Assembly: GCA_963739435.1 (NCBI GenBank)
Contig: CAVUAN010000007.1
Location: forward strand, 25,371-89,370
DNA length: 64,000 nucleotides
Direction: 5' to 3'
DNA from: an uncultured Acidobacteriota bacterium
GTDB lineage: Bacteria; Acidobacteriota; Thermoanaerobaculia; UBA5066; Gp7-AA6
Shown here: one piece after another, positions 1-64,000 of the stretch
Layout: each line of letters starts with the position of its first letter
Numbering within the stretch: position 1 is the first letter of the stretch
Notes under the pieces: model-generated
Databases searched by the model: none
Told to the model about the DNA's origin: nothing
The model's input: only the letters and a program-made list of their open reading frames with translations
Made by a program: the position numbers and the translations under genes

Positions 1-60
1 GCGCATCAGGTCGGCGGGATAGTCCTCGTACCGGTAGCGCATCGAAGGGCGGTCAGTACT

Positions 61-95
61 CCCTCTCCCTCCGGGAGAGGGCCGGGGTGAGGGGC
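61..95 (+). repeat. REP-like 35-nt GC-rich element, copy 1 (CCCTCTCCCTCCGGGAGAGGGCCGGGGTGAGGGGC)
   Basis: An exact inverted copy lies at 3831-3865 and a near-copy at 43277-43310. It contains the hairpin CCCTCTCC/GGAGAGGG. Here it is intergenic, between a leftward gene start (ATG at 42) and the HpcH stop. Confidence 0.85.
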
Positions 96-114
96 GCACT
101 TGTGCCAGGGGCGG

Positions 115-867
115 TCATTTGAGAGCGGCCCTCCACGACCTTGCCGATTCCATGATCAGGGTGCGGTCGGCCATCGTGAAGAAGGTGTAGCCCTTCTCCC
201 GCAACGCCGGTATCTGGTCGGTGCGGGCGAGCATGATTCCGGCCGCCTTGCCGGCCTTCTTCGCCGCCGCGGCGATGCGCACGATCTCCGCCTGGTACCT
301 CGGATCCGTGTACTTGCCGGGGATGCCGAGCGCCTGCGTCAGGTCGTTCGGGCCCACATAGAGGATGTCGACCTGCGGCTCACGCGCGATCGAGGAGACT
401 TCCGCCAGCGCCCCGGCCGTTTCGATCTGGACGGCGACGAGCGTCGCATCGTTGGCCTCGACGACGAACTGATCGAGGGGAGTCGTTCCATAGCGGTTGG
501 CGCGCGCGCCGCCGAGGCCCCGCCGTCCTGTCGGCGGGAACTTGGCCAGCTCCACGGCCCCGCGCACCGCGGCCAGCCCATCGGCGCGCGGAAAGAGCGT
601 GCCCGCAGCTCCAGCATCGAGGCATCGCCCGACCTCGGCCGCCGTGCTCGAAGGCACCCGCACAACGGCGGGGAGGTCCGCGCCGTCGCAGGCTCGGACC
701 ATCGTTTCGACCGACTCGATGGAAAAGAACCCGTGCTCCGTGTCCAGAACGATGAAGTCGAGCCCGGCGAGGCCGAGGATTTCGGCGACGCCGCCGACCG
801 GCCACGTGAGAAAACACCCCAGGAGCGTCTCGCCTGCAAGGACTCTCGAGCGAAAAGATTGGTTCAT
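115..867 (-). CDS. HpcH/HpaI-family aldolase
   Basis: Intact 250-aa ORF with family-typical segments VVRVP, VAVQIET and LYVGPNDL. Confidence 0.8.
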   Translation of the reverse strand: MNQSFRSRVLAGETLLGCFLTWPVGGVAEILGLAGLDFIVLDTEHGFFSIESVETMVRACDGADLPAVVRVPSSTAAEVGRCLDAGAAGTLFPRADGLAAVRGAVELAKFPPTGRRGLGGARANRYGTTPLDQFVVEANDATLVAVQIETAGALAEVSSIAREPQVDILYVGPNDLTQALGIPGKYTDPRYQAEIVRIAAAAKKAGKAAGIMLARTDQIPALREKGYTFFTMADRTLIMESARSWRAALK

Positions 868-894
868 TGGTTCATTTATTCATTTGTTCATTGG
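863..894. repeat. Tandem array of 4 x 8 bp (TTCATTGG TTCATTTA TTCATTTG TTCATTGG) overlapping the HpcH start codon
   Basis: Read directly, with an exact 8-bp period at 863, 871, 879 and 887. It is an AT-rich patch in a GC-rich genome. On the coding strand each unit carries an ATG. Confidence 0.9.
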
Positions 895-915
895 GGCGGA
901 CAAGTCTCTCTCAGC

Positions 916-955
916 TCAATCTCTCAATGAATCAATGATTCAATGAATCAATTGC
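916..955. repeat. Tandem array of 5 x 8 bp (TCAATCTC TCAATGAA TCAATGAT TCAATGAA TCAATTGC) spanning the AAA+ ATPase stop codon
   Basis: Read directly, with an 8-bp period at 916, 924, 932, 940 and 948. The core AATGAA is the reverse complement of the TTCATT core of the 863-894 array. Confidence 0.9.
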
Positions 956-2501
956 TTCGGCTCTTCAGGAGGTTGAACTTCAGCATCTCGGCGTAGGAGA
1001 CCTTCGAGTCGAGGTCCTCGCGGGCGATCTTCAGGTGCAGGACGAGGCCTTCGAGGACGAGCTCCATGCCGATGGCGAGCTCCTCGGGCGAAGCCGGTGC
1101 GAACCGCTCCTCGACCGCTTTCTTCAGGCCCGGCACGGATTCGAGGGCCTTTACGTGCTCGGTAAAAGGCGTGTCGTCGGAGATCGTGATGCGGTTGCCT
1201 CCCGCAAACCACTCGATGATCGGCTCGTAAAGCGGGTGGATCTTCTCGGGCGCGGGGCGCGCCCGGCGCGCGGCGGCGGCGCTGGCCTCCTCGAGGCCCC
1301 CGGTCTCCTCGGTTTCCTCCCGGCGGCGCTGCGTCGGCCGGCCCGCGTCGGGCGCGGGGAACTTCGCGTCGAAGTGCTTCTTGATGGCCGCGCCGATCAG
1401 CTTCTTGGCCACGACCTCGGAGCCCTGCTGTTCGCCCTCATAGACCATCTCGACTTTTCCGGTGATGGCCGGCAGTGTGGCCGGAAGATCACAGAGGCGC
1501 GGGGAGACCTTCTTCTCGTGGTTGCGGAGGCCGCGCCGCTCGAGATTGGACGCCAGCACCTCGATGGCCGAGATCGGCATGCGGGCCGAGACCCCCGAGG
1601 ACTGGTCCACGAACTCGGAGCTGCGCGCCGCAAAAGTGATCTGCTCGACCAGCTCCCGGAAGAAGTCCGGGATCTCGACGGACGGCTCGCCGTCGCGGGT
1701 GAGCCAGGCTTCCTGGGCCGTGATCTTCGCGGCCGTCTTCACGTCATCGGGGTAGTGCGTCAGGATTTGCGAGGAGATGCGGTCTTTGAGCGGCGTGATG
1801 ATGTTGCCGCGGTTCGTGTAGTCCTCCGGGTTGGCGGAGAAGACGAGCAGGATGTCGAGGGGGATGCGCACCGGGAAGCCCCGGATCTGCAGGTCCCGTT
1901 CCTCGAGGATGTTGAGCAAGCCCACCTGGATGCGCGGCTGCAGGTCGGGCAGCTCGTTGATGGCGAAGATGCCGCGGTTGGTGCGAGGCACGATGCCGAA
2001 GTGGATGACCTCTTCGTCGGAATAGGAGCGGCGCTCGGTGGCCGCCTTGATCGGGTCGATGTCTCCGATCAGGTCGGCGATGGTGACGTCCGGGGTCGCG
2101 AGCTTCTCGCGGTACCGCTCGTCGCGGGGAATCCAGGCGATCGGCGTCGCATCGCCCTTCTCGGCCAGCAGGCGCCGGCCATACTTGGTGATGGGAGCGA
2201 ACGGATCCTCGTTGACCTCGCTGCCCTCGATCGCCGGGATCTCGGCGTCCAGAAGATTCACGAGCGAGCGCAGCAGGCGCGTCTTGGCCTGGCCGCGAAG
2301 GCCGAGGAGCAGCATGTCGTGGCGCGAGAGGATCGCGTTGTGCATGGCCGGCAGGACCGTGCGGTCGTAGCCGTAGATGCCGGGAAAGGGGTTGTCTCCC
2401 TTCGCCAGCGCCTGGCGCAGGTTCTGCCGCAGCTCGTCCTTGACGGTTCGGGGCGCGTAGCCGCTCGTTTTCAGGTCGCCGAAGGTCTGTGGTTTTTTCA
2501 C
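948..2501 (-). CDS. AAA+ ATPase, Mg-chelatase ChlI/BchI-like family
   Basis: ORF 948-2729 read from GTG 2501 (VKKPQTF...). It has a P-loop-like LLLGLRGQAKT and a Walker-B/sensor region IFAINELPDL. The 76 codons upstream in the same frame belong to the neighbouring thioredoxin-like gene. Confidence 0.7.
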   Translation of the reverse strand: MKKPQTFGDLKTSGYAPRTVKDELRQNLRQALAKGDNPFPGIYGYDRTVLPAMHNAILSRHDMLLLGLRGQAKTRLLRSLVNLLDAEIPAIEGSEVNEDPFAPITKYGRRLLAEKGDATPIAWIPRDERYREKLATPDVTIADLIGDIDPIKAATERRSYSDEEVIHFGIVPRTNRGIFAINELPDLQPRIQVGLLNILEERDLQIRGFPVRIPLDILLVFSANPEDYTNRGNIITPLKDRISSQILTHYPDDVKTAAKITAQEAWLTRDGEPSVEIPDFFRELVEQITFAARSSEFVDQSSGVSARMPISAIEVLASNLERRGLRNHEKKVSPRLCDLPATLPAITGKVEMVYEGEQQGSEVVAKKLIGAAIKKHFDAKFPAPDAGRPTQRRREETEETGGLEEASAAAARRARPAPEKIHPLYEPIIEWFAGGNRITISDDTPFTEHVKALESVPGLKKAVEERFAPASPEELAIGMELVLEGLVLHLKIAREDLDSKVSYAEMLKFNLLKSRSN

Positions 2502-2557
2502 GGTGTCCCTGTTACCTCTCCGTTGTGGTCGGACTACCTGTCCGCGTTGCGGGAGTG

Positions 2558-3075
2558 TCAGCCGGCCTTGAGCGCCGGGACGTTCTCGCCGGGCTGGAAG
2601 AGCTGAGCGGACGCTCTTCCCGGCCAGCGAAGCGGCCTCGGCGGCGAAGTCCTGCATCTTCTGTTTCTGGAATCCGACGACGACATCGCGGAGCTTGCCG
2701 TCCTTGCCCACCCGAAGAAAGGTCGGCACGGTCTCGATCCCGAGAGCTTCCGAGGCGCGCCACGGTTCGTCGTCGAAGAGGGTCTCGGAGCTGCACGCCG
2801 AGGCGGCGGTTGAATTCCGCGGTCAGGCCGGCGTCGTCCTGCGAGACGGCCACGACCTCGAGGGCGCCTCCCTTCGGCCAGTCGGCCGATCCTGTCGAGA
2901 ACGGCCAGGCGAGCTCGCACGTGGGGCAGGTGGTCTTGAAGACGCCGTAGAGGGCCTCTCCGGCCGGCCGAGCCGTCTTGTTGCCGCGCGTGTCCGAGAG
3001 CTCGAGCCTCGGAAATGCGCTGCCGGGAGTGAGGACCGCCACGAAGGCGATTATAGACTTCGGTTTCTTTCCCAT
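2558..3075 (-). pseudogene. Secreted thioredoxin-fold (TlpA/redoxin-like) protein, 2 frameshifts as assembled
   Basis: Signal-peptide-like MGKKPKSIIAFVAVLTPGSA, a CPTC redox motif, and the thioredoxin-fold piece ETVPTFLRVGKDGKL. The pieces sit in three frames, with shifts near 2797 and 2612. Confidence 0.6.
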
Positions 3076-3376
3076 GAGCCAACCCGAGACCGAACCCGAT
3101 CCACTCGAGGGACTGAGCGATGCTGCCGGCGCCACGCTCGACCGGGTGGCCATCCGCACGCGGGAAAGCGACCTCACGTTCTCGGCGTGGCGCCTCGGCT
3201 TCGTCGCCGCGCAGGGCGATGGCGTGATTTTTCTCGTCGAGACACCTGGAGGCGGCTCGCTCTTTCGCGGCGACGGCGTCTGTCTCGGCTGGCCGCAGCA
3301 ACGCCTCGAAGCCGCGTACAGGCGCCTGCTTCCCGCCGGCAGCGATCCCGAACCGGACCCCGGCCAGCTCGGGTAG
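3074..3376 (+). CDS. Hypothetical protein (100 aa)
   Basis: Protein-like composition from ATG 3074, whereas the antisense frame here is S/P/R-rich. It shares third-codon positions with the antisense ORF, so it could be a shadow ORF. No family recognised. Confidence 0.35.
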   Translation: MSQPETEPDPLEGLSDAAGATLDRVAIRTRESDLTFSAWRLGFVAAQGDGVIFLVETPGGGSLFRGDGVCLGWPQQRLEAAYRRLLPAGSDPEPDPGQLG

Positions 3377-3396
3377 GGCTCGGGCCAGCGGCTGGA

Positions 3397-3879
3397 GCGC
3401 CGCGCGTCGAGAACGAGCCGGTCGTCTTCGGTCAGGGCGGGCGCTGCAGCGGGGTAGTAGATGCGTTCCATCTCGCCCTCGTGGGCTGCCGAGCCGCCGT
3501 CCAGGTTCTCGATGAGGCCCAGGATGTCGCCGACCGATCCTCCCTTGCCGACCTGCTCGAGCAGATAGCGCGTCAGCTCCCGAACCTGGACGTACTCGAG
3601 CTTGAGCTCGCGCTGGGGGTCGCGCCCGGGCACGCCGGTGCGGGCGAGGACGGGCAGCAGCACGCGCTCCTCGGCTTGCGTCCAGCTTCGGAGCGCCGCT
3701 TCGAAGTCGCGCAGCGCCATCTCGTAGGCGGCGCGGTCCCGCCGGTCGAAGGCGCGCCGGAAGTCGTCGAAGCGCGAGCGCAGCAAGGCCTGAGGGAGAA
3801 GCAGGGAATGGAGTGAATCGGCAATAGTTTGCCCCTCACCCCGGCCCTCTCCCGGAGGGAGAGGGGGAAGATCGCTCAT
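3397..3879 (-). CDS. Hemerythrin-like (HHE cation-binding) domain protein; 3' end unresolved
   Basis: Paired His/Glu helices (AAHEGEMERIYYP, ERVLLPVLA). ATG 3879 overlaps the fdhE stop (ATGA). There is no in-frame stop until 2512, so the listed end is only where the domain-like sequence stops. Confidence 0.5.
3831..3865 (-). repeat. REP-like 35-nt element, copy 2 (inverted, exact)
   Basis: The reverse complement equals 61-95 exactly. It lies inside the first 16 codons of the hemerythrin-like ORF, translating as PPLPPGEGRGEG. Confidence 0.85.
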
Positions 3880-4691
3880 AGGCCGGCCAGCCCGGGCTCG
3901 AGCCTCGAATAGCCCTGCTCGACGGCCCAGAGGTCCATCGACAGCGAGGCGACGTCGTCCACTTCCGGCAGCGGCCGGGCGTCCTGGGAGAGGTCGAGCG
4001 ACTTCACGTACCGGCGGCAGGTCTCGCAGGCCTCGACCCGCACCGAAGGGTGAGCGTCGCTGGTGAAGGAGGGAAGCTTCTCGGGATCCTCCTCGAAGCA
4101 GGAAGGGCAGAGGATGCGGTTGAACGCGAACTCGAGCCCGCAGAGGCCGCAGACGAGGAAGCGCGCGGCCCCTTCGCCCTCCGAGCCGCCGCGGCGGCAG
4201 GCGACCGCGGGCGCGCCGCCGCAGAAAGGGCAGCGACCGTGCCGATGGACCCGATGGGGCGCGACGTTCCCCGCGCGCAGCACCTCGACGTACGGGCGCA
4301 GCATCGCTCGCGAGAGATAGTCCTCGGCGGCCGGCCTGTCGTCGCTCCAGAAGACCATGAGGCGCGTTCTCGCGGTCGCCTCGTCCTCGGCGGCGCGGGA
4401 ACGCGCGTCTTCCGCGAGGGCGGCCGGGCCTTTTGCCGCGGCGAAGCGGGGCACCTCGTACAGGCGAGCGATCATTCTGTCGAGATCCTCGTCGAGGTGC
4501 CCCGTGAGCGGCCGGGCGGCGTGCGCGGCCTCGAGGGCAGCGGCAAGCGCGCCTTGCGCCCGCAGGAGGCCCGCGACAAACGTCAGCGGCTCCGCCGCGG
4601 CCGAGGAGACGCGGGCCAGGGCCTCGGCCCGCGCGGCACGCTCTTCGAAAACGGCGGAGGGTCGGGGGCTATTTCGGACGGGGAACGTCAC
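3876..4691 (-). CDS. fdhE: Formate dehydrogenase accessory protein FdhE
   Basis: 271 aa with the FdhE-type four CxxC pairs (CPFCGG, CGLCG, CPSC, CETCRRY), placed directly after fdnI. Confidence 0.85.
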   Translation of the reverse strand: MTFPVRNSPRPSAVFEERAARAEALARVSSAAAEPLTFVAGLLRAQGALAAALEAAHAARPLTGHLDEDLDRMIARLYEVPRFAAAKGPAALAEDARSRAAEDEATARTRLMVFWSDDRPAAEDYLSRAMLRPYVEVLRAGNVAPHRVHRHGRCPFCGGAPAVACRRGGSEGEGAARFLVCGLCGLEFAFNRILCPSCFEEDPEKLPSFTSDAHPSVRVEACETCRRYVKSLDLSQDARPLPEVDDVASLSMDLWAVEQGYSRLEPGLAGL

Positions 4692-5376
4692 CCGTGACTT
4701 CGCGGTACCAGCGGGGATGGTGCAGGCGAGCCCAGGCCTTGCTCACGGTGCCCCGCGTCATCGAGCCGAACGTGCCGGGCTCGGCCGCGGTCCCGAGGTA
4801 GATGTGGAAGACGATCGCGACGGCGGCCAGGATGAACGTGACGTCGTGCAGGAGAATCGAGAGCAGGCGCAGGAACTGCGGGAATGCCATCGGGAACCAC
4901 ATCACGACACCGGTCACGAGGAATCCGAGCGCCGCCAGCGACATGGCCCAGAAGAGGAGCTTCTGTCCGCCGTTGTACTTGCCGACGTCCTGGTCGTTGC
5001 TCTCGTAGCGCATGTACTCGAAGAGCTTGGGCCCGATCCAGCCCTTCTCCGATTGCTCGAGTGCCATCTGTCCTCCCCAGTGGACAAACATGACGACCGA
5101 AGCTACGGAGAAGGCAACGCCGGACCACGGGTGGAGCCACCGGCAAACGGCCAGCCCCCCGAAAAGGTGCGACATCCATCCGAAGATCGGCGACCAGATG
5201 GGCATGCCGGTCAGGATGCACACGAAGAAGAAGACCGCCACCGACCAGTGGATGACGCGGGAAGACCGGCGGTGCCGGACGATCTCGCTGCCGACGACGA
5301 TGTCTTCGCGGTCGCGGCCGGCGGCGACCCCGGCGTCGAAGTGCCCGCTGTGAGCAATCGGCTTCGCGGTGCTCAT
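4669..5376 (-). CDS. fdnI: Formate dehydrogenase cytochrome b556 (gamma) subunit
   Basis: ATG 5376 overlaps the fdnH stop (ATGA). It is a multi-TM protein with heme-ligand His residues (VIHWSV, FHIYLG). Confidence 0.85.
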   Translation of the reverse strand: MSTAKPIAHSGHFDAGVAAGRDREDIVVGSEIVRHRRSSRVIHWSVAVFFFVCILTGMPIWSPIFGWMSHLFGGLAVCRWLHPWSGVAFSVASVVMFVHWGGQMALEQSEKGWIGPKLFEYMRYESNDQDVGKYNGGQKLLFWAMSLAALGFLVTGVVMWFPMAFPQFLRLLSILLHDVTFILAAVAIVFHIYLGTAAEPGTFGSMTRGTVSKAWARLHHPRWYREVTGDVPRPK

Positions 5377-6251
5377 GACGCCATCCTTTCGGAATCGCCG
5401 CCCGAAGGCGGCTCCTTGCGCCCGAACTTCGTGTAGTGGCCGAAGGCCCCGATGACGGCGCCGAAGACGGCGATCATCCCGAGCGGCTTCAGGACCTTCT
5501 TCCAGAACTTGACGGCCAGCGGCACGTGCGGGTCTTTCGGCAGGCCGTACCACTCCAGGTGGTCGCCGTGGGCAAGGACGGTGACGACCCCCGTGCCGCC
5601 CACGCCCTGCGGGTTGTAGAGTATGGCCTCCTTCATCCCGTTGGCCTGGAGCTGCGCCACCCGCTGGTTGCCGAGGGCAACCATGTCGTCTTTCGTGCCG
5701 AAGTGGAGGCAGCCCGTCGGGCAGGCCTTGATGCAAGCCGGCTCGAGGCCGACCGCCACGCGGTCGACGCACAGCGTGCACTTGGCCATCTTGGTCGTCG
5801 TCGGATGGAAACGAGGCACGTCAAACGGGCAGCCCGATTCGCAGTAGCCGCAGCCGATGCACTGATCGGGGTTGACGTCCACGATGCCGTTGGAGTACTG
5901 GACGATGGCTCCGGGAGCCGGGCAGGCGGCGAGACAGCCGGGCTCGTCGCAGTGCATGCACTGGTCCTTGCGCATCAACCAGACGATCCCTCCGTCGAAG
6001 TCGCGCTCGGAGAAGCGGATCAGGTTCCAGAACTCCGCCTGGAGCGTGGGCAGCGTCTGATAGGAGCCGAACTGCGTCGTCGCGACGTTCGGCAGGTCGT
6101 TCCATTCCTGGCAGGCCACCTCGCAGGCCTTGCAGCCGATGCAGGTGGTGGTGTCGATGTACTTGGCGACTTTGGCCACCTGGCGCATCCCGGACAGCCC
6201 GCCGATGAGCGAGGCCGAGGAGCGTCGGATCTCGAGGTTCTGTACGCTCAT
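5373..6251 (-). CDS. fdnH: Formate dehydrogenase iron-sulfur (beta) subunit
   Basis: Multiple CxxCxxCxxxCP ferredoxin motifs and a C-terminal TM anchor. Confidence 0.9.
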   Translation of the reverse strand: MSVQNLEIRRSSASLIGGLSGMRQVAKVAKYIDTTTCIGCKACEVACQEWNDLPNVATTQFGSYQTLPTLQAEFWNLIRFSERDFDGGIVWLMRKDQCMHCDEPGCLAACPAPGAIVQYSNGIVDVNPDQCIGCGYCESGCPFDVPRFHPTTTKMAKCTLCVDRVAVGLEPACIKACPTGCLHFGTKDDMVALGNQRVAQLQANGMKEAILYNPQGVGGTGVVTVLAHGDHLEWYGLPKDPHVPLAVKFWKKVLKPLGMIAVFGAVIGAFGHYTKFGRKEPPSGGDSERMAS

Positions 6252-6261
6252 GCTCGCCTCC

Positions 6262-9200
6262 TCAAGCCTTCTCGACCTTCACGAGGAAGGTCTTGTATTC
6301 CGGGGTCCACGTGTTCGGATCGAGCACCGCGGCCGTCAGGAAGTTGGCGAGCGGGCCGATGCGCACCCCCGCGAAGCCCCAGTGGATGGGGAAGCCGATC
6401 TGCCAGATGTTCTTGCCGTCCACTTGAAGCGGTTTGAGACGTTTGGTCACCAATGCCTTGCCCTGGATCGAGCCTCTCGCGCTCGAGACCTTGAGCATCT
6501 GCTCGTTGGCGATGCCCTGCTCTTTCGCCATCTCCTCCGGAACCTCGAAGAAGAAGTCGGGCTGCACCTCGTTCAGCCTGGCGTTGTGCTGAGTCCAGTA
6601 GTGGAAGTGCTCGGTCAGCCGGTAGGTCGTGCACACGACCGGGAACTGGTCCCTCTTTCCGAACACGTCCTTGTCGGAGGAAAACTTCTTGGCCACCGGA
6701 TTGGAGCTCACCTTCGGATGCAGCACGTTGTCCGCCGGCGCCTCGTAGGCCTCGTAGTGCTCGGGGAAGGGGCCATCGTTCAGCGCCGGAGCGTAGAGCC
6801 GGCCGACGCCCTCCGGGTTCATGATGAAGGCGCCGAACGTGCCGGGCGGGGCGTCGGGCTTCATGTCGGGCACGTCGCCCACCCACTTCTCGCCGTTCCA
6901 CTTGATGCCGGCGCGCGTGGGATCCCAGGGCTTGCCGTCCTTGTCCGCAGAGGCCCGGTTGTACATGACGCGGCGGTTGGCCGGCCAGGAGAAGCCCCAG
7001 TTGTGGAACATGCCGAGGCCGTTGGGATCGGCGTTCACGCGGCGGGCCGTGTTGTTTCCCGCTTCGGTGAAGGCGCCCGAGTAGAGCCAGTTGCCGCAGG
7101 AGGTCGTTCCGTCGTCCTGGAGCTGGCCAAAGCCATCGACCTGCTGGCCGGCGGCCTTCAGGATCTTCGTCTTGTCCTTGGGGTCGGGGATGTCGGCGAG
7201 CGCCTTGCCGTTGATCTCCTTCAAGACTTCCGAGAGATCCGGGATCGTCGGGTTCGTGTAGGCCCACGTCAGGTTGGCGATCGCCTCGGGGAGCGGGCCT
7301 CCCTCCTTGGCGTAGAGCGCCTTGACCGCGAGCACGATGCGCGCCAGGATCTCTTGGTCCTGCTTGGCCTGGCCGGGCGGATCGAGGGCCTTCCACTTCC
7401 ACTGGGCCCAGCGCGCCGAGTTCGTGAAGCTGCCGTCCTTCTCGGCGAAGAGCGCCGCCGGCAGCAGGAAGACCTCGGTCTGGATCTTCGAAGGCTCGGC
7501 GCCGCCGTATTCCTTGGGCGCCTTCCAGAACTGAGCGGTCTCGGTCTCGACGTTCTCGGCCACGACCAGCCACTTCAGCTTCGAGAGCGCGGCGACCATC
7601 TTGCCGGTGTTCGGGCCCGTGCCCATGGGGTTCATTCCGAACGAGATCAGGCCCTCGGGCCCCGGCTCCGTGCCTCCGGCGCGCTTGGAGCTGCCCCGGT
7701 ACATGTCGTCGAACATGAAGGCCCACGACGAGGTCATGGGGCCTTCCACTTTCGGCATCCAGGCGTAGCCGAAGTCGTTTTCCTTCGTCGCGGCGCCGCC
7801 ATAGAGCGTCTTCAAAAGGGAGACCATGAACTTCGGATAGTTCTGCCAGTAGTTCATGGACGGCCAGGGCGTCTTGTTGAGCGTCACCGGCGTGTTGGTC
7901 TCGAGGTACTCCTTCAAGCTTTGCTGCGCCGCGACGGGCGTCTTCAGATACCCCGGCAGCCACTCCGTGTTGCCCGCCATGTCGGTCGCCCCCTGGATAT
8001 TGGAGTGGCCGCGCAGGGCGTTGACGCCGCCTCCCGGGCGTCCGACGTTGCCAAGCAGGAGCTGCATCATCGCGGCGCAGCGGATGATCTGCACGCCCGT
8101 CGAATGCTCGGTCCAGCCGAGGGCGTACATGATCGTGCCGACGCGGGCAGCCGTGCCCGTGGAGCTCACGAGCTCGGCGACCTTCAGGAAGGTCTCCTTC
8201 GGCACGCCGCAGATCCTCGAGACCATCTCGGGCGTGTAGCGCTCGACGTGCTTCTTCAAGAGCTGGAAAACACAGCGCGGGTTCTGAAGCGTCTCGTCCA
8301 CTTCGTAACCCTTGGACTTCGGGTTCGCCTCGTAGGCCCAGGCGGTCTTGTCGTAGGCCTTGGTCTCCTCGTTCCAGCCGGCGAACAGGCCGTCGGTGAA
8401 GCCGAACTTCTCCCCAATCACATACGGGGCGTTGGTGTGAATCCTGACGTAGTCCTCGTGGTACTTCTTGTTCTCGATGATGTAGCGGATGAGGCCGAGG
8501 AGGTAGGCGATGTCCGTGCCGGAGCGGATCGGCGAGTAGACGTCGGCGACGGCGGCCGTCCGCGTGAACCGTGGATCGACCGCCACGATCTTCGCGTTAC
8601 GGGTCTTCTTCGCCTCGATCGCCCACTTGAAGCCGCAGGGATGGTTCTCGGCGGGGTTACCGCCCATGCACAAAATGACGTCGGCGTTCTTGATGTCCAC
8701 CCATCCGTTGGTCATCGCCCCGCGCCCGAACGTGGCGGCCAAACTGGCCACCGTTGGGCCGTGTCATACCCGGGCTTGGGTATCCCTGTAGACGACGCCC
8801 CAGGAGACGCCCGCCTTGTACTGGAGCATGTTGAACTCGTTGGTGTCGGTGCAGCCGCCGATCATCCCGAAGCCGGGGTTTCGGTTGACGACCTGACCCT
8901 GGGCGTTCTTCGCGACGAAGCACTTGTCCCGGGTCTGCTTGATGTGGCCGGCGATCTGTGCGATCGCGTCGTTCCACGAGATGTCCTCCCACTTGTCGGA
9001 GCCGGGCCGGCGCACCATCGGTCGTTGCAGGCGCTGCTTGTGGGCGATGTCTTCCTTCAGCGCGATGCCCTTGGGGCACAGCGTCCCTCGATTGATGGGG
9101 TGATCCGGGTCGCCCTCGATGTGGACCACGGCGGACGTCGAGTTTTTTGCCCGATCGCCAAGCGTGTGGATGATCACGCCGCAGGAGACCGCGCAGTAGG

Positions 9201-9339
9201 GGCAGGTGCTGCGGGTCTCCGTCGTGCGCGAGATCTTGAACTCGCGCATCTCGGCTTTCGCCTTCGAGACGTCGAATCCGAGAGCGATCGTCGAACCGAT
9301 CGTGGTGGCCTTCAGGAATCCGCGACGGGTCAACTCCAT
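6262..9339 (-). CDS. fdnG: Formate dehydrogenase-N/O type alpha subunit, selenocysteine-containing, Tat-exported
   Basis: Two track ORFs (8764-9357 and 6262-8751) are joined by an in-frame TGA at 8764-8766 in the conserved context QARV-U-HGPTVASLAATFGRGAMTN. Tat signal MELTRRGFLK. SD GGAGGAGG lies upstream of ATG 9339. Confidence 0.9.
8730..8754 (-). promoter_or_regulatory. Candidate SECIS stem-loop
   Basis: mRNA-sense ACGGUGGCCAGUUUGGCCGCCACGU begins 10 nt 3' of the UGA. It forms an ACG/CGU plus UGGC/GCCA stem with one bulged G. Folded by eye only. Confidence 0.5.
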
Positions 9340-9390
9340 CGGTGAACCCTCCTCCAACGCGGCGCTCTTATGAGAATCGTAATTACAGGG

Positions 9391-9419
9391 ATTTCAAGAC
9401 TTTGCCGGTCTCTTGTCAA
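9391..9419 (-). promoter_or_regulatory. Sigma70-type promoter candidate for fdnG
   Basis: On the minus strand: TTGACA (9419-9414), a 17-nt spacer, then TGAAAT (9396-9391). The -10 element ends about 50 nt upstream of the fdnG start. Confidence 0.5.
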
Positions 9420-9420
9420 G

Positions 9421-9447
9421 CTGAATCGAGATCTCGGTGCGATTCAG
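9421..9447 (-). terminator. Hairpin at the fdhD stop (CTGAATCG N11 CGATTCAG)
   Basis: Perfect 8-bp inverted repeat overlapping the fdhD TGA. There is no U-tract, so terminator function is uncertain. Confidence 0.35.
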
Positions 9448-10398
9448 TGCGAGACGATGCGCTGGGGGTGAGAGTAAACATTGAAGCGTTGGCCGCGCAG
9501 GAAGCCGACCAGCGTAAGACCCGCCGCTTCAGCGAGTTCCACCGCCAGGCTGGAGGGCGCGGACACGGAAGCCAGCAGCGGGATCCCGGCTGCAAAGGCT
9601 TTCTGAGCGATCTCGAATCCGGCCCTTCCGGAGACCAGGAGGATCGATTCGGAAAGAGGCAGCGTCGATGCGAGCCAGCAGGAGCCGACGAGCTTGTCCG
9701 TGGCATTGTGCCGGCCGATGTCCTCGCGAACAGCGCGCAGCTCGCCCTCCGACGTGAAGAGCGCGGCGGCGTGCAGGCCTCCCGTCTGCGCGAAGACCGA
9801 TTGCTTCTCGCGCAAGCGATCCGGCAGGCCATAGAGGACCACCGGCGCGACCCGGAGCTTCGCGGCGAGCGGCTCGGCGCCCTCAGGCAGAACGGTCTCG
9901 ATCGAGGTCTTGCCGCAGACGCCGCAGGCCGAGCCCATGACGGTCCCGCGCGTCAGGCGGCCGGCCCGCGCCAGGGCCTCCGGCGAAAGGGTCGCGATCA
10001 TGACATTGGCGCGCAGGTCGGCTGAGACGCGGGGGTCCGAGGGACGGTCGAGCGCCTTGAGGTCGGAGCGCTCGGCCAGGACCCCCTCGGCGAAAAGAAG
10101 CCCGGCGGCGAGCTCCTCGTCGTTGCCCGGGGTCCGCATCGTCGTGACGAAGCGGACGGCCGGCGCGTGTTCCTCTCCACGGAGCCGGATCTCGAGGGGC
10201 TCCTCGACGGCCAGAGCGTCGGAGCGCTCAGCCTCGGAGTCGCCCTCTCGGGCGCGGACTCGAACCCGCTGGATCGGCTCCACGGCGCGGATGCTAGCAG
10301 GCCTTTTCGGCTTCCCGGGGGTTCGGAGGCACCGATGCAAATGCACCACCTCCTGGCGGAAGGCCGGACGTAGAGTTGGCTCCATTGCGGAGGTCGCC

Positions 10399-10400
<2 letters not shown>
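9444..10400 (-). CDS. fdhD: Formate dehydrogenase sulfurtransferase/accessory protein FdhD
   Basis: FdhD motifs SACGVCG and EDIGRHNA. The start is taken at ATG 10400, with ATG 10385 as an alternative. The ORF-track start at 10481 is probably too far upstream. Confidence 0.85.
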
Positions 10401-12324
<1,924 letters not shown>

Positions 12325-12349
12325 GGGCGGCGAGGCGCCGGAAGGAAAA

Positions 12350-12387
12350 CGACCCGGGCGGGGCCCAAAGAGCCCCATCCCGGGTCG
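12350..12387. terminator. Hairpin between convergent genes (CGACCCGGG N20 CCCGGGTCG)
   Basis: 9-bp perfect stem with an inner GGGGC/GCCCC pairing, located between the acyl-CoA synthetase stop (12324) and the porin stop (12407). Confidence 0.5.
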
Positions 12388-12406
12388 CGAGAAAGCGCCG
12401 TGTTGT

Positions 12407-13684
12407 TTAGAAGTTGAAGAGTGTCGAGAACGCCAGCTGGGTGCCCTTCGTCAAGGTCTTGACTGCGGCTCCGGTCGTCAGCTGCGAGTTCATGTATTCG
12501 AAGCCGAGCGCGTAGGGTCCAATCCTCCAGCGCAACATCCCCGCGTACATGATGTTCTTGTCGCGCGCCGCAGCGCCGAGCGCCTTGATGTCGTTGTCCT
12601 TCGGATTGTCTTCGCCCGCGAAGCCGAAGACGCTCCAGTTGGGCGTCAGGTCGACACCGACCTGGAACCAGCCGCCCTGGCTGGCAATCCTGTCCCGTCG
12701 CGCGGCCGTGCAGGTCGTGCCCACGCCGACACTTGGACAGCCGTTCTGGAACTGTGTGATCGCTCCGAAATTCTGGCCGATCGAGTGGCCGGAGTAGTAG
12801 TTGCCCTGAACCAGGAGCCTGTCCCAGTTGACCCTTGTGCCCACCTCCCAAGCCGTGCCGTTCACCTTGTCGTGGGCAGCCGTGGCGTTGGCGAGGGAGA
12901 GGTCCTTGGAATCGTAGTGCCCGACGGCGTAGGCAGTCCAGGTTCCCTTGTCCATCTTGCCGCCGACATTGAAGCGCAACTCGTACTGCGGGGCGGTTGC
13001 GTTGCCGGGCGTCGTGTTGTCGACGGAGGAACCGGGGGTGTTCCACTCGTTCTGCATCACCGCGAGTCTCAGATCCATGTTGATCGACGAGTCCTTGGAG
13101 GTCAGCACCTGGGTCAGGAAGATGCCCGGGAACCGCCAGCCCACGTCTCCGGCCGAGCCGTAGCCGAGGGGGAAGGCGATGTGGGAGAGCGAGACGGCCG
13201 TGGTGCCGAAGAGGTCCGACCAATCCTGGCCGATCCGGATCGTGGTGCTCCCATTGGTGATGTCGGCGAAGGCAAGACGCAGCCGCGGAACCGGCTGCTG
13301 TCCGGCGAATGCACCGGCAGTGGCCACGGCGCCGGCGCCTCCGGTGACGTTGAAGCCGCCGAAGAAATCGATCTCGAGAGTGCCGCCGACCCTCCAGTCG
13401 CTGCCGACCTTCGGCCCGTCGAAGACCATGGTCAGCCGCGTATTGCGGACGTCGCCGCCGCCGAACCAGCGGTCTGTCGTGAACTGAGGCGTCGCCGGAT
13501 ATTCGGCGTTCTGCCCGTTGCCGAAGTTGAATTGCTGATCCTGGGCGAACATTGTGGCGCTGATGAATCCCTTGATTGTCAGGGTTGACTTGCCTCCGAG
13601 CTGGATCGTCGTCTGGGCCGAAGCGACGGTCGCAAAGAGGACCGCGCAGGCCGCGACGACTGAAAAGCGAATCCTGGACGTCAT
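12407..13684 (-). CDS. Outer-membrane porin (beta-barrel)
   Basis: Signal peptide MTSRIRFSVVAACAVLFATVASA, alternating beta-strand pattern, and a C-terminal aromatic residue (...STLFNF). SD AAGGAG precedes ATG 13684. Confidence 0.75.
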   Translation of the reverse strand: MTSRIRFSVVAACAVLFATVASAQTTIQLGGKSTLTIKGFISATMFAQDQQFNFGNGQNAEYPATPQFTTDRWFGGGDVRNTRLTMVFDGPKVGSDWRVGGTLEIDFFGGFNVTGGAGAVATAGAFAGQQPVPRLRLAFADITNGSTTIRIGQDWSDLFGTTAVSLSHIAFPLGYGSAGDVGWRFPGIFLTQVLTSKDSSINMDLRLAVMQNEWNTPGSSVDNTTPGNATAPQYELRFNVGGKMDKGTWTAYAVGHYDSKDLSLANATAAHDKVNGTAWEVGTRVNWDRLLVQGNYYSGHSIGQNFGAITQFQNGCPSVGVGTTCTAARRDRIASQGGWFQVGVDLTPNWSVFGFAGEDNPKDNDIKALGAAARDKNIMYAGMLRWRIGPYALGFEYMNSQLTTGAAVKTLTKGTQLAFSTLFNF

Positions 13685-13849
13685 CGAGAGCTCCTTTCTC
13701 CCCTCAGGGAAAACTGAATCCGATCTGGGCCTGCGCCGGCGTCGGCCGGCGATTGTCCCTGAACTCATGGCGGCTGGCGTCCCCCCGGCCGCCCCGGCTT
13801 GCTCTGGCCATTCACTGAATTCTAACCCCCATGCTCCGTTTCGGACCGC

Positions 13850-14701
13850 TCATTTGATCGAGCCGACGGTGAAGCCGGCGATGAAGCGGTCGAGAAAGAG
13901 GTTGTAGAGGACGCCGATCGGCAGGCTCGCGATCAGGCACGCCGCCATGAGGGCGCCCCAGTAGTACACGTCGCCGCGCACGAGGAAGATCGGGATACCC
14001 ACGCCCACCATCTGGTTGGATTCGGGCGAGATGAAAGTCAGGGCGTAGACGAACTCCTGGGTCACGAGCGTGAAGCTGAAGATGACGACCGTCAGGATTC
14101 CGGACACCGAGATCGGGACGACCATCTTGAGGAAGGCGCCGAAGCGCGTCAGGCCGTCCACCATGGCGGCGTCCTCGAGCTCCTTCGGGATGGACTTGAA
14201 GAAGCCCATCAGCAGCCAGATCGAGAACGGGATCGTCATGCTCGGGTAGACGAGCACGACGGAGAAGATCGAGTCCTGCAGGCCCAGGATCGCGACGACG
14301 CGCGAGAGCGGGATGAAGAGCAGCGTCGGCGGGATCAGGTAGGTCAGGAAGATGGCGATCCCGAGCCGCTCGCCCCAGCGGCCCGCCAGGCGGGCGAGCG
14401 AGTAGGCGGCGGGGACGGCGAAGAGCAGCGTGATGCCGACGACGAGGACGCCCACGAGAGCCGTGTTGCCCAGCCACCGCACGAAGCGGGTCTCCGGGAA
14501 CAGAAAGCGCACGTGCTCGAGAGTCGGCGGGAGGTTGAAGAGGAACGGGTTGTTCTCGACGGTGTAGAGATCGAGGTTCTGCTTGAACGCGGCGATCACC
14601 ATCCAGAAGAAGGGGAAGGCCAGCAGCCCGGTGAAGAACACCAGCACCGAAACGTGAAGGGCCCTGGCGCCGGCGCTGCGAAGGCCTCCCTCCGCCGTCA
14701 C
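13850..14701 (-). CDS. ABC transporter permease (MalG/UgpE-like)
   Basis: The GTG start overlaps the upstream stop. EAA-loop region IPKELEDAAMVDGLTRFGAF. Intact. Confidence 0.8.
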   Translation of the reverse strand: MTAEGGLRSAGARALHVSVLVFFTGLLAFPFFWMVIAAFKQNLDLYTVENNPFLFNLPPTLEHVRFLFPETRFVRWLGNTALVGVLVVGITLLFAVPAAYSLARLAGRWGERLGIAIFLTYLIPPTLLFIPLSRVVAILGLQDSIFSVVLVYPSMTIPFSIWLLMGFFKSIPKELEDAAMVDGLTRFGAFLKMVVPISVSGILTVVIFSFTLVTQEFVYALTFISPESNQMVGVGIPIFLVRGDVYYWGALMAACLIASLPIGVLYNLFLDRFIAGFTVGSIK

Positions 14702-15613
14702 ACGACCTCCGTTCGGTGCGCGACGCGCAGCATCAGGTAGGCGACCAGGACGAGGACCGGCACCAGGAAGAGCGAGATCGCGGCGCCAGCGGCCAGATCG
14801 CTGCCGGCGATTCCCGTGGCGAAGGCGAGGGAGGGCAGCGTCTGCGTGGAGTCGAACGGCCCGCCGGCGGTCAGGATGTAGACCACGGTCATGTCGGTGA
14901 ACGTGAAGATGATGCCGAAGAGGACGGCCACCGAGAGGATGGGCGTCATCATCGGAATGTTGATCTGGAAGAGGGTGCGCCAGAAGCCCGCGCCGTCGAT
15001 CGCGGCGGCCTCCGGGATCTCCTTGGGGATGGCGGAGCGTCCCGCCAGCATGATCACGGTCGAAAAGGGAATCAGGCGCCAGCAGTGGACGAGGACGACG
15101 GAGGCCATGGCGAGATGCGGCTCTCCGAGCCACATCGGCGCGCTGTACGGCTTGTAGACGATGCAGGGCGACGAGGACCCACGTGATCACGCTGTAGATG
15201 GAGTCGAGGATCCATTTCCAGCCGATCGTTCCGAGGGAGACCGGGGCCACCCAGGGCAGAAGAATCAGGAACCGGACGAAGCCGCGGCCGCGGAAAGGCT
15301 TCTCCAGGGCGATGGCGAGGATGTTGGAGCAGACGATCACGATCACCTGGGCGCAGAGGGTGAACACGATGGAATTCCGGAGCGCCTTTTTGAAACTGGG
15401 GCTCTGCAGGATGCTCCGGAAATTCTCGAGCCCGACGAAATGAAACCCCGTGCTGCCGATGCGCGCGTCGCTGAAGGCGTAGAGGATCGCCAGAGCGAAC
15501 GGAACCCCGATCAGGAGCACGATGTAGAGAATCGAGGGCGCGAACATGGCGGCCGCCAGCACCGGGCTCTGAGCGCCTCCGATCGATTTCGCCTTCGTGC
15601 GATTCACTGCCAT
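14698..15613 (-). CDS. ABC transporter permease (MalF/UgpA-like), 1 frameshift as assembled
   Basis: The N-terminal piece is in ORF 13850-15613 and the C-terminal piece in ORF 14698-15135 ([21 protein letters not shown]). The shift is near 15160. Confidence 0.75.
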
Positions 15614-16694
15614 AGGTCGGGGCGCGGCCGGGTGCGTTTTTGCGTCTCTCGGTCGAAGAATTTCAGCTGCCTCTCGGAGACCGCGAACGCGTGCAGGCTT
15701 CCGATCTCGTACTTGCCGACGTGGCTGGCAGACATGCGCGAGACGGCCTTCTTTCCATCGGAGCGCCCTCCCTCCAGGGTCCCGTAGACGAGCCGTTCCG
15801 CGCCCAGGTACTCCTGGTGGCTGACCCGGAGGCTCAGCGAGACGAACGGTCCCTCCCGGTCGGTGACGCGGATCTCCTCCGGAATGGCCGCCCGGCCTGC
15901 CAGCATCGTGACCGGGAAGAAGTGCTCCGGGCGGAAGCCCACGATCACGTCTCCCTGCTCGACCAGGTTCATGGGAGGCGACCCGAGAAAGGTCGCGACG
16001 AACGTGTCGGCCGGATCGTCGTAGACCTCGGCGGCCGATCCGATCTGGCGGACCTCGCCGAAGTTCATCACGACGATCCGGTCTCCCATCGCCATCGCCT
16101 CGACCTGGTCATGCGTCACGTAGATCGTGGTCGTGCCGACGCTCTCGTGAAACCGCTCGAGCTCCTCCCGCGCCGACGCTCGCAACTTGGCGTCGAGGTT
16201 CGAGAGCGGCTCGTCCAGCAGGAACACGGCGGGCTCGCGCACGATGGCGCGCGCCAGCGCCACGCGCTGCCGCTCGCCGCCGGAGAGCTCGCGCGGCTTG
16301 CGGTCGAGCAGCTTGCCGATCGCAGAGCAGTCCAGCCGCCCATTCCACCTTCTTGCGGTGCTGGTCTTTCGGGACGTTCTGCGCCTTCAGCGGAAAGGCG
16401 ATGTTCTTGTAAACCGAGAGATGGGGATAGAGCGCGTAGCTCTGGAAGACCATGGCGATGCGGCGTTCGCGCGGGGGACATCCGATTGACCACCTGTCCG
16501 CCGATGAGGATGTCTCCCGAAGTGGGTGTTTCCAGGCCGGCGATCATGCGCAGGAGTGTGGTCTTCCCGGAGCCCGAGGGCCCCAGGAAGACCAGGAATT
16601 CGCCCTCCTCAGTGACCAGGCTGACGTCGTTGACTGCCCCGAGCTCTCCTTCTTTGAAAACCTTCGTCAGGTTCCGGGTTTCGACGACGGCCAT
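15604..16694 (-). pseudogene. ABC transporter ATPase (MalK/UgpC-like), at least 2 frameshifts as assembled
   Basis: Walker A GPSGSGKTT, Q-loop [14 protein letters not shown], signature LSGGERQR and Walker [12 protein letters not shown] lie in different frames. Shifts are near 16460 and 16320. Confidence 0.8.
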
Positions 16695-16704
16695 TGTCCC
16701 CGCG

Positions 16705-18039
16705 CTACTTCCATCGGGCGAAGATGCGCTTGTACTCGGCTTCCGCCGCCTTCGCGGCGTCTTCGGCGGTCTGATCTCCTCGCGCGACGGTGGCAAACAT
16801 CGTCGGGATGAGCCACGTGCTGAATGCTTCGGCGATGCCCGCCGACGCGTAGCCCGGGTAGCCGACGTTGGTCGCCCAATCGAGCACGTTGCCCAGCACC
16901 TTGTACTTGTCCGGCGGGGTTGCCCTGGGATCGTTCGCGATCTGCTTCTGGAGGTCCGGTACCGTCGAGGGGAAGCAGGGGAAGTTGTAGAACTGTCCGG
17001 CGGCAAAACCTTCCTGGAAGTGGTCCATGAAGTCGATCAGGAACTTCTGCGCGCCTTCCTTGTTCTCGGCGAACTCCCAGATGACGTGGCAGTTCATGAC
17101 GTGCTCGGCCGCGATCCGCCGCACGGGGCCCTTGAGCGCCTGGCTGATCATGATCTTGCTGTCGATGGGCATCTTCTCCCGTTCGGATTGGCGCGTGACG
17201 GAGATGGCGTTGGCCACATAGCTGACCCGTCCGGCGAGCATGGCCTGGTTGTTCGAGGGCGGAGTCCAGGTGAAAACCTCGGCCGTCTCCGTCTGCGATA
17301 GAGCTCCTTCATGTACTTCAGGGCTTCGATGGTCTGCTTGGAATTGATGGTCACGTTGCCTTCGACATCCTGCTCGGCGCCGCCAAAGGACCACAGGAGG
17401 GCGCGCAGGGCCATGCTGCTGTCGAGCTCCTGCGAGAGTCCGAGCCCGCACGGGTGGCCGGTTGCGTCCCGGATCTTCTTGGCGCCCTTGAGCAGGTCAT
17501 CGTAGGTGTCGGGCCCGTTGGGGAATCCCGCGTCGGTCCACCAATCCTTGTGCCAGTTGCCGGGATCGGGCGTGTAGGCGTCCGAGAAGGCGAAGTACTT
17601 CTTCGTCTTCGGGTTGTACGTGGACTTGTGCGCCAGTTCGATCTTCTTGCCGTGCTTCTTCTCCACCTCCTGGTACACGTGTGTCATGTCGATCGACCTG
17701 GCGCTCGTAGGCCGCCGGCGGGGACAGGAACATGAAGAGGTCATGTCCCTTCTTTGCCGAGACCTCGGAGGCGGCCCGGGCGGGCAGATCCACGAGGTTG
17801 ATGTTGTCCACGATCACTTCGGTGTCGTTCTTCTGGCCCCATTCCTTGGTGTAGGTGCCGTTGAACCATGTGTCCCAGGCCGGGACGAAGTGGCTCCACT
17901 GGATGATCTTCAGCGTCCTGCCCGCGGCCCTGGCCCGCTCTGGAAAGAGAAATGCCGGGCCGCCCGCGACGAGGGCGCTCGCACCCGCGAGCTTCGCCAG
18001 TTTCCGGCGGGTCAGCCCGCGATCACGCTTTTTCGACAT
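16705..18039 (-). pseudogene. Extracellular solute-binding protein (family 1, sugar-type), 2 frameshifts as assembled
   Basis: Tat-like signal MSKKRDRGLTRRKLAKLAGASALVAGG. Three ORF pieces (17497-18039, 17148-17744, 16705-17451) join into one protein, with shifts near 17700 and 17300. Confidence 0.75.
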
Positions 18040-18065
18040 AGGTCACCTCCAATGTGTCTTATCGC

Positions 18066-19664
18066 TTATCGAATGTCCGTGTCCTTGGTTTCCCGGATGA
18101 AGAGCGAGCCGATGACGAAGCTCATGACCGCCACGATGATCGGATACCAGAGGCCGGCGTAGATGTTGCCCCTGCTGGCCACGATCGCTGTCGCAAGCAG
18201 CGGCAGCATGCCGCCGAACCAGCCGTTGCCTATGTGGTACGGCAGCGACATCGAGGTGTAGCGGATCCGAGTGGGGAAGAGCTCGACAAGGAAAGCGGCG
18301 ATCGGGCCGTAGACCATCGTCACGTAGATGACGAGGATGACGAGGATCAGGATCGTCATCCCCCAGTTCAGGCCGTTCTTGTCGAAGGTCGCGGGATAGC
18401 CGCCCGTCTTCAGCGCCTCCTTGTACTTGGCGTCGTCGAAGCCCTTGAGCTCGATGTCGCCGATCTTGGTCACGACCGTCTCTCCCGGCACCGCCGGCAG
18501 GTCCGTGAACGACAGGCCGCTCCTGGTCAGGAAGTCCTTGGCCTTGTCGCAGGGCGAGAACACGGTCTTGGGGGTCGGGAAGATGTGCATCTGGCAGTCG
18601 GAGGCGGCCACGGTGATCGGAGTCCTGGCGGCATAGGCCTCGAGCGCGGGGTTGACGTTGTGCGTGAGCGCCCGGAACAGCGGGAAGTACGTGACCGCGG
18701 CGATGATGCAGCCGAGCATGATGATCCACTTGCGGCCGATCTTGTCCGACAGCTTTCCGAACACGATGAAGAACGGTGTTCCGATGATGAGCGAGATACC
18801 GATCAGGTAATAGGCCGTCAGGTAGTCGACCTTGAGATAGAGCGTCAGGAAGAAGAGAGCGTAGAACTGGCCCGTGTACCACACGACGCCCTGGCCGGCC
18901 GTGGCGCCGAAGAGCGCGAGCAGCACGATCTTGGCGTTGGACCACCGGGCGAAGCTCTCGGTCAGCGGAGCCTTCGAGCCCTTGCCCTGCTCCTTCATGG
19001 CCTTGAAGATCGGGGACTCCTGCAGCTTCAGCCGGATGTAGACCGAGAAGGCGAGCAGGATGATCGACATGAGGAAGGGGATCCGCCAGCCCCAGCTCTT
19101 GAAGACTTCCGGGGTCATGTTGACCCGGCACACGCCGATGACGATCAGCGCGAGCAGCAGGCCGAGGGTCGCGGTGGTCTGGATCCAGGACGTGTCGTAG
19201 CCGCGCTTTCCGTGGGGAGCGTGCTCGGCGACATAGGTCGCCGCCCCGCCGTATTCGCCGCCCAGGGCCAGGCCCTGGAGGAGGCGCAGAGCCACGAGGA
19301 GGATCGTCGCCGCAAACCCGATCGAGTTGTAGGTCGGGAGCAGGCCGACGGCCGCCGTCGAGCTGCCCATGACGACGATCGTCACGAGGAAGGTGTACTT
19401 GCGGCCGACGATGTCGCCGATCCGGCCGAACACGAGGGCGCCGAAGGGCCGGACCAGGAAGCCGGCGGCGTACGCGACGAACGAGGAGAGCAGGGCCGCC
19501 GTGGCGTTGCCGGGCGGAAAGAAGAGAGCCGCGAAGAAGGGAGCCAGGGTCGCGTAGAGGTAGAAGTCGTACCACTCGAACACGGTCCCGAGGGAGGAGG
19601 CGAAGATGACGCGCCTGGCCTCCTTGGTTTCGATGGAAGTGAGGGGTGCGGCGACGGAGCTCAT
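18066..19664 (-). CDS. MFS transporter, metabolite:H+ symporter (MHS) family
   Basis: Intact 532-aa ORF with motif GRIGDIVGRK, 12-TM-like hydrophobicity and a large central soluble insert. Confidence 0.8.
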   Translation of the reverse strand: MSSVAAPLTSIETKEARRVIFASSLGTVFEWYDFYLYATLAPFFAALFFPPGNATAALLSSFVAYAAGFLVRPFGALVFGRIGDIVGRKYTFLVTIVVMGSSTAAVGLLPTYNSIGFAATILLVALRLLQGLALGGEYGGAATYVAEHAPHGKRGYDTSWIQTTATLGLLLALIVIGVCRVNMTPEVFKSWGWRIPFLMSIILLAFSVYIRLKLQESPIFKAMKEQGKGSKAPLTESFARWSNAKIVLLALFGATAGQGVVWYTGQFYALFFLTLYLKVDYLTAYYLIGISLIIGTPFFIVFGKLSDKIGRKWIIMLGCIIAAVTYFPLFRALTHNVNPALEAYAARTPITVAASDCQMHIFPTPKTVFSPCDKAKDFLTRSGLSFTDLPAVPGETVVTKIGDIELKGFDDAKYKEALKTGGYPATFDKNGLNWGMTILILVILVIYVTMVYGPIAAFLVELFPTRIRYTSMSLPYHIGNGWFGGMLPLLATAIVASRGNIYAGLWYPIIVAVMSFVIGSLFIRETKDTDIR

Positions 19665-19997
19665 CGGGGGCCTCCCTTCGGGCTCGAGACGGCTATTCTT
19701 CGGGACATCGGGTCTCCTCCTTCGTGTAAGTGAAACAGTGGAACTCGAAAGGCGGGCGAGATGCGGCCGGAAAGCCGGGAAGCGAAGTCTGGTTGAGAGC
19801 TCATTTTTCCTGCCGCGACGTTGCGGGAAGTCTTTTGAAAGTCCGGAGGCATGTCAAGGGGATTTCGCACCCGTCCGGCAGCAATCTGATGCAGACGCAC
19901 CATTGACAGGCCTCCGGGTCCAGACGCCTCTTGACAATCTCCGGGACTTCTCAAACGCTACGGGCACGTCGATCAAAAGAGAGGGAGAGAGCACCCC

Positions 19998-21969
<1,972 letters not shown>

Positions 21970-22005
21970 CCCGGGCCTGACGGACGCGCTACAATCGCCG
22001 TTACA

Positions 22006-23184
22006 GTGACGGCATTCGAGGGTGTTCTAGACGGCCGAACGGTCGGCCGGCTGGATCGCTGGCGAAAGACTCGCTCGCTCTTCTTGCGGGCCGACACTCC
22101 CGAGGCGGAGCGTGCGCTCTCGGACGCCATGGAAGGGCGCTGGACCCGCGCCCAGATCTACGGCCGGGCGCGGCGGATCCTGATCGAGCGGGCCGCGCCG
22201 ATGCTGGCGGATCTCGAGCTCCGGCTCGGCGAGAACGCCGCTCACGTGCGCGTGGCTCCGGAGGACCAGGGGCAGACCAAGTGGGACGCGATCGGCAACC
22301 TGATGCCTCTGCCGATTGCCTGCCGCCAGATTCGGTGCCTCTGGCTGGTGGACGTCCTTCACGAGGGCCAGCTCTACGTCGAGTTCCAGCCGATCTTCGA
22401 CCTGCGCTCGGGTGAGGCGCTGGGCTACGAGGGCCTCCTGCGGGGCCGCTCTCCCGACGGCACACCGCACCTGGCCGAGGCGCTCTTCCCGGCAGCCCAC
22501 GTGCTCGGCATCGAAGAAGCCTTCGAGCGCGTGTCGTGGGCCCAGGTCCTGGAGGCCGGGCGGCGCCTTCCCGAGGATTCGTTGCTGTTCCTGAACGTCA
22601 ACCCGATGCTGCTCGTCGGAGCCGACAGCAGCCTGGCTGGCCTCGGCCGCGAGGCCGAGCGCATGGAGTTTCCCTACGCCCGGCTCGCCCTCGATCTGAT
22701 CGAGGTCGAGCGCGTCGAATCGCTCGAGCGGCTGTCGTCTGCCCTCGACGTTCCCCACGACCTCGGCGTCGCGATCGCCTTGGACGACGTCAAGTCTTCC
22801 TACGGGCTGCTCAAGTACTGCGCGGGGTTGACCCCGCGGTGGGTCAAGGTGGACAGCGAGATCACGCGCGGCATCGCGCGAGATCCGCAGCGGCGCGCGA
22901 TCCTGCAGCTGCTCTCGCAGGTCACGCGCGGCGCCCGCGCGGGCCTGATCGCCGAAGGGATCGAATCGGGCGAGGACCTCGACGTGTGCATGGAAGAAGG
23001 CGTGTTCGCGGCGCAGGGGTACTTCCTCGCCCGGCCGAACGAGAAGCCGGCAGAGGCTTCGCCGGAATTCCGCGCATGGCTCGACTCCCGCGGCGGGCGT
23101 GTCCTGCCGTTCGAGTCGGCGGGAACCGCCGCGCGGAGAGCGGATCCAGGGAGCGCCGAAGCCAAACGCGACTTTGAGCTCTGA
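22006..23184 (+). CDS. EAL-domain protein (putative c-di-GMP phosphodiesterase) with unknown N-terminal region
   Basis: EAL-type segments QPIFDL, YEGLLRG, FLNVNP, ALDDV, KVD, AEGIE and QGY. There is no GGDEF domain. Confidence 0.75.
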   Translation: MTAFEGVLDGRTVGRLDRWRKTRSLFLRADTPEAERALSDAMEGRWTRAQIYGRARRILIERAAPMLADLELRLGENAAHVRVAPEDQGQTKWDAIGNLMPLPIACRQIRCLWLVDVLHEGQLYVEFQPIFDLRSGEALGYEGLLRGRSPDGTPHLAEALFPAAHVLGIEEAFERVSWAQVLEAGRRLPEDSLLFLNVNPMLLVGADSSLAGLGREAERMEFPYARLALDLIEVERVESLERLSSALDVPHDLGVAIALDDVKSSYGLLKYCAGLTPRWVKVDSEITRGIARDPQRRAILQLLSQVTRGARAGLIAEGIESGEDLDVCMEEGVFAAQGYFLARPNEKPAEASPEFRAWLDSRGGRVLPFESAGTAARRADPGSAEAKRDFEL

Positions 23185-23210
23185 CGACGCGGGTCTGAGA
23201 CGCTGTTCGG

Positions 23211-23573
23211 CTGGACGTCTGGCTCGATGTCGCCTGTGTCTACCCGACCCGAAGCCAGGCGAAGGCGGCGTGCGAGGGCGGCAAGGTCGACGTGAACGGC
23301 GCGCGCGCGAAGCCGCACCGGGAGGTCCGCGTCGGCGACCGGTTGACCGTCAGCCGCGCCGAGGGCGTGCGGCGCGAGCTCGTCGTCCTGGGACTGGCGG
23401 AGCGGTCGATACGGAAGGCCGATGCCCGGAAGCTCTACGAGGACGTCACGCCCGCACCGCCGCCCGAGGTCGCCGAGGCACGCCGTCTCGACCGCCTTCT
23501 CGCCCCCAAGGGCGACGCGGGGCGCCCCGACAAGCGCGAGCGCCGCGAGCGCCGCAAGCTGAAGGGGTGGTAG
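23211..23573 (+). CDS. S4-domain RNA-binding protein (Hsp15/HslR-like); start uncertain
   Basis: The S4 motif RLDVWLDVACVYPTRSQAKAACEGGKVDVNG...VRVGDRLTV begins just after a TGA at 23196. No ATG, GTG or TTG occurs before 23292, so CTG 23211 is provisional. A frameshift at the 5' end is possible. Confidence 0.55.
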   Translation: MDVWLDVACVYPTRSQAKAACEGGKVDVNGARAKPHREVRVGDRLTVSRAEGVRRELVVLGLAERSIRKADARKLYEDVTPAPPPEVAEARRLDRLLAPKGDAGRPDKRERRERRKLKGW

Positions 23574-23590
23574 CAGGGTAAACTTCCCCG

Positions 23591-23881
23591 GTGGACTTCG
23601 AGCTGCTCTGTCCCTGTTGCGGTGCCCGACTCAAGATCGACCCGGATCTCAAGGCCGTCATCGATCACGAGGCGCCGAAGGTGCCTCGCAAGTTCGAGTC
23701 GGTCGACCAGGCGATTGGCGCGCTCAAGAGCCACGACGTCGAGCGCGAGAAGAAGTTCACCGCCTCGGTCGAGGCCGAGAAGACGAAAAAAGACGTCCTG
23801 AATAAGAAGTTCGACGAGCTCTTCCAGAAGGCGAAGGCCGAACCGAACACCAAGCCCGTTCGAGACATCGACCTGGACTAG
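23591..23881 (+). CDS. Small hypothetical protein with N-terminal CPCC Cys cluster
   Basis: 96 aa with a GTG start. Sequence starts MDFELLCPCCGARLKIDPDLK, followed by a Lys/Glu-rich helical tail. Confidence 0.5.
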   Translation: MDFELLCPCCGARLKIDPDLKAVIDHEAPKVPRKFESVDQAIGALKSHDVEREKKFTASVEAEKTKKDVLNKKFDELFQKAKAEPNTKPVRDIDLD

Positions 23882-23885
23882 TTTC

Positions 23886-24419
23886 TTGAACATCGGGGTG
23901 TTCGGCTCGAGCCTGCCGCGGGAGGGCGAGGCGGCCTACGAAGAGGCGCGCGAGATCGGACGGCTCGTTGCCAGGAAGGAAGGCCGCATCGTTTGCGGCG
24001 GCTACGGCGGGGTCATGGAGGCAGTCTGCCGGGGGGCGGCGGAGGCCGGCGGCTCGAGCCTCGGAGTCATTCTCGAGGGCCGTCAGGATCCCAACCGGTG
24101 GGTCACGCGCGTCTCGGCCGAGGCCGACCTGTCCGCCCGCTTGAGACGCCTGCGCGACGCGTCGGACTCCTGGATCTTTCTGCCGAGGGGGCTCGGCACG
24201 ATGCTCGAGCTCGTGTGGATCTCGGAGAGCGTGGTCAAGGGCGACGTCGGGCCGCGCCCGTTCATCCTGCTCGGCGACTACTGGAAACCCACCGTCGACA
24301 AAGCCATCGCCGAGGCTTCGCGGCTGCCGGGCGCAGAAGCTCTGCGCGCGAGCATCGCCGTTTGCGCGACACCGGCCGAGGCGGTGGAGGCCGCATGGGC
24401 CGTCCGGCGGCGCGACTGA
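23886..24419 (+). CDS. LOG/TIGR00725-like Rossmann-fold protein
   Basis: NIGVFGSS...GRIVCGGYGGVMEAVCRGAAEAGG...FLPRGLGTMLEL matches the LOG-family GGxGxM and PGGxGTxxE pattern. Confidence 0.65.
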   Translation: MNIGVFGSSLPREGEAAYEEAREIGRLVARKEGRIVCGGYGGVMEAVCRGAAEAGGSSLGVILEGRQDPNRWVTRVSAEADLSARLRRLRDASDSWIFLPRGLGTMLELVWISESVVKGDVGPRPFILLGDYWKPTVDKAIAEASRLPGAEALRASIAVCATPAEAVEAAWAVRRRD

Positions 24420-26323
24420 TGGCGCGGCGACCCGGACGGCGTCTCGCGGTGGTTGTGGCGATGTTCGCGGCAGCCGCGGCGGCGCCGGGTTGGACCTACC
24501 CGGAGCATCGGGACATCGCCGCCGAGGGAATCCGCCGCCTCGACCCGCGTCGGAAGGCGGCGCTCGAGGCGTTGTGGGCGCAGGCACGCGAGGGCGAGGA
24601 GTCGCGGCTCTGCGCCCCGCTGATTGCCGGCGACCAGGGCAAGAGGCCCGTGTGCATCGACTTGGCGGCCTGGCCGGCCATCGCCGCCGACCACTCCTGC
24701 GACGCCAACCAGATGCTCCAGACGATCCTCGAGAGCAAATGGATTCTCGACGTGGCCGCTGCCACCTCCCGCGCCGACGCCGCTTTTGCCGCCGCGAAGC
24801 GCTTGGACCAGTTCACGAACATCCGCACCCAGCTCGACCTCGCGCTCGAACGCGCGGACTCCCTCTACAGCTCCCGGGCCCTGGCGAACGACGCCCACTT
24901 CCTGGTGCCTCGCAAGGGTCTCGATGCGGTGGAGGATGCCGTCGCCTCGATTCAAGCGGGTGCGCCGCTGAATGCCCTGGCGCTCTACATCCTCCAACAC
25001 GAGGCGGCGCTGCGTCTCGCGGCTGAATACAGCGCGGGCGCTGGAAGCCCGGCGGAGCGAAGCGCGAAAGCCAGGCTGATCCTGGCGCTCGAAGCCCTGG
25101 CGCTCCACTTCCTGGAGGACACGTTCGCCGCCGGCCACGTGGCCGGGTCGTGGGGCACCGCGGCCGAGCGCAAGGGCACGCACGACTACTACAACGAGCA
25201 TGGCGTGGAGGCGACGAGCTGGAAGGGCCAGTCGATGATCCTCTTCGGCGACGGGTACATGCATGCGGAGGACCTGGCGCGCGGCGGCTCTGTTGTAGCG
25301 CTCAGCTTGAACCACGTCTTGAATGCCCTGGAGCCGGGCTCCTCCTACGAGAAGGAGCGCGCGACCGTGTCGCTCCCGGCCGAAGTGCTGTCGGGGTCGT
25401 TCAACATCTGCACCACGGAGGTCATGCCCGGATGGAGCATGCCGAAGGAGGCCTTTGCCTCGATCGAGGACGTCGTGCTCTCCATTCCGATGCCGTTCCG
25501 CGGGCCGGGGCCAGGTTCCCTCCCGAGGTTTCGCTCCGATTTCGGGCCGTTCATTGCGCTGGCCAGCGGTGCGAGCCTTCTCGGGGAGAGCGGCGGTTTC
25601 GAGGGCACCCAGAAGGGGAGGATGACGGGCTCGCTCGACGTGGGCGCGCGCCTCGGCGTCGGGCTCGAGGCGCTGCTCGTCGACTCAGGGGACGGCCAGC
25701 TCTTCGTTCAGGCCGGGATTCTCATGGCTGCCAAAGAGGTGAGCGCCTGCGCGGACCCCTGCACGGGTGTGCCGCTCTCCGCCCAGCTCATTCCGATCGT
25801 GCCGGCGCGAACCGGTCTCGCATTCCGGCTGCGCGCGCCGTTCTGGCTGCTTCCGGGCGACCTGCTCGCCGCGGCGCCGATTCTCGCCTTCACGTCCCCG
25901 GACACGCTCAAGAAGATGGGCATCACGGCCGCCAACGGGGGGCTGATCCCCTGGCAGACGGGCCTGGCCACGCCAGTCGGCCGGTTCCAGTTCGTGGCGG
26001 GGCGCGAGATCGGGATCACGCTTTTCGGCTACATCACGCAGGACAACATGTTGACCCAGACCGGCACCCTCCCCGGCGGCGCGCCGTCCTACACGGCCAT
26101 CCAGGTCCGCTCGATCCAGTACGACTTCCCGATCCTCGAGTACCGCCCGTTCCGCACCTTCGCTACCGGGCAGAGCTTCGCGATGAACGTGCAGTTCGGC
26201 TTCGGCTTCGACAAGCCGGGGCGCGTCGAGGTGCTCGCGCCCGTCGGCGCCCCGGTGCCTGCCCTCCAGACGCGATACCTCGGATTCCTCAAGATTGCAT
26301 TCGACGGGCGACATTACTTTTAG
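24419..26323 (+). CDS. Secreted 634-aa protein: N-terminal His-motif alpha domain (PLC/P1-nuclease-like?) plus beta-rich C-terminal domain
   Basis: The ATG overlaps the LOG stop (TGATG). Signal peptide MARRPGRRLAVVVAMFAAAAAAPG. Motifs WTYPEHRDIAAEGI and HFLEDTFAAGH. The C-terminus ...FDGRHYF resembles an OM beta-barrel terminus. Function unknown. Confidence 0.55.
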   Translation: MARRPGRRLAVVVAMFAAAAAAPGWTYPEHRDIAAEGIRRLDPRRKAALEALWAQAREGEESRLCAPLIAGDQGKRPVCIDLAAWPAIAADHSCDANQMLQTILESKWILDVAAATSRADAAFAAAKRLDQFTNIRTQLDLALERADSLYSSRALANDAHFLVPRKGLDAVEDAVASIQAGAPLNALALYILQHEAALRLAAEYSAGAGSPAERSAKARLILALEALALHFLEDTFAAGHVAGSWGTAAERKGTHDYYNEHGVEATSWKGQSMILFGDGYMHAEDLARGGSVVALSLNHVLNALEPGSSYEKERATVSLPAEVLSGSFNICTTEVMPGWSMPKEAFASIEDVVLSIPMPFRGPGPGSLPRFRSDFGPFIALASGASLLGESGGFEGTQKGRMTGSLDVGARLGVGLEALLVDSGDGQLFVQAGILMAAKEVSACADPCTGVPLSAQLIPIVPARTGLAFRLRAPFWLLPGDLLAAAPILAFTSPDTLKKMGITAANGGLIPWQTGLATPVGRFQFVAGREIGITLFGYITQDNMLTQTGTLPGGAPSYTAIQVRSIQYDFPILEYRPFRTFATGQSFAMNVQFGFGFDKPGRVEVLAPVGAPVPALQTRYLGFLKIAFDGRHYF

Positions 26324-26332
26324 GAGGCCGCG

Positions 26333-27023
26333 ATGAGGACAGTTCTGGCTCTCGTGCTCGCCGCCGCGGCCCTTCCCGCGCGCGGCCGAGGAGGCGTTTC
26401 TCTACAAGGCGCAATTCGTCCAGGCCGCGCCCGGCCGCCTGCTCGAGCTGATCGATCTCGTCAAGGCGAATAAGGAGGAGCCGCCCTTCGCGATACGGCA
26501 CAGCCAGGGCGACCGCTGGGACCTGATGCTCCTGACGCCGATGGGAAGCTATGCGGATTACTTCTCGCCGGAACGGGCCGCAAGGCGGCGCAAGGCGGAG
26601 CATCCCGACAAGTGGAAAGAGCTCGTCGCGTGGCAGGAAGACATCTTCGTCTTCGGGCCGCCCGTGGAGGAGGTCCGCGCGTCCTTTTCGAAAGCCGGTT
26701 TCTTCCACCTCGAGATCTTCCGCGCGCTGCCCGGGCGCCACGCCGACCTTCTCAAAGAGCGGCTGATGGAGAACGCGTATCTCAAGACCCTGAAGCGACC
26801 GGAGAACCTCGTGTTCGTCCGCGACCAGGGGGCCGGCTGGGATCTCTTCACGCTCGGCTTCTACCGGGACCTCAAGCACTACGCCGAAAGCGCCGACATC
26901 CCCGAAAAGGACCAGGAAGCTGCCGCAAAGGCGGCCGGGTTCGAGGGCGCTTCACGGATCGGAACCTACCTGCGCAGCTTGATCCGCGAGCACCACGACA
27001 CGCTCGCGGGCGCCGTCAAGTAA
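26333..27023 (+). CDS. Secreted hypothetical protein, 1 frameshift as assembled
   Basis: SD TAGGAGG followed by ATG 26333 and signal peptide MRTVLALVLAAAALPA. The frame changes near 26385 into EEAFLYKAQFVQAAPG...(ORF 26526-27023). Confidence 0.5.
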
Positions 27024-27030
27024 AGGGGAG

Positions 27031-27476
27031 CTAGCGGGACGGCCGGTTCCCGTTGTCCATGTCGGACACGATCAGCCAGCGGCCCTCCGGACCTTTGCGC
27101 AGCGTCAGGGTGAACTTGCCAACGTCCGGCTGTCCCGCCTGCCGCGAGAATCCGCCAATGATGTGCCGACGGAGCCCTCTGCCGCGAAAGCGAAGGCGCG
27201 CAGCACGAGCGCGCCGCCGGGCCCCTTGTAGTACTGCTGGATCGCATCGCGGCCGCGCACGGGCGGCGCGCCGTTGCCGAGGACGAATCCGTCGTCGGCG
27301 AAAAGCCGCGCCAGGGCCGCTCCATCGCCGGCTCGCCAGCCCGCCTCGTAATCGGTCAACACTCTTGCCAGCTCCGGCGCCAGGCTGACGGTCGGCTGCT
27401 CGACGGGCTGTTGCGCCCCGGCCGTCGAGCCCGAAGCCCACGCCGCCATTACGATCGCCACGATTGCCACGCGCAT
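27031..27476 (-). CDS. SnoaL-like/DUF4440 (NTF2-fold) secreted protein, 1 frameshift as assembled
   Basis: Signal peptide MRVAIVAIVMAAWASG, then YEAGWRAGDGAALARLFADDGF and, after the shift near 27170, KFTLTLRKGPEGRWLIVSDM. Confidence 0.5.
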
Positions 27477-27515
27477 GCCGGCCTCCTCCTTCTTCAACAG
27501 CCAACCAGCCCGACT

Positions 27516-28535
27516 CTAGGCGCCGGCAGGCGGAAGCGAAGCAGGGGCGGGAGTTCCGCCATGCAGCTGCCGGTAGCCCATTTCCTTCAAGAGCGCGATG
27601 CGCTTGGCGATGGGGGGGTGGGTGCCGAAGAGGTTGGAGAAGGCGCCCTCGCTCTCGTTCAGCTTCCGGCCGCGCGGGTCGGCGATGCACAGGTGCGCGA
27701 CTCCCGCCTTGATGGAAGCCGTCGGCTCGACGGCGGCGTCGATCTTCTGCAGAGCCGAGGCGAGGGCAAGGGGGTTGCGCGTCAGCTCGGCGCCCGAGGC
27801 GTCGGCCAGGTACTCCCGCTCGCGCGAGACGGCCAGCGCGACGATTTGCGCGATGAACGGGGCGAGGATGATCGAGACGAGCCAGAAGGCGAAGAAGACG
27901 ATCCCGAGGACCCCGCTGCCTCCTCCGTCTCGGTCGTTGCTTCTCCGGCTCGAGCCGCCGCCCCACCACAGACCGCGCCGCGCCCAGTCTGAGAGGAGCA
28001 GGATCGCCCCGGCGAGAGCCGCCACGACGGTCATCAGGCGCGTGTCGTAGTTGCGGACGTGGGACATCTCGTGGCCGATGACGGCCTGGAGCTCCTCGCG
28101 GTTCAACCGGCCGACCAGGCCGGCGGTCACGGCGATCGAAGCCTTTTCGGGAGAGGACCCGGTGGCAAACGCGTTCGGGTCGGGGTCAGGCACGATGTAG
28201 ATCTTCGGCTTGGGCAGGCCGGCGGCGATCGACATCTCCTCGACCACGTTGTCGACGACGCGCTGGGCAGGGTCGGTCAGGTCGATCGGGCGGGCGCTGG
28301 AGGACTCGAGGACCATCTGGTCGCCGCCCTGGACGGACCACCAGGCCGAAAAGCTGCCGACGAGCAGGGCCCCGATCGTGCAGATCGGGAAGCCCGGCGT
28401 GCCCCCGGACCCGTAAAGGAACGCGTCCGCACCGAGGCCCAGAAACACGAGGAAGAGCACGAAGCCGAGCATGAACATCTTCGTGCGCGCCAGGTTGCGG
28501 CGCTGCTGATCGTAGATGTTGGTGGGGAGCGTCAT
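27516..28535 (-). CDS. htpX: M48-family membrane metalloprotease HtpX homolog
   Basis: HEMSH zinc motif (AVIGHEMSHVRNYD) with N-terminal and central TM segments. Confidence 0.85.
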   Translation of the reverse strand: MTLPTNIYDQQRRNLARTKMFMLGFVLFLVFLGLGADAFLYGSGGTPGFPICTIGALLVGSFSAWWSVQGGDQMVLESSSARPIDLTDPAQRVVDNVVEEMSIAAGLPKPKIYIVPDPDPNAFATGSSPEKASIAVTAGLVGRLNREELQAVIGHEMSHVRNYDTRLMTVVAALAGAILLLSDWARRGLWWGGGSSRRSNDRDGGGSGVLGIVFFAFWLVSIILAPFIAQIVALAVSREREYLADASGAELTRNPLALASALQKIDAAVEPTASIKAGVAHLCIADPRGRKLNESEGAFSNLFGTHPPIAKRIALLKEMGYRQLHGGTPAPASLPPAGA

Positions 28536-28549
28536 CTGCCCTCCCTGCT

Positions 28550-28631
28550 GTCATTCCGAGCGAAGCGAGGAATCTACCTCCGTGGTCTCCGACCGGAGCA
28601 GATTCCTCGTCGCGTCGCTCCTCGGAATGAC
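28550..28631. repeat. Nested palindromic REP-like element (GTCATTCCGAGCGAAGCGAGGAATCT ... AGATTCCTCGTCGCGTCGCTCCTCGGAATGAC)
   Basis: Imperfect 26/32-nt inverted arms with an inner CTCCG/CGGAG pair, located between htpX and lemA. It resembles the GTCATTCCGAGCGAAGCGAGGAATC palindromes that are widespread in environmental genomes. Only one copy occurs in this window. Confidence 0.7.
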
Positions 28632-28640
28632 AAGAAGAAG

Positions 28641-29222
28641 CTATTGGGGGCGGAGGTTCAGGTCCACCTTGGGGACCTCGCGCTCCGCGGCGTCCTTGAT
28701 CTCGAACAGCTCCACAGGCTGGAAGTTGAAGGTCGAGGCGATGAAGTTGTCGGGAAAGACCTGCTGAGCGATGTTGAAGCGCGTCGCGATGTCGTTGTAG
28801 AACTGCCGCGCGAATCCGATCTTGTTCTCTGTCGAGGACAGTTCCTCCATCAGGGACTTGACGGCTTCGTTCGACTTCAGCGTCGGGTAGTTCTCCGTCA
28901 GCGCAAACAGCTTGGACAGGGTTTGCGTGAGCTGGTTTTCCTTGTCGGCCGCGTCGGCCACGCCGCGCGCCGCCACGGCGCTGTTGCGGGCCTGGATGAC
29001 CTTTTCGAGGGTGTCCTGCTCGAACTGCATCTCACCCTTGACCGCGGCGATGAGGTTGGGGATCAGGTCGTGCCGGCGTTTCAACTGGACGTCGATCTGC
29101 TTCCAGGCGTTGGTCACCTGGTTCTTGAGCGTGATGAGGTTGTTGTACCGCCAGATCGCCCAGATGGCGGCCAGAACGACCAGGACGACCAGGAACATCA
29201 AACAACCGCCGATCGCGCCCAT
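28641..29222 (-). CDS. lemA: LemA family protein
   Basis: N-terminal TM segment plus the LemA consensus (YNNLITLKNQVTNAWKQIDVQLKRRHDLIPNL), paired as usual with an M48 protease gene. Confidence 0.85.
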   Translation of the reverse strand: MGAIGGCLMFLVVLVVLAAIWAIWRYNNLITLKNQVTNAWKQIDVQLKRRHDLIPNLIAAVKGEMQFEQDTLEKVIQARNSAVAARGVADAADKENQLTQTLSKLFALTENYPTLKSNEAVKSLMEELSSTENKIGFARQFYNDIATRFNIAQQVFPDNFIASTFNFQPVELFEIKDAAEREVPKVDLNLRPQ

Positions 29223-29270
29223 ACGTCTCTAGCTCCTCCACCTGTACATACGAAAAACTGTCACCTATGT

Positions 29271-30398
29271 TCAGGCGTTCAGGCCCTGGCGCAGCTCGCG
29301 GGCCAGGATCTCGACGGCCGACCGCGTACCGCCGGTCAGCTTCTCCTTCCAGACGGTTTCGGTCTCGAAGCGCTTGTCGCCGACCGCCTCGGACCACGGC
29401 CGCAGGGCGGCGTCGAGCTCGCCCGCCGACCAGACGTCTCCGCCGCGGCTGCGGATCATGGCGATGACGTAAGGCACGATGCGGATGAAGGCCCGCAGCG
29501 AGGGCGAGGACTTGATCGAGTACTTGCGGCCGGCGAAGGCCACGGGGAAGGCCCGGCCGGCGGCTTTGAAGTAGTTCAGGAAGAACCGGCGGGCGTTTTC
29601 GCGGAACTCGCGCGAGATCCTTCCGCCTGCCGCGTCCATGGCCGCGAAGACGTCGCGCAGCTCGTCGGCGAGCGCGGCCTGCGTCACCGTGCCCTTGCCG
29701 ATCCCGAGAACCTTGATCTGGTGGTAGAGCGGGGAGTGCTCGTCCTCGTTCAGCGCCCGGATCACGTCGTGAGCCGCGGCGAGGTTCTCGTCGCGGTAGA
29801 GGCGGCGCCCGGCCAGGGACATCAGGTGCGACGGGTTCAGCTTCGTGTGCTTGCTGTTGATCGTGACGAAGAGCTCGACGACCTGGTCGGGAGTCAGCGC
29901 GTCGAAAACGACCGCCGGAACCTGAAAGTCCTTGAGGTTGTGCTTCTCGGCGAGCTGGTGAAGGGCGAGGAGGCGGTGCTGGCCGTCCAGGGCCCGGAGG
30001 ATGCCCGAGTCATCCGGCAGCTTGAGCGTGCCCGTGTCGGCCCGGCTCGAGGAGGGCGTGAAGTCGAGCCGCCGGTCCGAGACCAGGAGCACGCTGCCGG
30101 GGATCGCCGGCAGCGTCCCGGAGTCCGCGCACTGGAGGTAGTACGCCACCAGCTCTTCGATCTTCTTCTGGATGATCGGGCGCTGGTAGGCCTGTTCCGA
30201 AGCCGAGATCCTCTTTTCGAGAAACTCCCAGTTGACGCGGCCCGTCGCCTTCTTGGCTTTTCCACGGGTCGTCTGGGTCTGGGGGCCAAACGAGAGGACC
30301 TCGAAGCCGACGAGAGACTGCAGGTCCGCTCCCGAGAGCAGGGCCTCGTAGAATCGCACCCCGAATTGATTGAGACGAAGCGAGGGAACGGAGAGCAT
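29271..30398 (-). CDS. DGQHR-domain protein (DndB-like, ParB-nuclease superfamily)
   Basis: Literal DGQHR motif (LRALDGQHRLLAL) and the FVTINSKHTKL segment typical of DndB-like proteins. The start is ATG 30398 or GTG 30404. Confidence 0.7.
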   Translation of the reverse strand: MLSVPSLRLNQFGVRFYEALLSGADLQSLVGFEVLSFGPQTQTTRGKAKKATGRVNWEFLEKRISASEQAYQRPIIQKKIEELVAYYLQCADSGTLPAIPGSVLLVSDRRLDFTPSSSRADTGTLKLPDDSGILRALDGQHRLLALHQLAEKHNLKDFQVPAVVFDALTPDQVVELFVTINSKHTKLNPSHLMSLAGRRLYRDENLAAAHDVIRALNEDEHSPLYHQIKVLGIGKGTVTQAALADELRDVFAAMDAAGGRISREFRENARRFFLNYFKAAGRAFPVAFAGRKYSIKSSPSLRAFIRIVPYVIAMIRSRGGDVWSAGELDAALRPWSEAVGDKRFETETVWKEKLTGGTRSAVEILARELRQGLNA

Positions 30399-30461
30399 CC
30401 TCACCCCCCTTTAGCGGCGCGATTATACGCAAGCGTGAAAACGGGGTTTTTGGGGGTCGGG

Positions 30462-30806
30462 CTACGGGGGAGAGACCTGTCGCCAGTCCGCTCCGGTCAC
30501 CATCTGGTCGTGCATCTGGCTTGCTCCGGCCAGGATGCCCTTGAGCTCGTCGGTCAGGACCTTCTCGAGCTCTCCCAAGGACTCCGAGCCGGCAAAGGGG
30601 ACCGAGCACTCGATCGAGGACTGCCCGAGGGTGGCGAAGAACGGCGACGGACGGCGGGTCCAGTCCATGTCGCTGCGGCGATGCTTGGTCATCAGGAAAG
30701 CTGCCAGACGGCGCTCGTCCAGGGGCTCGGCCAGCTTCCACCGGAAGTTGGCCCGGTAGCCCTTCTGCAGCGCCTCCGGACGGTCGTCTGCGAGGAGAAT
30801 CGACAT
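30462..30806 (-). CDS. Hypothetical protein (114 aa) upstream of the DGQHR gene
   Basis: C-terminal part of shadow ORF 30462-31544 read from ATG 30806. Composition is protein-like, and no family was recognised. Confidence 0.45.
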   Translation of the reverse strand: MSILLADDRPEALQKGYRANFRWKLAEPLDERRLAAFLMTKHRRSDMDWTRRPSPFFATLGQSSIECSVPFAGSESLGELEKVLTDELKGILAGASQMHDQMVTGADWRQVSPP

Positions 30807-30851
30807 CGAATCGCGTTTGAAGATAGCATCCCAACCACTTCGATCGCCACC

Positions 30852-31598
30852 ATGAAACGCCAGCTGACCCTCCTGCTCCTGCTGACGGCCGCGCTCAACC
30901 TCGAGGCCGCAACCCCCGAGGCGAAGGCCTATTCCTCCCACCTGATGGTGGACCAGGACGTCGTCGTCTGCGCTCGGGTCACGGGGATCCTGGAGGAGGT
31001 CTACGTCGACCGGGGCAGCGCCGTGACCAAAGGCCAGCCGCTCGCTCAGCTCGATCCGCGCGAGTTCGACGCCGACGTCAACCAGGCGAAGGAGGAGATG
31101 GAGCTGGCCCGGATCGAGGCCGATCGCGCCCAGGCACTCGCTGCCAGCAATGTCCTTTCCAAACAGGACCTCGAATCGAAGCGGTCCCAATACGCGGTGG
31201 CCGTCGCGAAGTGGGAGAAAGCAAAGGCCGTCCGCAACTACGCCACGATCCGCGCACCGTTCGCCGGCGTCGTGACCGAGAAATACGCGCGGGTCGGGCA
31301 GAAAGTCATCGAAGACAAGGCCGATCCGATGTTCAAGGTCACGGCCATGGAGCCTCTCCTCGCGCGGATCTACGTGCCCGAAAAGGACTTGCTCACGCTG
31401 CGCCGCGGCGCGGCGGTCGAGGTCGTGCCGGTCAGCTTCCCGCAGGCCAAGACGACCGGTTCCGTCGAGTTCATCAGCCCGACAGTCGACGCCGCCAGCG
31501 GCACGTTCCAGGTCATCGTTCACGTCCGGCGCGATCCCGCTCAACCGGTCCTGCGGCCCGGCCTCGCCGTCGAGGTGCGGTTCAAGGCGGCGCCGTAA
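30852..31598 (+). CDS. Short HlyD/MFP-type periplasmic adaptor (248 aa)
   Basis: Signal peptide MKRQLTLLLLLTAALNLEA. Barrel-sandwich and hairpin pattern (VTGILEEVYVDRGSAVTKGQPLAQLD ... IRAPFAGVVTEKYARVGQ). Confidence 0.75.
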   Translation: MKRQLTLLLLLTAALNLEAATPEAKAYSSHLMVDQDVVVCARVTGILEEVYVDRGSAVTKGQPLAQLDPREFDADVNQAKEEMELARIEADRAQALAASNVLSKQDLESKRSQYAVAVAKWEKAKAVRNYATIRAPFAGVVTEKYARVGQKVIEDKADPMFKVTAMEPLLARIYVPEKDLLTLRRGAAVEVVPVSFPQAKTTGSVEFISPTVDAASGTFQVIVHVRRDPAQPVLRPGLAVEVRFKAAP

Positions 31599-31609
31599 GC
31601 CTCACGGCC

Positions 31610-32341
31610 ATGGGCGTAAATCCTCCGCGACGCCCGCGCTCCTCCCGGCGGCTGCAGTCGACCCTCGACCGCGTCCTGATCCACGACATCAAGAACATGG
31701 GTTTTCGGCTCCAGATGCTCCTGTCGAACCTGGACGAGCATTATGGGGACCCGGATTTCAAGCGGTCGGTTCAGGACCTGCTCGCTTCGACTGTCGATCG
31801 CCTGGAGGCGGTCGCGGGGCGCTGGCAGGCGCACCAGGACGCGCTGCTCGTCAAGGTCTCGCTCGACTTGAACGAGGTCCTCCAGGCAGTTGCCACGTCG
31901 GCAACCTCCAACGGGAGCCGCCTGCGCGGCCCGGCTGCGCAGAAGCTCCCGACCCTGGCCTTGGCGCTCGGCTCGCCGCCGCCCGTCTGGGGCGACTCCG
32001 ACTACCTGAAGGACGCGTTTGTCAGCCTTCTCGACAACGCTCTGGAGGCGGCCGGGCCGGGAGGGAAGGTCGTCATCCGCAGCTTCGCTTCCCGGGCTCG
32101 GGGGCGCTCGCGCGCGGCCATCGACTTCATCGACAACGGTTCGGGCATGGAGGCCGAGGCGGTCCGAGAACGCCTGCTGCATCCCTTCCGGACGACCAAG
32201 GAGACGGGAGTGGGCCTCGGCCTCTACACGGCGGCGCAGATCGTCAAGCATCACCGCGGCAACTTCCGGATCCTTTCGCAGCCGGGTGGTGGGACTGTCG
32301 TGCGCCTGACTTTCCCGGCGGCAGCTCCCGCGGAGCCATGA
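31610..32341 (+). CDS. Cytoplasmic histidine kinase (no TM or sensor domain)
   Basis: H-box LIHDIKNMGF, N-box LLDNALEA, G1 DNGSGM and G2 GVGLGLY. Confidence 0.8.
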   Translation: MGVNPPRRPRSSRRLQSTLDRVLIHDIKNMGFRLQMLLSNLDEHYGDPDFKRSVQDLLASTVDRLEAVAGRWQAHQDALLVKVSLDLNEVLQAVATSATSNGSRLRGPAAQKLPTLALALGSPPPVWGDSDYLKDAFVSLLDNALEAAGPGGKVVIRSFASRARGRSRAAIDFIDNGSGMEAEAVRERLLHPFRTTKETGVGLGLYTAAQIVKHHRGNFRILSQPGGGTVVRLTFPAAAPAEP

Positions 32342-32369
32342 CCGATCCCCGGGCAAGCTCGGGCGGGTC

Positions 32370-33717
32370 TTGATCGTCGAGGACGACGACTTCCTGCGCG
32401 ACCAGCTCACCTGGGCGCTCAAGGGGGACTTCGAGGTCGTGGGCGCGCGCGATGCGACCTCGGGACGAAAGGAGCTCTCCGGAGATGTTCGACGTCTACC
32501 TCTTCGACCTGAGGCTGCCCCCCTCGGGACAGGTGGAGGAAGGGCTCTCGCTGCTGGCGGAGGCGCGGAAGCGCGACGCGGATGCCACGGTCGTCATGAT
32601 GTCCGGGGAAGGGGAGCGGGCCCTGGCGCTGCGCGCGATCGAGGCCGGTGCCTTCGACTTTTTCCAGAAACCCGTCGACAAGGGGGAGCTGCGCGTCATC
32701 CTGGTGCGGGCGCTCGAACGGCGGCGGCTGCTCTCGGACAACCAGGCCCTGCGCCGCCCGTCCGCCGGGGAAGGGCCGCTCGCCCGGTTGATCGGCGAGA
32801 GCCCCCCGATGCAGCGCCTGCGAGCGGACATCGGGAAGGTGGCTCCCACCGACGCCTCGGTCCTGATCCTGGGGGAGAGCGGCACCGGAAAGGAACTGGT
32901 CGCCGGGTCGATCCACGCCGGCAGCCGCCGCTCCGTCGAGGCCTTCGTCGCCGTCAACGCCTCGGCGATGCCCGAATCGCTGGCGGAGGCTGAGCTTTTC
33001 GGCCACGAGAAGGGGGCCTTCACCGGCGCGATCGCTTCGAGGCCGGGCCGCTTCGAGATGGCCCACCGGGGCACCCTGTTCCTGGACGAGATCGGCACCC
33101 TCTCGGCGGGCATCCAGTCCAAGCTGTTGCGGGCGCTCGAGGAACGGGAAGTCGAGCGCGTCGGGGGGCGGCGGCCGATCCCGGTCGATTTTCGCCTCGT
33201 GTCGGCCACCAACGACGACCTCGAGGCCCGGATCGCGGCCGGGACCTTCCGCGAAGACCTCTTCTACCGGATCAACACGGTCGTCTTGTCGCTGCCGCCT
33301 CTTCGGGAGCGAAAGGGGGACCTGCCGCTTCTGGCGGCGCACTTCCTGTCGAAATTTGGAGAGCGGCATGGAAAGCCCGCCCGCCGCCTCTCGCCCGGTG
33401 TCCTCGAACGCCTCGAGGCCCACCCCTGGCGAGGCAACGTCCGGGAGCTCGAGCACGTCCTCGAGATGCTGGTTCTCTTTTCGGAAGGAGAGGAGATCGG
33501 CGAGGAGGACCTGCCGCGAGCGCTGCGGCGGCCCAACCACGCGTCAGCCGGCGCTGCGGGCCGGGGGTTGCCCTTCGGCAAGGCCGTCGAAGAGTTCGAA
33601 AAGGCTCTTCTCTCCGAAGCCATCGCCGCTTCAGCCGGCGTCAAAGCCGAAGCCGCCCGCCGCCTGGGCCTCGACGCGAACCAGATCAAGTACCTCTGCC
33701 GGAAATATGGGTTGTAG
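32370..33717 (+). CDS. Sigma54-dependent response regulator (NtrC family), 1 frameshift as assembled
   Basis: Receiver domain (IVEDDDFLRDQL ... FDLRLPP), AAA+ domain with GESGTGKE and the GAFTGA loop (EKGAFTGA), and a C-terminal HTH. The frame changes near 32480. The TTG 32370 start is provisional, since an ATG at 32338 overlaps the kinase stop in another frame. Confidence 0.85.
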
Positions 33718-33721
33718 TCGC

Positions 33722-33757
33722 GGTGAAAGATTCAACTGTCGGGTGAAACGTTCACCC
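33722..33757 (+). promoter_or_regulatory. Putative enhancer (UAS): two GGTGAA-N3-TTCAMC palindromes 20 bp apart
   Basis: GGTGAAAGATTCAAC (33722-33736) and the perfect palindrome GGGTGAAACGTTCACCC (33741-33757) lie 65-100 bp upstream of the sigma54 promoter. Confidence 0.55.
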
Positions 33758-33821
33758 GAGATCGGCCGGCGGAACTCGAAGAATCGCTCGAAAACACTGA
33801 GCTTTCCTCAAGTGAACGAGT

Positions 33822-33837
33822 TGGCTCGAGGCTTGCT
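33822..33837 (+). promoter_or_regulatory. Sigma54 (-24/-12) promoter TGGCTCGAGGCTTGCT
   Basis: One mismatch to TGGCACG-N4-TTGCW, with exact GG-N10-GC spacing. It lies 30 nt upstream of ATG 33868, which has SD AAAGGAGG. Confidence 0.75.
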
Positions 33838-33867
33838 CCTGAGGAAGGACAGAAAAGGAGGCCACAA

Positions 33868-34101
33868 ATGGCAAAGGAAGTCAGGATCAAGCTCACGGAA
33901 GCGCAGAGGTCGAAGATCAAGTCAGCCACGGGCAAGAACATGACGGAGATCCGGGTCACGAGCCTCGGAAAGGGTCCTGCGGCTAACGTCGCCTCGGCCC
34001 GCTCGGTTGCTCGTGGTGCTGCGCCTCGTCCGGTCGCCCGCGGCGCTCCAGGCCCGCGCCGGGAGCCCGCATGGCCACGTCGCGCCCTGTGGCACGCGTA
34101 A
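33868..34101 (+). CDS. Sigma54-driven small protein (77 aa; Lys-rich N-terminus, Arg/Ala/Pro-rich tail)
   Basis: It is the only ORF between the sigma54 promoter and the intrinsic terminator. Sequence starts MAKEVRIKLTEAQRSKIKSATGKNMTEIRVTSLGKG... RPVAR-like repeats continue in a second frame, so the 3' part may carry an indel. Confidence 0.55.
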   Translation: MAKEVRIKLTEAQRSKIKSATGKNMTEIRVTSLGKGPAANVASARSVARGAAPRPVARGAPGPRREPAWPRRALWHA

Positions 34102-34199
34102 CTACGGCGCGTGCGAGCCGGGCCATCGAAGCGAGTACACGCGGCCTCCTTCCGCGCCGACAACGACTCGAACTAGATCCCCGAGCTTCGATCTCTTGC

Positions 34200-34230
34200 A
34201 GCGCCCCGCTGGAAGCGGGGCGCTTTTTTC
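34200..34230 (+). terminator. Rho-independent terminator
   Basis: 10-bp stem AGCGCCCCGC/GCGGGGCGCT with loop TGGAA, followed by TTTTT. It abuts the stop of the convergent M50 gene. Confidence 0.85.
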
Positions 34231-36421
34231 TTACCAGAGGATGGTCTGAAACCAGCGGCGCAGGACGCGCGCGGAAAGAGCCGCGGGCGACGTTCTCGGC
34301 CCGTAGATCTTGGCCGTCACGAGCGCTCCCGGCCGGAGCTGGCGGTCGGAGTTTTCGAACTCCACCCGCACGACGAAGCGGTCGGGGAACTGGCCCGGCA
34401 CGAGCCTTTCAGTCAGCCCGGAAGCCGTGACGGGCTGATCTTCCGTGGCGGGTGCGATGCGGATGATCTTGCCCCGGACCGTTTTGCCTGGCCGCTCGGG
34501 AAGAAGAGCTGAGACCGGCGCGCCGACGAGAGGTCGTCCAGGCGCCGCTTCGGAGACCGGCAGGTCGGCGACGACCGTGCGGACGTCGCCCACCTCGGCC
34601 AGCAGTGCTCCGGCCTGGACGAAGCGGCCGTTCAGGTCCTGGATCCGGGGAGTCAGGATCTGCCCCTCGATCGGGCTTCGGACGTCCAGTCTCGTGCGCC
34701 GCATCTGGTCGCTCGCCAGGGCTGCGGATGCCGACGATTCGAGCGCGTCACTTTCACGGATCTTTTCGGGCGAAGCCTCCTGCCGGGCCGCGCTGGCTGC
34801 CTTGAGGAACCGCTCTCGCTGGGCATTGTCCCTGCCATGGAGTTGTCGGCTGCGGCGCTCGAGAGGCGGAAAAGCTCGGCTCCCTTCGCGACGTCCTGCG
34901 CCTCGGTGAACGGCCACCGCCGTGACGAATCCGTCCTCGGGGGCCTCGATACGGACGGTCTCGGCCGGCCGCAGGACGCCTTCGACCCACATGCGGCGTC
35001 GGGTCCAGGGAAGAAAAAGGACGAGCAGGATGAGGAGCGCGGCGGCGGCGAGAACGGGGCGGCTTCGTTTTGCCATGAGCAGGTCCCTCTTGTCCAGATA
35101 GAAGAGGCGGATCGTTTTGATGACGAGCTTGACCCGTTTCTTGAAGATGAATGCCAGCGTGAGAACGAGCAGAACACCCGCGAGATTCGGAAAGTACCTG
35201 GAGTAGAGGTTGTTGAAGAGCCCTCCGATGAACGACATGATGAACCCGATGTAGAGGAGGGCGGGGACGCCGTAGATCCAGTAGATCCGCCGGCGTCTTT
35301 TTGAGGCGACCGGGATGTCGACCGAGAGGCGCAGGACGTGCTTCTGGAATCGGGCGCCGATGTACCGGAACGACTCCTCGCGCAGCTCCGGGATCTCCAG
35401 GATGCTCGAGATGGCGTAGTAGCCGTCGATCTTGATCGAGCGGGTTGATGTTGAAAAAGATCGTCGAGACACCCGTAAAGAGCATCGTCTTGTAGGCGAT
35501 CTCGTGCAGGAGCGTGTCCGGGTAGCTGGCGACCCACAGAAACGTCGCGCCCGCACAGATGAATCCCTCGATGTAGATCCCGGCCGTCGTGACCCACAGG
35601 CGCTGCCACTTGCTCTGGAAGAGGATCGAATCGGTGGTGTCGCAGTAGAACGCCGGAGTGAAATAGAGGAGCGCGAGGCCGATGTCGTGCACCTCGCCGC
35701 CGTAGATCTTCGTGGCGTAGGCGTGGCCCATCTCGTGGATGAAGCCGACGATGCAGAGAAGGACGAAGAACTGGAGGGCGTCGACCAGCGGCTTGCGGAG
35801 GAACGCGTAGAGCTCGTAGGTCCCCGGCCAGATCGGCGCCCAGTGCTGGACGAAGACGCCCACGGTGAAGAGGGCCAGGACGGCCCAGAGACGACCATCG
35901 GCGGCGTCCAGATCCAGCGGACGTACTCGACGCTGCGGTTGAGCATTCGGTTCGGGTCGAAGACGTGGAACATGATGAAGAAGGGGTTGAAACCCTCCGC
36001 CTTTTCCTCGGCGGCCCGTTTCCGCGCCGTCTTGTAGTTGGCGAGAAGGACGAGGTTCCGCTCGGCGGCCCCGCGTTCGATCAGCTCGATCTTCCGGAGC
36101 ATCTCCTCGAAGTCGAGGATCAGCGAGTACGCGATCGGCTCGTCCGGAAAGGAGCTCTGGTACTCCTGCCAGATCTCGTTTCTCGTCCGCGTGCCGTCGA
36201 AGAGCTGGATGAAGTTCCACTCCGAATCGTCGAAGTAGTAGTACTTGAAGGTTTCCGGGTTCTTCACCACCCAGACGGGCTTCGCCCCCGTGGATCACGC
36301 GCCGGGCGACGATGTCCTTCCGCAGGGAGGGCCGTTCGTCGGGTGCGCCGTGCCGCTGGGCGAGCGCCCGTGTGCTGTCCCCGAGATCCGCGGCCGACGC
36401 GAGGCGCGTCGAGACAACCAT
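34231..36421 (-). pseudogene. PqqD/RRE-like domain + M50 (site-2-type) zinc metalloprotease + HlyD-like C-terminal domain; at least 5 frameshifts as assembled
   Basis: N-terminal VWVVKNPETFKYYYFDDSEWNFIQLFDGTRTRNEIWQEYQSSFPDEPIAYSLILDFEEMLRKIELIE fits the PqqD pattern. HEMGH zinc motif (FIHEMGHAYATKIYGG) within TM helices. The C-terminal IEGQILTPRIQDLNGRFVQAGALLAEV ... VTAKIYG is a barrel-sandwich domain. The pieces lie in ORFs 34754-38263, 34231-36270 and 34653-35609. Confidence 0.7.
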
Positions 36422-38868
36422 CAGGGAAGGAGCGGCCAGATCTTCGCCCAGATCCAGCGCGCAGGCTTGCGGACCAGGAGCGTTGCGATGTTGTGGTAGC
36501 CGACGCGGATCTTCGCCCGCCCGAGCATCCCGGTGCGCAGCTCTCCCGTGGGATTCGGCACGGCCACCTCGGCGATCACGAACCTCTCCTTGCCCTCTTC
36601 GAGGATCCGGGCGCCGACCCGCGCCACCTCTCCCTGGAGTGTGCGCGTCGGGAACGTGTTGAGCTTGACAGCCGCAGGCATTCCGGCGCGCACGAGTGAG
36701 GAATCCTGCCTCGTCCACGGCGACCTCGACGGTGACGTGATCCGAGAACTCGGCCACGACGCAGAACTCCGACCCTTTCGAAAGCACCTGTCCGACTTTC
36801 TCTTCGAGGCGCGGCGTGATGATGACGCCCGAAGTCGGCGCCCGGAGAGCCGTCCACGCCAGCGTCTGCTGCTCGAAAGCAACACGGGCGGCCGCCTCGT
36901 CGTGGCGCGACTGGGCCGCGAAGAGAGCGCCGGCGTCGGCAGCCTGCCGGGCCACGCGAGGTCCCGGTCGGAAACCTCGAGAGCGGCCTTCGCCTCGGCG
37001 AGGGCGGCGCGGAATGGCTGCTCTTCGATTTGAGCAATCCGGTCGCCGGCCTTCACCCGATCGCCCTCGCGGTGGTCGATCGAGACGACGATTCCGTCGA
37101 CGGCCGCCGCGACGACGCTCCGGCTGGCGGGGAGGACGCGCGCCGGCCCGCCGACGCGGAGACGCCAGGGGACGAGGAAGAGAACGATGAGCGCCGCGGC
37201 GACGCCGGTGACCCACCGGCGGCGGGCCCTCGCCGGCAGGTGCGCGAAGCGGCGCTGTCTCTCGAGCAGGGGCTTGAGAAATCCCGAGAGGGGGACCTGC
37301 TGGTAGAGCTGCGCGTTGCGGACGGCGACGGTCGCCTGGTTGACCAGGATCGCGAGCAGGTCGCGCGTCTCCTCGATCGAAGATGATCGGGCGCCTTGCT
37401 TTCGAATGCCGAGAACGCCGAGTTTGCCTTCCTCGTCCTTCAGGATCGCGCCGTAGACGGCGTTCAGTTGCCGCTTTCCGCGAAAAACGAGCGGAACTTC
37501 TCCTCCGTCTCGGGCCGATCGGTCGGCGAGCGTTCCGTCGGGCAGCTGAGTCACGCCGACGTCCGAGCCGCACAGGAAGACCCACTGGAGCAGCTCCTCG
37601 GTCCGCCGGACTTCCGCGGTCTTGCGATCCACATCGAGTCGAACCGGAGACAGCCCCGAGCCGCAGCTGGCCCCTTCTGAAAGACGGCGATCGACGCGCG
37701 GTCGTAGGTGATGAGGGCGGAGGCCGCCGTTGACGATGGCCTGCATGACCCGCTCGAGATCCAGGGTCGAGGTGATCTCGCGGCTGACGGCAAGCAGGGC
37801 GTCGAGCTCTTCGACCTTTTTCTCGGCCTCGTACCGGCGGGCGTTCCGGATGGCGCGGATGGCCTGGCGGGCGAGATCCTGGAGCAGCTCCTGGTCTTCC
37901 TCGGAGAACTCGGGGCGGCGCCCGCGCTTGTTGGCGACGATGATGGCGCCCTCGACCTCGTCCTCGTCGACTAGGGGCGCCGCGAGCAGCGACCGAACCG
38001 CGTAGCCCGGCTCCTCGCGTCGCCGCGGGGTCGTCCTCAGGCAGCCCGTTCTTGCGCACGGCGGCCCGGTCGGCGACGACCTCGCCGACGACGCTGGCTG
38101 CCCACGGCATCGGGCGGCATGTCGACCTCGTAGTTTTCGTTGACGACCGTGCGTGAGAGAACGACCTCTCCCGTCGTCTCGTCGAGGAACCAGAGCGAGC
38201 CGGTCTCTGCCGCCGTGAGGTCGACCGCCTTGCGCGCGATGATGTCGGAGAGAGCCGAGGCATCGAGCGTCGAGGCGAAGGCCTTCGAGAGGTCGTAGAG
38301 GTTCGTCAGCCGTTCGATGGCGTGCAGCATGCCGACGCTCTTGCGCTCGGCGCGGAGCGACCTGGCGAGCGCGCCGGCCGCCGTAGCGCGCCGGCGGGGC
38401 CGAGCCCCTCGATGGCGGCCTCCATCGCCGCCGGCTCCCGGTAGAAGAGGCCGAGCAGGAAGGAGACGCCGACTTCGGCTTCGAGCGGCAGCGCCAGCAA
38501 CGCGCCGGCCCAGTCCGGCGCGCCCGCCAGGAACGGGTCCTTCGAGCCGGAGAGCTCTTTGCGGTGGAACGCGATCGCCTCGCGGCCGCGCAGGAGCCGG
38601 AGGACGGCGCCTTCGTCGCGTCCGGCCGTGCGCCGCAGGAAGGGCCGCATCCCCGGTCCGTGGACGCCCGCGCAGAGGTAGACCGGGTTGGACGGGGTCG
38701 GGCGCCCAGACGACCGCCGCTTCGGCTCCCGCCGCCGGCCGAGCACCAGCGGGCCGCCCAGGCCGCTGTTTGGGCCAGGTTCTCGCAGGCAACGAGCTCC
38801 GCCAGGACGGCCGTCTCGAGGCCGCCGGGGGGCAGTATCGGAGTCCGACCGGTGGGTCGGTCTGCCAT
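36421..38868 (-). pseudogene. Three-GAF + TM + HlyD-like adaptor protein; about 10 frameshifts as assembled
   Basis: GAF-like blocks: ...GVSFLLGLFYREP...; LTNLYDLSKAFASTLDASALSDIIARKAVDLTAAETGSLWFLDE; LLAVSREITSTLDLERVMQAIVNGG ... VRNAQLYQQ. A TM segment (WVTGVAAALIVLFLV) follows, then VDGIVVSIDHREGDRVKAGDRIAQIE ... LRAPTSGVIITPRLEEKVGQ. The stop shares 1 nt with the M50 gene ATG. Confidence 0.65.
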
Positions 38869-38874
38869 AGCCTC

Positions 38875-39210
38875 CTAGAACGAGGAGACGGCCGTCTCCA
38901 GGTCGTCGTGCAATTCGAACACCGAGTCGAGATTGGTCATCGCCAGGAGCTTCTTGACCTGGGGTCCCGCACGCAGGAGCTTGGTCGTGCCGCCGTCTTT
39001 CTGCGTGTTCGTCAGGGCCCGGACGAGCGCGCCGAGCCCCGAGCTATCGAGGAAACCGACCGCGGAGAGGTCGACGAGCAGGTGCACGTGCCCCTCCTCG
39101 ATCAGGCGCATGACCGCCCGCTTGAACGCGACTTCGGCCTCGCCAATGACGAGGTCGCCTTCCACGGTCAGGACGGTGACCCGTCCGTCCTCTCTTGTCG
39201 TGAGCTTCAT
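38875..39210 (-). CDS. STAS-domain protein (anti-sigma-factor antagonist, SpoIIAA-like)
   Basis: 111 aa with LLVDLSAVGFLDSSGLGALV, which contains the conserved phospho-Ser context. Its stop is 6 nt before the GAF-HlyD start. Confidence 0.8.
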   Translation of the reverse strand: MKLTTREDGRVTVLTVEGDLVIGEAEVAFKRAVMRLIEEGHVHLLVDLSAVGFLDSSGLGALVRALTNTQKDGGTTKLLRAGPQVKKLLAMTNLDSVFELHDDLETAVSSF

Positions 39211-39294
39211 GCGGTTGGCGCAAGACTATCTCCTGTTGCGCCGCGCGTTCTAGTACCCATGGGGGATAGAGTTGAACCCGAGGGGGAACCGACG

Positions 39295-40827
39295 ATGCCC
39301 GAGAGTAAGGCCGCGGCGGCCGAGCCGCCCGAGCGCGCCGGCGATCCCTGCACGGTCGTCATCTTTGGCGCCGCCGGCGATCTGACGCGGCGCAAGCTCG
39401 TTCCCGCCCTGCTCAACCTGCACGGCTACGGCCTCCTGCCGCGCGACTTTGCCGTCGTGGGGGTGGCCCGCAAGGAATTGTCCGACGAGGCTTTCCGCGA
39501 GCAGCAGACGAAGGACATACACGAGTTCGCGACGGTGAAGGTGGATGAGGCAACGTGGGCCCGGTTCCGTGAGCGCCTCTCCTACGTCCACGGCGAGTTC
39601 GGGGACCCTGCCGTCTACGCAAAGCTCGCGCCCCTTCTGGCCGATCTCGCCAGGCGATACGGCACGGGCGGCAACGTGCTGTTCTACCTCGCGACGCCTC
39701 CCCAATTCTTCGATGTCATCGTCGCGCAGCTCGGCGCGGCGGGCCTGACGCGCGAAGAGGGCGGCGCCTGGCGGCGCGTGATCATCGAGAAGCCCTTCGG
39801 GCGCGACCTCGACTCGGCCCGCCTGTTGAACGAGCAGATTCGTTCGGTCTTGAAGGAGAGCCAGATCTACCGGATCGACCACTACCTCGGCAAAGAGACC
39901 GTGCAGAACCTCATGGTCTTCCGTTTCGCCAACGGTCTCTTCGAGCCGGTCTGGAACCGCCGCTACGTCGACCACGTCCAGATCACGGTGGCCGAGACCG
40001 TGGGGGCAGAGGGCCGGGGCGCCTACTACGACTCGGCCGGCGTCCTGCGCGACATGATGCAGAACCACATGTTCCAGCTTCTGGCGTTGATCGCGATGGA
40101 GCCGCCGATCTCCTTCGAAGGCGAGGCCGCGCGCAACGAGAAGGTCAAGGTCCTCCAGGCCATCCGGCCGATGGGTCCGGAGGAGATCCTGAAGAATGCG
40201 GTGCGCGGGCAGTACGGCGAGGGGCTCATGGATGGCAAGAAAGTCCCCGGCTACCGTTCCGAGCCCAACGTCGCTCCAGGCTCGAAGACCGAGACGTTCG
40301 CCGCTGTCGAGCTCGGTGTCGAGAACTGGCGCTGGGCTGGCGTGCCGTTCTTCCTGCGCTCGGGCAAGAGGCTGGCGCGCCGCAGCACCCAGATCGTCAT
40401 TCAGTTCCGCAAACCGCCCCTGCTCTTGTTCCCCCGCGCAGCCGTGGGGGAGATCGAGGCCAATCGGCTGACCATCCAGATCCAGCCCGACGAGGGCATC
40501 AAGATCGCCATGAAGGCCAAGCGCTCGGGCCCCACGATCCGCCTTCGGGATGTGGAGCTGGCGTTCAACTACGCCGATGGCGGCGACGAAGAGCACGCCA
40601 CCGGCTACGAGCGGCTGCTGTACGACTGCATGTCGGGCGATTCGACCCTTTTCCACAGGGCCGACATGGTCGAGGCGGCCTGGACGATTGCAACGCCGAT
40701 TCTCGACCTCTGGGCGAGCCTCCCGGCGCGGGACTTTCCCAACTACGCGGCCGGGAGCTGGGGGCCCGCGTCAGCCGATGCCCTCATGTCCCGCCACGGC
40801 TACGCCTGGACGAACCCGGAGAAGTAA
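39295..40827 (+). CDS. zwf: Glucose-6-phosphate 1-dehydrogenase
   Basis: GAAGDLTRRKL NADP site and RIDHYLGKE active-site motif. 510 aa, intact. An alternative ATG lies at 39259. Confidence 0.9.
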   Translation: MPESKAAAAEPPERAGDPCTVVIFGAAGDLTRRKLVPALLNLHGYGLLPRDFAVVGVARKELSDEAFREQQTKDIHEFATVKVDEATWARFRERLSYVHGEFGDPAVYAKLAPLLADLARRYGTGGNVLFYLATPPQFFDVIVAQLGAAGLTREEGGAWRRVIIEKPFGRDLDSARLLNEQIRSVLKESQIYRIDHYLGKETVQNLMVFRFANGLFEPVWNRRYVDHVQITVAETVGAEGRGAYYDSAGVLRDMMQNHMFQLLALIAMEPPISFEGEAARNEKVKVLQAIRPMGPEEILKNAVRGQYGEGLMDGKKVPGYRSEPNVAPGSKTETFAAVELGVENWRWAGVPFFLRSGKRLARRSTQIVIQFRKPPLLLFPRAAVGEIEANRLTIQIQPDEGIKIAMKAKRSGPTIRLRDVELAFNYADGGDEEHATGYERLLYDCMSGDSTLFHRADMVEAAWTIATPILDLWASLPARDFPNYAAGSWGPASADALMSRHGYAWTNPEK

Positions 40828-41076
40828 GGCTGGGTCTCTCCGGCATAGATGTACATTTTTTTGGACAGATTCTAAAGATCTCGTCAGGATCGCATCCGCC
40901 CGCAGCGGTTCCCACGTACCTTGCCTGTGATCAGGGGAGCGGAATAGAATCCCCGCCACTTTCTGATTCCGTGGCATATCGTTGCGGCGTCAAGATGCAC
41001 TCGACCCAGTGCGGCCATACCGGCCGGACTTTTTTGTGAACACCCCCTTTTGCGGGGGGAAGAAGGAGTGAGGGGT

Positions 41077-41499
41077 ATGACGAAGGGGGATCTCACGAAG
41101 AAGGCGATCGGTCTGGCGATTGCCGGGGTGTTCGCGGGCTCGCGTCTCGCGTCGGCGGCGACGCAGGCGACGTCCACGGGCAAGACCGAAGGCGCCAAGC
41201 CGGTGGCCGGCGACGAAAAGACCAAGGACACGAAGGCCGCGTCGGACAAGAATGTCTGCAAGGGCATGAACTCCTGTAAGGGCAAGGGCGGCTGCAAGAC
41301 GGGCGACGGCGGCTGCTCGGGCAAGAACTCGTGCAAGGGCAAGGGCGGCTGCGCCTCGGCCGATGTGAAGCACGACTGCAAGGGCATGAACTCCTGCAAG
41401 GGGCAGGGCGGCTGCAAGACCGGCGACGGGAAATGCGCTGGCAAGAACTCCTGCAAGGGCAAGGGCGGCTGCGCGGTTCCGGTCAAGAAGGCTGCGTAA
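41077..41499 (+). CDS. bufA: Bufferin-type RiPP precursor, 12-Cys class (Sec signal + 2 x 32-aa 6-Cys modules)
   Basis: SD GAAGGAG and ATG 41077. Signal peptide MTKGDLTKKAIGLAIAGVFAGSRLASA. Modules CKGMNSCKGKGGCKTGDGGCSGKNSCKGKGGC (nt 41257-41352) and CKGMNSCKGQGGCKTGDGKCAGKNSCKGKGGC (nt 41377-41472). It sits directly upstream of DUF692 and DUF2063 genes. Confidence 0.75.
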   Translation: MTKGDLTKKAIGLAIAGVFAGSRLASAATQATSTGKTEGAKPVAGDEKTKDTKAASDKNVCKGMNSCKGKGGCKTGDGGCSGKNSCKGKGGCASADVKHDCKGMNSCKGQGGCKTGDGKCAGKNSCKGKGGCAVPVKKAA

Positions 41500-41519
41500 C
41501 TCTTCCAGGTGGTTACTCT

Positions 41520-41553
41520 GGGGGCTGCGGCGGTTGCCGCGGCCCCCTTTTTT
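41520..41553 (+). terminator. Strong intrinsic terminator between precursor and modification genes
   Basis: 12-bp stem GGGGGCTGCGGC/GCCGCGGCCCCC (one G-U pair) with loop GGTT, followed by TTTTTT. Confidence 0.85.
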
Positions 41554-41576
41554 CACTTTAGACTCTCGACCTGGTC

Positions 41577-42434
41577 ATGACTAACCGCTGGAACTTTCCG
41601 GATCTCGGCGTCGGCGTCGGCCTGCGCACGGTCCACTACCCGCACATCCTCGAGAAGAAGCCGCGGGTCGACTTCTTCGAGATCCTCTCCGAGAACTACA
41701 TGAACACGGGCGGCCGGCCCCTCTGGGTTCTCGACCAGGTCGCCGAGCGCTACCCGATCGTGATGCACGGGGTCTCGCTCTCGATTGGCAGCGTCGACCC
41801 GCTGAACAAGGAACACCTTTCGAAGCTGAAGAAGCTCGCCGCGCGCACGAAGGCGCTCTGGGTCTCCGACCATCTCTGCTGGACGGGTGTCGCAGGCCGG
41901 AACACGCACGACCTCCTGCCGATGCCCCTGTCGGAGGAGGCCCTCGAGCATGTCGTCGCGCGGGTCAAGACGGTCTCCGACTACCTCGAGCGGCCCCTGA
42001 TCCTCGAGAACGCCTCGACATACGCCGAGTTCACGACCTCGAGCATGACCGAATGGGATTTCTTCGCGCGCCTCATGAAGGAGGCCGACTGCGGAATGCT
42101 GCTCGACGTCAACAACGTGTACGTCAGCTCCTACAACCACGGCTTCGATCCGATCGCATACCTCGATGCCGTGCCTCCGGACCGTGTCGTGCAGTACCAC
42201 CTCGCCGGCCACACCAACAAGGGCACCCACATCATCGATACGCACAACAACTTCGTGATCGACGAGGTCTGGAAGCTCTATGCCCACTCGGTCAAGCGCA
42301 CGGGCAACGTGGCGACGCTGCTCGAGTGGGACGCCGACATTCCCGACTTCGAAGTGGTCCACGCCGAGGCGCTGAAAGCCCGCGCGTACCGCGACGAGAA
42401 GGCAAAGCCGCTCCGTGCCGCAAAAAGCGCCTGA
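41577..42434 (+). CDS. bufB: DUF692/MbnB-like multinuclear non-heme iron oxidase (MNIO)
   Basis: 285 aa with family segments [35 protein letters not shown] and YHLAGHTN. Confidence 0.8.
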   Translation: MTNRWNFPDLGVGVGLRTVHYPHILEKKPRVDFFEILSENYMNTGGRPLWVLDQVAERYPIVMHGVSLSIGSVDPLNKEHLSKLKKLAARTKALWVSDHLCWTGVAGRNTHDLLPMPLSEEALEHVVARVKTVSDYLERPLILENASTYAEFTTSSMTEWDFFARLMKEADCGMLLDVNNVYVSSYNHGFDPIAYLDAVPPDRVVQYHLAGHTNKGTHIIDTHNNFVIDEVWKLYAHSVKRTGNVATLLEWDADIPDFEVVHAEALKARAYRDEKAKPLRAAKSA

Positions 42435-43272
42435 CTCGAACGTGAGGCGGCTGCCCCTGGGCCACCTCCAGCACTGGATGCAGGCGGTCGTCGAGACGCC
42501 CGGCCCGGCCGAAGATGCCGTCGCTGCCCCCGCTGCCGCGAAAATCGTCCCGCCCGACCGCGTGGGCGACGTCGTGCTCGCGTCGAAGACGCTGACGCCG
42601 GTCGAGCGCGTGGGTGTCTACCAGGGCATGTACATCATGCGGATGGTCGAGGCCCTGCAAGGCGACTACCCGGCCGTGTCGCACTTCCTGGGCGACCACC
42701 AGCTCGAGCACGTCGTCGAGGACTACGCCGCGGCGCATCCTTCCGTGAGCTACAGCTTCAATCCCTTCGGCCGGCATTTCCCCAAGTTCCTGCGCACCTC
42801 CTCGCGCATCCGCCGCAAGGCCTTCCTCTACGACCTCGCGCGCCTCGAGCTGGCCGTGACGGAAGTCTTCGACGCGCCCGAGTCCCCAAAGCTCTCGCCG
42901 GAGGACGTCGCGAAGATCCCCGAGTCCGCATGGCCGAAAGCGCGCCTGAAGCCGATCGAGGCCTTCCGCGTCCTCAGCTTCGACCACAACGTCAACGCCT
43001 ACCTCCAGTCGGTCAAGGAAGGCTCGGAGGACCACCCCGAGATCCGCCGGAAGCAGTCCTGGGTTGTCGTCTGGCGCAAGAACTACGAAGTCTGGCGCCT
43101 CGACCTCGGCCGCCCCGCCTTCGATTTCCTAAACGCCCTCTCCAAGGGCCGCCCCTTCGGCAAGGCAGTCTCAGAGTCCGCCCGCAAACTCCAGGGCAGC
43201 GCAGGCGAACAACTCTTCCGCTGGCTAAGAGCCTGGGTCGGGGAAGGCATGTTCCAGTCCGTCGAGCTCTAG
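42075..43272 (+). repeat. Direct repeat copy A (3' 360 nt of bufB plus all of bufC)
   Basis: Repeated at offset +1961 (44036-45236). The copies are near-identical at the 5' side and diverge toward the 3' end. Confidence 0.9.
42415..43272 (+). CDS. bufC: DUF2063 partner protein (BufC-like)
   Basis: Overlaps bufB by 20 nt. Contains [21 protein letters not shown]...[19 protein letters not shown], typical of DUF2063. An alternative GTG start lies near 42442. Confidence 0.75.
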   Translation: MPQKAPDSNVRRLPLGHLQHWMQAVVETPGPAEDAVAAPAAAKIVPPDRVGDVVLASKTLTPVERVGVYQGMYIMRMVEALQGDYPAVSHFLGDHQLEHVVEDYAAAHPSVSYSFNPFGRHFPKFLRTSSRIRRKAFLYDLARLELAVTEVFDAPESPKLSPEDVAKIPESAWPKARLKPIEAFRVLSFDHNVNAYLQSVKEGSEDHPEIRRKQSWVVVWRKNYEVWRLDLGRPAFDFLNALSKGRPFGKAVSESARKLQGSAGEQLFRWLRAWVGEGMFQSVEL

Positions 43273-43276
43273 GTCT

Positions 43277-43310
43277 CCCTCTCCCCCCGGGAGAGGGCAG
43301 GGGTGAGGGG
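43277..43310 (+). repeat. REP-like element, copy 3 (2 mismatches to the 61-94 core)
   Basis: CCCTCTCCCCCCGGGAGAGGGCAGGGGTGAGGGG, starting 5 nt after the bufC stop. Confidence 0.8.
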
Positions 43311-43362
43311 GAATCTGACGCCTTGCCTCACATTGATGGTAGAATGCCATCGGAGTGATGCA

Positions 43363-43602
43363 ATGCCCAAGACGCTCACGGTCCGAATGGACGATGCGAC
43401 CTACAGCCTGATCGCCGAAGCGGCCGAGGCCGACAACCGGTCCGTTTCGAACTTCATCGAGACGGCGGCTCGCGAGAAAGCCATGGCGGAGGCTTTCGTC
43501 CCAGATGAGGAGATGGTTGACATTCGGGCAGACCGGGCGCTCGTGAGGAGCCTCAAGCGCGGGCACCAGGACGCCGCGAAGCGGCGCGGCCGGTTTGTCT
43601 GA
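43363..43602 (+). CDS. Ribbon-helix-helix (CopG-like) antitoxin
   Basis: 79 aa. MPKTLTVRMDDATYSLIAEAAEADNRSVSNFIETAAREK shows the RHH pattern. An extended -10 (TGGTAGAAT) lies about 20 nt upstream, and the gene overlaps the toxin gene by 8 nt. Confidence 0.75.
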   Translation: MPKTLTVRMDDATYSLIAEAAEADNRSVSNFIETAAREKAMAEAFVPDEEMVDIRADRALVRSLKRGHQDAAKRRGRFV

Positions 43603-43876
43603 GTACCGGCTCTTCGAGACCGAAAACTTCCAGCGCGACCTGGCCCGCCTCGGCCCGACAGCGGCAAAACGGATTCGGACAAGGCTGCAGGATCGCGCGT
43701 ACCCGGCTCTGCGCGCGGCGCCCAGGCAGGTTCCGTCCGCCGCCCGTTTGAAAGACTGGGACCCGCCTACCTGGCGTCTCCGTATCGGCTCCTACAGGCT
43801 CTTCTACAGGATCGACGATGAGGAGCGCGTGGTCTGGCTCATCAGCGTCTCCGACCGCAAGGACGCCTACAGGTAG
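43595..43876 (+). CDS. RelE/ParE-family toxin
   Basis: 93 aa. Sequence ...WRLRIGSYRLFYRIDDEERVVWLISVSDRKDAY is typical of RelE/ParE. Confidence 0.8.
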   Translation: MSEYRLFETENFQRDLARLGPTAAKRIRTRLQDRAYPALRAAPRQVPSAARLKDWDPPTWRLRIGSYRLFYRIDDEERVVWLISVSDRKDAYR

Positions 43877-44035
43877 GTGTCTCGGGTCCGACTTTCGGGT
43901 AAAGCCGGGTCGCGTTAGCAACGTGATGACCGAGATCCAAGAGAACGGGGCGCTAGTGCGCCACATCGACCGTTGCGCCACCGTTGCGCCACAGGCTTGG
44001 TCATAGTATATAATATAGACCTGACCCCGACCAAC

Positions 44036-44395
44036 ATGAAGGAGGCCGACTGCGGAATGCTGCTCGACGTCAACAACGTGTACGTCAGCTCCTACAACCA
44101 TGACTTCGATCCGATCGCATACCTCGATGCCGTGCCTCCGGACCGTGTCGTGCAGTACCACCTCGCCGGCCACACCAACAAGGGCACCCACATCATTGAT
44201 ACGCACAACAACTTCGTGATCGACGAGGTCTGGAAGCTCTATGCCCACTCGGTCAAGCGCACGGGCAACGTGGCGACGCTGCTCGAGTGGGACGCCGACA
44301 TTCCCGACTTCGAAGTGGTCCACGCCGAGGCGCTGAAAGCCCGCGCGTACCGCGACGAGAAGGCAAAGCCGCTCCGTGCCGCAAAAAGCGCCTGA
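44036..44395 (+). pseudogene. 5'-truncated DUF692/bufB copy (C-terminal 119 codons only)
   Basis: Corresponds to bufB residues 167-285 with one substitution (G to D). Homology begins exactly at an internal ATG. The N-terminal 166 residues are absent. Confidence 0.85.
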
Positions 44396-45236
44396 CTCGA
44401 ACGTGAGGCGGCTGCCCCTGGGCCACCTCCAGCACTGGATGCAGGCGGTCGTCGAGACGCCCGGCCCGGCCGAAGATGCCGTCGCTGCCCCCGCTGCCGC
44501 GAAAATCGTCCCGCCCGACCGCGTGGGCGACGTCGTGCTCGCGTCGAAGACGCTGACGCCGGTCGAGCGCGTGGGTGTCTACCAGGGCATGTACATCATG
44601 CGGATGGTCGAGGCCCTGCAAGGCGACTACCCGGCCGTGTCGCACTTCCTGGGCGACCACCAGCTCGAGCACGTCGTCGAGGACTACGCCGCGGCGCATC
44701 CTTCCGTGAGCTACAGCTTCAATCCCTTCGGCCGGCATTTCCCCAAGTTCCTGCGCACCTCCTCGCGGATCCGCCGCAAGGCCTTCCTCTACGACCTCGC
44801 GCGCCTCGAGCTGGCCGTGACGGAAGTCTTCGACGCGCCCGAGTCCCCAAAGCTCTCGCCGGAGGACGTCGCGAAGATCCCCGAGTCCGCCTGGCCGAAA
44901 GCGCGCCTGAAGCCGATCGAGGCCTTCCGCGTCCTCAGCTTCGATCACAACGTCAACGCCTACCTTCAGTCGGTCAAAGAAGGCTCGGAGGACCATCCCG
45001 AGATCCGCCGAAAGAAGACTTGGGTAGCTATCTGGCGCAAGAACTACGAAGTCTGGCGCCTCGACCTAGGCGGCCCCGCCTTCGACTTCCTCCAAGCTCT
45101 CTCGAAGGGCCGTCCCTTCGGCAAAGCCGTCTCAGAATCCGCCCGCAAACTCCAGGGCAACCCCGGCGAGCAACTCTTCCGCTGGCTAAGAGCCTGGGTC
45201 TCCGAAGGAATGTTCCAGGCCGTCGAGAAAGGGTAG
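44376..45236 (+). CDS. Second DUF2063 (BufC-like) copy, full length
   Basis: 286 aa, identical to copy 1 through residue 213. After that there are 11 substitutions plus 1 extra residue in the tail. Confidence 0.8.
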
Positions 45237-45242
45237 GCGGGC

Positions 45243-46349
45243 CTACTGCTCCTGGAAGTACCCGTGGAGGTCTCGTAGCGCTTGCTTGTCGATCTGCCGG
45301 CGCCGCAGCGACTCGCGCAGGAGCGACAACGCCGCGATCCCCTCCGGCACCATCTTCTCCTCGTCGATGATCGGCAGAGCAGCTCGGATCTCCCACTCGC
45401 CTTGGGCCTCCTGGCCTGCTTCCAGCAAGAGATCGGCGACCACGAGGTGGAGCGCAGCCAGATCGCCGCGTAGGCCGATTTCGCGAGCTTCTGCCTGCGC
45501 TTGGCGGTAAGCATCGAGTGCAGCCACTCGCTTGCCTTGCTTTCGGAGGAGATCGCCGATGCTCCACTGGAGCTTGGCAAAACCGATACGGTCGTTCAGC
45601 TGCTTTTGTAGGGGGAGGGCTTTCTTCGCAAAGTGAAGCGCGTTCTTCTCATCGCCAAGGATCGCGTAGTAACGGACGAGGTTGTTCGCCGCCTGCGCTA
45701 CAAGGCGCGTGATTCCAAGGCTCTCAGCCTCTCGGCAAATGGCCGTGAATACCTCGATCGCCTTTTCGAGCTGTCCCAACTCACAATAGACGATGCCCTG
45801 AAGGAAACGGCATTTGAGTGCGTCTTCGCGCATGTCGAGTTGCTCAAAGGTCTCTACCCACATCGGCGATAGCTCGAGGACCTCTTCCAGCTGTCTTTCC
45901 TCGAGGAGCAACGCAAGACGCTGATAGCCAACCCGCGCCCAATGAGCATTCGCGTTCTGGACGAGGGAGAAGCTCGCCTCTGCACGCTGGAGCCAGATCT
46001 TTGCGTCCTGGATCCGAAAGAGAAATCGGCTAGACGCCGCAGCAAGCAGGGCCAGCTCACCCAGAAAATACTCTCGCTCGTCGTGGAGGCCGATGGATCG
46101 CTTCGGCTCACGGAGAAAGCCAAAAAAGAAAGCGGCTTCATCGCGGACGGAAGTGGGGTCCGCTTCTAGGCGGGAGCGAAGAATCTCGCACACGCACAAG
46201 AGCAACTCGGGATCCTCGAGATGGAGCTCTTGAGTCTTTCCTGTTCGCTCAGGGAGCGGGATCGAAAGGGCTCTCTCGGCGGCGGCACGGCTCTCCTCGT
46301 AGTGGAGATACTTCGGTCGCCAAGGAAACTGGACGACGTTGCTGCTCAA
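45243..46349 (-). CDS. TPR-repeat protein (368 aa) in a lower-GC island
   Basis: Repeated A/L/Y-rich helix pairs (e.g. LQGIVYCELGQLEKAIEVFTAICREAE, NNLVRYYAILGDEKNALHFAKKAL). GC is visibly lower than in the flanks. Confidence 0.65.
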   Translation of the reverse strand: MSSNVVQFPWRPKYLHYEESRAAAERALSIPLPERTGKTQELHLEDPELLLCVCEILRSRLEADPTSVRDEAAFFFGFLREPKRSIGLHDEREYFLGELALLAAASSRFLFRIQDAKIWLQRAEASFSLVQNANAHWARVGYQRLALLLEERQLEEVLELSPMWVETFEQLDMREDALKCRFLQGIVYCELGQLEKAIEVFTAICREAESLGITRLVAQAANNLVRYYAILGDEKNALHFAKKALPLQKQLNDRIGFAKLQWSIGDLLRKQGKRVAALDAYRQAQAEAREIGLRGDLAALHLVVADLLLEAGQEAQGEWEIRAALPIIDEEKMVPEGIAALSLLRESLRRRQIDKQALRDLHGYFQEQ

Positions 46350-46717
46350 GTGTCGCGTTCCTTATCCCGTTTCTCTAGGTTCTCAAGAAGCTCCCTCGCA
46401 ATGACCTCTGGACCCAGTGCTAGGGATCGTTCGCGAACGTCCGGAGTCGAAACAAGTTCATCGAACTGAGCGGAGGAATACACATGGCCCGCGCGACAAG
46501 CCATCATGATCAAATCGGGGCGGAGCGTGCTTACGGGTCTTGCGCTGCCTGGTCGGCGCGCATACCGGCGGAACCAGTCTAGGAGTCCCTGCTCAACCTT
46601 GGTGGCGTCCTCACGGGGCACACCGTAGAGCGATAAGAGAGCCGTGTCGATAGTCTCCAGCGCCCGTGCAAAAACTAGCGCGATCTCTTCGTCACGGTTC
46701 ACGGGCCGGCTCGACAT
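46346..46717 (-). CDS. Hypothetical protein (123 aa), possibly sigma-factor region-2-like
   Basis: 4-nt overlap with the TPR gene. The segment REDATKVEQGLLDWFRRYARR weakly resembles ECF sigma region 2. No region 4 is present. Confidence 0.45.
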   Translation of the reverse strand: MSSRPVNRDEEIALVFARALETIDTALLSLYGVPREDATKVEQGLLDWFRRYARRPGSARPVSTLRPDLIMMACRAGHVYSSAQFDELVSTPDVRERSLALGPEVIARELLENLEKRDKERDT

Positions 46718-46817
46718 GCAAACTTTTTAGACCTCGGAAGAAGAGTAAGGATACACCCGCTTCCATTCAGCGATGCAGAAACCGTTCGAGCCCTCACAGG
46801 ACAAAGGGTTTAGTTTA

Positions 46818-46943
46818 TTAGCCAGGGATTTGGCTGGCGATCTTGATCGTGAACGGCTTAGTCCGCGGCGCCGGTTGGGGCTGCGGTTGGGCCGTCTCGA
46901 TCTTTTGGGGCTCGATCCGGGCGGACTGCGTGGTCGGGGGCAT
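46818..46943 (-). CDS. Possible small ORF (41 aa, MPPTTQSARIEPQKIETAQPQPQPAPRTKPFTIKIASQIPG)
   Basis: Not in the ORF track because it is under 60 aa. A strong SD AAAGGAGA lies 6 nt before ATG 46943, and the ORF ends in tandem TAA TAA. It has the same orientation as the 123-aa/TPR pair and lies about 100 nt upstream of it. Confidence 0.3.
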   Translation of the reverse strand: MPPTTQSARIEPQKIETAQPQPQPAPRTKPFTIKIASQIPG

Positions 46944-47059
46944 GACGAATCTCCTTTCACCAAAACAGAAAGCTCGCGCCTGCGAGTAAGTTGAATCGAT
47001 CCAAACTATACGCCCGTTGAACGGGACGGTGTCAAGATGCGCTGGCAGGTGGAGGCTCC

Positions 47060-49022
47060 TTGGCCGAAGTGACTGATTTGACAGGGGAAAGGCGTCTGGA
47101 ATGGCTGGAGGCGGACGGCCTGGGAGGCTTTTCCTCCGGGACCGCGTCCGGAGCCCGGACGCGGCGTTACCACGCGCTGCTCCTGACGGCGACAGAACCG
47201 CCGACGGGGCGCTTCGTTCTCGTCAACGGGTTCGAGGCGTGGGTCGAGACACCGGAGGGCCGCTTCGCTATTTCTACGCAGCGCTACGTCCCCGATGTCA
47301 CGTATCCAGACGGCGCAAAGCGCATCGCGAGCTTCACGACATCGCCGTGGCCGCGCTGGACGTTTACGTTGGAGGACGGCACGTCGATCGAGCAGGAGAT
47401 CTTCGTGCCGCACGACATTTCCGCCTGCGTCGTGACGTGGCGGCTCAAATCCAGAATCGAGAATCCAAAAGCCAAGGTCTCTCTGTTCGTTCGCCCCCTC
47501 CTCTCCGGTCGCGACTACCACGCCCTGCACCACGAGAACGCGTCGTTCCGCATGGAGGCCGAGGATCTCGGCGGCCCTCTTCGCTTCCGCCCCTACGACA
47601 GCGTGCCCGGTGTCGTCGTTCGCTGCAACGCGACCGCCTACGATCACGACCCGAAGTGGTACCGCAGCTTTCTGTACGAGGAAGAGCAGGCGCGCGGCCT
47701 CGACTTCTCGGAGGACCTCGCCTCGCCCGGCACGTTTCGATTCGATTTGACCAGGGAAGAAGCAGTCTGGACGCTTTCTGCCGAGGGGCACGAGAGCTCT
47801 TTCGGCCCGGGCGATGCACCGACCTTCGTGAAGGCGCTGCGCGCCGCGGAGATCGCGCGGCGCGGGCGCTTCGCCGATCGCCTCGAGCGCGCTGGCGACG
47901 CGTATCTCGCGCGGCGCGGCGAGGGCAAGACGATCCTGGCCGGCTATCCGTGGTTCAGCGACTGGGGTCGCGACACGTTCATCTCGCTGCGGGGCTTGTG
48001 TCTCGCCACGGGACGCCTGGAGGAAGCCGGCCAGATCCTCCTCGAATGGGCGGGCGCGGTCTCGCAGGGGATGTTGCCGAATCGTTTTCCGGATCGCGGG
48101 CAGGAGCCGGAGTTCAATGCCGTCGACGCGTCGCTCTGGTTCATCGTCGCCGTCCACGAATGGCGCGAGGCCATGCACGCCGAGCGCCGTACTGTTCCGC
48201 TCGAAGACGGCAAGCGCCTCGACGCCGCTGTCCACGCCATCCTGACCGGCTACACCTCGGGCACGCGCTTCCGCATCCGCGCCGACGTGGACGGTCTGCT
48301 CTTCGCGGGAGAGCCCGGTGTGCAGCTCACGTGGATGGACGCGAAAGTCGGAGATTGGGTCGTCACGCCGCGCATCGGTAAGCCCGTCGAAGTCCAGGCC
48401 CTGTGGTTGAACGCCCTGAAGATCGGCGGGCTACGGACCTTCCGCTGGAATGCTCTCTTCGAGCACGGCCTGTCCACATTCCGCCGGCGCTTCTGGAACG
48501 AGGAGGGCGGCTATCTCTATGACGTCGTCGACCCCGACCGCCGGGAGGGCGAGGCCGATCCGACCTTCCGGCCCAACCAGATCTTCGCGGTCGGCGGTCT
48601 GCCGTTCCCGCTGCTGGAGGCCGCGGCGGCACGCCGTGTCGTCGATGCGGTGGAGGAGAAGCTGTGGACGCCGCTCGGCCTGCGAACGCTGGCGCCCGGC
48701 CATCCGGACTACCATGCGCGCTATGCGGGGGGTGTGCTCGATCGGGACGGCGCCTATCACCAGGGCACGGCCTGGCCGTGGCTCCTGGGTCCCTTTGTCG
48801 AGGCGTGGGTTCGCGTCCGGAGCGGCACGTCGAAGGCAAAGCGGGAGGCGCGGCAGAAGTTCCTGGAGCCGCTCCTCACGCATCTCGACGAGGCCGGCAT
48901 CGGCCACCTGCCCGAGGTCGCCGACGGGGACCCGCCGCATCGCCCGGGCGGCTGCCCGTTCCAGGCCTGGTCGGTGGGTGAGGCCTTGAGGCTCGATCGC
49001 GTGGTCCTTTCGGAGCCGAACC

Positions 49023-49033
<11 letters not shown>
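47060..49033 (+). CDS. Glycogen debranching enzyme (amylo-alpha-1,6-glucosidase, GDE_C type)
   Basis: 657 aa, intact. Contains [13 protein letters not shown]...[23 protein letters not shown] and [15 protein letters not shown]. Confidence 0.8.
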
Positions 49034-51750
<2,717 letters not shown>

Positions 51751-51772
51751 TCGAGAGGCGGAGGAGACGACG

Positions 51773-52237
51773 ATGACGGGACTCGCAAAGCTTCGGCAGC
51801 TCATTCATGGGGTGGGAGATCGACTGAAGTGGCTGCCGCCGACTGTGGCGCGGCTGACGCTCGGGTGGGTCTTCTTTCAGAGCGGGTGGGGCAAGCTGCA
51901 CAACCTGCCGAAGGTGATCGACTACTTCGCCTCGCTGGGAGTTCCCGCGCCGCAGATCGCTGCTCCGTTCTCTGCCTCCATGGAGTTTCTTTGCGGCTCG
52001 CTGCTGCTGGCGGGCCTCGCGACGAGGCTCGCGAGCCTGCCGCTCATCGCCATCATGGCCGTGGCGCTCTGGACGGCCAAGCGGGCCGACATCGCGAGCC
52101 TTACGGACCTTTTCGGCCAGGAGGAATACCTCTACATCGCCCTGCTGCTCTGGCTCGGGGCCTATGGCGGCGGCCCGATTTCGCTCGATCGCCTCCTCAA
52201 CAAGCGGATCGACGCGGCCGGCAAGTCGTCCGGGTAG
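51773..52237 (+). CDS. DoxX-family membrane protein
   Basis: 154 aa with four TM segments and the DoxX pattern RLTLGWVFFQSGWGKL. Confidence 0.75.
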   Translation: MTGLAKLRQLIHGVGDRLKWLPPTVARLTLGWVFFQSGWGKLHNLPKVIDYFASLGVPAPQIAAPFSASMEFLCGSLLLAGLATRLASLPLIAIMAVALWTAKRADIASLTDLFGQEEYLYIALLLWLGAYGGGPISLDRLLNKRIDAAGKSSG

Positions 52238-52245
52238 TCGACCGG

Positions 52246-53455
52246 GTGGAGGGCCGTTTCGACCTCGCGATCGTCGGGCGGCGGGATTGTGGGCCTTGCG
52301 ACGGCCCGCCATCTTCTTCGCGCCAAGCCCGGCCTGAAGCTCGTCCTCATCGAGAAGGAGGCGGGCCTTGCAGCCCACCAGACGAGCCACAACAGCGGCG
52401 TGCTCCACGCCGGCCTCTACTACGCGCCGGGCTCGAAGAAGGCCCTGCTCTGCCGGGAAGGCAGGGCGGCTCTCGAGACGTTTGCCGCCGAGCGCGGTAT
52501 TCCGTTCGAGCGCTGCGGCAAGCTCGTCGTCGCTTTGGACTCGAGCGAGCTGCCCCGGCTCACGGCGATCAAGGATCGAGCGATTGCCAACGGCGTCGGA
52601 GGCATTGAAGAGGTCGGACCGGAGCGGATGCGGGAGCTCGAGCCGCACGCCGCCGGCGTCCGAGGCCTCTGGTCGCCCGAGACCGGCATCATCGACTTTG
52701 GCCGGGTCGCGCAGGCCTTCGCAGACGACGTGCGGGCAGCCGGAGGGACGATCCTGACGGGCCGGCGGGTCGCCGGCATCGAGGAGCGGGGAGTCGAGAG
52801 GATTCTGAGAACGAGCCAGGGCGACGTCGCCTGCCGGGATCTCGTCTCCTGCGGCGGCCTTCACGCCGACCGCCTGGCCAACATGACCGGCCACGCGGGC
52901 GGCGAGCGAATCGTCCCGTTCCGCGGCGACTACTACACGCTCCGGCCCGGGGCCCGGCGCCTCGTCCGCAACCTGATTTACCCGGTGCCCGATCCGCGCT
53001 TCCCGTTTCTCGGCATCCACTTCACCCGGACGATCCACGGCGAGGTGCTGGCCGGCCCCAATGCCGTGCTCGCGTTTGCCCGCGAGGGATACCGCCGGAC
53101 GGACTTCTCGCCCTCGGATCTCTTCGAGTCGCTTGCGTATCCCGGCTTCCGCAAGCTCGCCCGCAAGTTCTGGAGAACGGGACTCGCTGAGACCTGGCGC
53201 GACTGGTCGAAGAGCGCCTTCACGGCCGGCCTCGCCCGCTACGTGCCCGAGATCCGCGCGAGCGATCTCGTCTTCGGCCCCTCGGGGGTACGCGCCCAGT
53301 CGATCACGGCCGACGGGACGCTCGTCGACGACTTCTCGATCGGGGAAGGGCCGCACGTCCTCCACGTCCGCAACGCCCCATCGCCTGCCGCCACCGCCTC
53401 TCTCGCTATCGGCCGCGAGCTCTGCGAGCTGGCCGTCAATCGGTTCGGGCTGTAA
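52246..53455 (+). CDS. lhgO: L-2-hydroxyglutarate oxidase (FAD-dependent), 1 frameshift as assembled
   Basis: The FAD fingerprint FDLAIVG(G)GIVGLATA is broken by one extra G near 52275. It is followed by HQTSHNSGVLHAGLYY, as in LhgO. Confidence 0.8.
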
Positions 53456-53479
53456 GAGGCGAAGGTCGACGTCGACGGG

Positions 53480-57292
<3,813 letters not shown>

Positions 57293-57299
57293 GGCGTGA

Positions 57300-58007
57300 T
57301 CAGGGCCGGCGCTCCCGGCTCTGGCCTCCAGAGCGCTGCCGCCGGGCCTGCCGCAGCGGCTCCAACCTGGCCGACTCGGTCGATTCCTCCGGGGAATGGG
57401 CTCTGAAGGTCATGAGCACGGAGCCGAACTTGATGGTGCTGCCGCTCTTGAGCTTGCGGACTCCGCGCAGACGCTTGCCGTCGAGGAAGGAGCCGTTCTT
57501 GCTCTGGAGGTCCTCGACCGTTGCCGCGGACCCCGAGACGCGGATGCGTGCGTGATGGCGCGAGACCGTCGGATCGTCGATCCGGACGGCAGCATCGAGA
57601 TCCCGGCCGACGATGTTCTCTCCTTCAACGAGAAGAACCTCGCGGCTGTCGTCCCGCAGATAGTGCCGGCGCGATGGCAAAGCCGGGTCAGGGGGCTCGT
57701 CGGCAGCAGCGTCGCCCGAAAAGGCGTAACCAAAACCGTAGACGGTCCGGAGGAAACCGGCTGAGCGGCCGTGTTCGCCGATGGCCGCGCGGATCTCGGC
57801 CGCGAGGCTGGCGAGGTTGGCCTCGGAGACGAACGTGGCGGGCCAGATCTGCTCCTGAAGCTCCGCCTTCGAAAGCGCTCGTGGCCGATGCTCGATCAAA
57901 AGCTCGAGGAGCCGAAAAGCCTTGGGGGAGACGTGGACAGCCTTTCCTCCCCGGAGGAGCTCACGCGTCTCCGAGTCGAATGTCGAGTCGCCAAAGTCAA
58001 CGCGCAT
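57300..58007 (-). CDS. OmpR/PhoB-type winged-helix + FHA-domain regulator (compact EmbR-like)
   Basis: The N-terminal LSKAELQEQIWP...LRTVYGFGYAF is a trans_reg_C domain. The C-terminal NIVGRD...VSRHHARI...DLQSKNGSFLDG is an FHA domain. It lies immediately upstream of the kinase gene. Confidence 0.75.
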   Translation of the reverse strand: MRVDFGDSTFDSETRELLRGGKAVHVSPKAFRLLELLIEHRPRALSKAELQEQIWPATFVSEANLASLAAEIRAAIGEHGRSAGFLRTVYGFGYAFSGDAAADEPPDPALPSRRHYLRDDSREVLLVEGENIVGRDLDAAVRIDDPTVSRHHARIRVSGSAATVEDLQSKNGSFLDGKRLRGVRKLKSGSTIKFGSVLMTFRAHSPEESTESARLEPLRQARRQRSGGQSRERRP

Positions 58008-58090
58008 CAGACGAGCCCGAAAGAAACCGGTGGTGAGGACTTCCGCTGATTATCTCCCAGGTCGCGGTGGCTGCGCCGCGATTGAGAGAT

Positions 58091-58166
58091 TGGAGCCGAC
58101 GACCGGACTTGAACCGGTGACCTGCGGTTTACGAAACCGCTGCTCTACCGACTGAGCTACGTCGGC
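58091..58166 (-). tRNA. tRNA-Thr (anticodon CGU), CCA encoded
   Basis: GCCGACG-TA-GCTC..GAGC-A-GCGGT-TTCGTAA-ACCGC-AGGTC-ACCGG-TTCAAGT-CCGGT-CGTCGGC-T-CCA. All four stems pair perfectly. Confidence 0.9.
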
Positions 58167-58209
58167 TTGGGACGCAAGCGGCGCATCTTACGGAAAGCGG
58201 GCGCGCAGG

Positions 58210-59649
58210 TCAACGAGCAGTAGGGCGCGGGTGGGGACGCACGACGGGAGCTCTTGGAGCGCTGGCAGCGCCGGCGCTCTCGCGCAGCACGAAGAGGCCG
58301 CCCGCGCCGTCGATGTTCGAGAGCAGGATCGTTCCGCTCGGCAGGTATGGGTAGACGCCCCAGGCGCCGTGGTAGTTGGCGCTGTCGCTCGCGGGATATG
58401 TGTCGAAAAAGGCCCGCTCGACAGGCGCGCGGGGATCCGACACGTCCAGGATCGTCAGGCCCCTCTCGTAGTGGGAGATCACGTACTCGTCGCCCTTCGT
58501 GTAGCCGTTGTGGGGGATCGCGAAGTTGTCCCCCACCCACTCTCCAGCGGGCACCAGGTTCTTCCAATCGGAGGCGTCGAAGACGCGCACACGGCTGTGT
58601 CCACCGGGAACGCGGGCTTCAGTCTCATCCATGCTGAAGAGGTAGCGCCCATCGCGCGCGAGCCAGCCCGAGTGGGCGTAGCCGAGGAAAGGGTAGGCGA
58701 GGCTCTGGATGACGGCCGGGTTCGCCTTGTCCGTCCAGTCGATGACGTTGATGGCGGCTCCGGCCCAGTCGACGACGATGTCGCACGGGTCGTGCCCCTC
58801 GCCACAGGCCGCCGCGCGCGCCCCCGAGATCCTCCCTGCCCAGATGTCGTGGCCGTAAGAGAAGGTGTAGCGGCCGAGGACGGCGGGCGCCATGGGATTG
58901 GAGATGTCCAGAGCGTGGATGCCGACGGTCGGATTGCGCGCGCCCTGGACGTAGAGCACCGGCGCGGGCCCGCCGGGCAGCCGGGCTCCGGTCGACGGGT
59001 CGACGTTGGCGACCGTGACCGTGTGCGCCGTGTCGAACTCTCGGTACGTGGCCGCCAGCGACACGGACCAGGGGAGGTTCGAGAGATCCAGGATCTGGAG
59101 GCCCGCCGTCGGCGCCTCCGAGACGACATAGGCGACAGCGTGATAACGCCGCTCGGCCGCGCTCCAGAACTGATAGACCTTGACCTCGCGCCAGACGGAA
59201 GTGGGGCCGGGGACGAGACCGACGACGGAAGGATGCGCGGGGTCGGTCACCTCGATGACGGCCGTGCCGCTCGACGCGCCGAAGACCGCGTACTCGCGCC
59301 CGTCCGCAAGGCTCGCGAAGCCCCAGAGGCTGCTGCCCGACCCTGTTCCCGGGGTCATCGCTTCGAGCGAAACGTAGGAGGCCAGATCGACGCCGTGGCA
59401 GGGGAAGGTCCCGGCGGCCAGGCCGTCGACACATGGGGCCGGACTGGTCAACGCCTGGAGCGCCCGGGACGACTCGGGATCGGTCTTCAGCTCGGCGAGC
59501 TTGCTACCGCCGGGGAAGCACGAGATCGAGCCGCAGCCGCAGCCCTGGTAGGTCGTCGGCTCGCACGTGTGTCCGCAGCAGCCGGGTTCGGGAGTATCGC
59601 CGGAGCCGGCGGTCAGAGCGAGGAGAGCGACCAGGGCGAGGCGCCGCAT
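58210..59649 (-). CDS. Secreted beta-propeller protein (choice-of-anchor B / LVIVD-repeat-like) with Cys-rich N-terminus
   Basis: Signal peptide MRRLALVALLALTAG and a Cys cluster CCGHTCEPTTYQGCGCGSISC. Repeated ...V.D.S.P..P... blades (IEVTDPAHP, LDISNPMAP, LDVSDPRAP). Confidence 0.6.
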   Translation of the reverse strand: MRRLALVALLALTAGSGDTPEPGCCGHTCEPTTYQGCGCGSISCFPGGSKLAELKTDPESSRALQALTSPAPCVDGLAAGTFPCHGVDLASYVSLEAMTPGTGSGSSLWGFASLADGREYAVFGASSGTAVIEVTDPAHPSVVGLVPGPTSVWREVKVYQFWSAAERRYHAVAYVVSEAPTAGLQILDLSNLPWSVSLAATYREFDTAHTVTVANVDPSTGARLPGGPAPVLYVQGARNPTVGIHALDISNPMAPAVLGRYTFSYGHDIWAGRISGARAAACGEGHDPCDIVVDWAGAAINVIDWTDKANPAVIQSLAYPFLGYAHSGWLARDGRYLFSMDETEARVPGGHSRVRVFDASDWKNLVPAGEWVGDNFAIPHNGYTKGDEYVISHYERGLTILDVSDPRAPVERAFFDTYPASDSANYHGAWGVYPYLPSGTILLSNIDGAGGLFVLRESAGAASAPRAPVVRPHPRPTAR

Positions 59650-59676
59650 CCCCGAAGTCTAGCGCCTGGCGGCAAG

Positions 59677-62600
59677 CTAATCGAACCGAACCGAGACGAT
59701 CTTGGAGCAGCCGGGCTCTTCCATGGTCACGCCGTACATCACGTCGGCTGTCTCCATCGTGCGCTTGTTGTGCGTGATGGCGATGAACTGGGTCTCGTCG
59801 GTCATCTCGCGCAGCAGGCGCGTGAATCGGTCGATGTTGGCTTCATCCAGGGGCGCGTCCACCTCGTCCAGGATGCAGAAGGGCGAGGGCTTGAATCGGA
59901 AGATCGCCATCAGGAGGGCGATCGCCGTCAGCGCCTTCTCGCCGCCCGAGAGGAGCAGGATCGACTGGTTTCGCTTGCCGGGCGGGTGGGCGATGATCTC
60001 GACACCCGATTCGAGGAGGTCGTTCTCGTCCAGGAGGCGCATCTCGGCCGAGCCGCCCCGGAAGAGCCGCGTGAACATCTCCGAGAAGTTCGCGTTGATC
60101 GCCGTGAAGGCGAGCTGGAAGCGCTCCGAAGACGTCGCGTTGATCTTGCGGATGGACTCCTGCAGCTCGGCGATCGACTTGAGCAGGTCGTCGCGCTGGG
60201 TCGTCAGGAAGACGAGCCGCTCCGAGCTCTCCTTGTGCTCCTCGTAAGCGAGGACGTTGACCGGGCCCATGCGTTCGATCGAGGCTGCGCAGCTCCGCCG
60301 CTTCGGCCTCGAGCGCGGCGAGGGCCTCTTCGGAAGTGTCCTCGGGCAGCGCGAGCTCGTCGGGTGGAACGCCGAACTCCTCCGTGGCGGAAGCGACGGC
60401 ATGCTCGAGATCGGAAGCCACGCGAGTGCACGACACCTCCGCCTCGAAGCGGGTCTCCCGTGCAGCGTCCAGAACGGCGCGGCCGGCCTTCGTGGTTTCC
60501 TCGGCCCTCTCGACGCGGGCATGGCCCTCGAGGGCCGCCGCCGACGCTCCGTCGAGGCGCACGGCCTGCTCGCCGCGGGAGGTGAGATTGGCCGACTGCC
60601 TCGCGCGGGCTTCCCGCTCCTCGTTGGCCAGCTCCTCGGCTCGCGCCGAAAGGCGCCGGCCTTCCTCGAGCGCATCCCCGACGCGCCGGTCGAGGGCCGA
60701 CCGCGCCTCGGCCAGCTTCTCGCGCGCGGCCTCGGTCGAGCGGCGCCGTTCGGCCGCGACCTCGGCCTCGGTGCGCCGGTGGGAGAGATCCTCGGCGGCC
60801 GCCATGGCGAGGGAGCGGGCCTCGGGAAGCTGCGAGGCCAGGGCGTCCGTGCGCTCGCGCGCGGCGGTTTCGCGCCCGGCGTGGCGCTTCTCTTCGTCTT
60901 CGAGCTCCCGGCGCTGCGCCGCAGAGCGCGTTGGCCTCGGCCTGGAGCGTCGCCGCCTCGGCCGCCGACGTCTCGGCTTCCTTGCGGAGGCGGTCCCGCT
61001 CGGCCCGCCGCTCCTCGAGGCGCCCGTCGAAGGCGGAGAGCAGCGAGGCCGCCTGGCGCTCGCGCTCGCGCCGCGCCGGCAGGTCCGCCTCCCTGGCCCG
61101 CCGCGCGCTCCGGTGCTCTTCGACCGACCGCTCGACGGCGGCAAGGCTCTCGCGGGCGCCCGCGGTCCGCGACGCGAGGCCGGCGATCTCCTTGCGCAGC
61201 GGAGTAGAGCCCGGCGGCCTCGGGCGGCGTGGCCACGACGCGCGCGAGCGAGCCCCGCACGAGCTCGCGGCGGCGCGTGACGAAGGTCGTCGAGGGATGC
61301 TTGTCCGCCAGGCGCAGAGCGTCGGCGAGGGTCTCGACGAAGGTTACCGGGGGCAGGGCGGCTCGTTCGGCCGGCGTCAGGCTGGCGAAGTTTTCGAGCC
61401 CGATCTCCCAGCCGCCGAGTGCTCCCGCGACAGCGGCATGGTCCGTCTCGCGCGACCAGTCCGCGCGCACGAGACCTGCGGAGGGCAGGGCGCCGGCCGA
61501 AGCGAGGGCGCGGGCCGCGTCGCCGGATGCGAGCAGCGCGTCGAGCTCGCCGGCGAGCAAAAGGTCCACGGTCTCTTCCCAGCCGTGGGCGGGCCGCAGC
61601 CGGTCGGAGAGAACTCCCTGCACGCGCAATCCCGCGGCGTCGAACGCGCCGCGCGTCTCCGCGGCGTCGCCTTCGCGGCTCTTCGCGATCTTCGTCGAGG
61701 GCCGAGAGCCGGTGCAGGAGAGCGCCGAGGGCCTCGCGGGCGGCGTCGCGCTCGGTCTCGGCCTCCGAGAGAGCCGCCGCGATGCGCGCCATCTCGGCCT
61801 TCCGAGTCGGCGACCTCGCCCGCGCGTCCTCGCGGCGTCTTGCCGAGAGAAGCCGGCGTTCCGTTTCCGCCGCCGCGACCTCGGCCTCGCGCGCGGAAAG
61901 CTCCGTGGCCAGCCGGGTCGCGCTCTGCGACAGGCGGGAGAGCATGGCCGCGAGGCGCTCGGCGGCGAGGTCGGCTTCGTGGCGGGCGTTGCGGGCGGCC
62001 ACGCGGTCGCCGGCCGCGGCGAGCGCGTCGGCGCGGGCGGCTTCGAGGTCGCGCTCGAGCGCCGAAAGGGCTGCGCCCGCGGCTGTCGCGCGGTGGTCCG
62101 CCTCCTCGCGGGCCTGGGAGCGGACGCGCGATTCGTTGACGGCGCGCTCGAGCCGTTCGTCGGTCTCGGCGAGCTCGCGGGCGGCGCGCGCCTGCTCGGC
62201 CGACACGTCCCGCCCCTCCCGCTCGAGAGCCTCGCGGCGCACGGCGATGTCGGCGGCCGCGCGCCGGTTGCCGTCGAGCAACGTGTCGTCGCGCTGGATC
62301 GACGCCTCGAGCGTCGCGACGGCGTCGCGCAGCTGGTCGCGCAGGGCGTCGGCCTCGGCAGCCAGGAGGCGCGCCTGCGCGAGCTCCGACTCGGCGCGCC
62401 CGAGCGCGGCGGCCGCCTCCGCCTCGCGGTCGCGCCGCTCGTCCCGAAGGCGCTCGGCCTCGGCGGCTGACGTCGACGAGGCGGTCGTGCCGGACGCGCG
62501 CGAGCGAGGCGCGGCGCGCCCGGAGCGCCTCGGACTGCTCCTTGTAGCGCGCGGCCTTCGATGCCTGGCGCCTCAGCGACGCGACGTTCTTCTCGATCTC

Positions 62601-63257
62601 CGCGATGATGTCGGAGAGCCGGAGCAGGTTGCCCTTCGTCTCTTCGAGCTTCATCTCGGCCAGGCGCTTCTTCAGCTTGTACTTGGTGATGCCGGCCGCC
62701 TCTTCGATCAGGCGCCGTCGGTCCTGCGGCTTGGTCGAGAGAACCTGGTCGATGCGCCCCTGCTCGATGACCGAGTACGCGCGCACGCCGAGGCCCGTGC
62801 CCGAGAGCTCGTCCTGGATGTCCTTCAGCCGGACCTGCTTGTCGTTCAGGAAGTACTCGCCGTGGCCCTCGCGATAGACGCGGCGGCCGATGCGGATGCG
62901 GTCTGGCTCGTGCGAGGCCCCGGCTCCGTTGCCGTTGCCGTCTGCCGTCGCCATTGCCGTTGCCGTTGCCGTTGCCATCGCCGTGCGCCGTTGCGCCGCG
63001 CGAGCGTGACGATGACCTCGGCCATGCCGACGGGCCGCCGTTTGGCCGACCCGTTGAAGATCACGTCGTCCATCCGCTCGCCGCGCAGCGACTTGGCGCT
63101 CTGCTCGCCCAAAGCCCAGGAGACCGCGTCGCAGATGTTCGACTTGCCGCAGCCGTTGGGGCCGACGACCGCGGTCACCGAGCCCGGGAAAGGCGAGGTC
63201 GACCTTCTCGTAGAAGGACTTGAACCCGGAAATCTCGACCCGCTCGAGCCTGAACAT
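59677..63257 (-). pseudogene. smc: Chromosome partition protein SMC, 8 frame changes as assembled (probably assembly indels)
   Basis: N-terminal head [15 protein letters not shown]...[11 protein letters not shown]. Hinge region RVQGVLSDRLRPAHGWEETVD. C-terminal head LLSGGEKALTAIALLMAIF...ILDEVDAPLD. Shifts are near 63185, 62986, 62943, 62466, 61690, 61195, 60930 and 60285. Confidence 0.85.
62931..62992. repeat. Hexanucleotide (GCCGTT/GCCGTC/GCCATT)n array inside smc, encoding (Asn/Asp-Gly)n
   Basis: About 10 units read directly. Two units are 7 nt long (extra bases near 62943 and 62986), which is exactly where the smc frame changes. Confidence 0.85.
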
Positions 63258-63500
63258 CCCTGTTCAGGAATGTAGCAAAAGGGAGGCCGACCTTCCACAA
63301 GTAATTGGGGGTTCAGCTGTTATGGCCCCCTAGGTATCGATGGGCGCGCGAGCGGTGGGACGAAGCCGGCTGACGGCTGGACAGTCGCGGAACGGGAATC
63401 GCGGCCGCATTGTCGGGAGTTTGCGCAGGATGCAACTTCTCGTGCGCCGCACCTGGCAAGAGATGTAGATTACGAACCCAAGCGAGCCAAAGACAAGCAA

Positions 63501-64000
63501 ATGATGCATCTGGAAGTCCGTAAAAGGACGGGTGGGGCAGAAGTCCTGCGCGTGGGCGGAGGCGCGGTCACCATCGGCGCTTCTTCGGGCAACGAGGTTG
63601 TCGTGCGCGCCCGAGGCGTCGCCGGGCGCCATCTGCGCATCCTCGAGCGCGACGGCGGCTACTTCGTGGACCTCTTCAAGGGAGTCGATCCCATCCAGGT
63701 CAACGGCCGCGCGTTTCACGGGGGCGTCGTCGGCGTGGGCGACCGCATCGCCGTCGGAGAAGCCACGATCACGCTCGTTTCGGCGCGGCCCATGATGCGT
63801 TCGACGCCGGTGGGCGAGATGCCCGTGGGCGACGTGGCGCTGCCTCCCGTCGGTTACGCCGTGCCGGGCACCGAGATCGAGTACAGGGCCATGCGTCTGG
63901 AGGCCCTGCGGATCTGCCGGAGCTTCCATTCGCCCGAAGAGATCGCGACCGAGCTCGCCGAACTGCTGGATCGCGAGCTTCCGCCGACAGAATGGGCGGT
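63501..64000 (+). CDS. FHA-domain protein, 5' part (runs off the window end)
   Basis: Open frame from ATG 63501 to the end of the window, absent from the track because it has no stop. VTIGASSGNEVVVRARGVAGRHLRILERDGGYFVDLFKGVDPIQVNG shows the FHA pattern. Confidence 0.6.
   Translation, partial: MMHLEVRKRTGGAEVLRVGGGAVTIGASSGNEVVVRARGVAGRHLRILERDGGYFVDLFKGVDPIQVNGRAFHGGVVGVGDRIAVGEATITLVSARPMMRSTPVGEMPVGDVALPPVGYAVPGTEIEYRAMRLEALRICRSFHSPEEIATELAELLDRELPPTEWA

What the first reader, a model, noticed from the sequence alone, without database searches (positions are those of the whole stretch)
33722..34230. Textbook self-contained sigma54 unit: twin palindromic UAS, -24/-12 promoter, SD, 77-aa ORF, strong terminator
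Seen in sequence:
- GGTGAAAGATTCAAC and GGGTGAAACGTTCACCC have centres 20 bp apart and lie immediately after the activator gene stop.
- TGGCTCGAGGCTTGCT has exact GG-N10-GC spacing.
- AAAGGAGG precedes ATG 33868.
- A 10-bp GC stem plus T5 lies at 34200-34230.
- The transcript (about 380 nt) would carry only this ORF.
- The peptide has a Lys-rich N-terminal part (MAKEVRIKLTEAQRSKIKSATGKNMTEIRVTSLGKG) and an Arg/Ala/Pro tail with RPVAR-like repeats. These repeats continue in a second frame beyond 34060, so the true C-terminus may differ.

Inference: the neighbouring kinase/activator pair exists mainly to switch on this tiny gene. That is typical of signalling or precursor peptides and of stress-induced small proteins.
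Basis: partly seen in the sequence, partly recalled or inferred. Interest (0 to 1): 0.7.

Follow-up and report, generated by a model that had tools for sequence, protein, structure and literature searches.

The report
Sigma-54-driven tandem-repeat peptide precursor gene
The tiny gene is real: it belongs to an undescribed family in soil Acidobacteria, with a conserved 35-residue head and a species-specific tail of many identical short repeats, switched on by its own sigma-54 regulator and always found with a membrane protease-export gene set.

Summary

Comparison with 134 related loci shows these elements are conserved, not chance:
- The -24/-12 box lies upstream of 85 of 86 family copies.
- Two GGTTGAAAAATTCAACC-like palindromes, 19-23 bp apart, occur in 85 of 85.
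- A hairpin plus T-run follows 64 of 80.

The 77-aa ORF is truncated. The window carries about one indel per kb, and the original ORF most likely ran 33868-34176 (102 aa).

The product has a conserved beta-alpha-beta N-domain with no Pfam, NCBIfam or PDB match. It is followed by 4-26-residue units repeated 3-27 times. I found 55 different unit sequences across species. Units within one gene differ almost only at third codon positions.

The gene always sits with five others, in two deeply diverged lineages and despite gene rearrangement:
- a PrsK-like kinase
- a PrsR-like sigma-54 activator
- an M50 protease::HlyD fusion
- a GAF-HlyD protein
- a short HlyD adaptor

A third lineage joins the same N-domain to double-glycine leader peptides.

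Best reading: a leader-bearing multi-copy peptide precursor, tightly induced and then processed and exported. The regulation is well supported. Processing and export are inferred from context only.

The parts
30852..31598 (+). Short secreted HlyD/RND-type membrane-fusion protein (signal peptide MKRQLTLLLLLTAALNLEA), first gene of the MFP-HK-RR operon.
   Evidence: 59% identical to L012 6990-7742, which scores TIGR01730 RND_mfp 155.8 bits (cutoff 94.9). The same kind of gene sits elsewhere in the clade B module.
31610..32341 (+). Sensor-less histidine kinase of about 240 aa (H-box HDIKN plus HATPase_c). It has no TM or sensor domain.
   Evidence: HATPase_c 5.5e-18. The best NCBIfam hit is the C-terminal transmitter of PrsK (TIGR02916), below cutoff. 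It is 62% identical to the L012 kinase in a single frame. No TM segment was found.
32337..33717 (+). Sigma-54 enhancer-binding response regulator (REC, AAA+ with GAFTGA, Fis-type HTH). It is frameshifted in this assembly near 32478-32490. The start coordinate is approximate.
   Evidence: Sigma54_activat 2.8e-66, HTH_8 and GAFTGA at residue 188. The REC N-terminus (VLIVEDDD...) is in frame 3 at 32361-32477 and the rest is in frame 1. The orthologue scores TIGR02915 PrsR 435 bits, below the 502.6 cutoff.
33721..33737 (+). Distal UAS site (cGGTGAAAGATTCAACt), probable activator binding site.
   Evidence: Family PWM score 22.1. Centre lies 93 nt upstream of the TGG of the -24 box.
33741..33757 (+). 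Proximal UAS site (GGGTGAAACGTTCACCC, a perfect palindrome), 20 bp from the distal site.
   Evidence: Family PWM score 15.8. All 85 family copies scanned have two such sites, mostly 19-23 bp apart. The core motif occurs only at these two places in the window.
33822..33836 (+). Sigma-54 -24/-12 promoter TGGCTC-N5-TTGC. The expected transcription start is near 33847.
   Evidence: TGGY-N7-TTGC is present 43-81 nt upstream of the ATG in 85 of 86 family copies, against 35 other matches in 2.64 Mb.
33853..33860 (+). Shine-Dalgarno sequence AAAGGAGG.
   Evidence: Read directly from the sequence. An AGGAGG-like element sits at the same position in all family copies.
33868..34101 (+). The 77-aa ORF as it stands in the assembly. 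Residues 1-35 form the conserved N-domain. Residues from about 64 to 77 are out of frame.
   Evidence: GC3 is 0.83 in frame 0 over 33868-33975.
33868..34176 (+). Reconstructed original ORF of about 102 aa: frame 0, then a missing base near 34045-34065, then frame +2, then an extra base near 34140-34145, then frame 0 to TAG. The tail is an Ala/Arg-rich degenerate repeat ending ...ASFRADNDSN.
   Evidence: The C-terminus resembles those of relatives (ARATDNAD, SRSLDNAD, ARSTQND). The stop-to-terminator distance matches the family.
34200..34230 (+). Intrinsic terminator: 11-bp GC-rich stem, 3-nt loop, T6.
   Evidence: An equivalent hairpin plus T-run follows 64 of 80 family genes.
34231..36502 (-). 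Convergent M50 intramembrane metalloprotease fused to a periplasmic HlyD adaptor domain. It is a single ORF of about 731-760 aa in orthologues. Here it is frameshifted at 35437, inside the NxxPxxxxDG motif.
   Evidence: The daptide_HExxH and YydH/LiaK models and the HlyD domains are split over two frames in the window. Intact L012 orthologue: HExxH at 259, NINPLIKIDG at 355, at least 5 TM segments, HlyD domain at 514-739. Window sequence at the shift: CTC-G-ATC.
36421..38868 (-). GAF(x2-3)-TM-HlyD adaptor protein, about 808 aa in orthologues. The N-terminal GAF region carries at least three frame changes here.

Best explanation
**What it is**

The locus is a tightly regulated, monocistronic sigma-54 transcription unit. 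The adjacent response regulator is an NtrC-type enhancer-binding protein. It probably binds the two palindromes just after its own stop codon and activates the TGGCTC-N5-TTGC promoter. The resulting transcript of about 380 nt ends at a strong terminator.

**What it encodes**

The gene product belongs to an undescribed family. Each member has:
- a conserved N-terminal domain of about 35 residues, predicted beta-alpha-beta
- a short linker
- a tail made of one short peptide unit (4-26 residues) repeated 3-27 times

The unit differs from species to species.

**How it most likely works (inferred)**

1. The N-domain acts as a leader that targets the protein to the co-conserved membrane machinery.
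2. That machinery is an M50 intramembrane metalloprotease fused to a periplasmic HlyD adaptor, a GAF-TM-HlyD adaptor and a short secreted adaptor.
3. The machinery removes the leader and may cut the tail into units.
4. It passes the product out of the cytoplasm.

The result would be a burst of many identical, species-specific peptides, or one repetitive polypeptide.

**This window's copy**

The window's copy is interrupted by two indels that are most likely assembly errors.

**Shown versus inferred**

| Status | Points |
|---|---|
| Shown | The cis elements and their conservation; translation of the ORF; selection on unit sequence; the six-gene co-occurrence |
| Inferred | Activator binding; RpoN dependence; leader function; cleavage; export; the role of the product |
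For: **Regulation**
- The -24/-12 box is present in 85 of 86 copies, against a background of 35 matches in 2.64 Mb.
- All 85 copies scanned have two UAS sites, mostly spaced 19-23 bp. The proximal site is usually centred 71-109 nt upstream of the -24 TGG.
- In the window the core motif occurs only at these two sites; 0.00 are expected by chance.
- A terminator follows 64 of 80 copies.
- The activator has a sigma-54 interaction domain with GAFTGA and a Fis-type HTH.
- Clade B has the same layout with a different palindrome and TGGCAT-N5-TTGC.

**The ORF is a real protein**
- The N-domain is conserved in 80 genome loci and 54 metagenome loci.
- Units within one gene differ almost only at codon position 3. 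L054 gives 0.036/0.012/0.417 and L016 gives 0/0/0.25.
- Across 77 proteins there are 1753 synonymous against 1420 non-synonymous differing codon pairs.

**Link to the processing and export genes**
- The gene sits with HK, RR, M50::HlyD and GAF-HlyD wherever the contig reaches far enough in the clade A loci. The short adaptor (MFP) was confirmed in the window and in L008, L012 and L014.
- The same set occurs in clade B, where the activator is only about 46% identical, GC is 54% against 68%, and the short adaptor sits in a different position.
- The M50 domain is closest to RiPP maturation proteases: daptide HExxH at 155 bits and YydH/LiaK at 44 bits. JGI names it 'putative peptide zinc metalloprotease protein'.
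- EpeP, an M50 protease, is thought to both cleave and export its peptide (PMC10885120).

**Leader role of the N-domain**
- Clade C joins the same N-domain to a double-glycine leader motif and a core of about 8-30 residues, in up to six tandem genes.
- In clade B every unit keeps an invariant (R/S)ANP motif, as expected for a repeated recognition or cleavage site.
- The protein has no signal peptide or TM segment, so any export must be leader-dependent.
Against: - There is no experimental evidence for transcription, RpoN dependence, cleavage or secretion.
- The M50::HlyD genes are convergent with the small gene, not co-transcribed, and lack the sigma-54 promoter.
- No ABC, RND or MFS energising transporter and no outer-membrane factor were identified in the conserved neighbourhood.
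- No modification enzyme is nearby, so it is not a RiPP in the strict sense.
- The M50 domain scores below the cutoffs of the daptide and epipeptide protease families.
- Clade A tails share no common cleavage motif.
- Within clade A the wider neighbourhood (LemA, DndB-like, G6PD) is also syntenic. Linkage inside that clade alone is therefore weak evidence; the argument rests on clade B.
- In the window itself at least four of the six genes are frameshifted. If the indels are real, this copy is dead.
Confidence: 0.6

Rival explanations
1. The product is an intracellular stress protein, an intrinsically disordered or single-helix hydrophilin similar to LEA proteins. Sigma-54 induces it, and the neighbouring protease/adaptor genes are functionally unrelated.
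For: - The tail composition is hydrophilic: A 25%, S 12%, R 11%, K 7%, no Cys and almost no aromatics.
- Some units are 11-12 residues long, as in LEA repeats.
- AlphaFold predicts one long helix for an Ala/Arg-rich tail.
- Tight sigma-54 control suits stress genes.
- The protein has no signal peptide.
Against: - The six-gene set is kept through rearrangement and deep divergence.
- The N-domain is shared with double-glycine leader peptides.
- Units such as AKPL, NTPRA, SPSLK, DLSAQ and GLREE are neither LEA-like nor able to share one fold.
- No LEA or other repeat family is matched consistently.
- Selection for identical units, with total turnover between species, is unusual for a bulk protectant.
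Confidence: 0.15
2. The tail is exported whole, not cut into units. It then acts as a repetitive polyelectrolyte in the envelope or matrix, as a surface coat or as a partner for exopolysaccharide or mineral. This would be analogous to the small PEP-CTERM proteins controlled by PrsK/PrsR.
For: - The kinase and activator are closest to PrsK and PrsR.
- PrsK/PrsR drive single-gene sigma-54 operons for abundant matrix-associated proteins (PMC1569441, PMC9850573).
- Units fall into cationic (+1 to +4) and anionic (-1 to -2) classes.
- Clade A has no common internal cleavage motif.
Against: - The protein has no signal peptide, PEP-CTERM or other anchoring signal.
- No EPS or exosortase genes were seen in the conserved neighbourhood.
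- The invariant RANP motif in every clade B unit looks like a repeated processing site.
- The partner protease is of the peptide-maturation type.
Confidence: 0.2
3. This particular copy is a decaying pseudogene cluster. The indels in the small ORF, the activator, M50::HlyD and GAF-HlyD are real mutations.
For: - At least seven frame changes lie between 32340 and 38870.
- One frame change lies in the catalytic NxxPxxxxDG motif of the protease.
- The tail here is the least regular in the family (period identity 0.32).
Against: - Comparable frame changes occur in unrelated conserved genes of the window: near 23883, near 50850, and at least five in a 1195-aa gene at 59680-63190. That gives roughly one indel per kb, as in poorly polished long-read assemblies.
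- Several long-read MAG copies of the family show the same run-on frameshifts (L013, L018, L048, L062, L080).
- The cis elements, SD and terminator are intact.
Confidence: 0.15
4. The unit encodes a small regulatory RNA, and the ORF is fortuitous.
For: The transcript is short, with a strong terminator. Rfam gives sub-threshold hits to sRNA models at 34158-34238.
Against: - The Rfam hits cover only the terminator hairpin and fall far below the gathering scores (26 against 43 bits).
- The N-domain is conserved as protein across more than 130 loci while the DNA diverges.
- The repeats show third-position variation.
- The SD is conserved.
Confidence: 0.01

Closest known systems
PrsK/PrsR/RpoN control of single-gene PEP-CTERM operons (Haft 2006, PMC1569441; Aquincola and Zoogloea floc genes, PMC9850573)
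   Same: - An NtrC-type response regulator and its kinase drive small single-gene operons.
- The operons have an upstream activator motif, a spacer and a -24/-12 box about 70 nt before the start codon.
- The window's regulators give PrsR and PrsK as their best NCBIfam hits.
   Different: - Both regulators score below the family cutoffs (435 < 502.6 and 134 < 300).
- The kinase lacks the whole PrsK membrane/sensor part.
- The target has no signal peptide and no PEP-CTERM.
- The UAS sequence is different.
- No exosortase or EPS genes are nearby.
Leader-bearing bacteriocin/RiPP precursors with dedicated protease and export (double-glycine, Nif11 and NHLP leaders; HlyD-type adaptors; Haft 2010, PMC2887384)
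   Same: - A conserved N-terminal leader-like domain precedes a hypervariable C-terminal part.
- Tandem paralogues occur.
- A dedicated protease and HlyD-type adaptors sit next door.
- A related lineage (clade C) has a true double-glycine motif after the same N-domain.
   Different: - Clades A and B have no GG motif.
- There is no C39 peptidase or ABC transporter.
- No modification enzyme is present.
- The 'core' is a long array of identical units.
- The N-domain matches no curated leader family.
M50 maturation proteases of epipeptides and daptides (YydH/EpeP/LiaK, daptide HExxH protease; PMC10885120)
   Same: - It is an intramembrane HExxH / NxxPxxxxDG metalloprotease encoded beside a small peptide gene.
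- EpeP is proposed to both cleave and export its peptide.
   Different: - Here the protease is fused to a periplasmic HlyD adaptor domain and is accompanied by two further adaptors.
- It scores below the equivalog cutoffs.
- There is no radical-SAM partner or other tailoring enzyme.
Eukaryotic multi-copy peptide polyproteins (fungal Kex2-processed repeat proteins, PMC7329392; alpha-factor and neuropeptide precursors)
   Same: - One precursor carries many copies of the same short peptide.
- Copy number varies between close relatives.
- Peptide sequences turn over between species.
- Selection keeps the units identical.
   Different: - This is a bacterial system with no signal peptide.
- There are no dibasic Kex2 sites.
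- The protease is of a different class.
- Processing into units has not been shown here.

Membership tests
Enhancer-dependent sigma-54 promoter unit | GG-N10-GC (-24/-12) element at a fixed distance upstream of the gene | tested here: met
   TGGCTC-N5-TTGC at 33822-33836. It is conserved in 85 of 86 family copies, against 35 other matches in 2.64 Mb.
Enhancer-dependent sigma-54 promoter unit | Upstream activator sites about 70-150 nt from the promoter | tested here: met
   All 85 copies scanned have two palindromes, mostly 19-23 bp apart and usually centred 71-129 nt upstream of the TGG. In the window they occur uniquely at 33722 and 33742.
Enhancer-dependent sigma-54 promoter unit | Cognate bEBP with an AAA+ sigma-54 interaction domain (GAFTGA) and a DNA-binding HTH | tested here: met
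   Sigma54_activat 2.8e-66, GAFTGA at residue 188, HTH_8. The bEBP gene is always the adjacent upstream gene.
Enhancer-dependent sigma-54 promoter unit | RpoN-dependent transcription start about 12 nt after the GC; activator binding | not testable with these tools
   Needs 5'-RACE or RNA-seq, an rpoN mutant and EMSA. No RpoN box was found within the 64-kb window, which says nothing about the rest of the genome.
PrsK/PrsR PEP-CTERM regulatory system | Regulator and kinase reach the TIGR02915 / TIGR02916 cutoffs | tested here: not met
   435 bits against a cutoff of 502.6, and 134 bits against 300. The kinase aligns only to model positions 482-679.
PrsK/PrsR PEP-CTERM regulatory system | Target protein carries a signal peptide and a C-terminal PEP-CTERM sorting domain | tested here: not met
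   The tails end in short polar sequences (for example ...ADNDSN...SGEDI). No PEP motif or TM segment is present in any of the copies listed.
Double-glycine-leader bacteriocin / RiPP precursor | Conserved leader followed by a variable core | tested here: met
   The N-domain has 19 invariant positions among 12 sequences, and the tails are unrelated between species.
Double-glycine-leader bacteriocin / RiPP precursor | GG/GA cleavage motif and a C39 peptidase-ABC exporter | tested here: not met
   Clades A and B have no GG motif. Only clade C has one, with sub-threshold TIGR01847 scores of 13-14 bits against a 15.7 cutoff. No ABC transporter was seen in the conserved neighbourhood.
Double-glycine-leader bacteriocin / RiPP precursor | Post-translational modification enzyme in the cluster | tested here: not met
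   None lies among the six conserved genes of clade A or clade B.
Epipeptide / daptide M50 maturation protease | HExxH and NxxPxxxxDG catalytic motifs in a polytopic membrane domain | tested here: met
   L012 orthologue: HEFSH at 259, NINPLIKIDG at 355, at least 5 TM segments. In the window the second motif is broken by the indel at 35437.
Epipeptide / daptide M50 maturation protease | Reaches the equivalog cutoffs (NF041824, NF058609) | tested here: not met
   155.5 bits against 300, and 44 bits against 225.
LEA / hydrophilin or pentapeptide-repeat proteins | Match to the corresponding Pfam repeat models | tested here: not met
   No LEA or PF00805 hit. Only scattered low-complexity matches were found, for example Decapeptide PF25296 in one member.

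The most novel reading that the evidence does not exclude
Thermoanaerobaculia and a second, unidentified lineage seen only in metagenome contigs (clade B) may use a previously unrecognised kind of bacterial polyprotein. A leader domain would deliver a tandem array of up to about 27 identical short linear peptides to an M50 protease-adaptor fusion. The fusion would cut the array into units and export them. Each species would thus gain a private, highly amplified peptide signal or effector. The two-component system would sense it, closing a sigma-54 autoinduction loop. This would be a Gram-negative counterpart of the agr/com peptide circuits, built from entirely different parts.
Probability: 0.25. 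Interest if true: 0.85.

Novelty: new variant of a known kind. Interest (0 to 1): 0.72.

Why it matters
Acidobacteria are among the most abundant soil bacteria, and almost nothing is known about how they signal or compete.

**What the locus offers**
- It exposes a conserved six-gene module with a clean on/off switch.
- Its product has a very unusual evolutionary signature: identical units within a gene and complete turnover between species.
- The N-domain is a new leader-like module that curated databases do not cover.
- The fusion of an M50 protease to an HlyD adaptor suggests a cleave-and-export device that has not been studied.

**How it can be tested**
The family gives a ready-made, computationally defined set of more than 130 natural precursor variants. 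These can be used to test:
- how the protease recognises its substrate
- whether bacteria make multi-copy peptide polyproteins as fungi and animals do

**A practical point**
The window shows how indel-rich long-read assemblies truncate such repeat genes and hide them from annotation.

Tried and rejected
- **Curated families:** Pfam, NCBIfam and PDB sequence searches of the small protein and of N-domain alignments found no family.
- **Fold search:** Foldseek of the N-domain model against the PDB gave nothing below E = 4.
- **Ribbon-helix-helix idea:** I considered this for the N-domain because of a weak ParD hit (E = 0.11) and the G-x-x-x-T/S-E-I-R pattern. It was not reproducible across members, and AlphaFold predicts beta-alpha-beta. 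I left it unresolved.
- **Spurious profile hits:** The large repeat proteins at the top of the profile search (P0013, P0119) are chance LT(D/E)xQK-type matches to Gram-positive surface repeats and LTXXQ proteins. They are not relatives.
- **Promoter significance in the window alone:** Not significant, at 3 matches against 2.44 expected. Only conservation gives it weight.
- **UAS consensus search in the window:** The 17-mer with up to 3 mismatches found nothing, because the local sites have at least 4 mismatches. The shared 13-mer core did work.
- **GC3 frame plot:** It could not place the frameshifts, because Ala/Arg/Gly/Pro codons make all frames GC-rich. Composition, the family C-termini and terminator distance were used instead.
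- **Distant M50::HlyD homologues:** The search returned only close Thermoanaerobaculia relatives among the 120 listed, so it gave no new context.
- **Literature:** Five full-text searches found no description of the family or the module.
- **Rfam:** Only sub-threshold terminator look-alikes were found.
Full report
**1. The observation**

- The activator ORF ends at TAG 33715-33717.
- GGTGAAAGATTCAAC starts at 33722, and the perfect palindrome GGGTGAAACGTTCACCC follows 20 bp later.
- TGGCTC-GAGGC-TTGCT lies at 33822-33836.
- AAAGGAGG lies 7 nt before ATG 33868.
- An 11-bp perfect GC-rich stem with a 3-nt loop and T6 lies at 34200-34230.
- ORF 33868-34101 encodes 77 aa.

Within the window alone, the shared core GGTGAAANNTTCA occurs exactly twice. 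Both copies are here, and shuffles expect 0.00. The -24/-12 pattern by itself is not remarkable, at 3 matches against 2.44 expected. Rfam finds only sub-threshold look-alikes of the terminator.

**2. The ORF has relatives, and they change the picture**

A protein search returned eleven other small proteins of 44-127 aa. They share the first 35 or so residues (MAKEVRIKLTEAQRSKIKSATGKNMTEIRVxSLG) but have unrelated, internally repetitive tails.

A scan of one genome per species found 87 matches, and the best 80 were kept as loci. All but one are labelled Acidobacteriota or Thermoanaerobaculia MAGs; one carries an Acidithiobacillales label.

Each locus encodes a protein of about 76-227 aa: the conserved N-domain, a linker that often reads G-x-N-P-A-V, and then a tandem array of one short unit. 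Examples are AKPL x22, NTPRA x27, DLSAQ x25, GLREE x17, KAMRAQ x15 and GRAAGKSIA x16.

I counted 55 different unit consensus sequences, 4-26 residues long. They are either cationic (+1 to +6 per unit) or anionic (-1 to -2). The tails are 25% Ala, 12% Ser and 11% Arg, with no Cys and almost no aromatics.

Close relatives differ in copy number, for example L050 against L051 and L084 against L087. Eight loci carry two paralogues about 700 nt apart.

A profile search of 1.84 billion representative proteins found only 114 clusters, so the family is narrow. Neither Pfam, NCBIfam nor the PDB holds a family for the N-domain.

AlphaFold predicts strand 4-8, helix 11-21 and strand 27-31 for the N-domain. 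pLDDT is 75-93.

**3. The tail is translated and under selection**

Successive units within a gene differ almost only at third codon positions.

| Locus | Position 1 | Position 2 | Position 3 |
|---|---|---|---|
| L054 | 0.036 | 0.012 | 0.417 |
| L016 | 0 | 0 | 0.25 |
| L023 | 0.033 | 0.011 | 0.278 |

Over 77 proteins the rates are 0.168, 0.129 and 0.362, with 1753 synonymous against 1420 non-synonymous differing codon pairs.

The arrays are therefore not fresh slippage products, and they are not non-coding. The amino-acid sequence of each unit is being kept identical while the DNA drifts. Between species, in contrast, the unit is replaced altogether.

**4. The window's copy is truncated by indels**

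- The last 13 residues of the 77-aa ORF (REPAWPRRALWHA) contain W and H, which family tails lack.
- A family-like sequence continues in frame +2 (ARMATSRPVARVTTARASRAIEASTR).
- Frame 0 then ends ...ASFRADNDSN* at 34176. This resembles relatives' C-termini: ARATDNAD, SRSLDNAD and ARSTQND.
- The terminator T-run is 49 nt from that stop, within the family range of 38-74 nt. It is 124 nt from the TAA at 34101.

One missing base near 34045-34065 and one extra base near 34140-34145 restore a 102-aa ORF.

Such frame changes are not special to this gene:

| Gene | Position of frame change |
|---|---|
| Activator | Near 32478-32490; its REC N-terminus reads in another frame |
| M50::HlyD | At 35437, inside the NxxPxxxxDG motif (CTC-G-ATC) |
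| GAF-HlyD | At least three times between 38000 and 38830 |
| Unrelated conserved genes | Near 23883, near 50850, and at least five times in 59680-63190 |

That is about one indel per kb. Several long-read MAG copies of the family show the same run-on errors. An assembly artefact is the likeliest cause. True decay cannot be excluded without reads.

**5. The sigma-54 unit is conserved**

- *Promoter.* TGGY-N7-TTGC lies 43-81 nt upstream of the ATG in 85 of 86 family copies. Only 35 other matches occur in 2.64 Mb of locus sequence on both strands.
- *UAS.* A weight matrix refined on the regions upstream of the promoters gives the consensus GGTTGAAAAATTCAACC. All 85 copies scanned have two sites above a 0.1% false-positive threshold. 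The sites are mostly 19-23 bp apart, and the proximal one is usually centred 71-109 nt upstream of the TGG. The matrix was trained on these same regions, so the count is somewhat circular. The in-window uniqueness test is independent.
- *Other elements.* All copies have an AGGAGG-like SD. Of 80 copies, 64 have a hairpin of -10 kcal/mol or stronger followed by a T-run within 110 nt of the stop.
- *Paralogues.* Each tandem paralogue has its own UAS pair, promoter and terminator.
- *Activator.* It is an NtrC-type regulator with GAFTGA and a Fis-type HTH. It is always the gene immediately upstream.
- *Scope.* No other conserved -24/-12 site appears in the loci, so within the locus the small gene is the only evident target.

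**6. The gene set around it**

In intact orthologues such as L012 the neighbourhood reads as follows:

1. A secreted short HlyD/RND-type adaptor (250 aa).
2. A 236-aa histidine kinase with no sensor or TM part, closest to the transmitter of PrsK.
3. The activator, closest to PrsR but below cutoff.
4. The small gene or genes.
5. On the opposite strand, a protein of about 731-760 aa with a polytopic M50 metalloprotease domain (HExxH, NxxPxxxxDG), a final TM segment and a periplasmic HlyD domain.
6. Also on the opposite strand, an 808-aa protein with two or three cytoplasmic GAF domains, one TM segment and a periplasmic HlyD domain.

The M50 part is closest to the daptide and YydH/LiaK peptide-maturation proteases, below their cutoffs. 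JGI labels it 'putative peptide zinc metalloprotease protein'.

Within Thermoanaerobaculia the wider region (LemA, DndB-like, G6PD) is also syntenic. Linkage there could therefore be mere inheritance.

**7. A second lineage settles the linkage**

The weakest profile hits form a distinct group. Their N-domain reads MADKKEVVIKLTDEQRxQIKSATGQDLTELKVG, and every unit in their repeats keeps an (R/S)ANP motif. Examples are LTDRANPTS, EETARANPFSVGA and DEQRANPLGVTL.

A metagenome scan recovered 54 loci. In this clade B the DNA is about 54% G+C, against 68% in clade A. The activator is only about 46% identical to the window's.

The same six kinds of gene are nevertheless present: a kinase (here with a HAMP domain), the sigma-54 regulator, the repeat gene, M50::HlyD, a plain HlyD adaptor and GAFx3-TM-HlyD. 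The plain adaptor now sits between the two large genes instead of upstream of the kinase.

The promoter is TGGCAT-N5-TTGC in 25 of 35 distinct upstream regions. Two or three palindromes of a different sequence (GGGGTAAT...ATTACCCC) precede it.

The same parts list, kept through rearrangement and deep divergence, is good evidence for one functional module.

**8. A third lineage hints at what the N-domain does**

In clade C (L125-L131) the same N-domain is followed by ...LSEKDLDxVSGG and a core of about 8-30 residues, in up to six tandem genes. That is the layout of a double-glycine leader peptide.

The bacteriocin GG-leader and Nif11-leader models give weak, sub-threshold hits to that stretch.

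The neighbours there are a SET-domain protein and a TPR/GT41 glycosyltransferase, with no M50 or HlyD genes.

This supports the view that the N-domain is a leader-type recognition module. It does not prove it.

**9. Mechanism**

*Shown:* the cis elements and their conservation, a translated and selected repeat tail, and the six-gene co-occurrence.

*Inferred:*
- The activator binds the palindromes and drives RpoN-dependent transcription.
- The N-domain targets the protein to the M50::HlyD, GAF-HlyD and adaptor assembly.
- The protease removes the leader and may cut between units. The RANP motif in each clade B unit looks like a repeated site.
- The adaptors conduct the product across the periplasm.

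EpeP is an M50 protease thought both to cleave and to export its peptide (PMC10885120).

*Weak points:*
- The genes are convergent and not co-transcribed.
- No energising transporter or outer-membrane factor was identified.
- There is no tailoring enzyme.
- Clade A units share no common cleavage motif.
- The clade A kinase has no sensor domain, so the input signal is unknown.

The main rivals are export of the whole tail as a polyelectrolyte, and a cytoplasmic hydrophilin. AlphaFold predicts a long helix for an Ala/Arg-rich tail, but Pro-rich units cannot share that structure.

**10. Comparison with what is known, and novelty**

- *Regulation.* The unit is an ordinary, very clean example of an enhancer-dependent sigma-54 promoter. 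Its nearest described analogue is PrsK/PrsR control of single-gene PEP-CTERM operons (PMC1569441). It fails the membership tests for that system on scores, kinase architecture and target type.
- *Product.* It works like a leader-bearing peptide precursor with a dedicated protease and exporter. It is not a member of the GG-leader, Nif11/NHLP, epipeptide or daptide families. Its array of identical units resembles fungal and animal peptide polyproteins (PMC7329392) more than any bacterial precursor I could find.
- *Literature.* Five full-text searches found no description of the family.

I rate it a new variant of a known kind. Interest is 0.72. The regulation is textbook, but the gene family and its module appear undescribed, are readily testable, and have an unusual evolutionary signature.

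Noticed in passing
window 23883; 32478-32490; 34045-34145; 35437; 38000-38830; 50850; 59680-63190: Conserved genes that are single ORFs in short-read MAGs are split over two or more frames here. That is about one indel per kb, which suggests an under-polished long-read assembly. The indel at 35437 creates a GATC, and the first one in the small ORF lies near a CCAGG. Both are methylation motifs known to trouble nanopore basecalling.
   Followed up: partly
L125-L131 (metagenome contigs), e.g. L126 1355-5064: A third lineage has the same N-domain fused to a double-glycine leader motif and a core of about 8-30 residues, in up to six tandem genes. A SET-domain protein and a TPR/GT41 glycosyltransferase sit next to them. 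This may be a separate, undescribed peptide-modification system.
   Followed up: partly
P0087 and P0116 (proteins from the profile search): These proteins of about 190 aa have hydrophobic N- and C-terminal segments and two internal copies of the N-domain motif (e.g. EVSIQLTDEQRRQIKLATGQVLTELKV). P0089, P0100 and P0106 also carry two copies. The module is therefore not restricted to repeat-tail precursors.
   Followed up: no
window 27516-30404 (minus strand) and loci L003-L080: A LemA-family gene, a DndB/GmrSD_N-like gene and a 339-aa gene lie upstream of the module. They are conserved at 80-93% identity across Thermoanaerobaculia, far higher than the module genes (40-70%). The reason for this unusually strong conservation is unexplained.
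   Followed up: no
window 31610-32341 and L012 7744-8454: The clade A histidine kinase has only DHp and catalytic domains, with no TM, HAMP, PAS or GAF domain. The clade B kinase has a HAMP domain. How the clade A kinase receives a signal is unknown. Possible partners are the GAF-HlyD protein or the co-operonic adaptor.
   Followed up: partly
L021, L023, L024, L026, L037, L043, L049, L069: All loci with two tandem precursor genes carry acidic or zwitterionic units (DLSAQ, GLREE, DTSIESA, AEIGEAGLRG). None of the cationic-unit loci is duplicated.
   Followed up: no
L068 (JBLMYG010000459.1): One locus with the full module is labelled Acidithiobacillales, while all the others are Acidobacteriota. 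This is probably a binning error and not horizontal transfer.
   Followed up: no

Follow-up and report, generated by a model that had tools for sequence, protein, structure and literature searches.

Introduction

Among the described bufferins, the bufferin-2 peptide (Buf2) of Caulobacter offers the nearest point of comparison for the locus reported here. Buf2 is induced by copper and protects against it, and its maturation appears as a mass change of -18 Da, with -4.03 Da at each central Cys and a disulfide between CysI and CysVI (PMC11626156). The founding buf2ABC operon contains no DoxX gene, and DoxX is also dispensable for Buf1 (PMC11626156). Precursors with 12 Cys make up about 10% of published Buf2, and double domains have been described (PMC12452194); in the bufferin literature examined, none of the 12-Cys bufferins is reported as experimentally characterised.

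We analysed a 64-kb stretch of DNA from an uncultured Acidobacteriota bacterium (hereafter the window), in which a first-pass annotation had proposed a bufferin-type RiPP cluster of the 6/12-Cys class. The proposal was supported by profile (HMM) matches, by about 4000 homologous precursors, by the conserved order bufA-bufB-bufC and by the literature definition of Buf_6/12Cys (PMC11626156, PMC12452194). Gene identities, architecture, conservation and motif presence were observed directly at this locus. We consider it very likely that the bufABC genes at 41077-43272 form a functional bufferin-2 operon (Buf_6/12Cys, a "Cys-Lys" captophorin) that makes a periplasmic copper-chelating peptide; its chemistry, its export route, its metal and the role of its terminator are read here by analogy with the family.

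The bufABC genes

The precursor gene bufA (41077..41499; all features are on the forward strand unless stated) runs from an ATG at 41077 to a stop codon at 41497-41499 and encodes a 140-aa Buf2-type precursor with 12 Cys. It is preceded by the Shine-Dalgarno sequence AAGGAG, with GGAG at 41065-41068, 8 nt 5' of the ATG. The first-pass annotation had described a signal peptide, a spacer rich in Lys and Thr, and two 32-aa, 6-Cys modules with a 40-aa period, and each of these was found in place. The signal peptide (41077-41157) was called heuristically as Sec-type: the n-region contains Lys3, Lys8 and Lys9, the hydrophobic core AIGLAIAGVFAG spans 12 residues (Kyte-Doolittle 11-mer maximum 2.4), and cleavage is predicted between A-S-A and Ala28. 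Inspection of the BufA N-terminus found neither a twin-arginine motif nor a lipobox Cys. Twin-arginine motifs are present in many related precursors, and the bufferin papers describe bufferins as Sec substrates only. After the spacer follow module 1 (41257-41352, residues 61-92, CKGMNSCKGKGGCKTGDGGCSGKNSCKGKGGC) and module 2 (41377-41472, residues 101-132, CKGMNSCKGQGGCKTGDGKCAGKNSCKGKGGC), with a Cys spacing of 6-6-7-6-6. The repeat is also visible in the DNA (41248-41354 and 41368-41474, period 120 nt, identity 87%). The motif C.G.N.C.G.G.C occurs four times in bufA and nowhere else in the six frames of the whole window.

The BufA2 profile NF050166 matched BufA in two stretches (E 2.4e-14, 53.3 bits, against a curated whole-protein cutoff of 60), and no match to the DUF2282 profile was found. 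Our search returned 3978 BufA homologues at E <= 1e-3. In an alignment of 58 BufA sequences each of the 12 Cys is either invariant or conserved to at least 90%, and the Asn and Gly of the CxGxNxCKGxGGC motif are likewise invariant or nearly so; His59, nearly invariant ahead of module 1 in the relatives, is replaced here by Asn. An AlphaFold2 model built on the same alignment had a mean pLDDT of 48 and a pTM of 0.16, and gave no usable fold or disulfide geometry.

Downstream lie bufB (41577..42434), encoding a 285-aa MNIO (DUF692) bufferin maturase, and bufC (42415..43272), encoding a 285-aa DUF2063 partner protein of the PME1 type. The two genes overlap by 20 nt, in agreement with the earlier description of a DUF692/MbnB-like enzyme followed by an overlapping DUF2063 gene, and the profile searches assigned both products to these families. 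BufB matched Pfam MbnB_TglH_ChrH (E 6e-110) and the NCBIfam model NF050167 MNIO_BufB (364.3 bits, cutoff 310). Its residues His64, Asp98/His99, Glu144, Asp177, Asn180, His208/212, Asp221/His223 and Glu250, which are invariant or nearly so across 18 homologues, are all present. The nearest solved structure is 3BWW (E 3e-49), a protein counted among the MNIOs that work with PME1 partners (PMC13097082), and the best-matching genome-level relative of BufB is 82% identical; look-ups of the exact BufB and BufA sequences retrieved no record in the collection used. BufC matched Pfam DUF2063 with 59.7 bits (cutoff 27.2); its 46.5 bits against the NCBIfam HvfC equivalog, far below the cutoff of 142, are expected for a non-Hvf subfamily.

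Two other identities were considered and did not fit. For the oxazolin/fontiphorin (Lys-Cys) group, the EGKCG repeat is absent from BufA and BufB reached 267.4 bits with the HvfB model, below its cutoff of 360. For methanobactin (MbnABC), BufB reached only 55.7 bits with the MbnB model TIGR04159 (cutoff 325), and its partner is DUF2063 rather than MbnC.

Module number and genomic context

The first-pass annotation had presented the precursor as a member of a barely explored 12-Cys class. Our survey showed that the form is not rare: around this BufB clade the 12-Cys precursor is the commonest one (33 of 79 genome loci), and it accounts for 99 of the best 120 protein matches. Module number is plastic in the same clade, with one, two, three and up to five modules. 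Comparison module by module gave 0.80 for M1-M1, 0.81 for M2-M2 and 0.79 for M1-M2, and 0.82 within one protein, values that are nearly uninformative on the age of the duplication. Module position 10 differs consistently, being Lys or Gln in module 1 and Gln, Leu or Met in module 2, which suggests that the two-module layout is old and shared and did not arise recently in this genome.

About 80 genomes and 12 metagenome contigs, from several phyla, have the three genes in the order bufA-bufB-bufC. With its closest relatives the window shares the synteny G6PD-bufABC-...-GDE-...-DoxX, and the neighbours of bufABC in the window are G6PD, glycogen-debranching and glycosidase genes. No cop or cus gene was found in the window and no SigF/NrsF nearby, and nothing in the window ties the cluster to copper. 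A six-frame motif search of the window found no other candidate substrate for BufB and BufC nearby. The sole DoxX gene of the window (51773-52237) lies 8.5 kb downstream, beyond two carbohydrate genes; it is syntenic in the relatives, and its best NCBIfam match is the HvfX family (70.6 bits, below the cutoff of 80). The earlier statement that no DoxX gene adjoins the cluster is thus true, but the absence is normal rather than unusual, since Caulobacter buf2 lacks DoxX, Buf1 can dispense with it, and none of the close relatives has an adjacent copy.

Expression signals

Upstream of bufA we noted a promoter-like site, TTGCCT-18-TAGAAT (40921..40950). Its putative -10-like box TAnAAT (40945-40950), about 125 nt from bufA, is conserved in 20 of 20 close relatives. 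A sigma-54 promoter read by eye as TGGCAT-N5-TTGC (about 40972-40986) was rejected, as its GG and GC lie one base closer together than in the consensus and relatives do not conserve the motif.

The leader itself contains two hairpins. The first (41008..41035; arms AGT-G-CGGCC and GGCCG-G-ACU, loop AUACC, followed by a run of six U) is conserved and covarying in 20 relatives: six of its 10 pairs show compensatory changes, and its covariation score of 0.317 compares with 0.181 in shuffled alignments, 0 of 500 of which reached 0.317, and with at most 0.13 in slid controls. This covarying hairpin is specific to the clade. The U run occurs only in the window and in the related loci L001, L002 and L094, and a terminator scan lists the hairpin as terminator-like. 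The second hairpin (C5 ... G5-6; 41043-41059, to 41068 with the Shine-Dalgarno sequence) lies directly 5' of AAGGAG. A covariance model of the leader retrieved nothing beyond its 20 input sequences in 1.44 Mb of related loci, and no sign of a broader RNA family or regulon emerged from this search; an Rfam scan of 40000-47500 returned a chance-level match only (BjrC68, 17 bits against a gathering score of 39).

Between bufA and bufB stands an intrinsic-terminator-like hairpin followed by T6 (41520..41553), with 12 bp of which 11 are G-C pairs; the hairpin at 41520-41547 has a folding energy of -40.1 kcal/mol and a z-score of -5.2. The strong terminator reported by the first-pass annotation is therefore present, but it is not unusual: a GC-rich hairpin after bufA is kept in position, though not in sequence, in every close relative examined. 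By analogy with the family, its probable role is to determine how much precursor is made relative to enzyme. bufB starts 23 nt 3' of this hairpin and has no obvious Shine-Dalgarno sequence, so that the level of bufBC expression is uncertain.

A duplicated cluster tail

A duplicated tail of the cluster had been noted as unusual, and here our comparison agreed. The segments 42074-43266 and 44035-45227 match over 1193 nt with 38 mismatches and no indels, and cover bufB from codon 167 to its end together with the whole of bufC. The repeat was found in none of 94 related loci, and it is the only feature really particular to this genome. The second copy begins with a truncated bufB' (44035..44395, codons 167-285 only; listed ORF 43973-44395), which lacks His64, His99 and Glu144 and is presumed inactive. 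It is followed by bufC' (44376..45236), an intact second DUF2063 gene of 286 aa. The first 170 codons of bufC' are nearly identical to those of bufC and the last 114 have diverged (dS 0.35, dN/dS 0.14). Both tail copies keep open reading frames under purifying selection, and bufC' may be expressed as a spare partner protein.

Directly 3' of bufC lies a REP-like dispersed palindromic element (43275..43310), which also occurs at 59-94 and 3832-3865 of the window and 3' of bufC in the related loci L094 and L084. It is followed by a predicted type II toxin-antitoxin pair of the ParE/RelE superfamily with an RHH antitoxin (43363..43876). The antitoxin (43363-43602) and the toxin (43595-43876) overlap by 8 nt; the toxin matched ParE_toxin with 44.9 bits (cutoff 23), and the antitoxin matched a TacA1-like model with 25.6 (cutoff 21) and RHH_1 with 20.4, just under the cutoff of 20.5. 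An orthologous pair is found downstream of bufC in L094. The remaining 158 nt before the second copy (43877..44034) form a junction, with an AT-rich near-palindrome (GGTCATAGTATATAATATAGACC), that is unique by sequence comparison: neither the rest of the window nor the related loci retrieved contain a match to it. Beyond bufC' a two-gene unit of lower GC (57-59%) lies on the reverse strand (45243..46717), encoding a TPR protein (45243-46349) and a 123-aa ORF, orf123 (46346-46717). This unit, which has orthologues in L094 and L083, belongs to a variable region that separates the buf cluster from the glycogen-debranching gene at 47060. When the TPR protein, orf123 and the toxin-antitoxin pair were scanned for defence systems with PADLOC, nothing meaningful was returned, and the Sigma70_r2 protein that occupies the corresponding position in L094 showed no similarity to orf123.

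We propose that the partial second copy is a by-product of rearrangement in this toxin-antitoxin-rich variable spot between bufC and the glycogen-debranching gene. As to which copy of bufC is native, an outgroup comparison of the 3' ends gave a near-even split; copy 1 is slightly favoured by the REP-like element that follows it, since bufC has the same context in L094 and L084.

Discussion

Under the bufferin-2 reading, bufA would be transcribed from the promoter about 125 nt upstream, by way of a structured leader. The strong hairpin after bufA would stop most transcripts and read-through would supply bufB and bufC, an arrangement that we propose leaves the precursor in excess over the enzymes; the overlapping frames of bufB and bufC suggest translational coupling. 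In the cytoplasm, the multi-iron oxidase BufB and its DUF2063/RRE partner BufC would use O2 to turn precursor Cys into 5-thiooxazoles. If maturation follows that of Caulobacter Buf2, modification would fall on the four central Cys of each module and a disulfide would join the first and last, with a predicted total of 8 thiooxazoles and 2 disulfides, or about -36 Da. The peptide would then be exported by Sec and cut by signal peptidase I after Ala27, and the mature product, a basic two-domain peptide rich in Gly and Lys (113 aa, about 10.9 kDa), would chelate excess periplasmic copper.

The same biosynthesis could serve another purpose. A two-domain thiooxazole peptide might handle Hg, Au, Cd, Zn or Ni, respond to oxidative or sulfur stress, or store or chaperone metal instead of buffering it. 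MerC-Buf2 fusions occur in mercury-detoxification clusters and roles with other metals have been suggested (PMC12452194), bufferin clusters were first noticed as gold-induced genes (PMC11626156), and the carbohydrate-related neighbours of bufABC, with no copper genes beside them, leave room for such a role, as does the missing SigF/NrsF regulator, which Buf2 clusters generally lack (PMC12452194). Nevertheless, the sole experimentally studied Buf2, that of Caulobacter, is induced by copper but not by Fe, Zn or Mn and is copper-protective (PMC11626156), and the other characterised thiooxazole peptides are described as copper-binding or as metallophores (PMC11252979, PMC13097082), so that we regard a different job as possible but unlikely. 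Far harder to sustain is a precursor that stays unmodified, as a metallothionein-like, Cys-rich periplasmic protein binding metal through thiolates and disulfides, while BufB and BufC act elsewhere or idle. Many bufferin precursor genes are indeed unlinked to MNIO genes, and their products may be unmodified (PMC12452194); with a strong terminator between them, bufA and bufB could also be expressed largely independently. But the genes stand in the same tight order in different phyla, every conserved metal-ligand position is intact in BufB, no other candidate substrate lies nearby, and both studied bufferins are modified in vivo and require bufB and bufC for function (PMC11626156); taken together, these points make an unmodified product very improbable.

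Two further proposals concern what surrounds the operon. The leader hairpin at 41008-41035 with its U run and the hairpin abutting the Shine-Dalgarno sequence might form a cis-regulatory RNA specific to the clade, working as an attenuator or as a site for a ligand or protein, that turns on the bufferin under metal stress in place of the Caulobacter SigF/NrsF control, with bufC' as a second substrate-recognition partner; we hold this combined idea to be improbable. The duplicated tail (44035-45236), in turn, might be an artefact of assembly, for instance through the joining of sequences from two strains that occur together. Sequence quality in the window is imperfect, with many frameshifts in other genes, and resembles that of a metagenome assembly prone to errors: at 32-39 kb, genes whose orthologues are intact in L001 change frame at least seven times, and one glycosidase gene is split. 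In their 3' parts the two copies are 10% different, roughly the distance of either from another strain (L083), and the duplication is seen in no other locus. Against an artefact stand the 768 nt of unique sequence between the copies, including a toxin-antitoxin pair with a counterpart 3' of bufC in L094, a junction that is clean at a single base, the lack of any indel and the purifying selection on both copies. Strain chimeras, moreover, normally switch haplotype rather than produce a tandem structure with a new mid-gene junction. An artefact therefore seems quite improbable to us, and we retain the rearrangement as our explanation for the second copy.

Collectively, our results extend the bufferin-2 family by a well-supported example from the Acidobacteriota, probably from the Thermoanaerobaculia; current understanding of the family is unchanged by this locus. 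Two-module 12-Cys precursors are the rule and not the exception around this enzyme clade, and this BufA is a reasonable representative for asking whether both domains are fully modified and whether copper capacity is doubled. The toxin-antitoxin-rich rearrangement hotspot adjoining the cluster is a small lead, as are the leader hairpin and the twin-arginine precursors.

Compared with known systems, the locus is most like bufferin 2 of Caulobacter vibrioides (buf2ABC, CCNA_02999-03001; Buf_6/12Cys; PMC11626156). Both consist of a signal-peptide precursor, an enzyme matching MNIO_BufB and a DUF2063 protein, without DoxX, and both precursors carry a 6-Cys module with Cys-Lys-Gly motifs. The Caulobacter precursor has one such module and an alphaproteobacterial host, whereas here there are two modules (12 Cys) in an acidobacterial genome, no known SigF-type control, an Asn for the conserved His before module 1, and a partial bufB'-bufC' downstream. 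Among 12-Cys Buf2 precursors, WP_077285100 of Cognaticolwellia aestuarii (PMC12452194) likewise has duplicated 6-Cys domains behind a signal peptide and linked MNIO and DUF2063 genes. Bufferin 1 (buf1ABCD) has the enzyme pair in common and, by analogy, would share thiooxazole chemistry, Sec export and copper buffering; its precursor, however, is a 4-Cys DUF2282 protein, and its cluster includes a DoxX gene (bufD) and SigF/NrsF regulators. The HvfABC-type products oxazolin, fontiphorin and gonophorin (PMC11252979, PMC13097082) share the MNIO and DUF2063 partner, a Cys-rich precursor and, presumably also with this locus, copper binding through 5-thiooxazoles. Their repeat is the 5-mer EGKCG, with Lys before Cys, in contrast to CKG here, and their clusters often contain an HvfX/DoxX gene; FonBC did not process Cys-Lys substrates (PMC13097082). 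Methanobactin biosynthesis by MbnBC draws on the same MNIO superfamily and likewise yields a Cys-derived copper-binding peptide, as the product here would be, but it employs an MbnC partner and short leader-dependent precursors without signal peptide, and makes an oxazolone/thioamide as a secreted chalkophore. Finally, the double module, found in about a tenth of published Buf2 (PMC12452194), is the commonest state in the clade around this BufB, where precursors with three to five modules also occur.

Results

Three intact genes, bufA, bufB and bufC, make up the cluster, and their order is conserved among relatives. The precursor gene bufA is a forward-strand ORF of 140 aa (ATG 41077, stop 41497-41499), with GGAG 8 nt 5' of its ATG. 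Its product carries n-region charges at Lys3, Lys8 and Lys9, the hydrophobic core AIGLAIAGVFAG (Kyte-Doolittle 11-mer maximum 2.4) and Ala25-Ser26-Ala27 ahead of Ala28. Judged from these residues the N-terminus, which has neither a twin-arginine pair nor a lipobox Cys, looks like a Sec/SPase I-type signal. A Lys/Thr/Ala-rich spacer separates the signal region from two 32-aa modules (residues 61-92 and 101-132), with 6 Cys per module spaced 6-6-7-6-6. Each module consists of two copies of a 13-aa unit, C-x-G-x-N-S-C-K-G-x-G-G-C, and a scan of all frames of the window found four occurrences of this motif, all in bufA. At the DNA level, 41248-41354 and 41368-41474 repeat with a period of 120 nt (40 aa) and 87% identity. 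The predicted mature peptide has 113 aa (24 Gly, 23 Lys and 12 Cys), 10.9 kDa and a pI of 9.4. His99 is retained ahead of module 2. Ahead of module 1, codon 59 (41251-41253) reads Asn, where at least 90% of 58 homologues have His (K-H-x-C). Should the His ahead of a module take part in metal binding, the two domains may be non-equivalent.

The bufB product (41577-42434, 285 aa) matched Pfam MbnB_TglH_ChrH (E 6e-110) and passed the curated cutoff of NCBIfam MNIO_BufB (364.3 bits, cutoff 310), and it stayed under the NCBIfam cutoffs for HvfB (267/360), MbnB (56/325), ApyH and ChrH. Invariant or nearly so in an alignment of 18 homologues, and all kept in bufB, are His64, Asp98-His99, Glu144, Asp177, Asn180, His208/His212, Asp221/His223 and Glu250; the His, Asp and Glu positions are presumed to be the iron ligands, as in the family generally. 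bufC (42415-43272) overlaps bufB by 20 nt, passed the Pfam DUF2063 cutoff (59.7 bits, cutoff 27.2) and is only distantly HvfC-like (46.5 vs a cutoff of 142). The nearest solved structure to the bufB product is 3BWW (E 3e-49), a protein listed among the MNIOs working with DUF2063 partners (PMC13097082). These findings bear out the first-pass annotation, which had proposed a two-module, 12-Cys, signal-bearing precursor with overlapping DUF692 and DUF2063 genes. The precursor-model search it had suggested gave a divided answer: NCBIfam BufA2 matched the bufA product in two stretches with an E-value of 2.4e-14, and the score, 53.3 bits, lies below the whole-protein cutoff of 60.

We found 3978 database homologues of the bufA product at E <= 1e-3, the best of them metagenomic and 88-89% identical. 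Among the best 120 of these 3978 matches, two canonical modules occur in 99, one in 14, three in 6 and four in 1. The bufB genome scan yielded 80 loci. Those with the highest identity (75-82%) all lie in MAGs assigned to Thermoanaerobaculia or Acidobacteriota; next come Vicinamibacteria, Terriglobia, Planctomycetota and Polyangiaceae. This places the window in the genome of an uncultured Acidobacteriota bacterium, probably one of the Thermoanaerobaculia and of a species outside the set of representative genomes. The best precursor match beside bufB, assessed at 79 of these loci, carries two canonical modules at 33 of them, a single module at 15, three at 4 and five at 1, with non-canonical Cys spacing at the remaining 26. 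In locus L009, from a close relative (bufB product 77% identical), a single-module 6-Cys precursor at 3235-3522 is exactly one 40-aa period shorter, and other relatives (L047, L018) have 3 to 5 modules. From these counts and from L009 it follows that precursors around the bufB clade have the 12-Cys layout more often than any other and that module number is plastic, changing readily in Buf2-type precursors; the 12-Cys class, earlier called barely explored, is not rare around this clade. At module position 10 the two modules differ consistently, with Lys/Gln in the first and Gln/Leu/Met in the second, and the linker A-x-x-x-K-H-x-C is kept across phyla; the doubling therefore appears to be shared and old, not recent in the window genome. 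The 87% identity between modules reflects constraint on low-complexity sequence.

About half of the related precursors (47 of the best 120 matches and 38 of 79 genome loci) start with R-R-x-[F/L], a twin-arginine (Tat)-like motif, as in MKRRDFTKA or MDRREFTKI (P0037, P0060, P0068, P0113 and others; loci L013-L082); in the window clade the homologous residues are KKGDL or TKGDL. Tat export of a cytoplasmically modified bufferin-type peptide would be plausible. The main texts of PMC11626156 and PMC12452194, searched for Tat, mention Sec signal peptides alone.

The strong terminator reported after bufA is a real hairpin (41520-41547 plus T6, between bufA and bufB; -40.1 kcal/mol, z -5.2). It is not unusual, since a GC-rich hairpin of different sequence lies at the same place in 18 of 18 relatives folded, which makes it a conserved clade feature. 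The simplest reading is a partial terminator, or a stem that stabilises the RNA, either of which would favour precursor over enzyme. Upstream, beyond the span of the first-pass annotation, comparison of the bufA leaders of 20 close relatives revealed three features common to all: a -10-like TAnAAT box lying some 125 nt 5' of the ATG (40945-40950), a first hairpin (41008-41030) with the invariant loop context C-C-A-U-n-n-C-G-G, and a C-run/G-run hairpin (41043-41059) that abuts the Shine-Dalgarno sequence. Six of the 10 pairs of the first hairpin show compensatory changes, and its covariation is 0.317 vs 0.181 in column shuffles (0 of 500 reached 0.317) and at most 0.13 with slid partners. U6-7 follows it in the window, L001, L002 and L094, where hairpin and U-run together resemble a terminator within the leader; no U-run is present in the other relatives. 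When run over 1.44 Mb of related loci, a covariance model of the leader matched only upstream of the same 20 bufA genes, and Rfam gave no match in the leader. The leader is a clade-specific conserved structure; a regulatory function is a low-probability reading.

The only DoxX gene in the window (51773-52237) sits past the glycogen-debranching gene (47060-49033) and a GH63/MGH1-like gene, so the reported lack of an adjacent DoxX is correct as a fact. Its supposed oddity did not hold up: the Caulobacter buf2ABC operon also lacks a DoxX gene (PMC11626156), and an absent adjacent DoxX is normal for Buf2, because none of the close relatives has one adjoining bufABC. Modification and function of Buf1 do not need DoxX either (PMC11626156). 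In five relatives (L005, L006, L009, L010, L090) a DoxX gene occupies the same downstream position past the debranching gene. Among NCBIfam models the window protein best matches HvfX, a family of proteins for Cu-RiPP maturation (70.6 bits, just under the cutoff of 80). This syntenic gene could be a displaced bufD or simply conserved synteny.

The duplicated tail, the third feature singled out earlier, is real and peculiar to the window genome. Copy 1 (42074-43266) and copy 2 (44035-45227) match over 1193 nt, differing at 38 positions without any indel; the repeated unit starts at bufB codon 167 and ends in the final codons of bufC. None of 94 fetched loci carries this partial repeat. The second MNIO/DUF2063 pair upstream in L003, L041 and L094 is 45-52% identical to the bufB product and is not a partial repeat. 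The truncated bufB' lacks His64, His99 and Glu144 and, judged by these missing residues, should not be able to act as an MNIO; bufC' (44376-45236) is intact. In most relatives (L005, L009, L010, L088, L089, L090) the debranching gene follows bufC almost directly, and in the window's nearest lineage variable cargo fills this gap. The window order is bufC, a REP-like element (43275-43310), an RHH/ParE pair (43363-43876), a unique 158-nt junction, bufB'-bufC', a TPR gene with the 123-aa orf123 (a minus-strand two-gene unit, 45243-46717; GC 57-59% vs 66% overall) and the debranching gene. The L094 gap holds a REP-like element, MazE/MazF, a CMD-family gene, an RHH/ParE pair (ParE 70% identical to that of the window), two TPR genes, a Sigma70_r2 gene and an orf123 orthologue; that of L083, up to the TPR gene, holds a PIN-domain gene, presumably a toxin, and a small overlapping ORF with no family match. 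L094 and L083 carry orthologues of the TPR gene and orf123 at the equivalent position. The small Sigma70_r2 protein of L094 adjoins a paralogous TPR gene; orf123 has no detectable similarity to this Sigma70_r2 protein.

The two copies form a mosaic: the first 856 nt contain 4 of the mismatches and the final 337 nt the other 34. Over this divergent stretch dS is 0.35 and dN/dS 0.14, which indicates that each version has been evolving as a functional gene. At their 3' ends, copy 1, copy 2 and the nearest strain, L083, lie roughly the same distance apart (9.5-11%), and an outgroup comparison favoured neither copy. The second copy may stem from an old duplication, with gene conversion homogenising its 5' part, or from an allele acquired from a sister lineage. 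The REP-like element is a short dispersed intergenic palindrome, CTCCCTCTCCCCCCGGGAGAGGGCAGGGGTGAGGGGG, found also at 59-94 and 3832-3865 (reverse), at 6846-6879 of L094 and at 2511-2543 of L084. Because it directly follows bufC in L094 and L084 as in the window, copy 1 is mildly favoured as the resident gene. That the repeat arose in assembly is quite unlikely: the many frame changes in other window genes would suit such an origin, but the spacer between the copies is unique, the junction is defined to a single base and the copies differ by no indel. Rather than a new system, the partial duplication is a local rearrangement within a hotspot rich in toxin-antitoxin genes.

Several genes at 32350-38870 and 49023-51750 look frameshifted. 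Compared with intact L001/L002 orthologues, the 805-aa GAF-HlyD protein has at least 4 frame changes, an M50-like protein two and a sigma-54 activator one; the GH63/MGH1-like glycosidase is split into two ORFs, and the long-read MAG loci L004 and L011 have similar splits in their debranching gene. This suggests assembly indel errors, or else pseudogenes. The short-read contig L083 starts 12 nt short of the repeat's exact left boundary (its 1-12 correspond to 42063-42074), and contigs L001 and L002 end inside bufB. These breaks could be repeat-induced, implying relatives with a similar duplication, or coincidence.

Discussion

Bufferins are Sec-signal precursors whose Cys residues are turned into 5-thiooxazoles by an MNIO with its DUF2063 partner, and whose products chelate periplasmic copper (PMC11626156). 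By analogy with this family, BufB and BufC would act in the cytoplasm, oxidising the central four Cys of every module to 5-thiooxazoles, Sec would export the peptide with signal peptidase cutting at ASA|A, and the outer Cys pair of each module would form a disulfide after export. Together these steps predict a mass shift of about -36 Da, and the two-domain peptide would buffer periplasmic copper. The neighbours of bufABC are G6PD, a STAS protein, the GAF-HlyD protein and carbohydrate enzymes; since no copper gene or known regulator lies nearby, metal specificity has no local support and is suggested by the family.

BUF_6/12Cys is the second-largest bufferin precursor group, founded by Caulobacter BufA2, and Buf2 shows a mass change of -18 Da (four central Cys, -4.03 Da each) with a probable CysI-CysVI disulfide (PMC11626156). 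Its 12-Cys forms have been modelled as duplicated domains, and sigma/anti-sigma genes were not found in Buf2 clusters (PMC12452194). The whole class of MNIO-PME1 products has been renamed captophorins, with BufA2-like precursors in a "Cys-Lys" group apart from the EGKCG "Lys-Cys" group (PMC13097082). Collectively, the features of the window cluster agree one by one with the Buf2 / Cys-Lys description, as expected of the 6/12-Cys class to which it was first assigned, the BufA2 profile score being the one formal shortfall. It belongs to an already catalogued family, and its main value, along with the leads given by the leader hairpin, the Tat-like motifs of related precursors and the rearrangement hotspot, is as a candidate for a first biochemical look at a 12-Cys bufferin.
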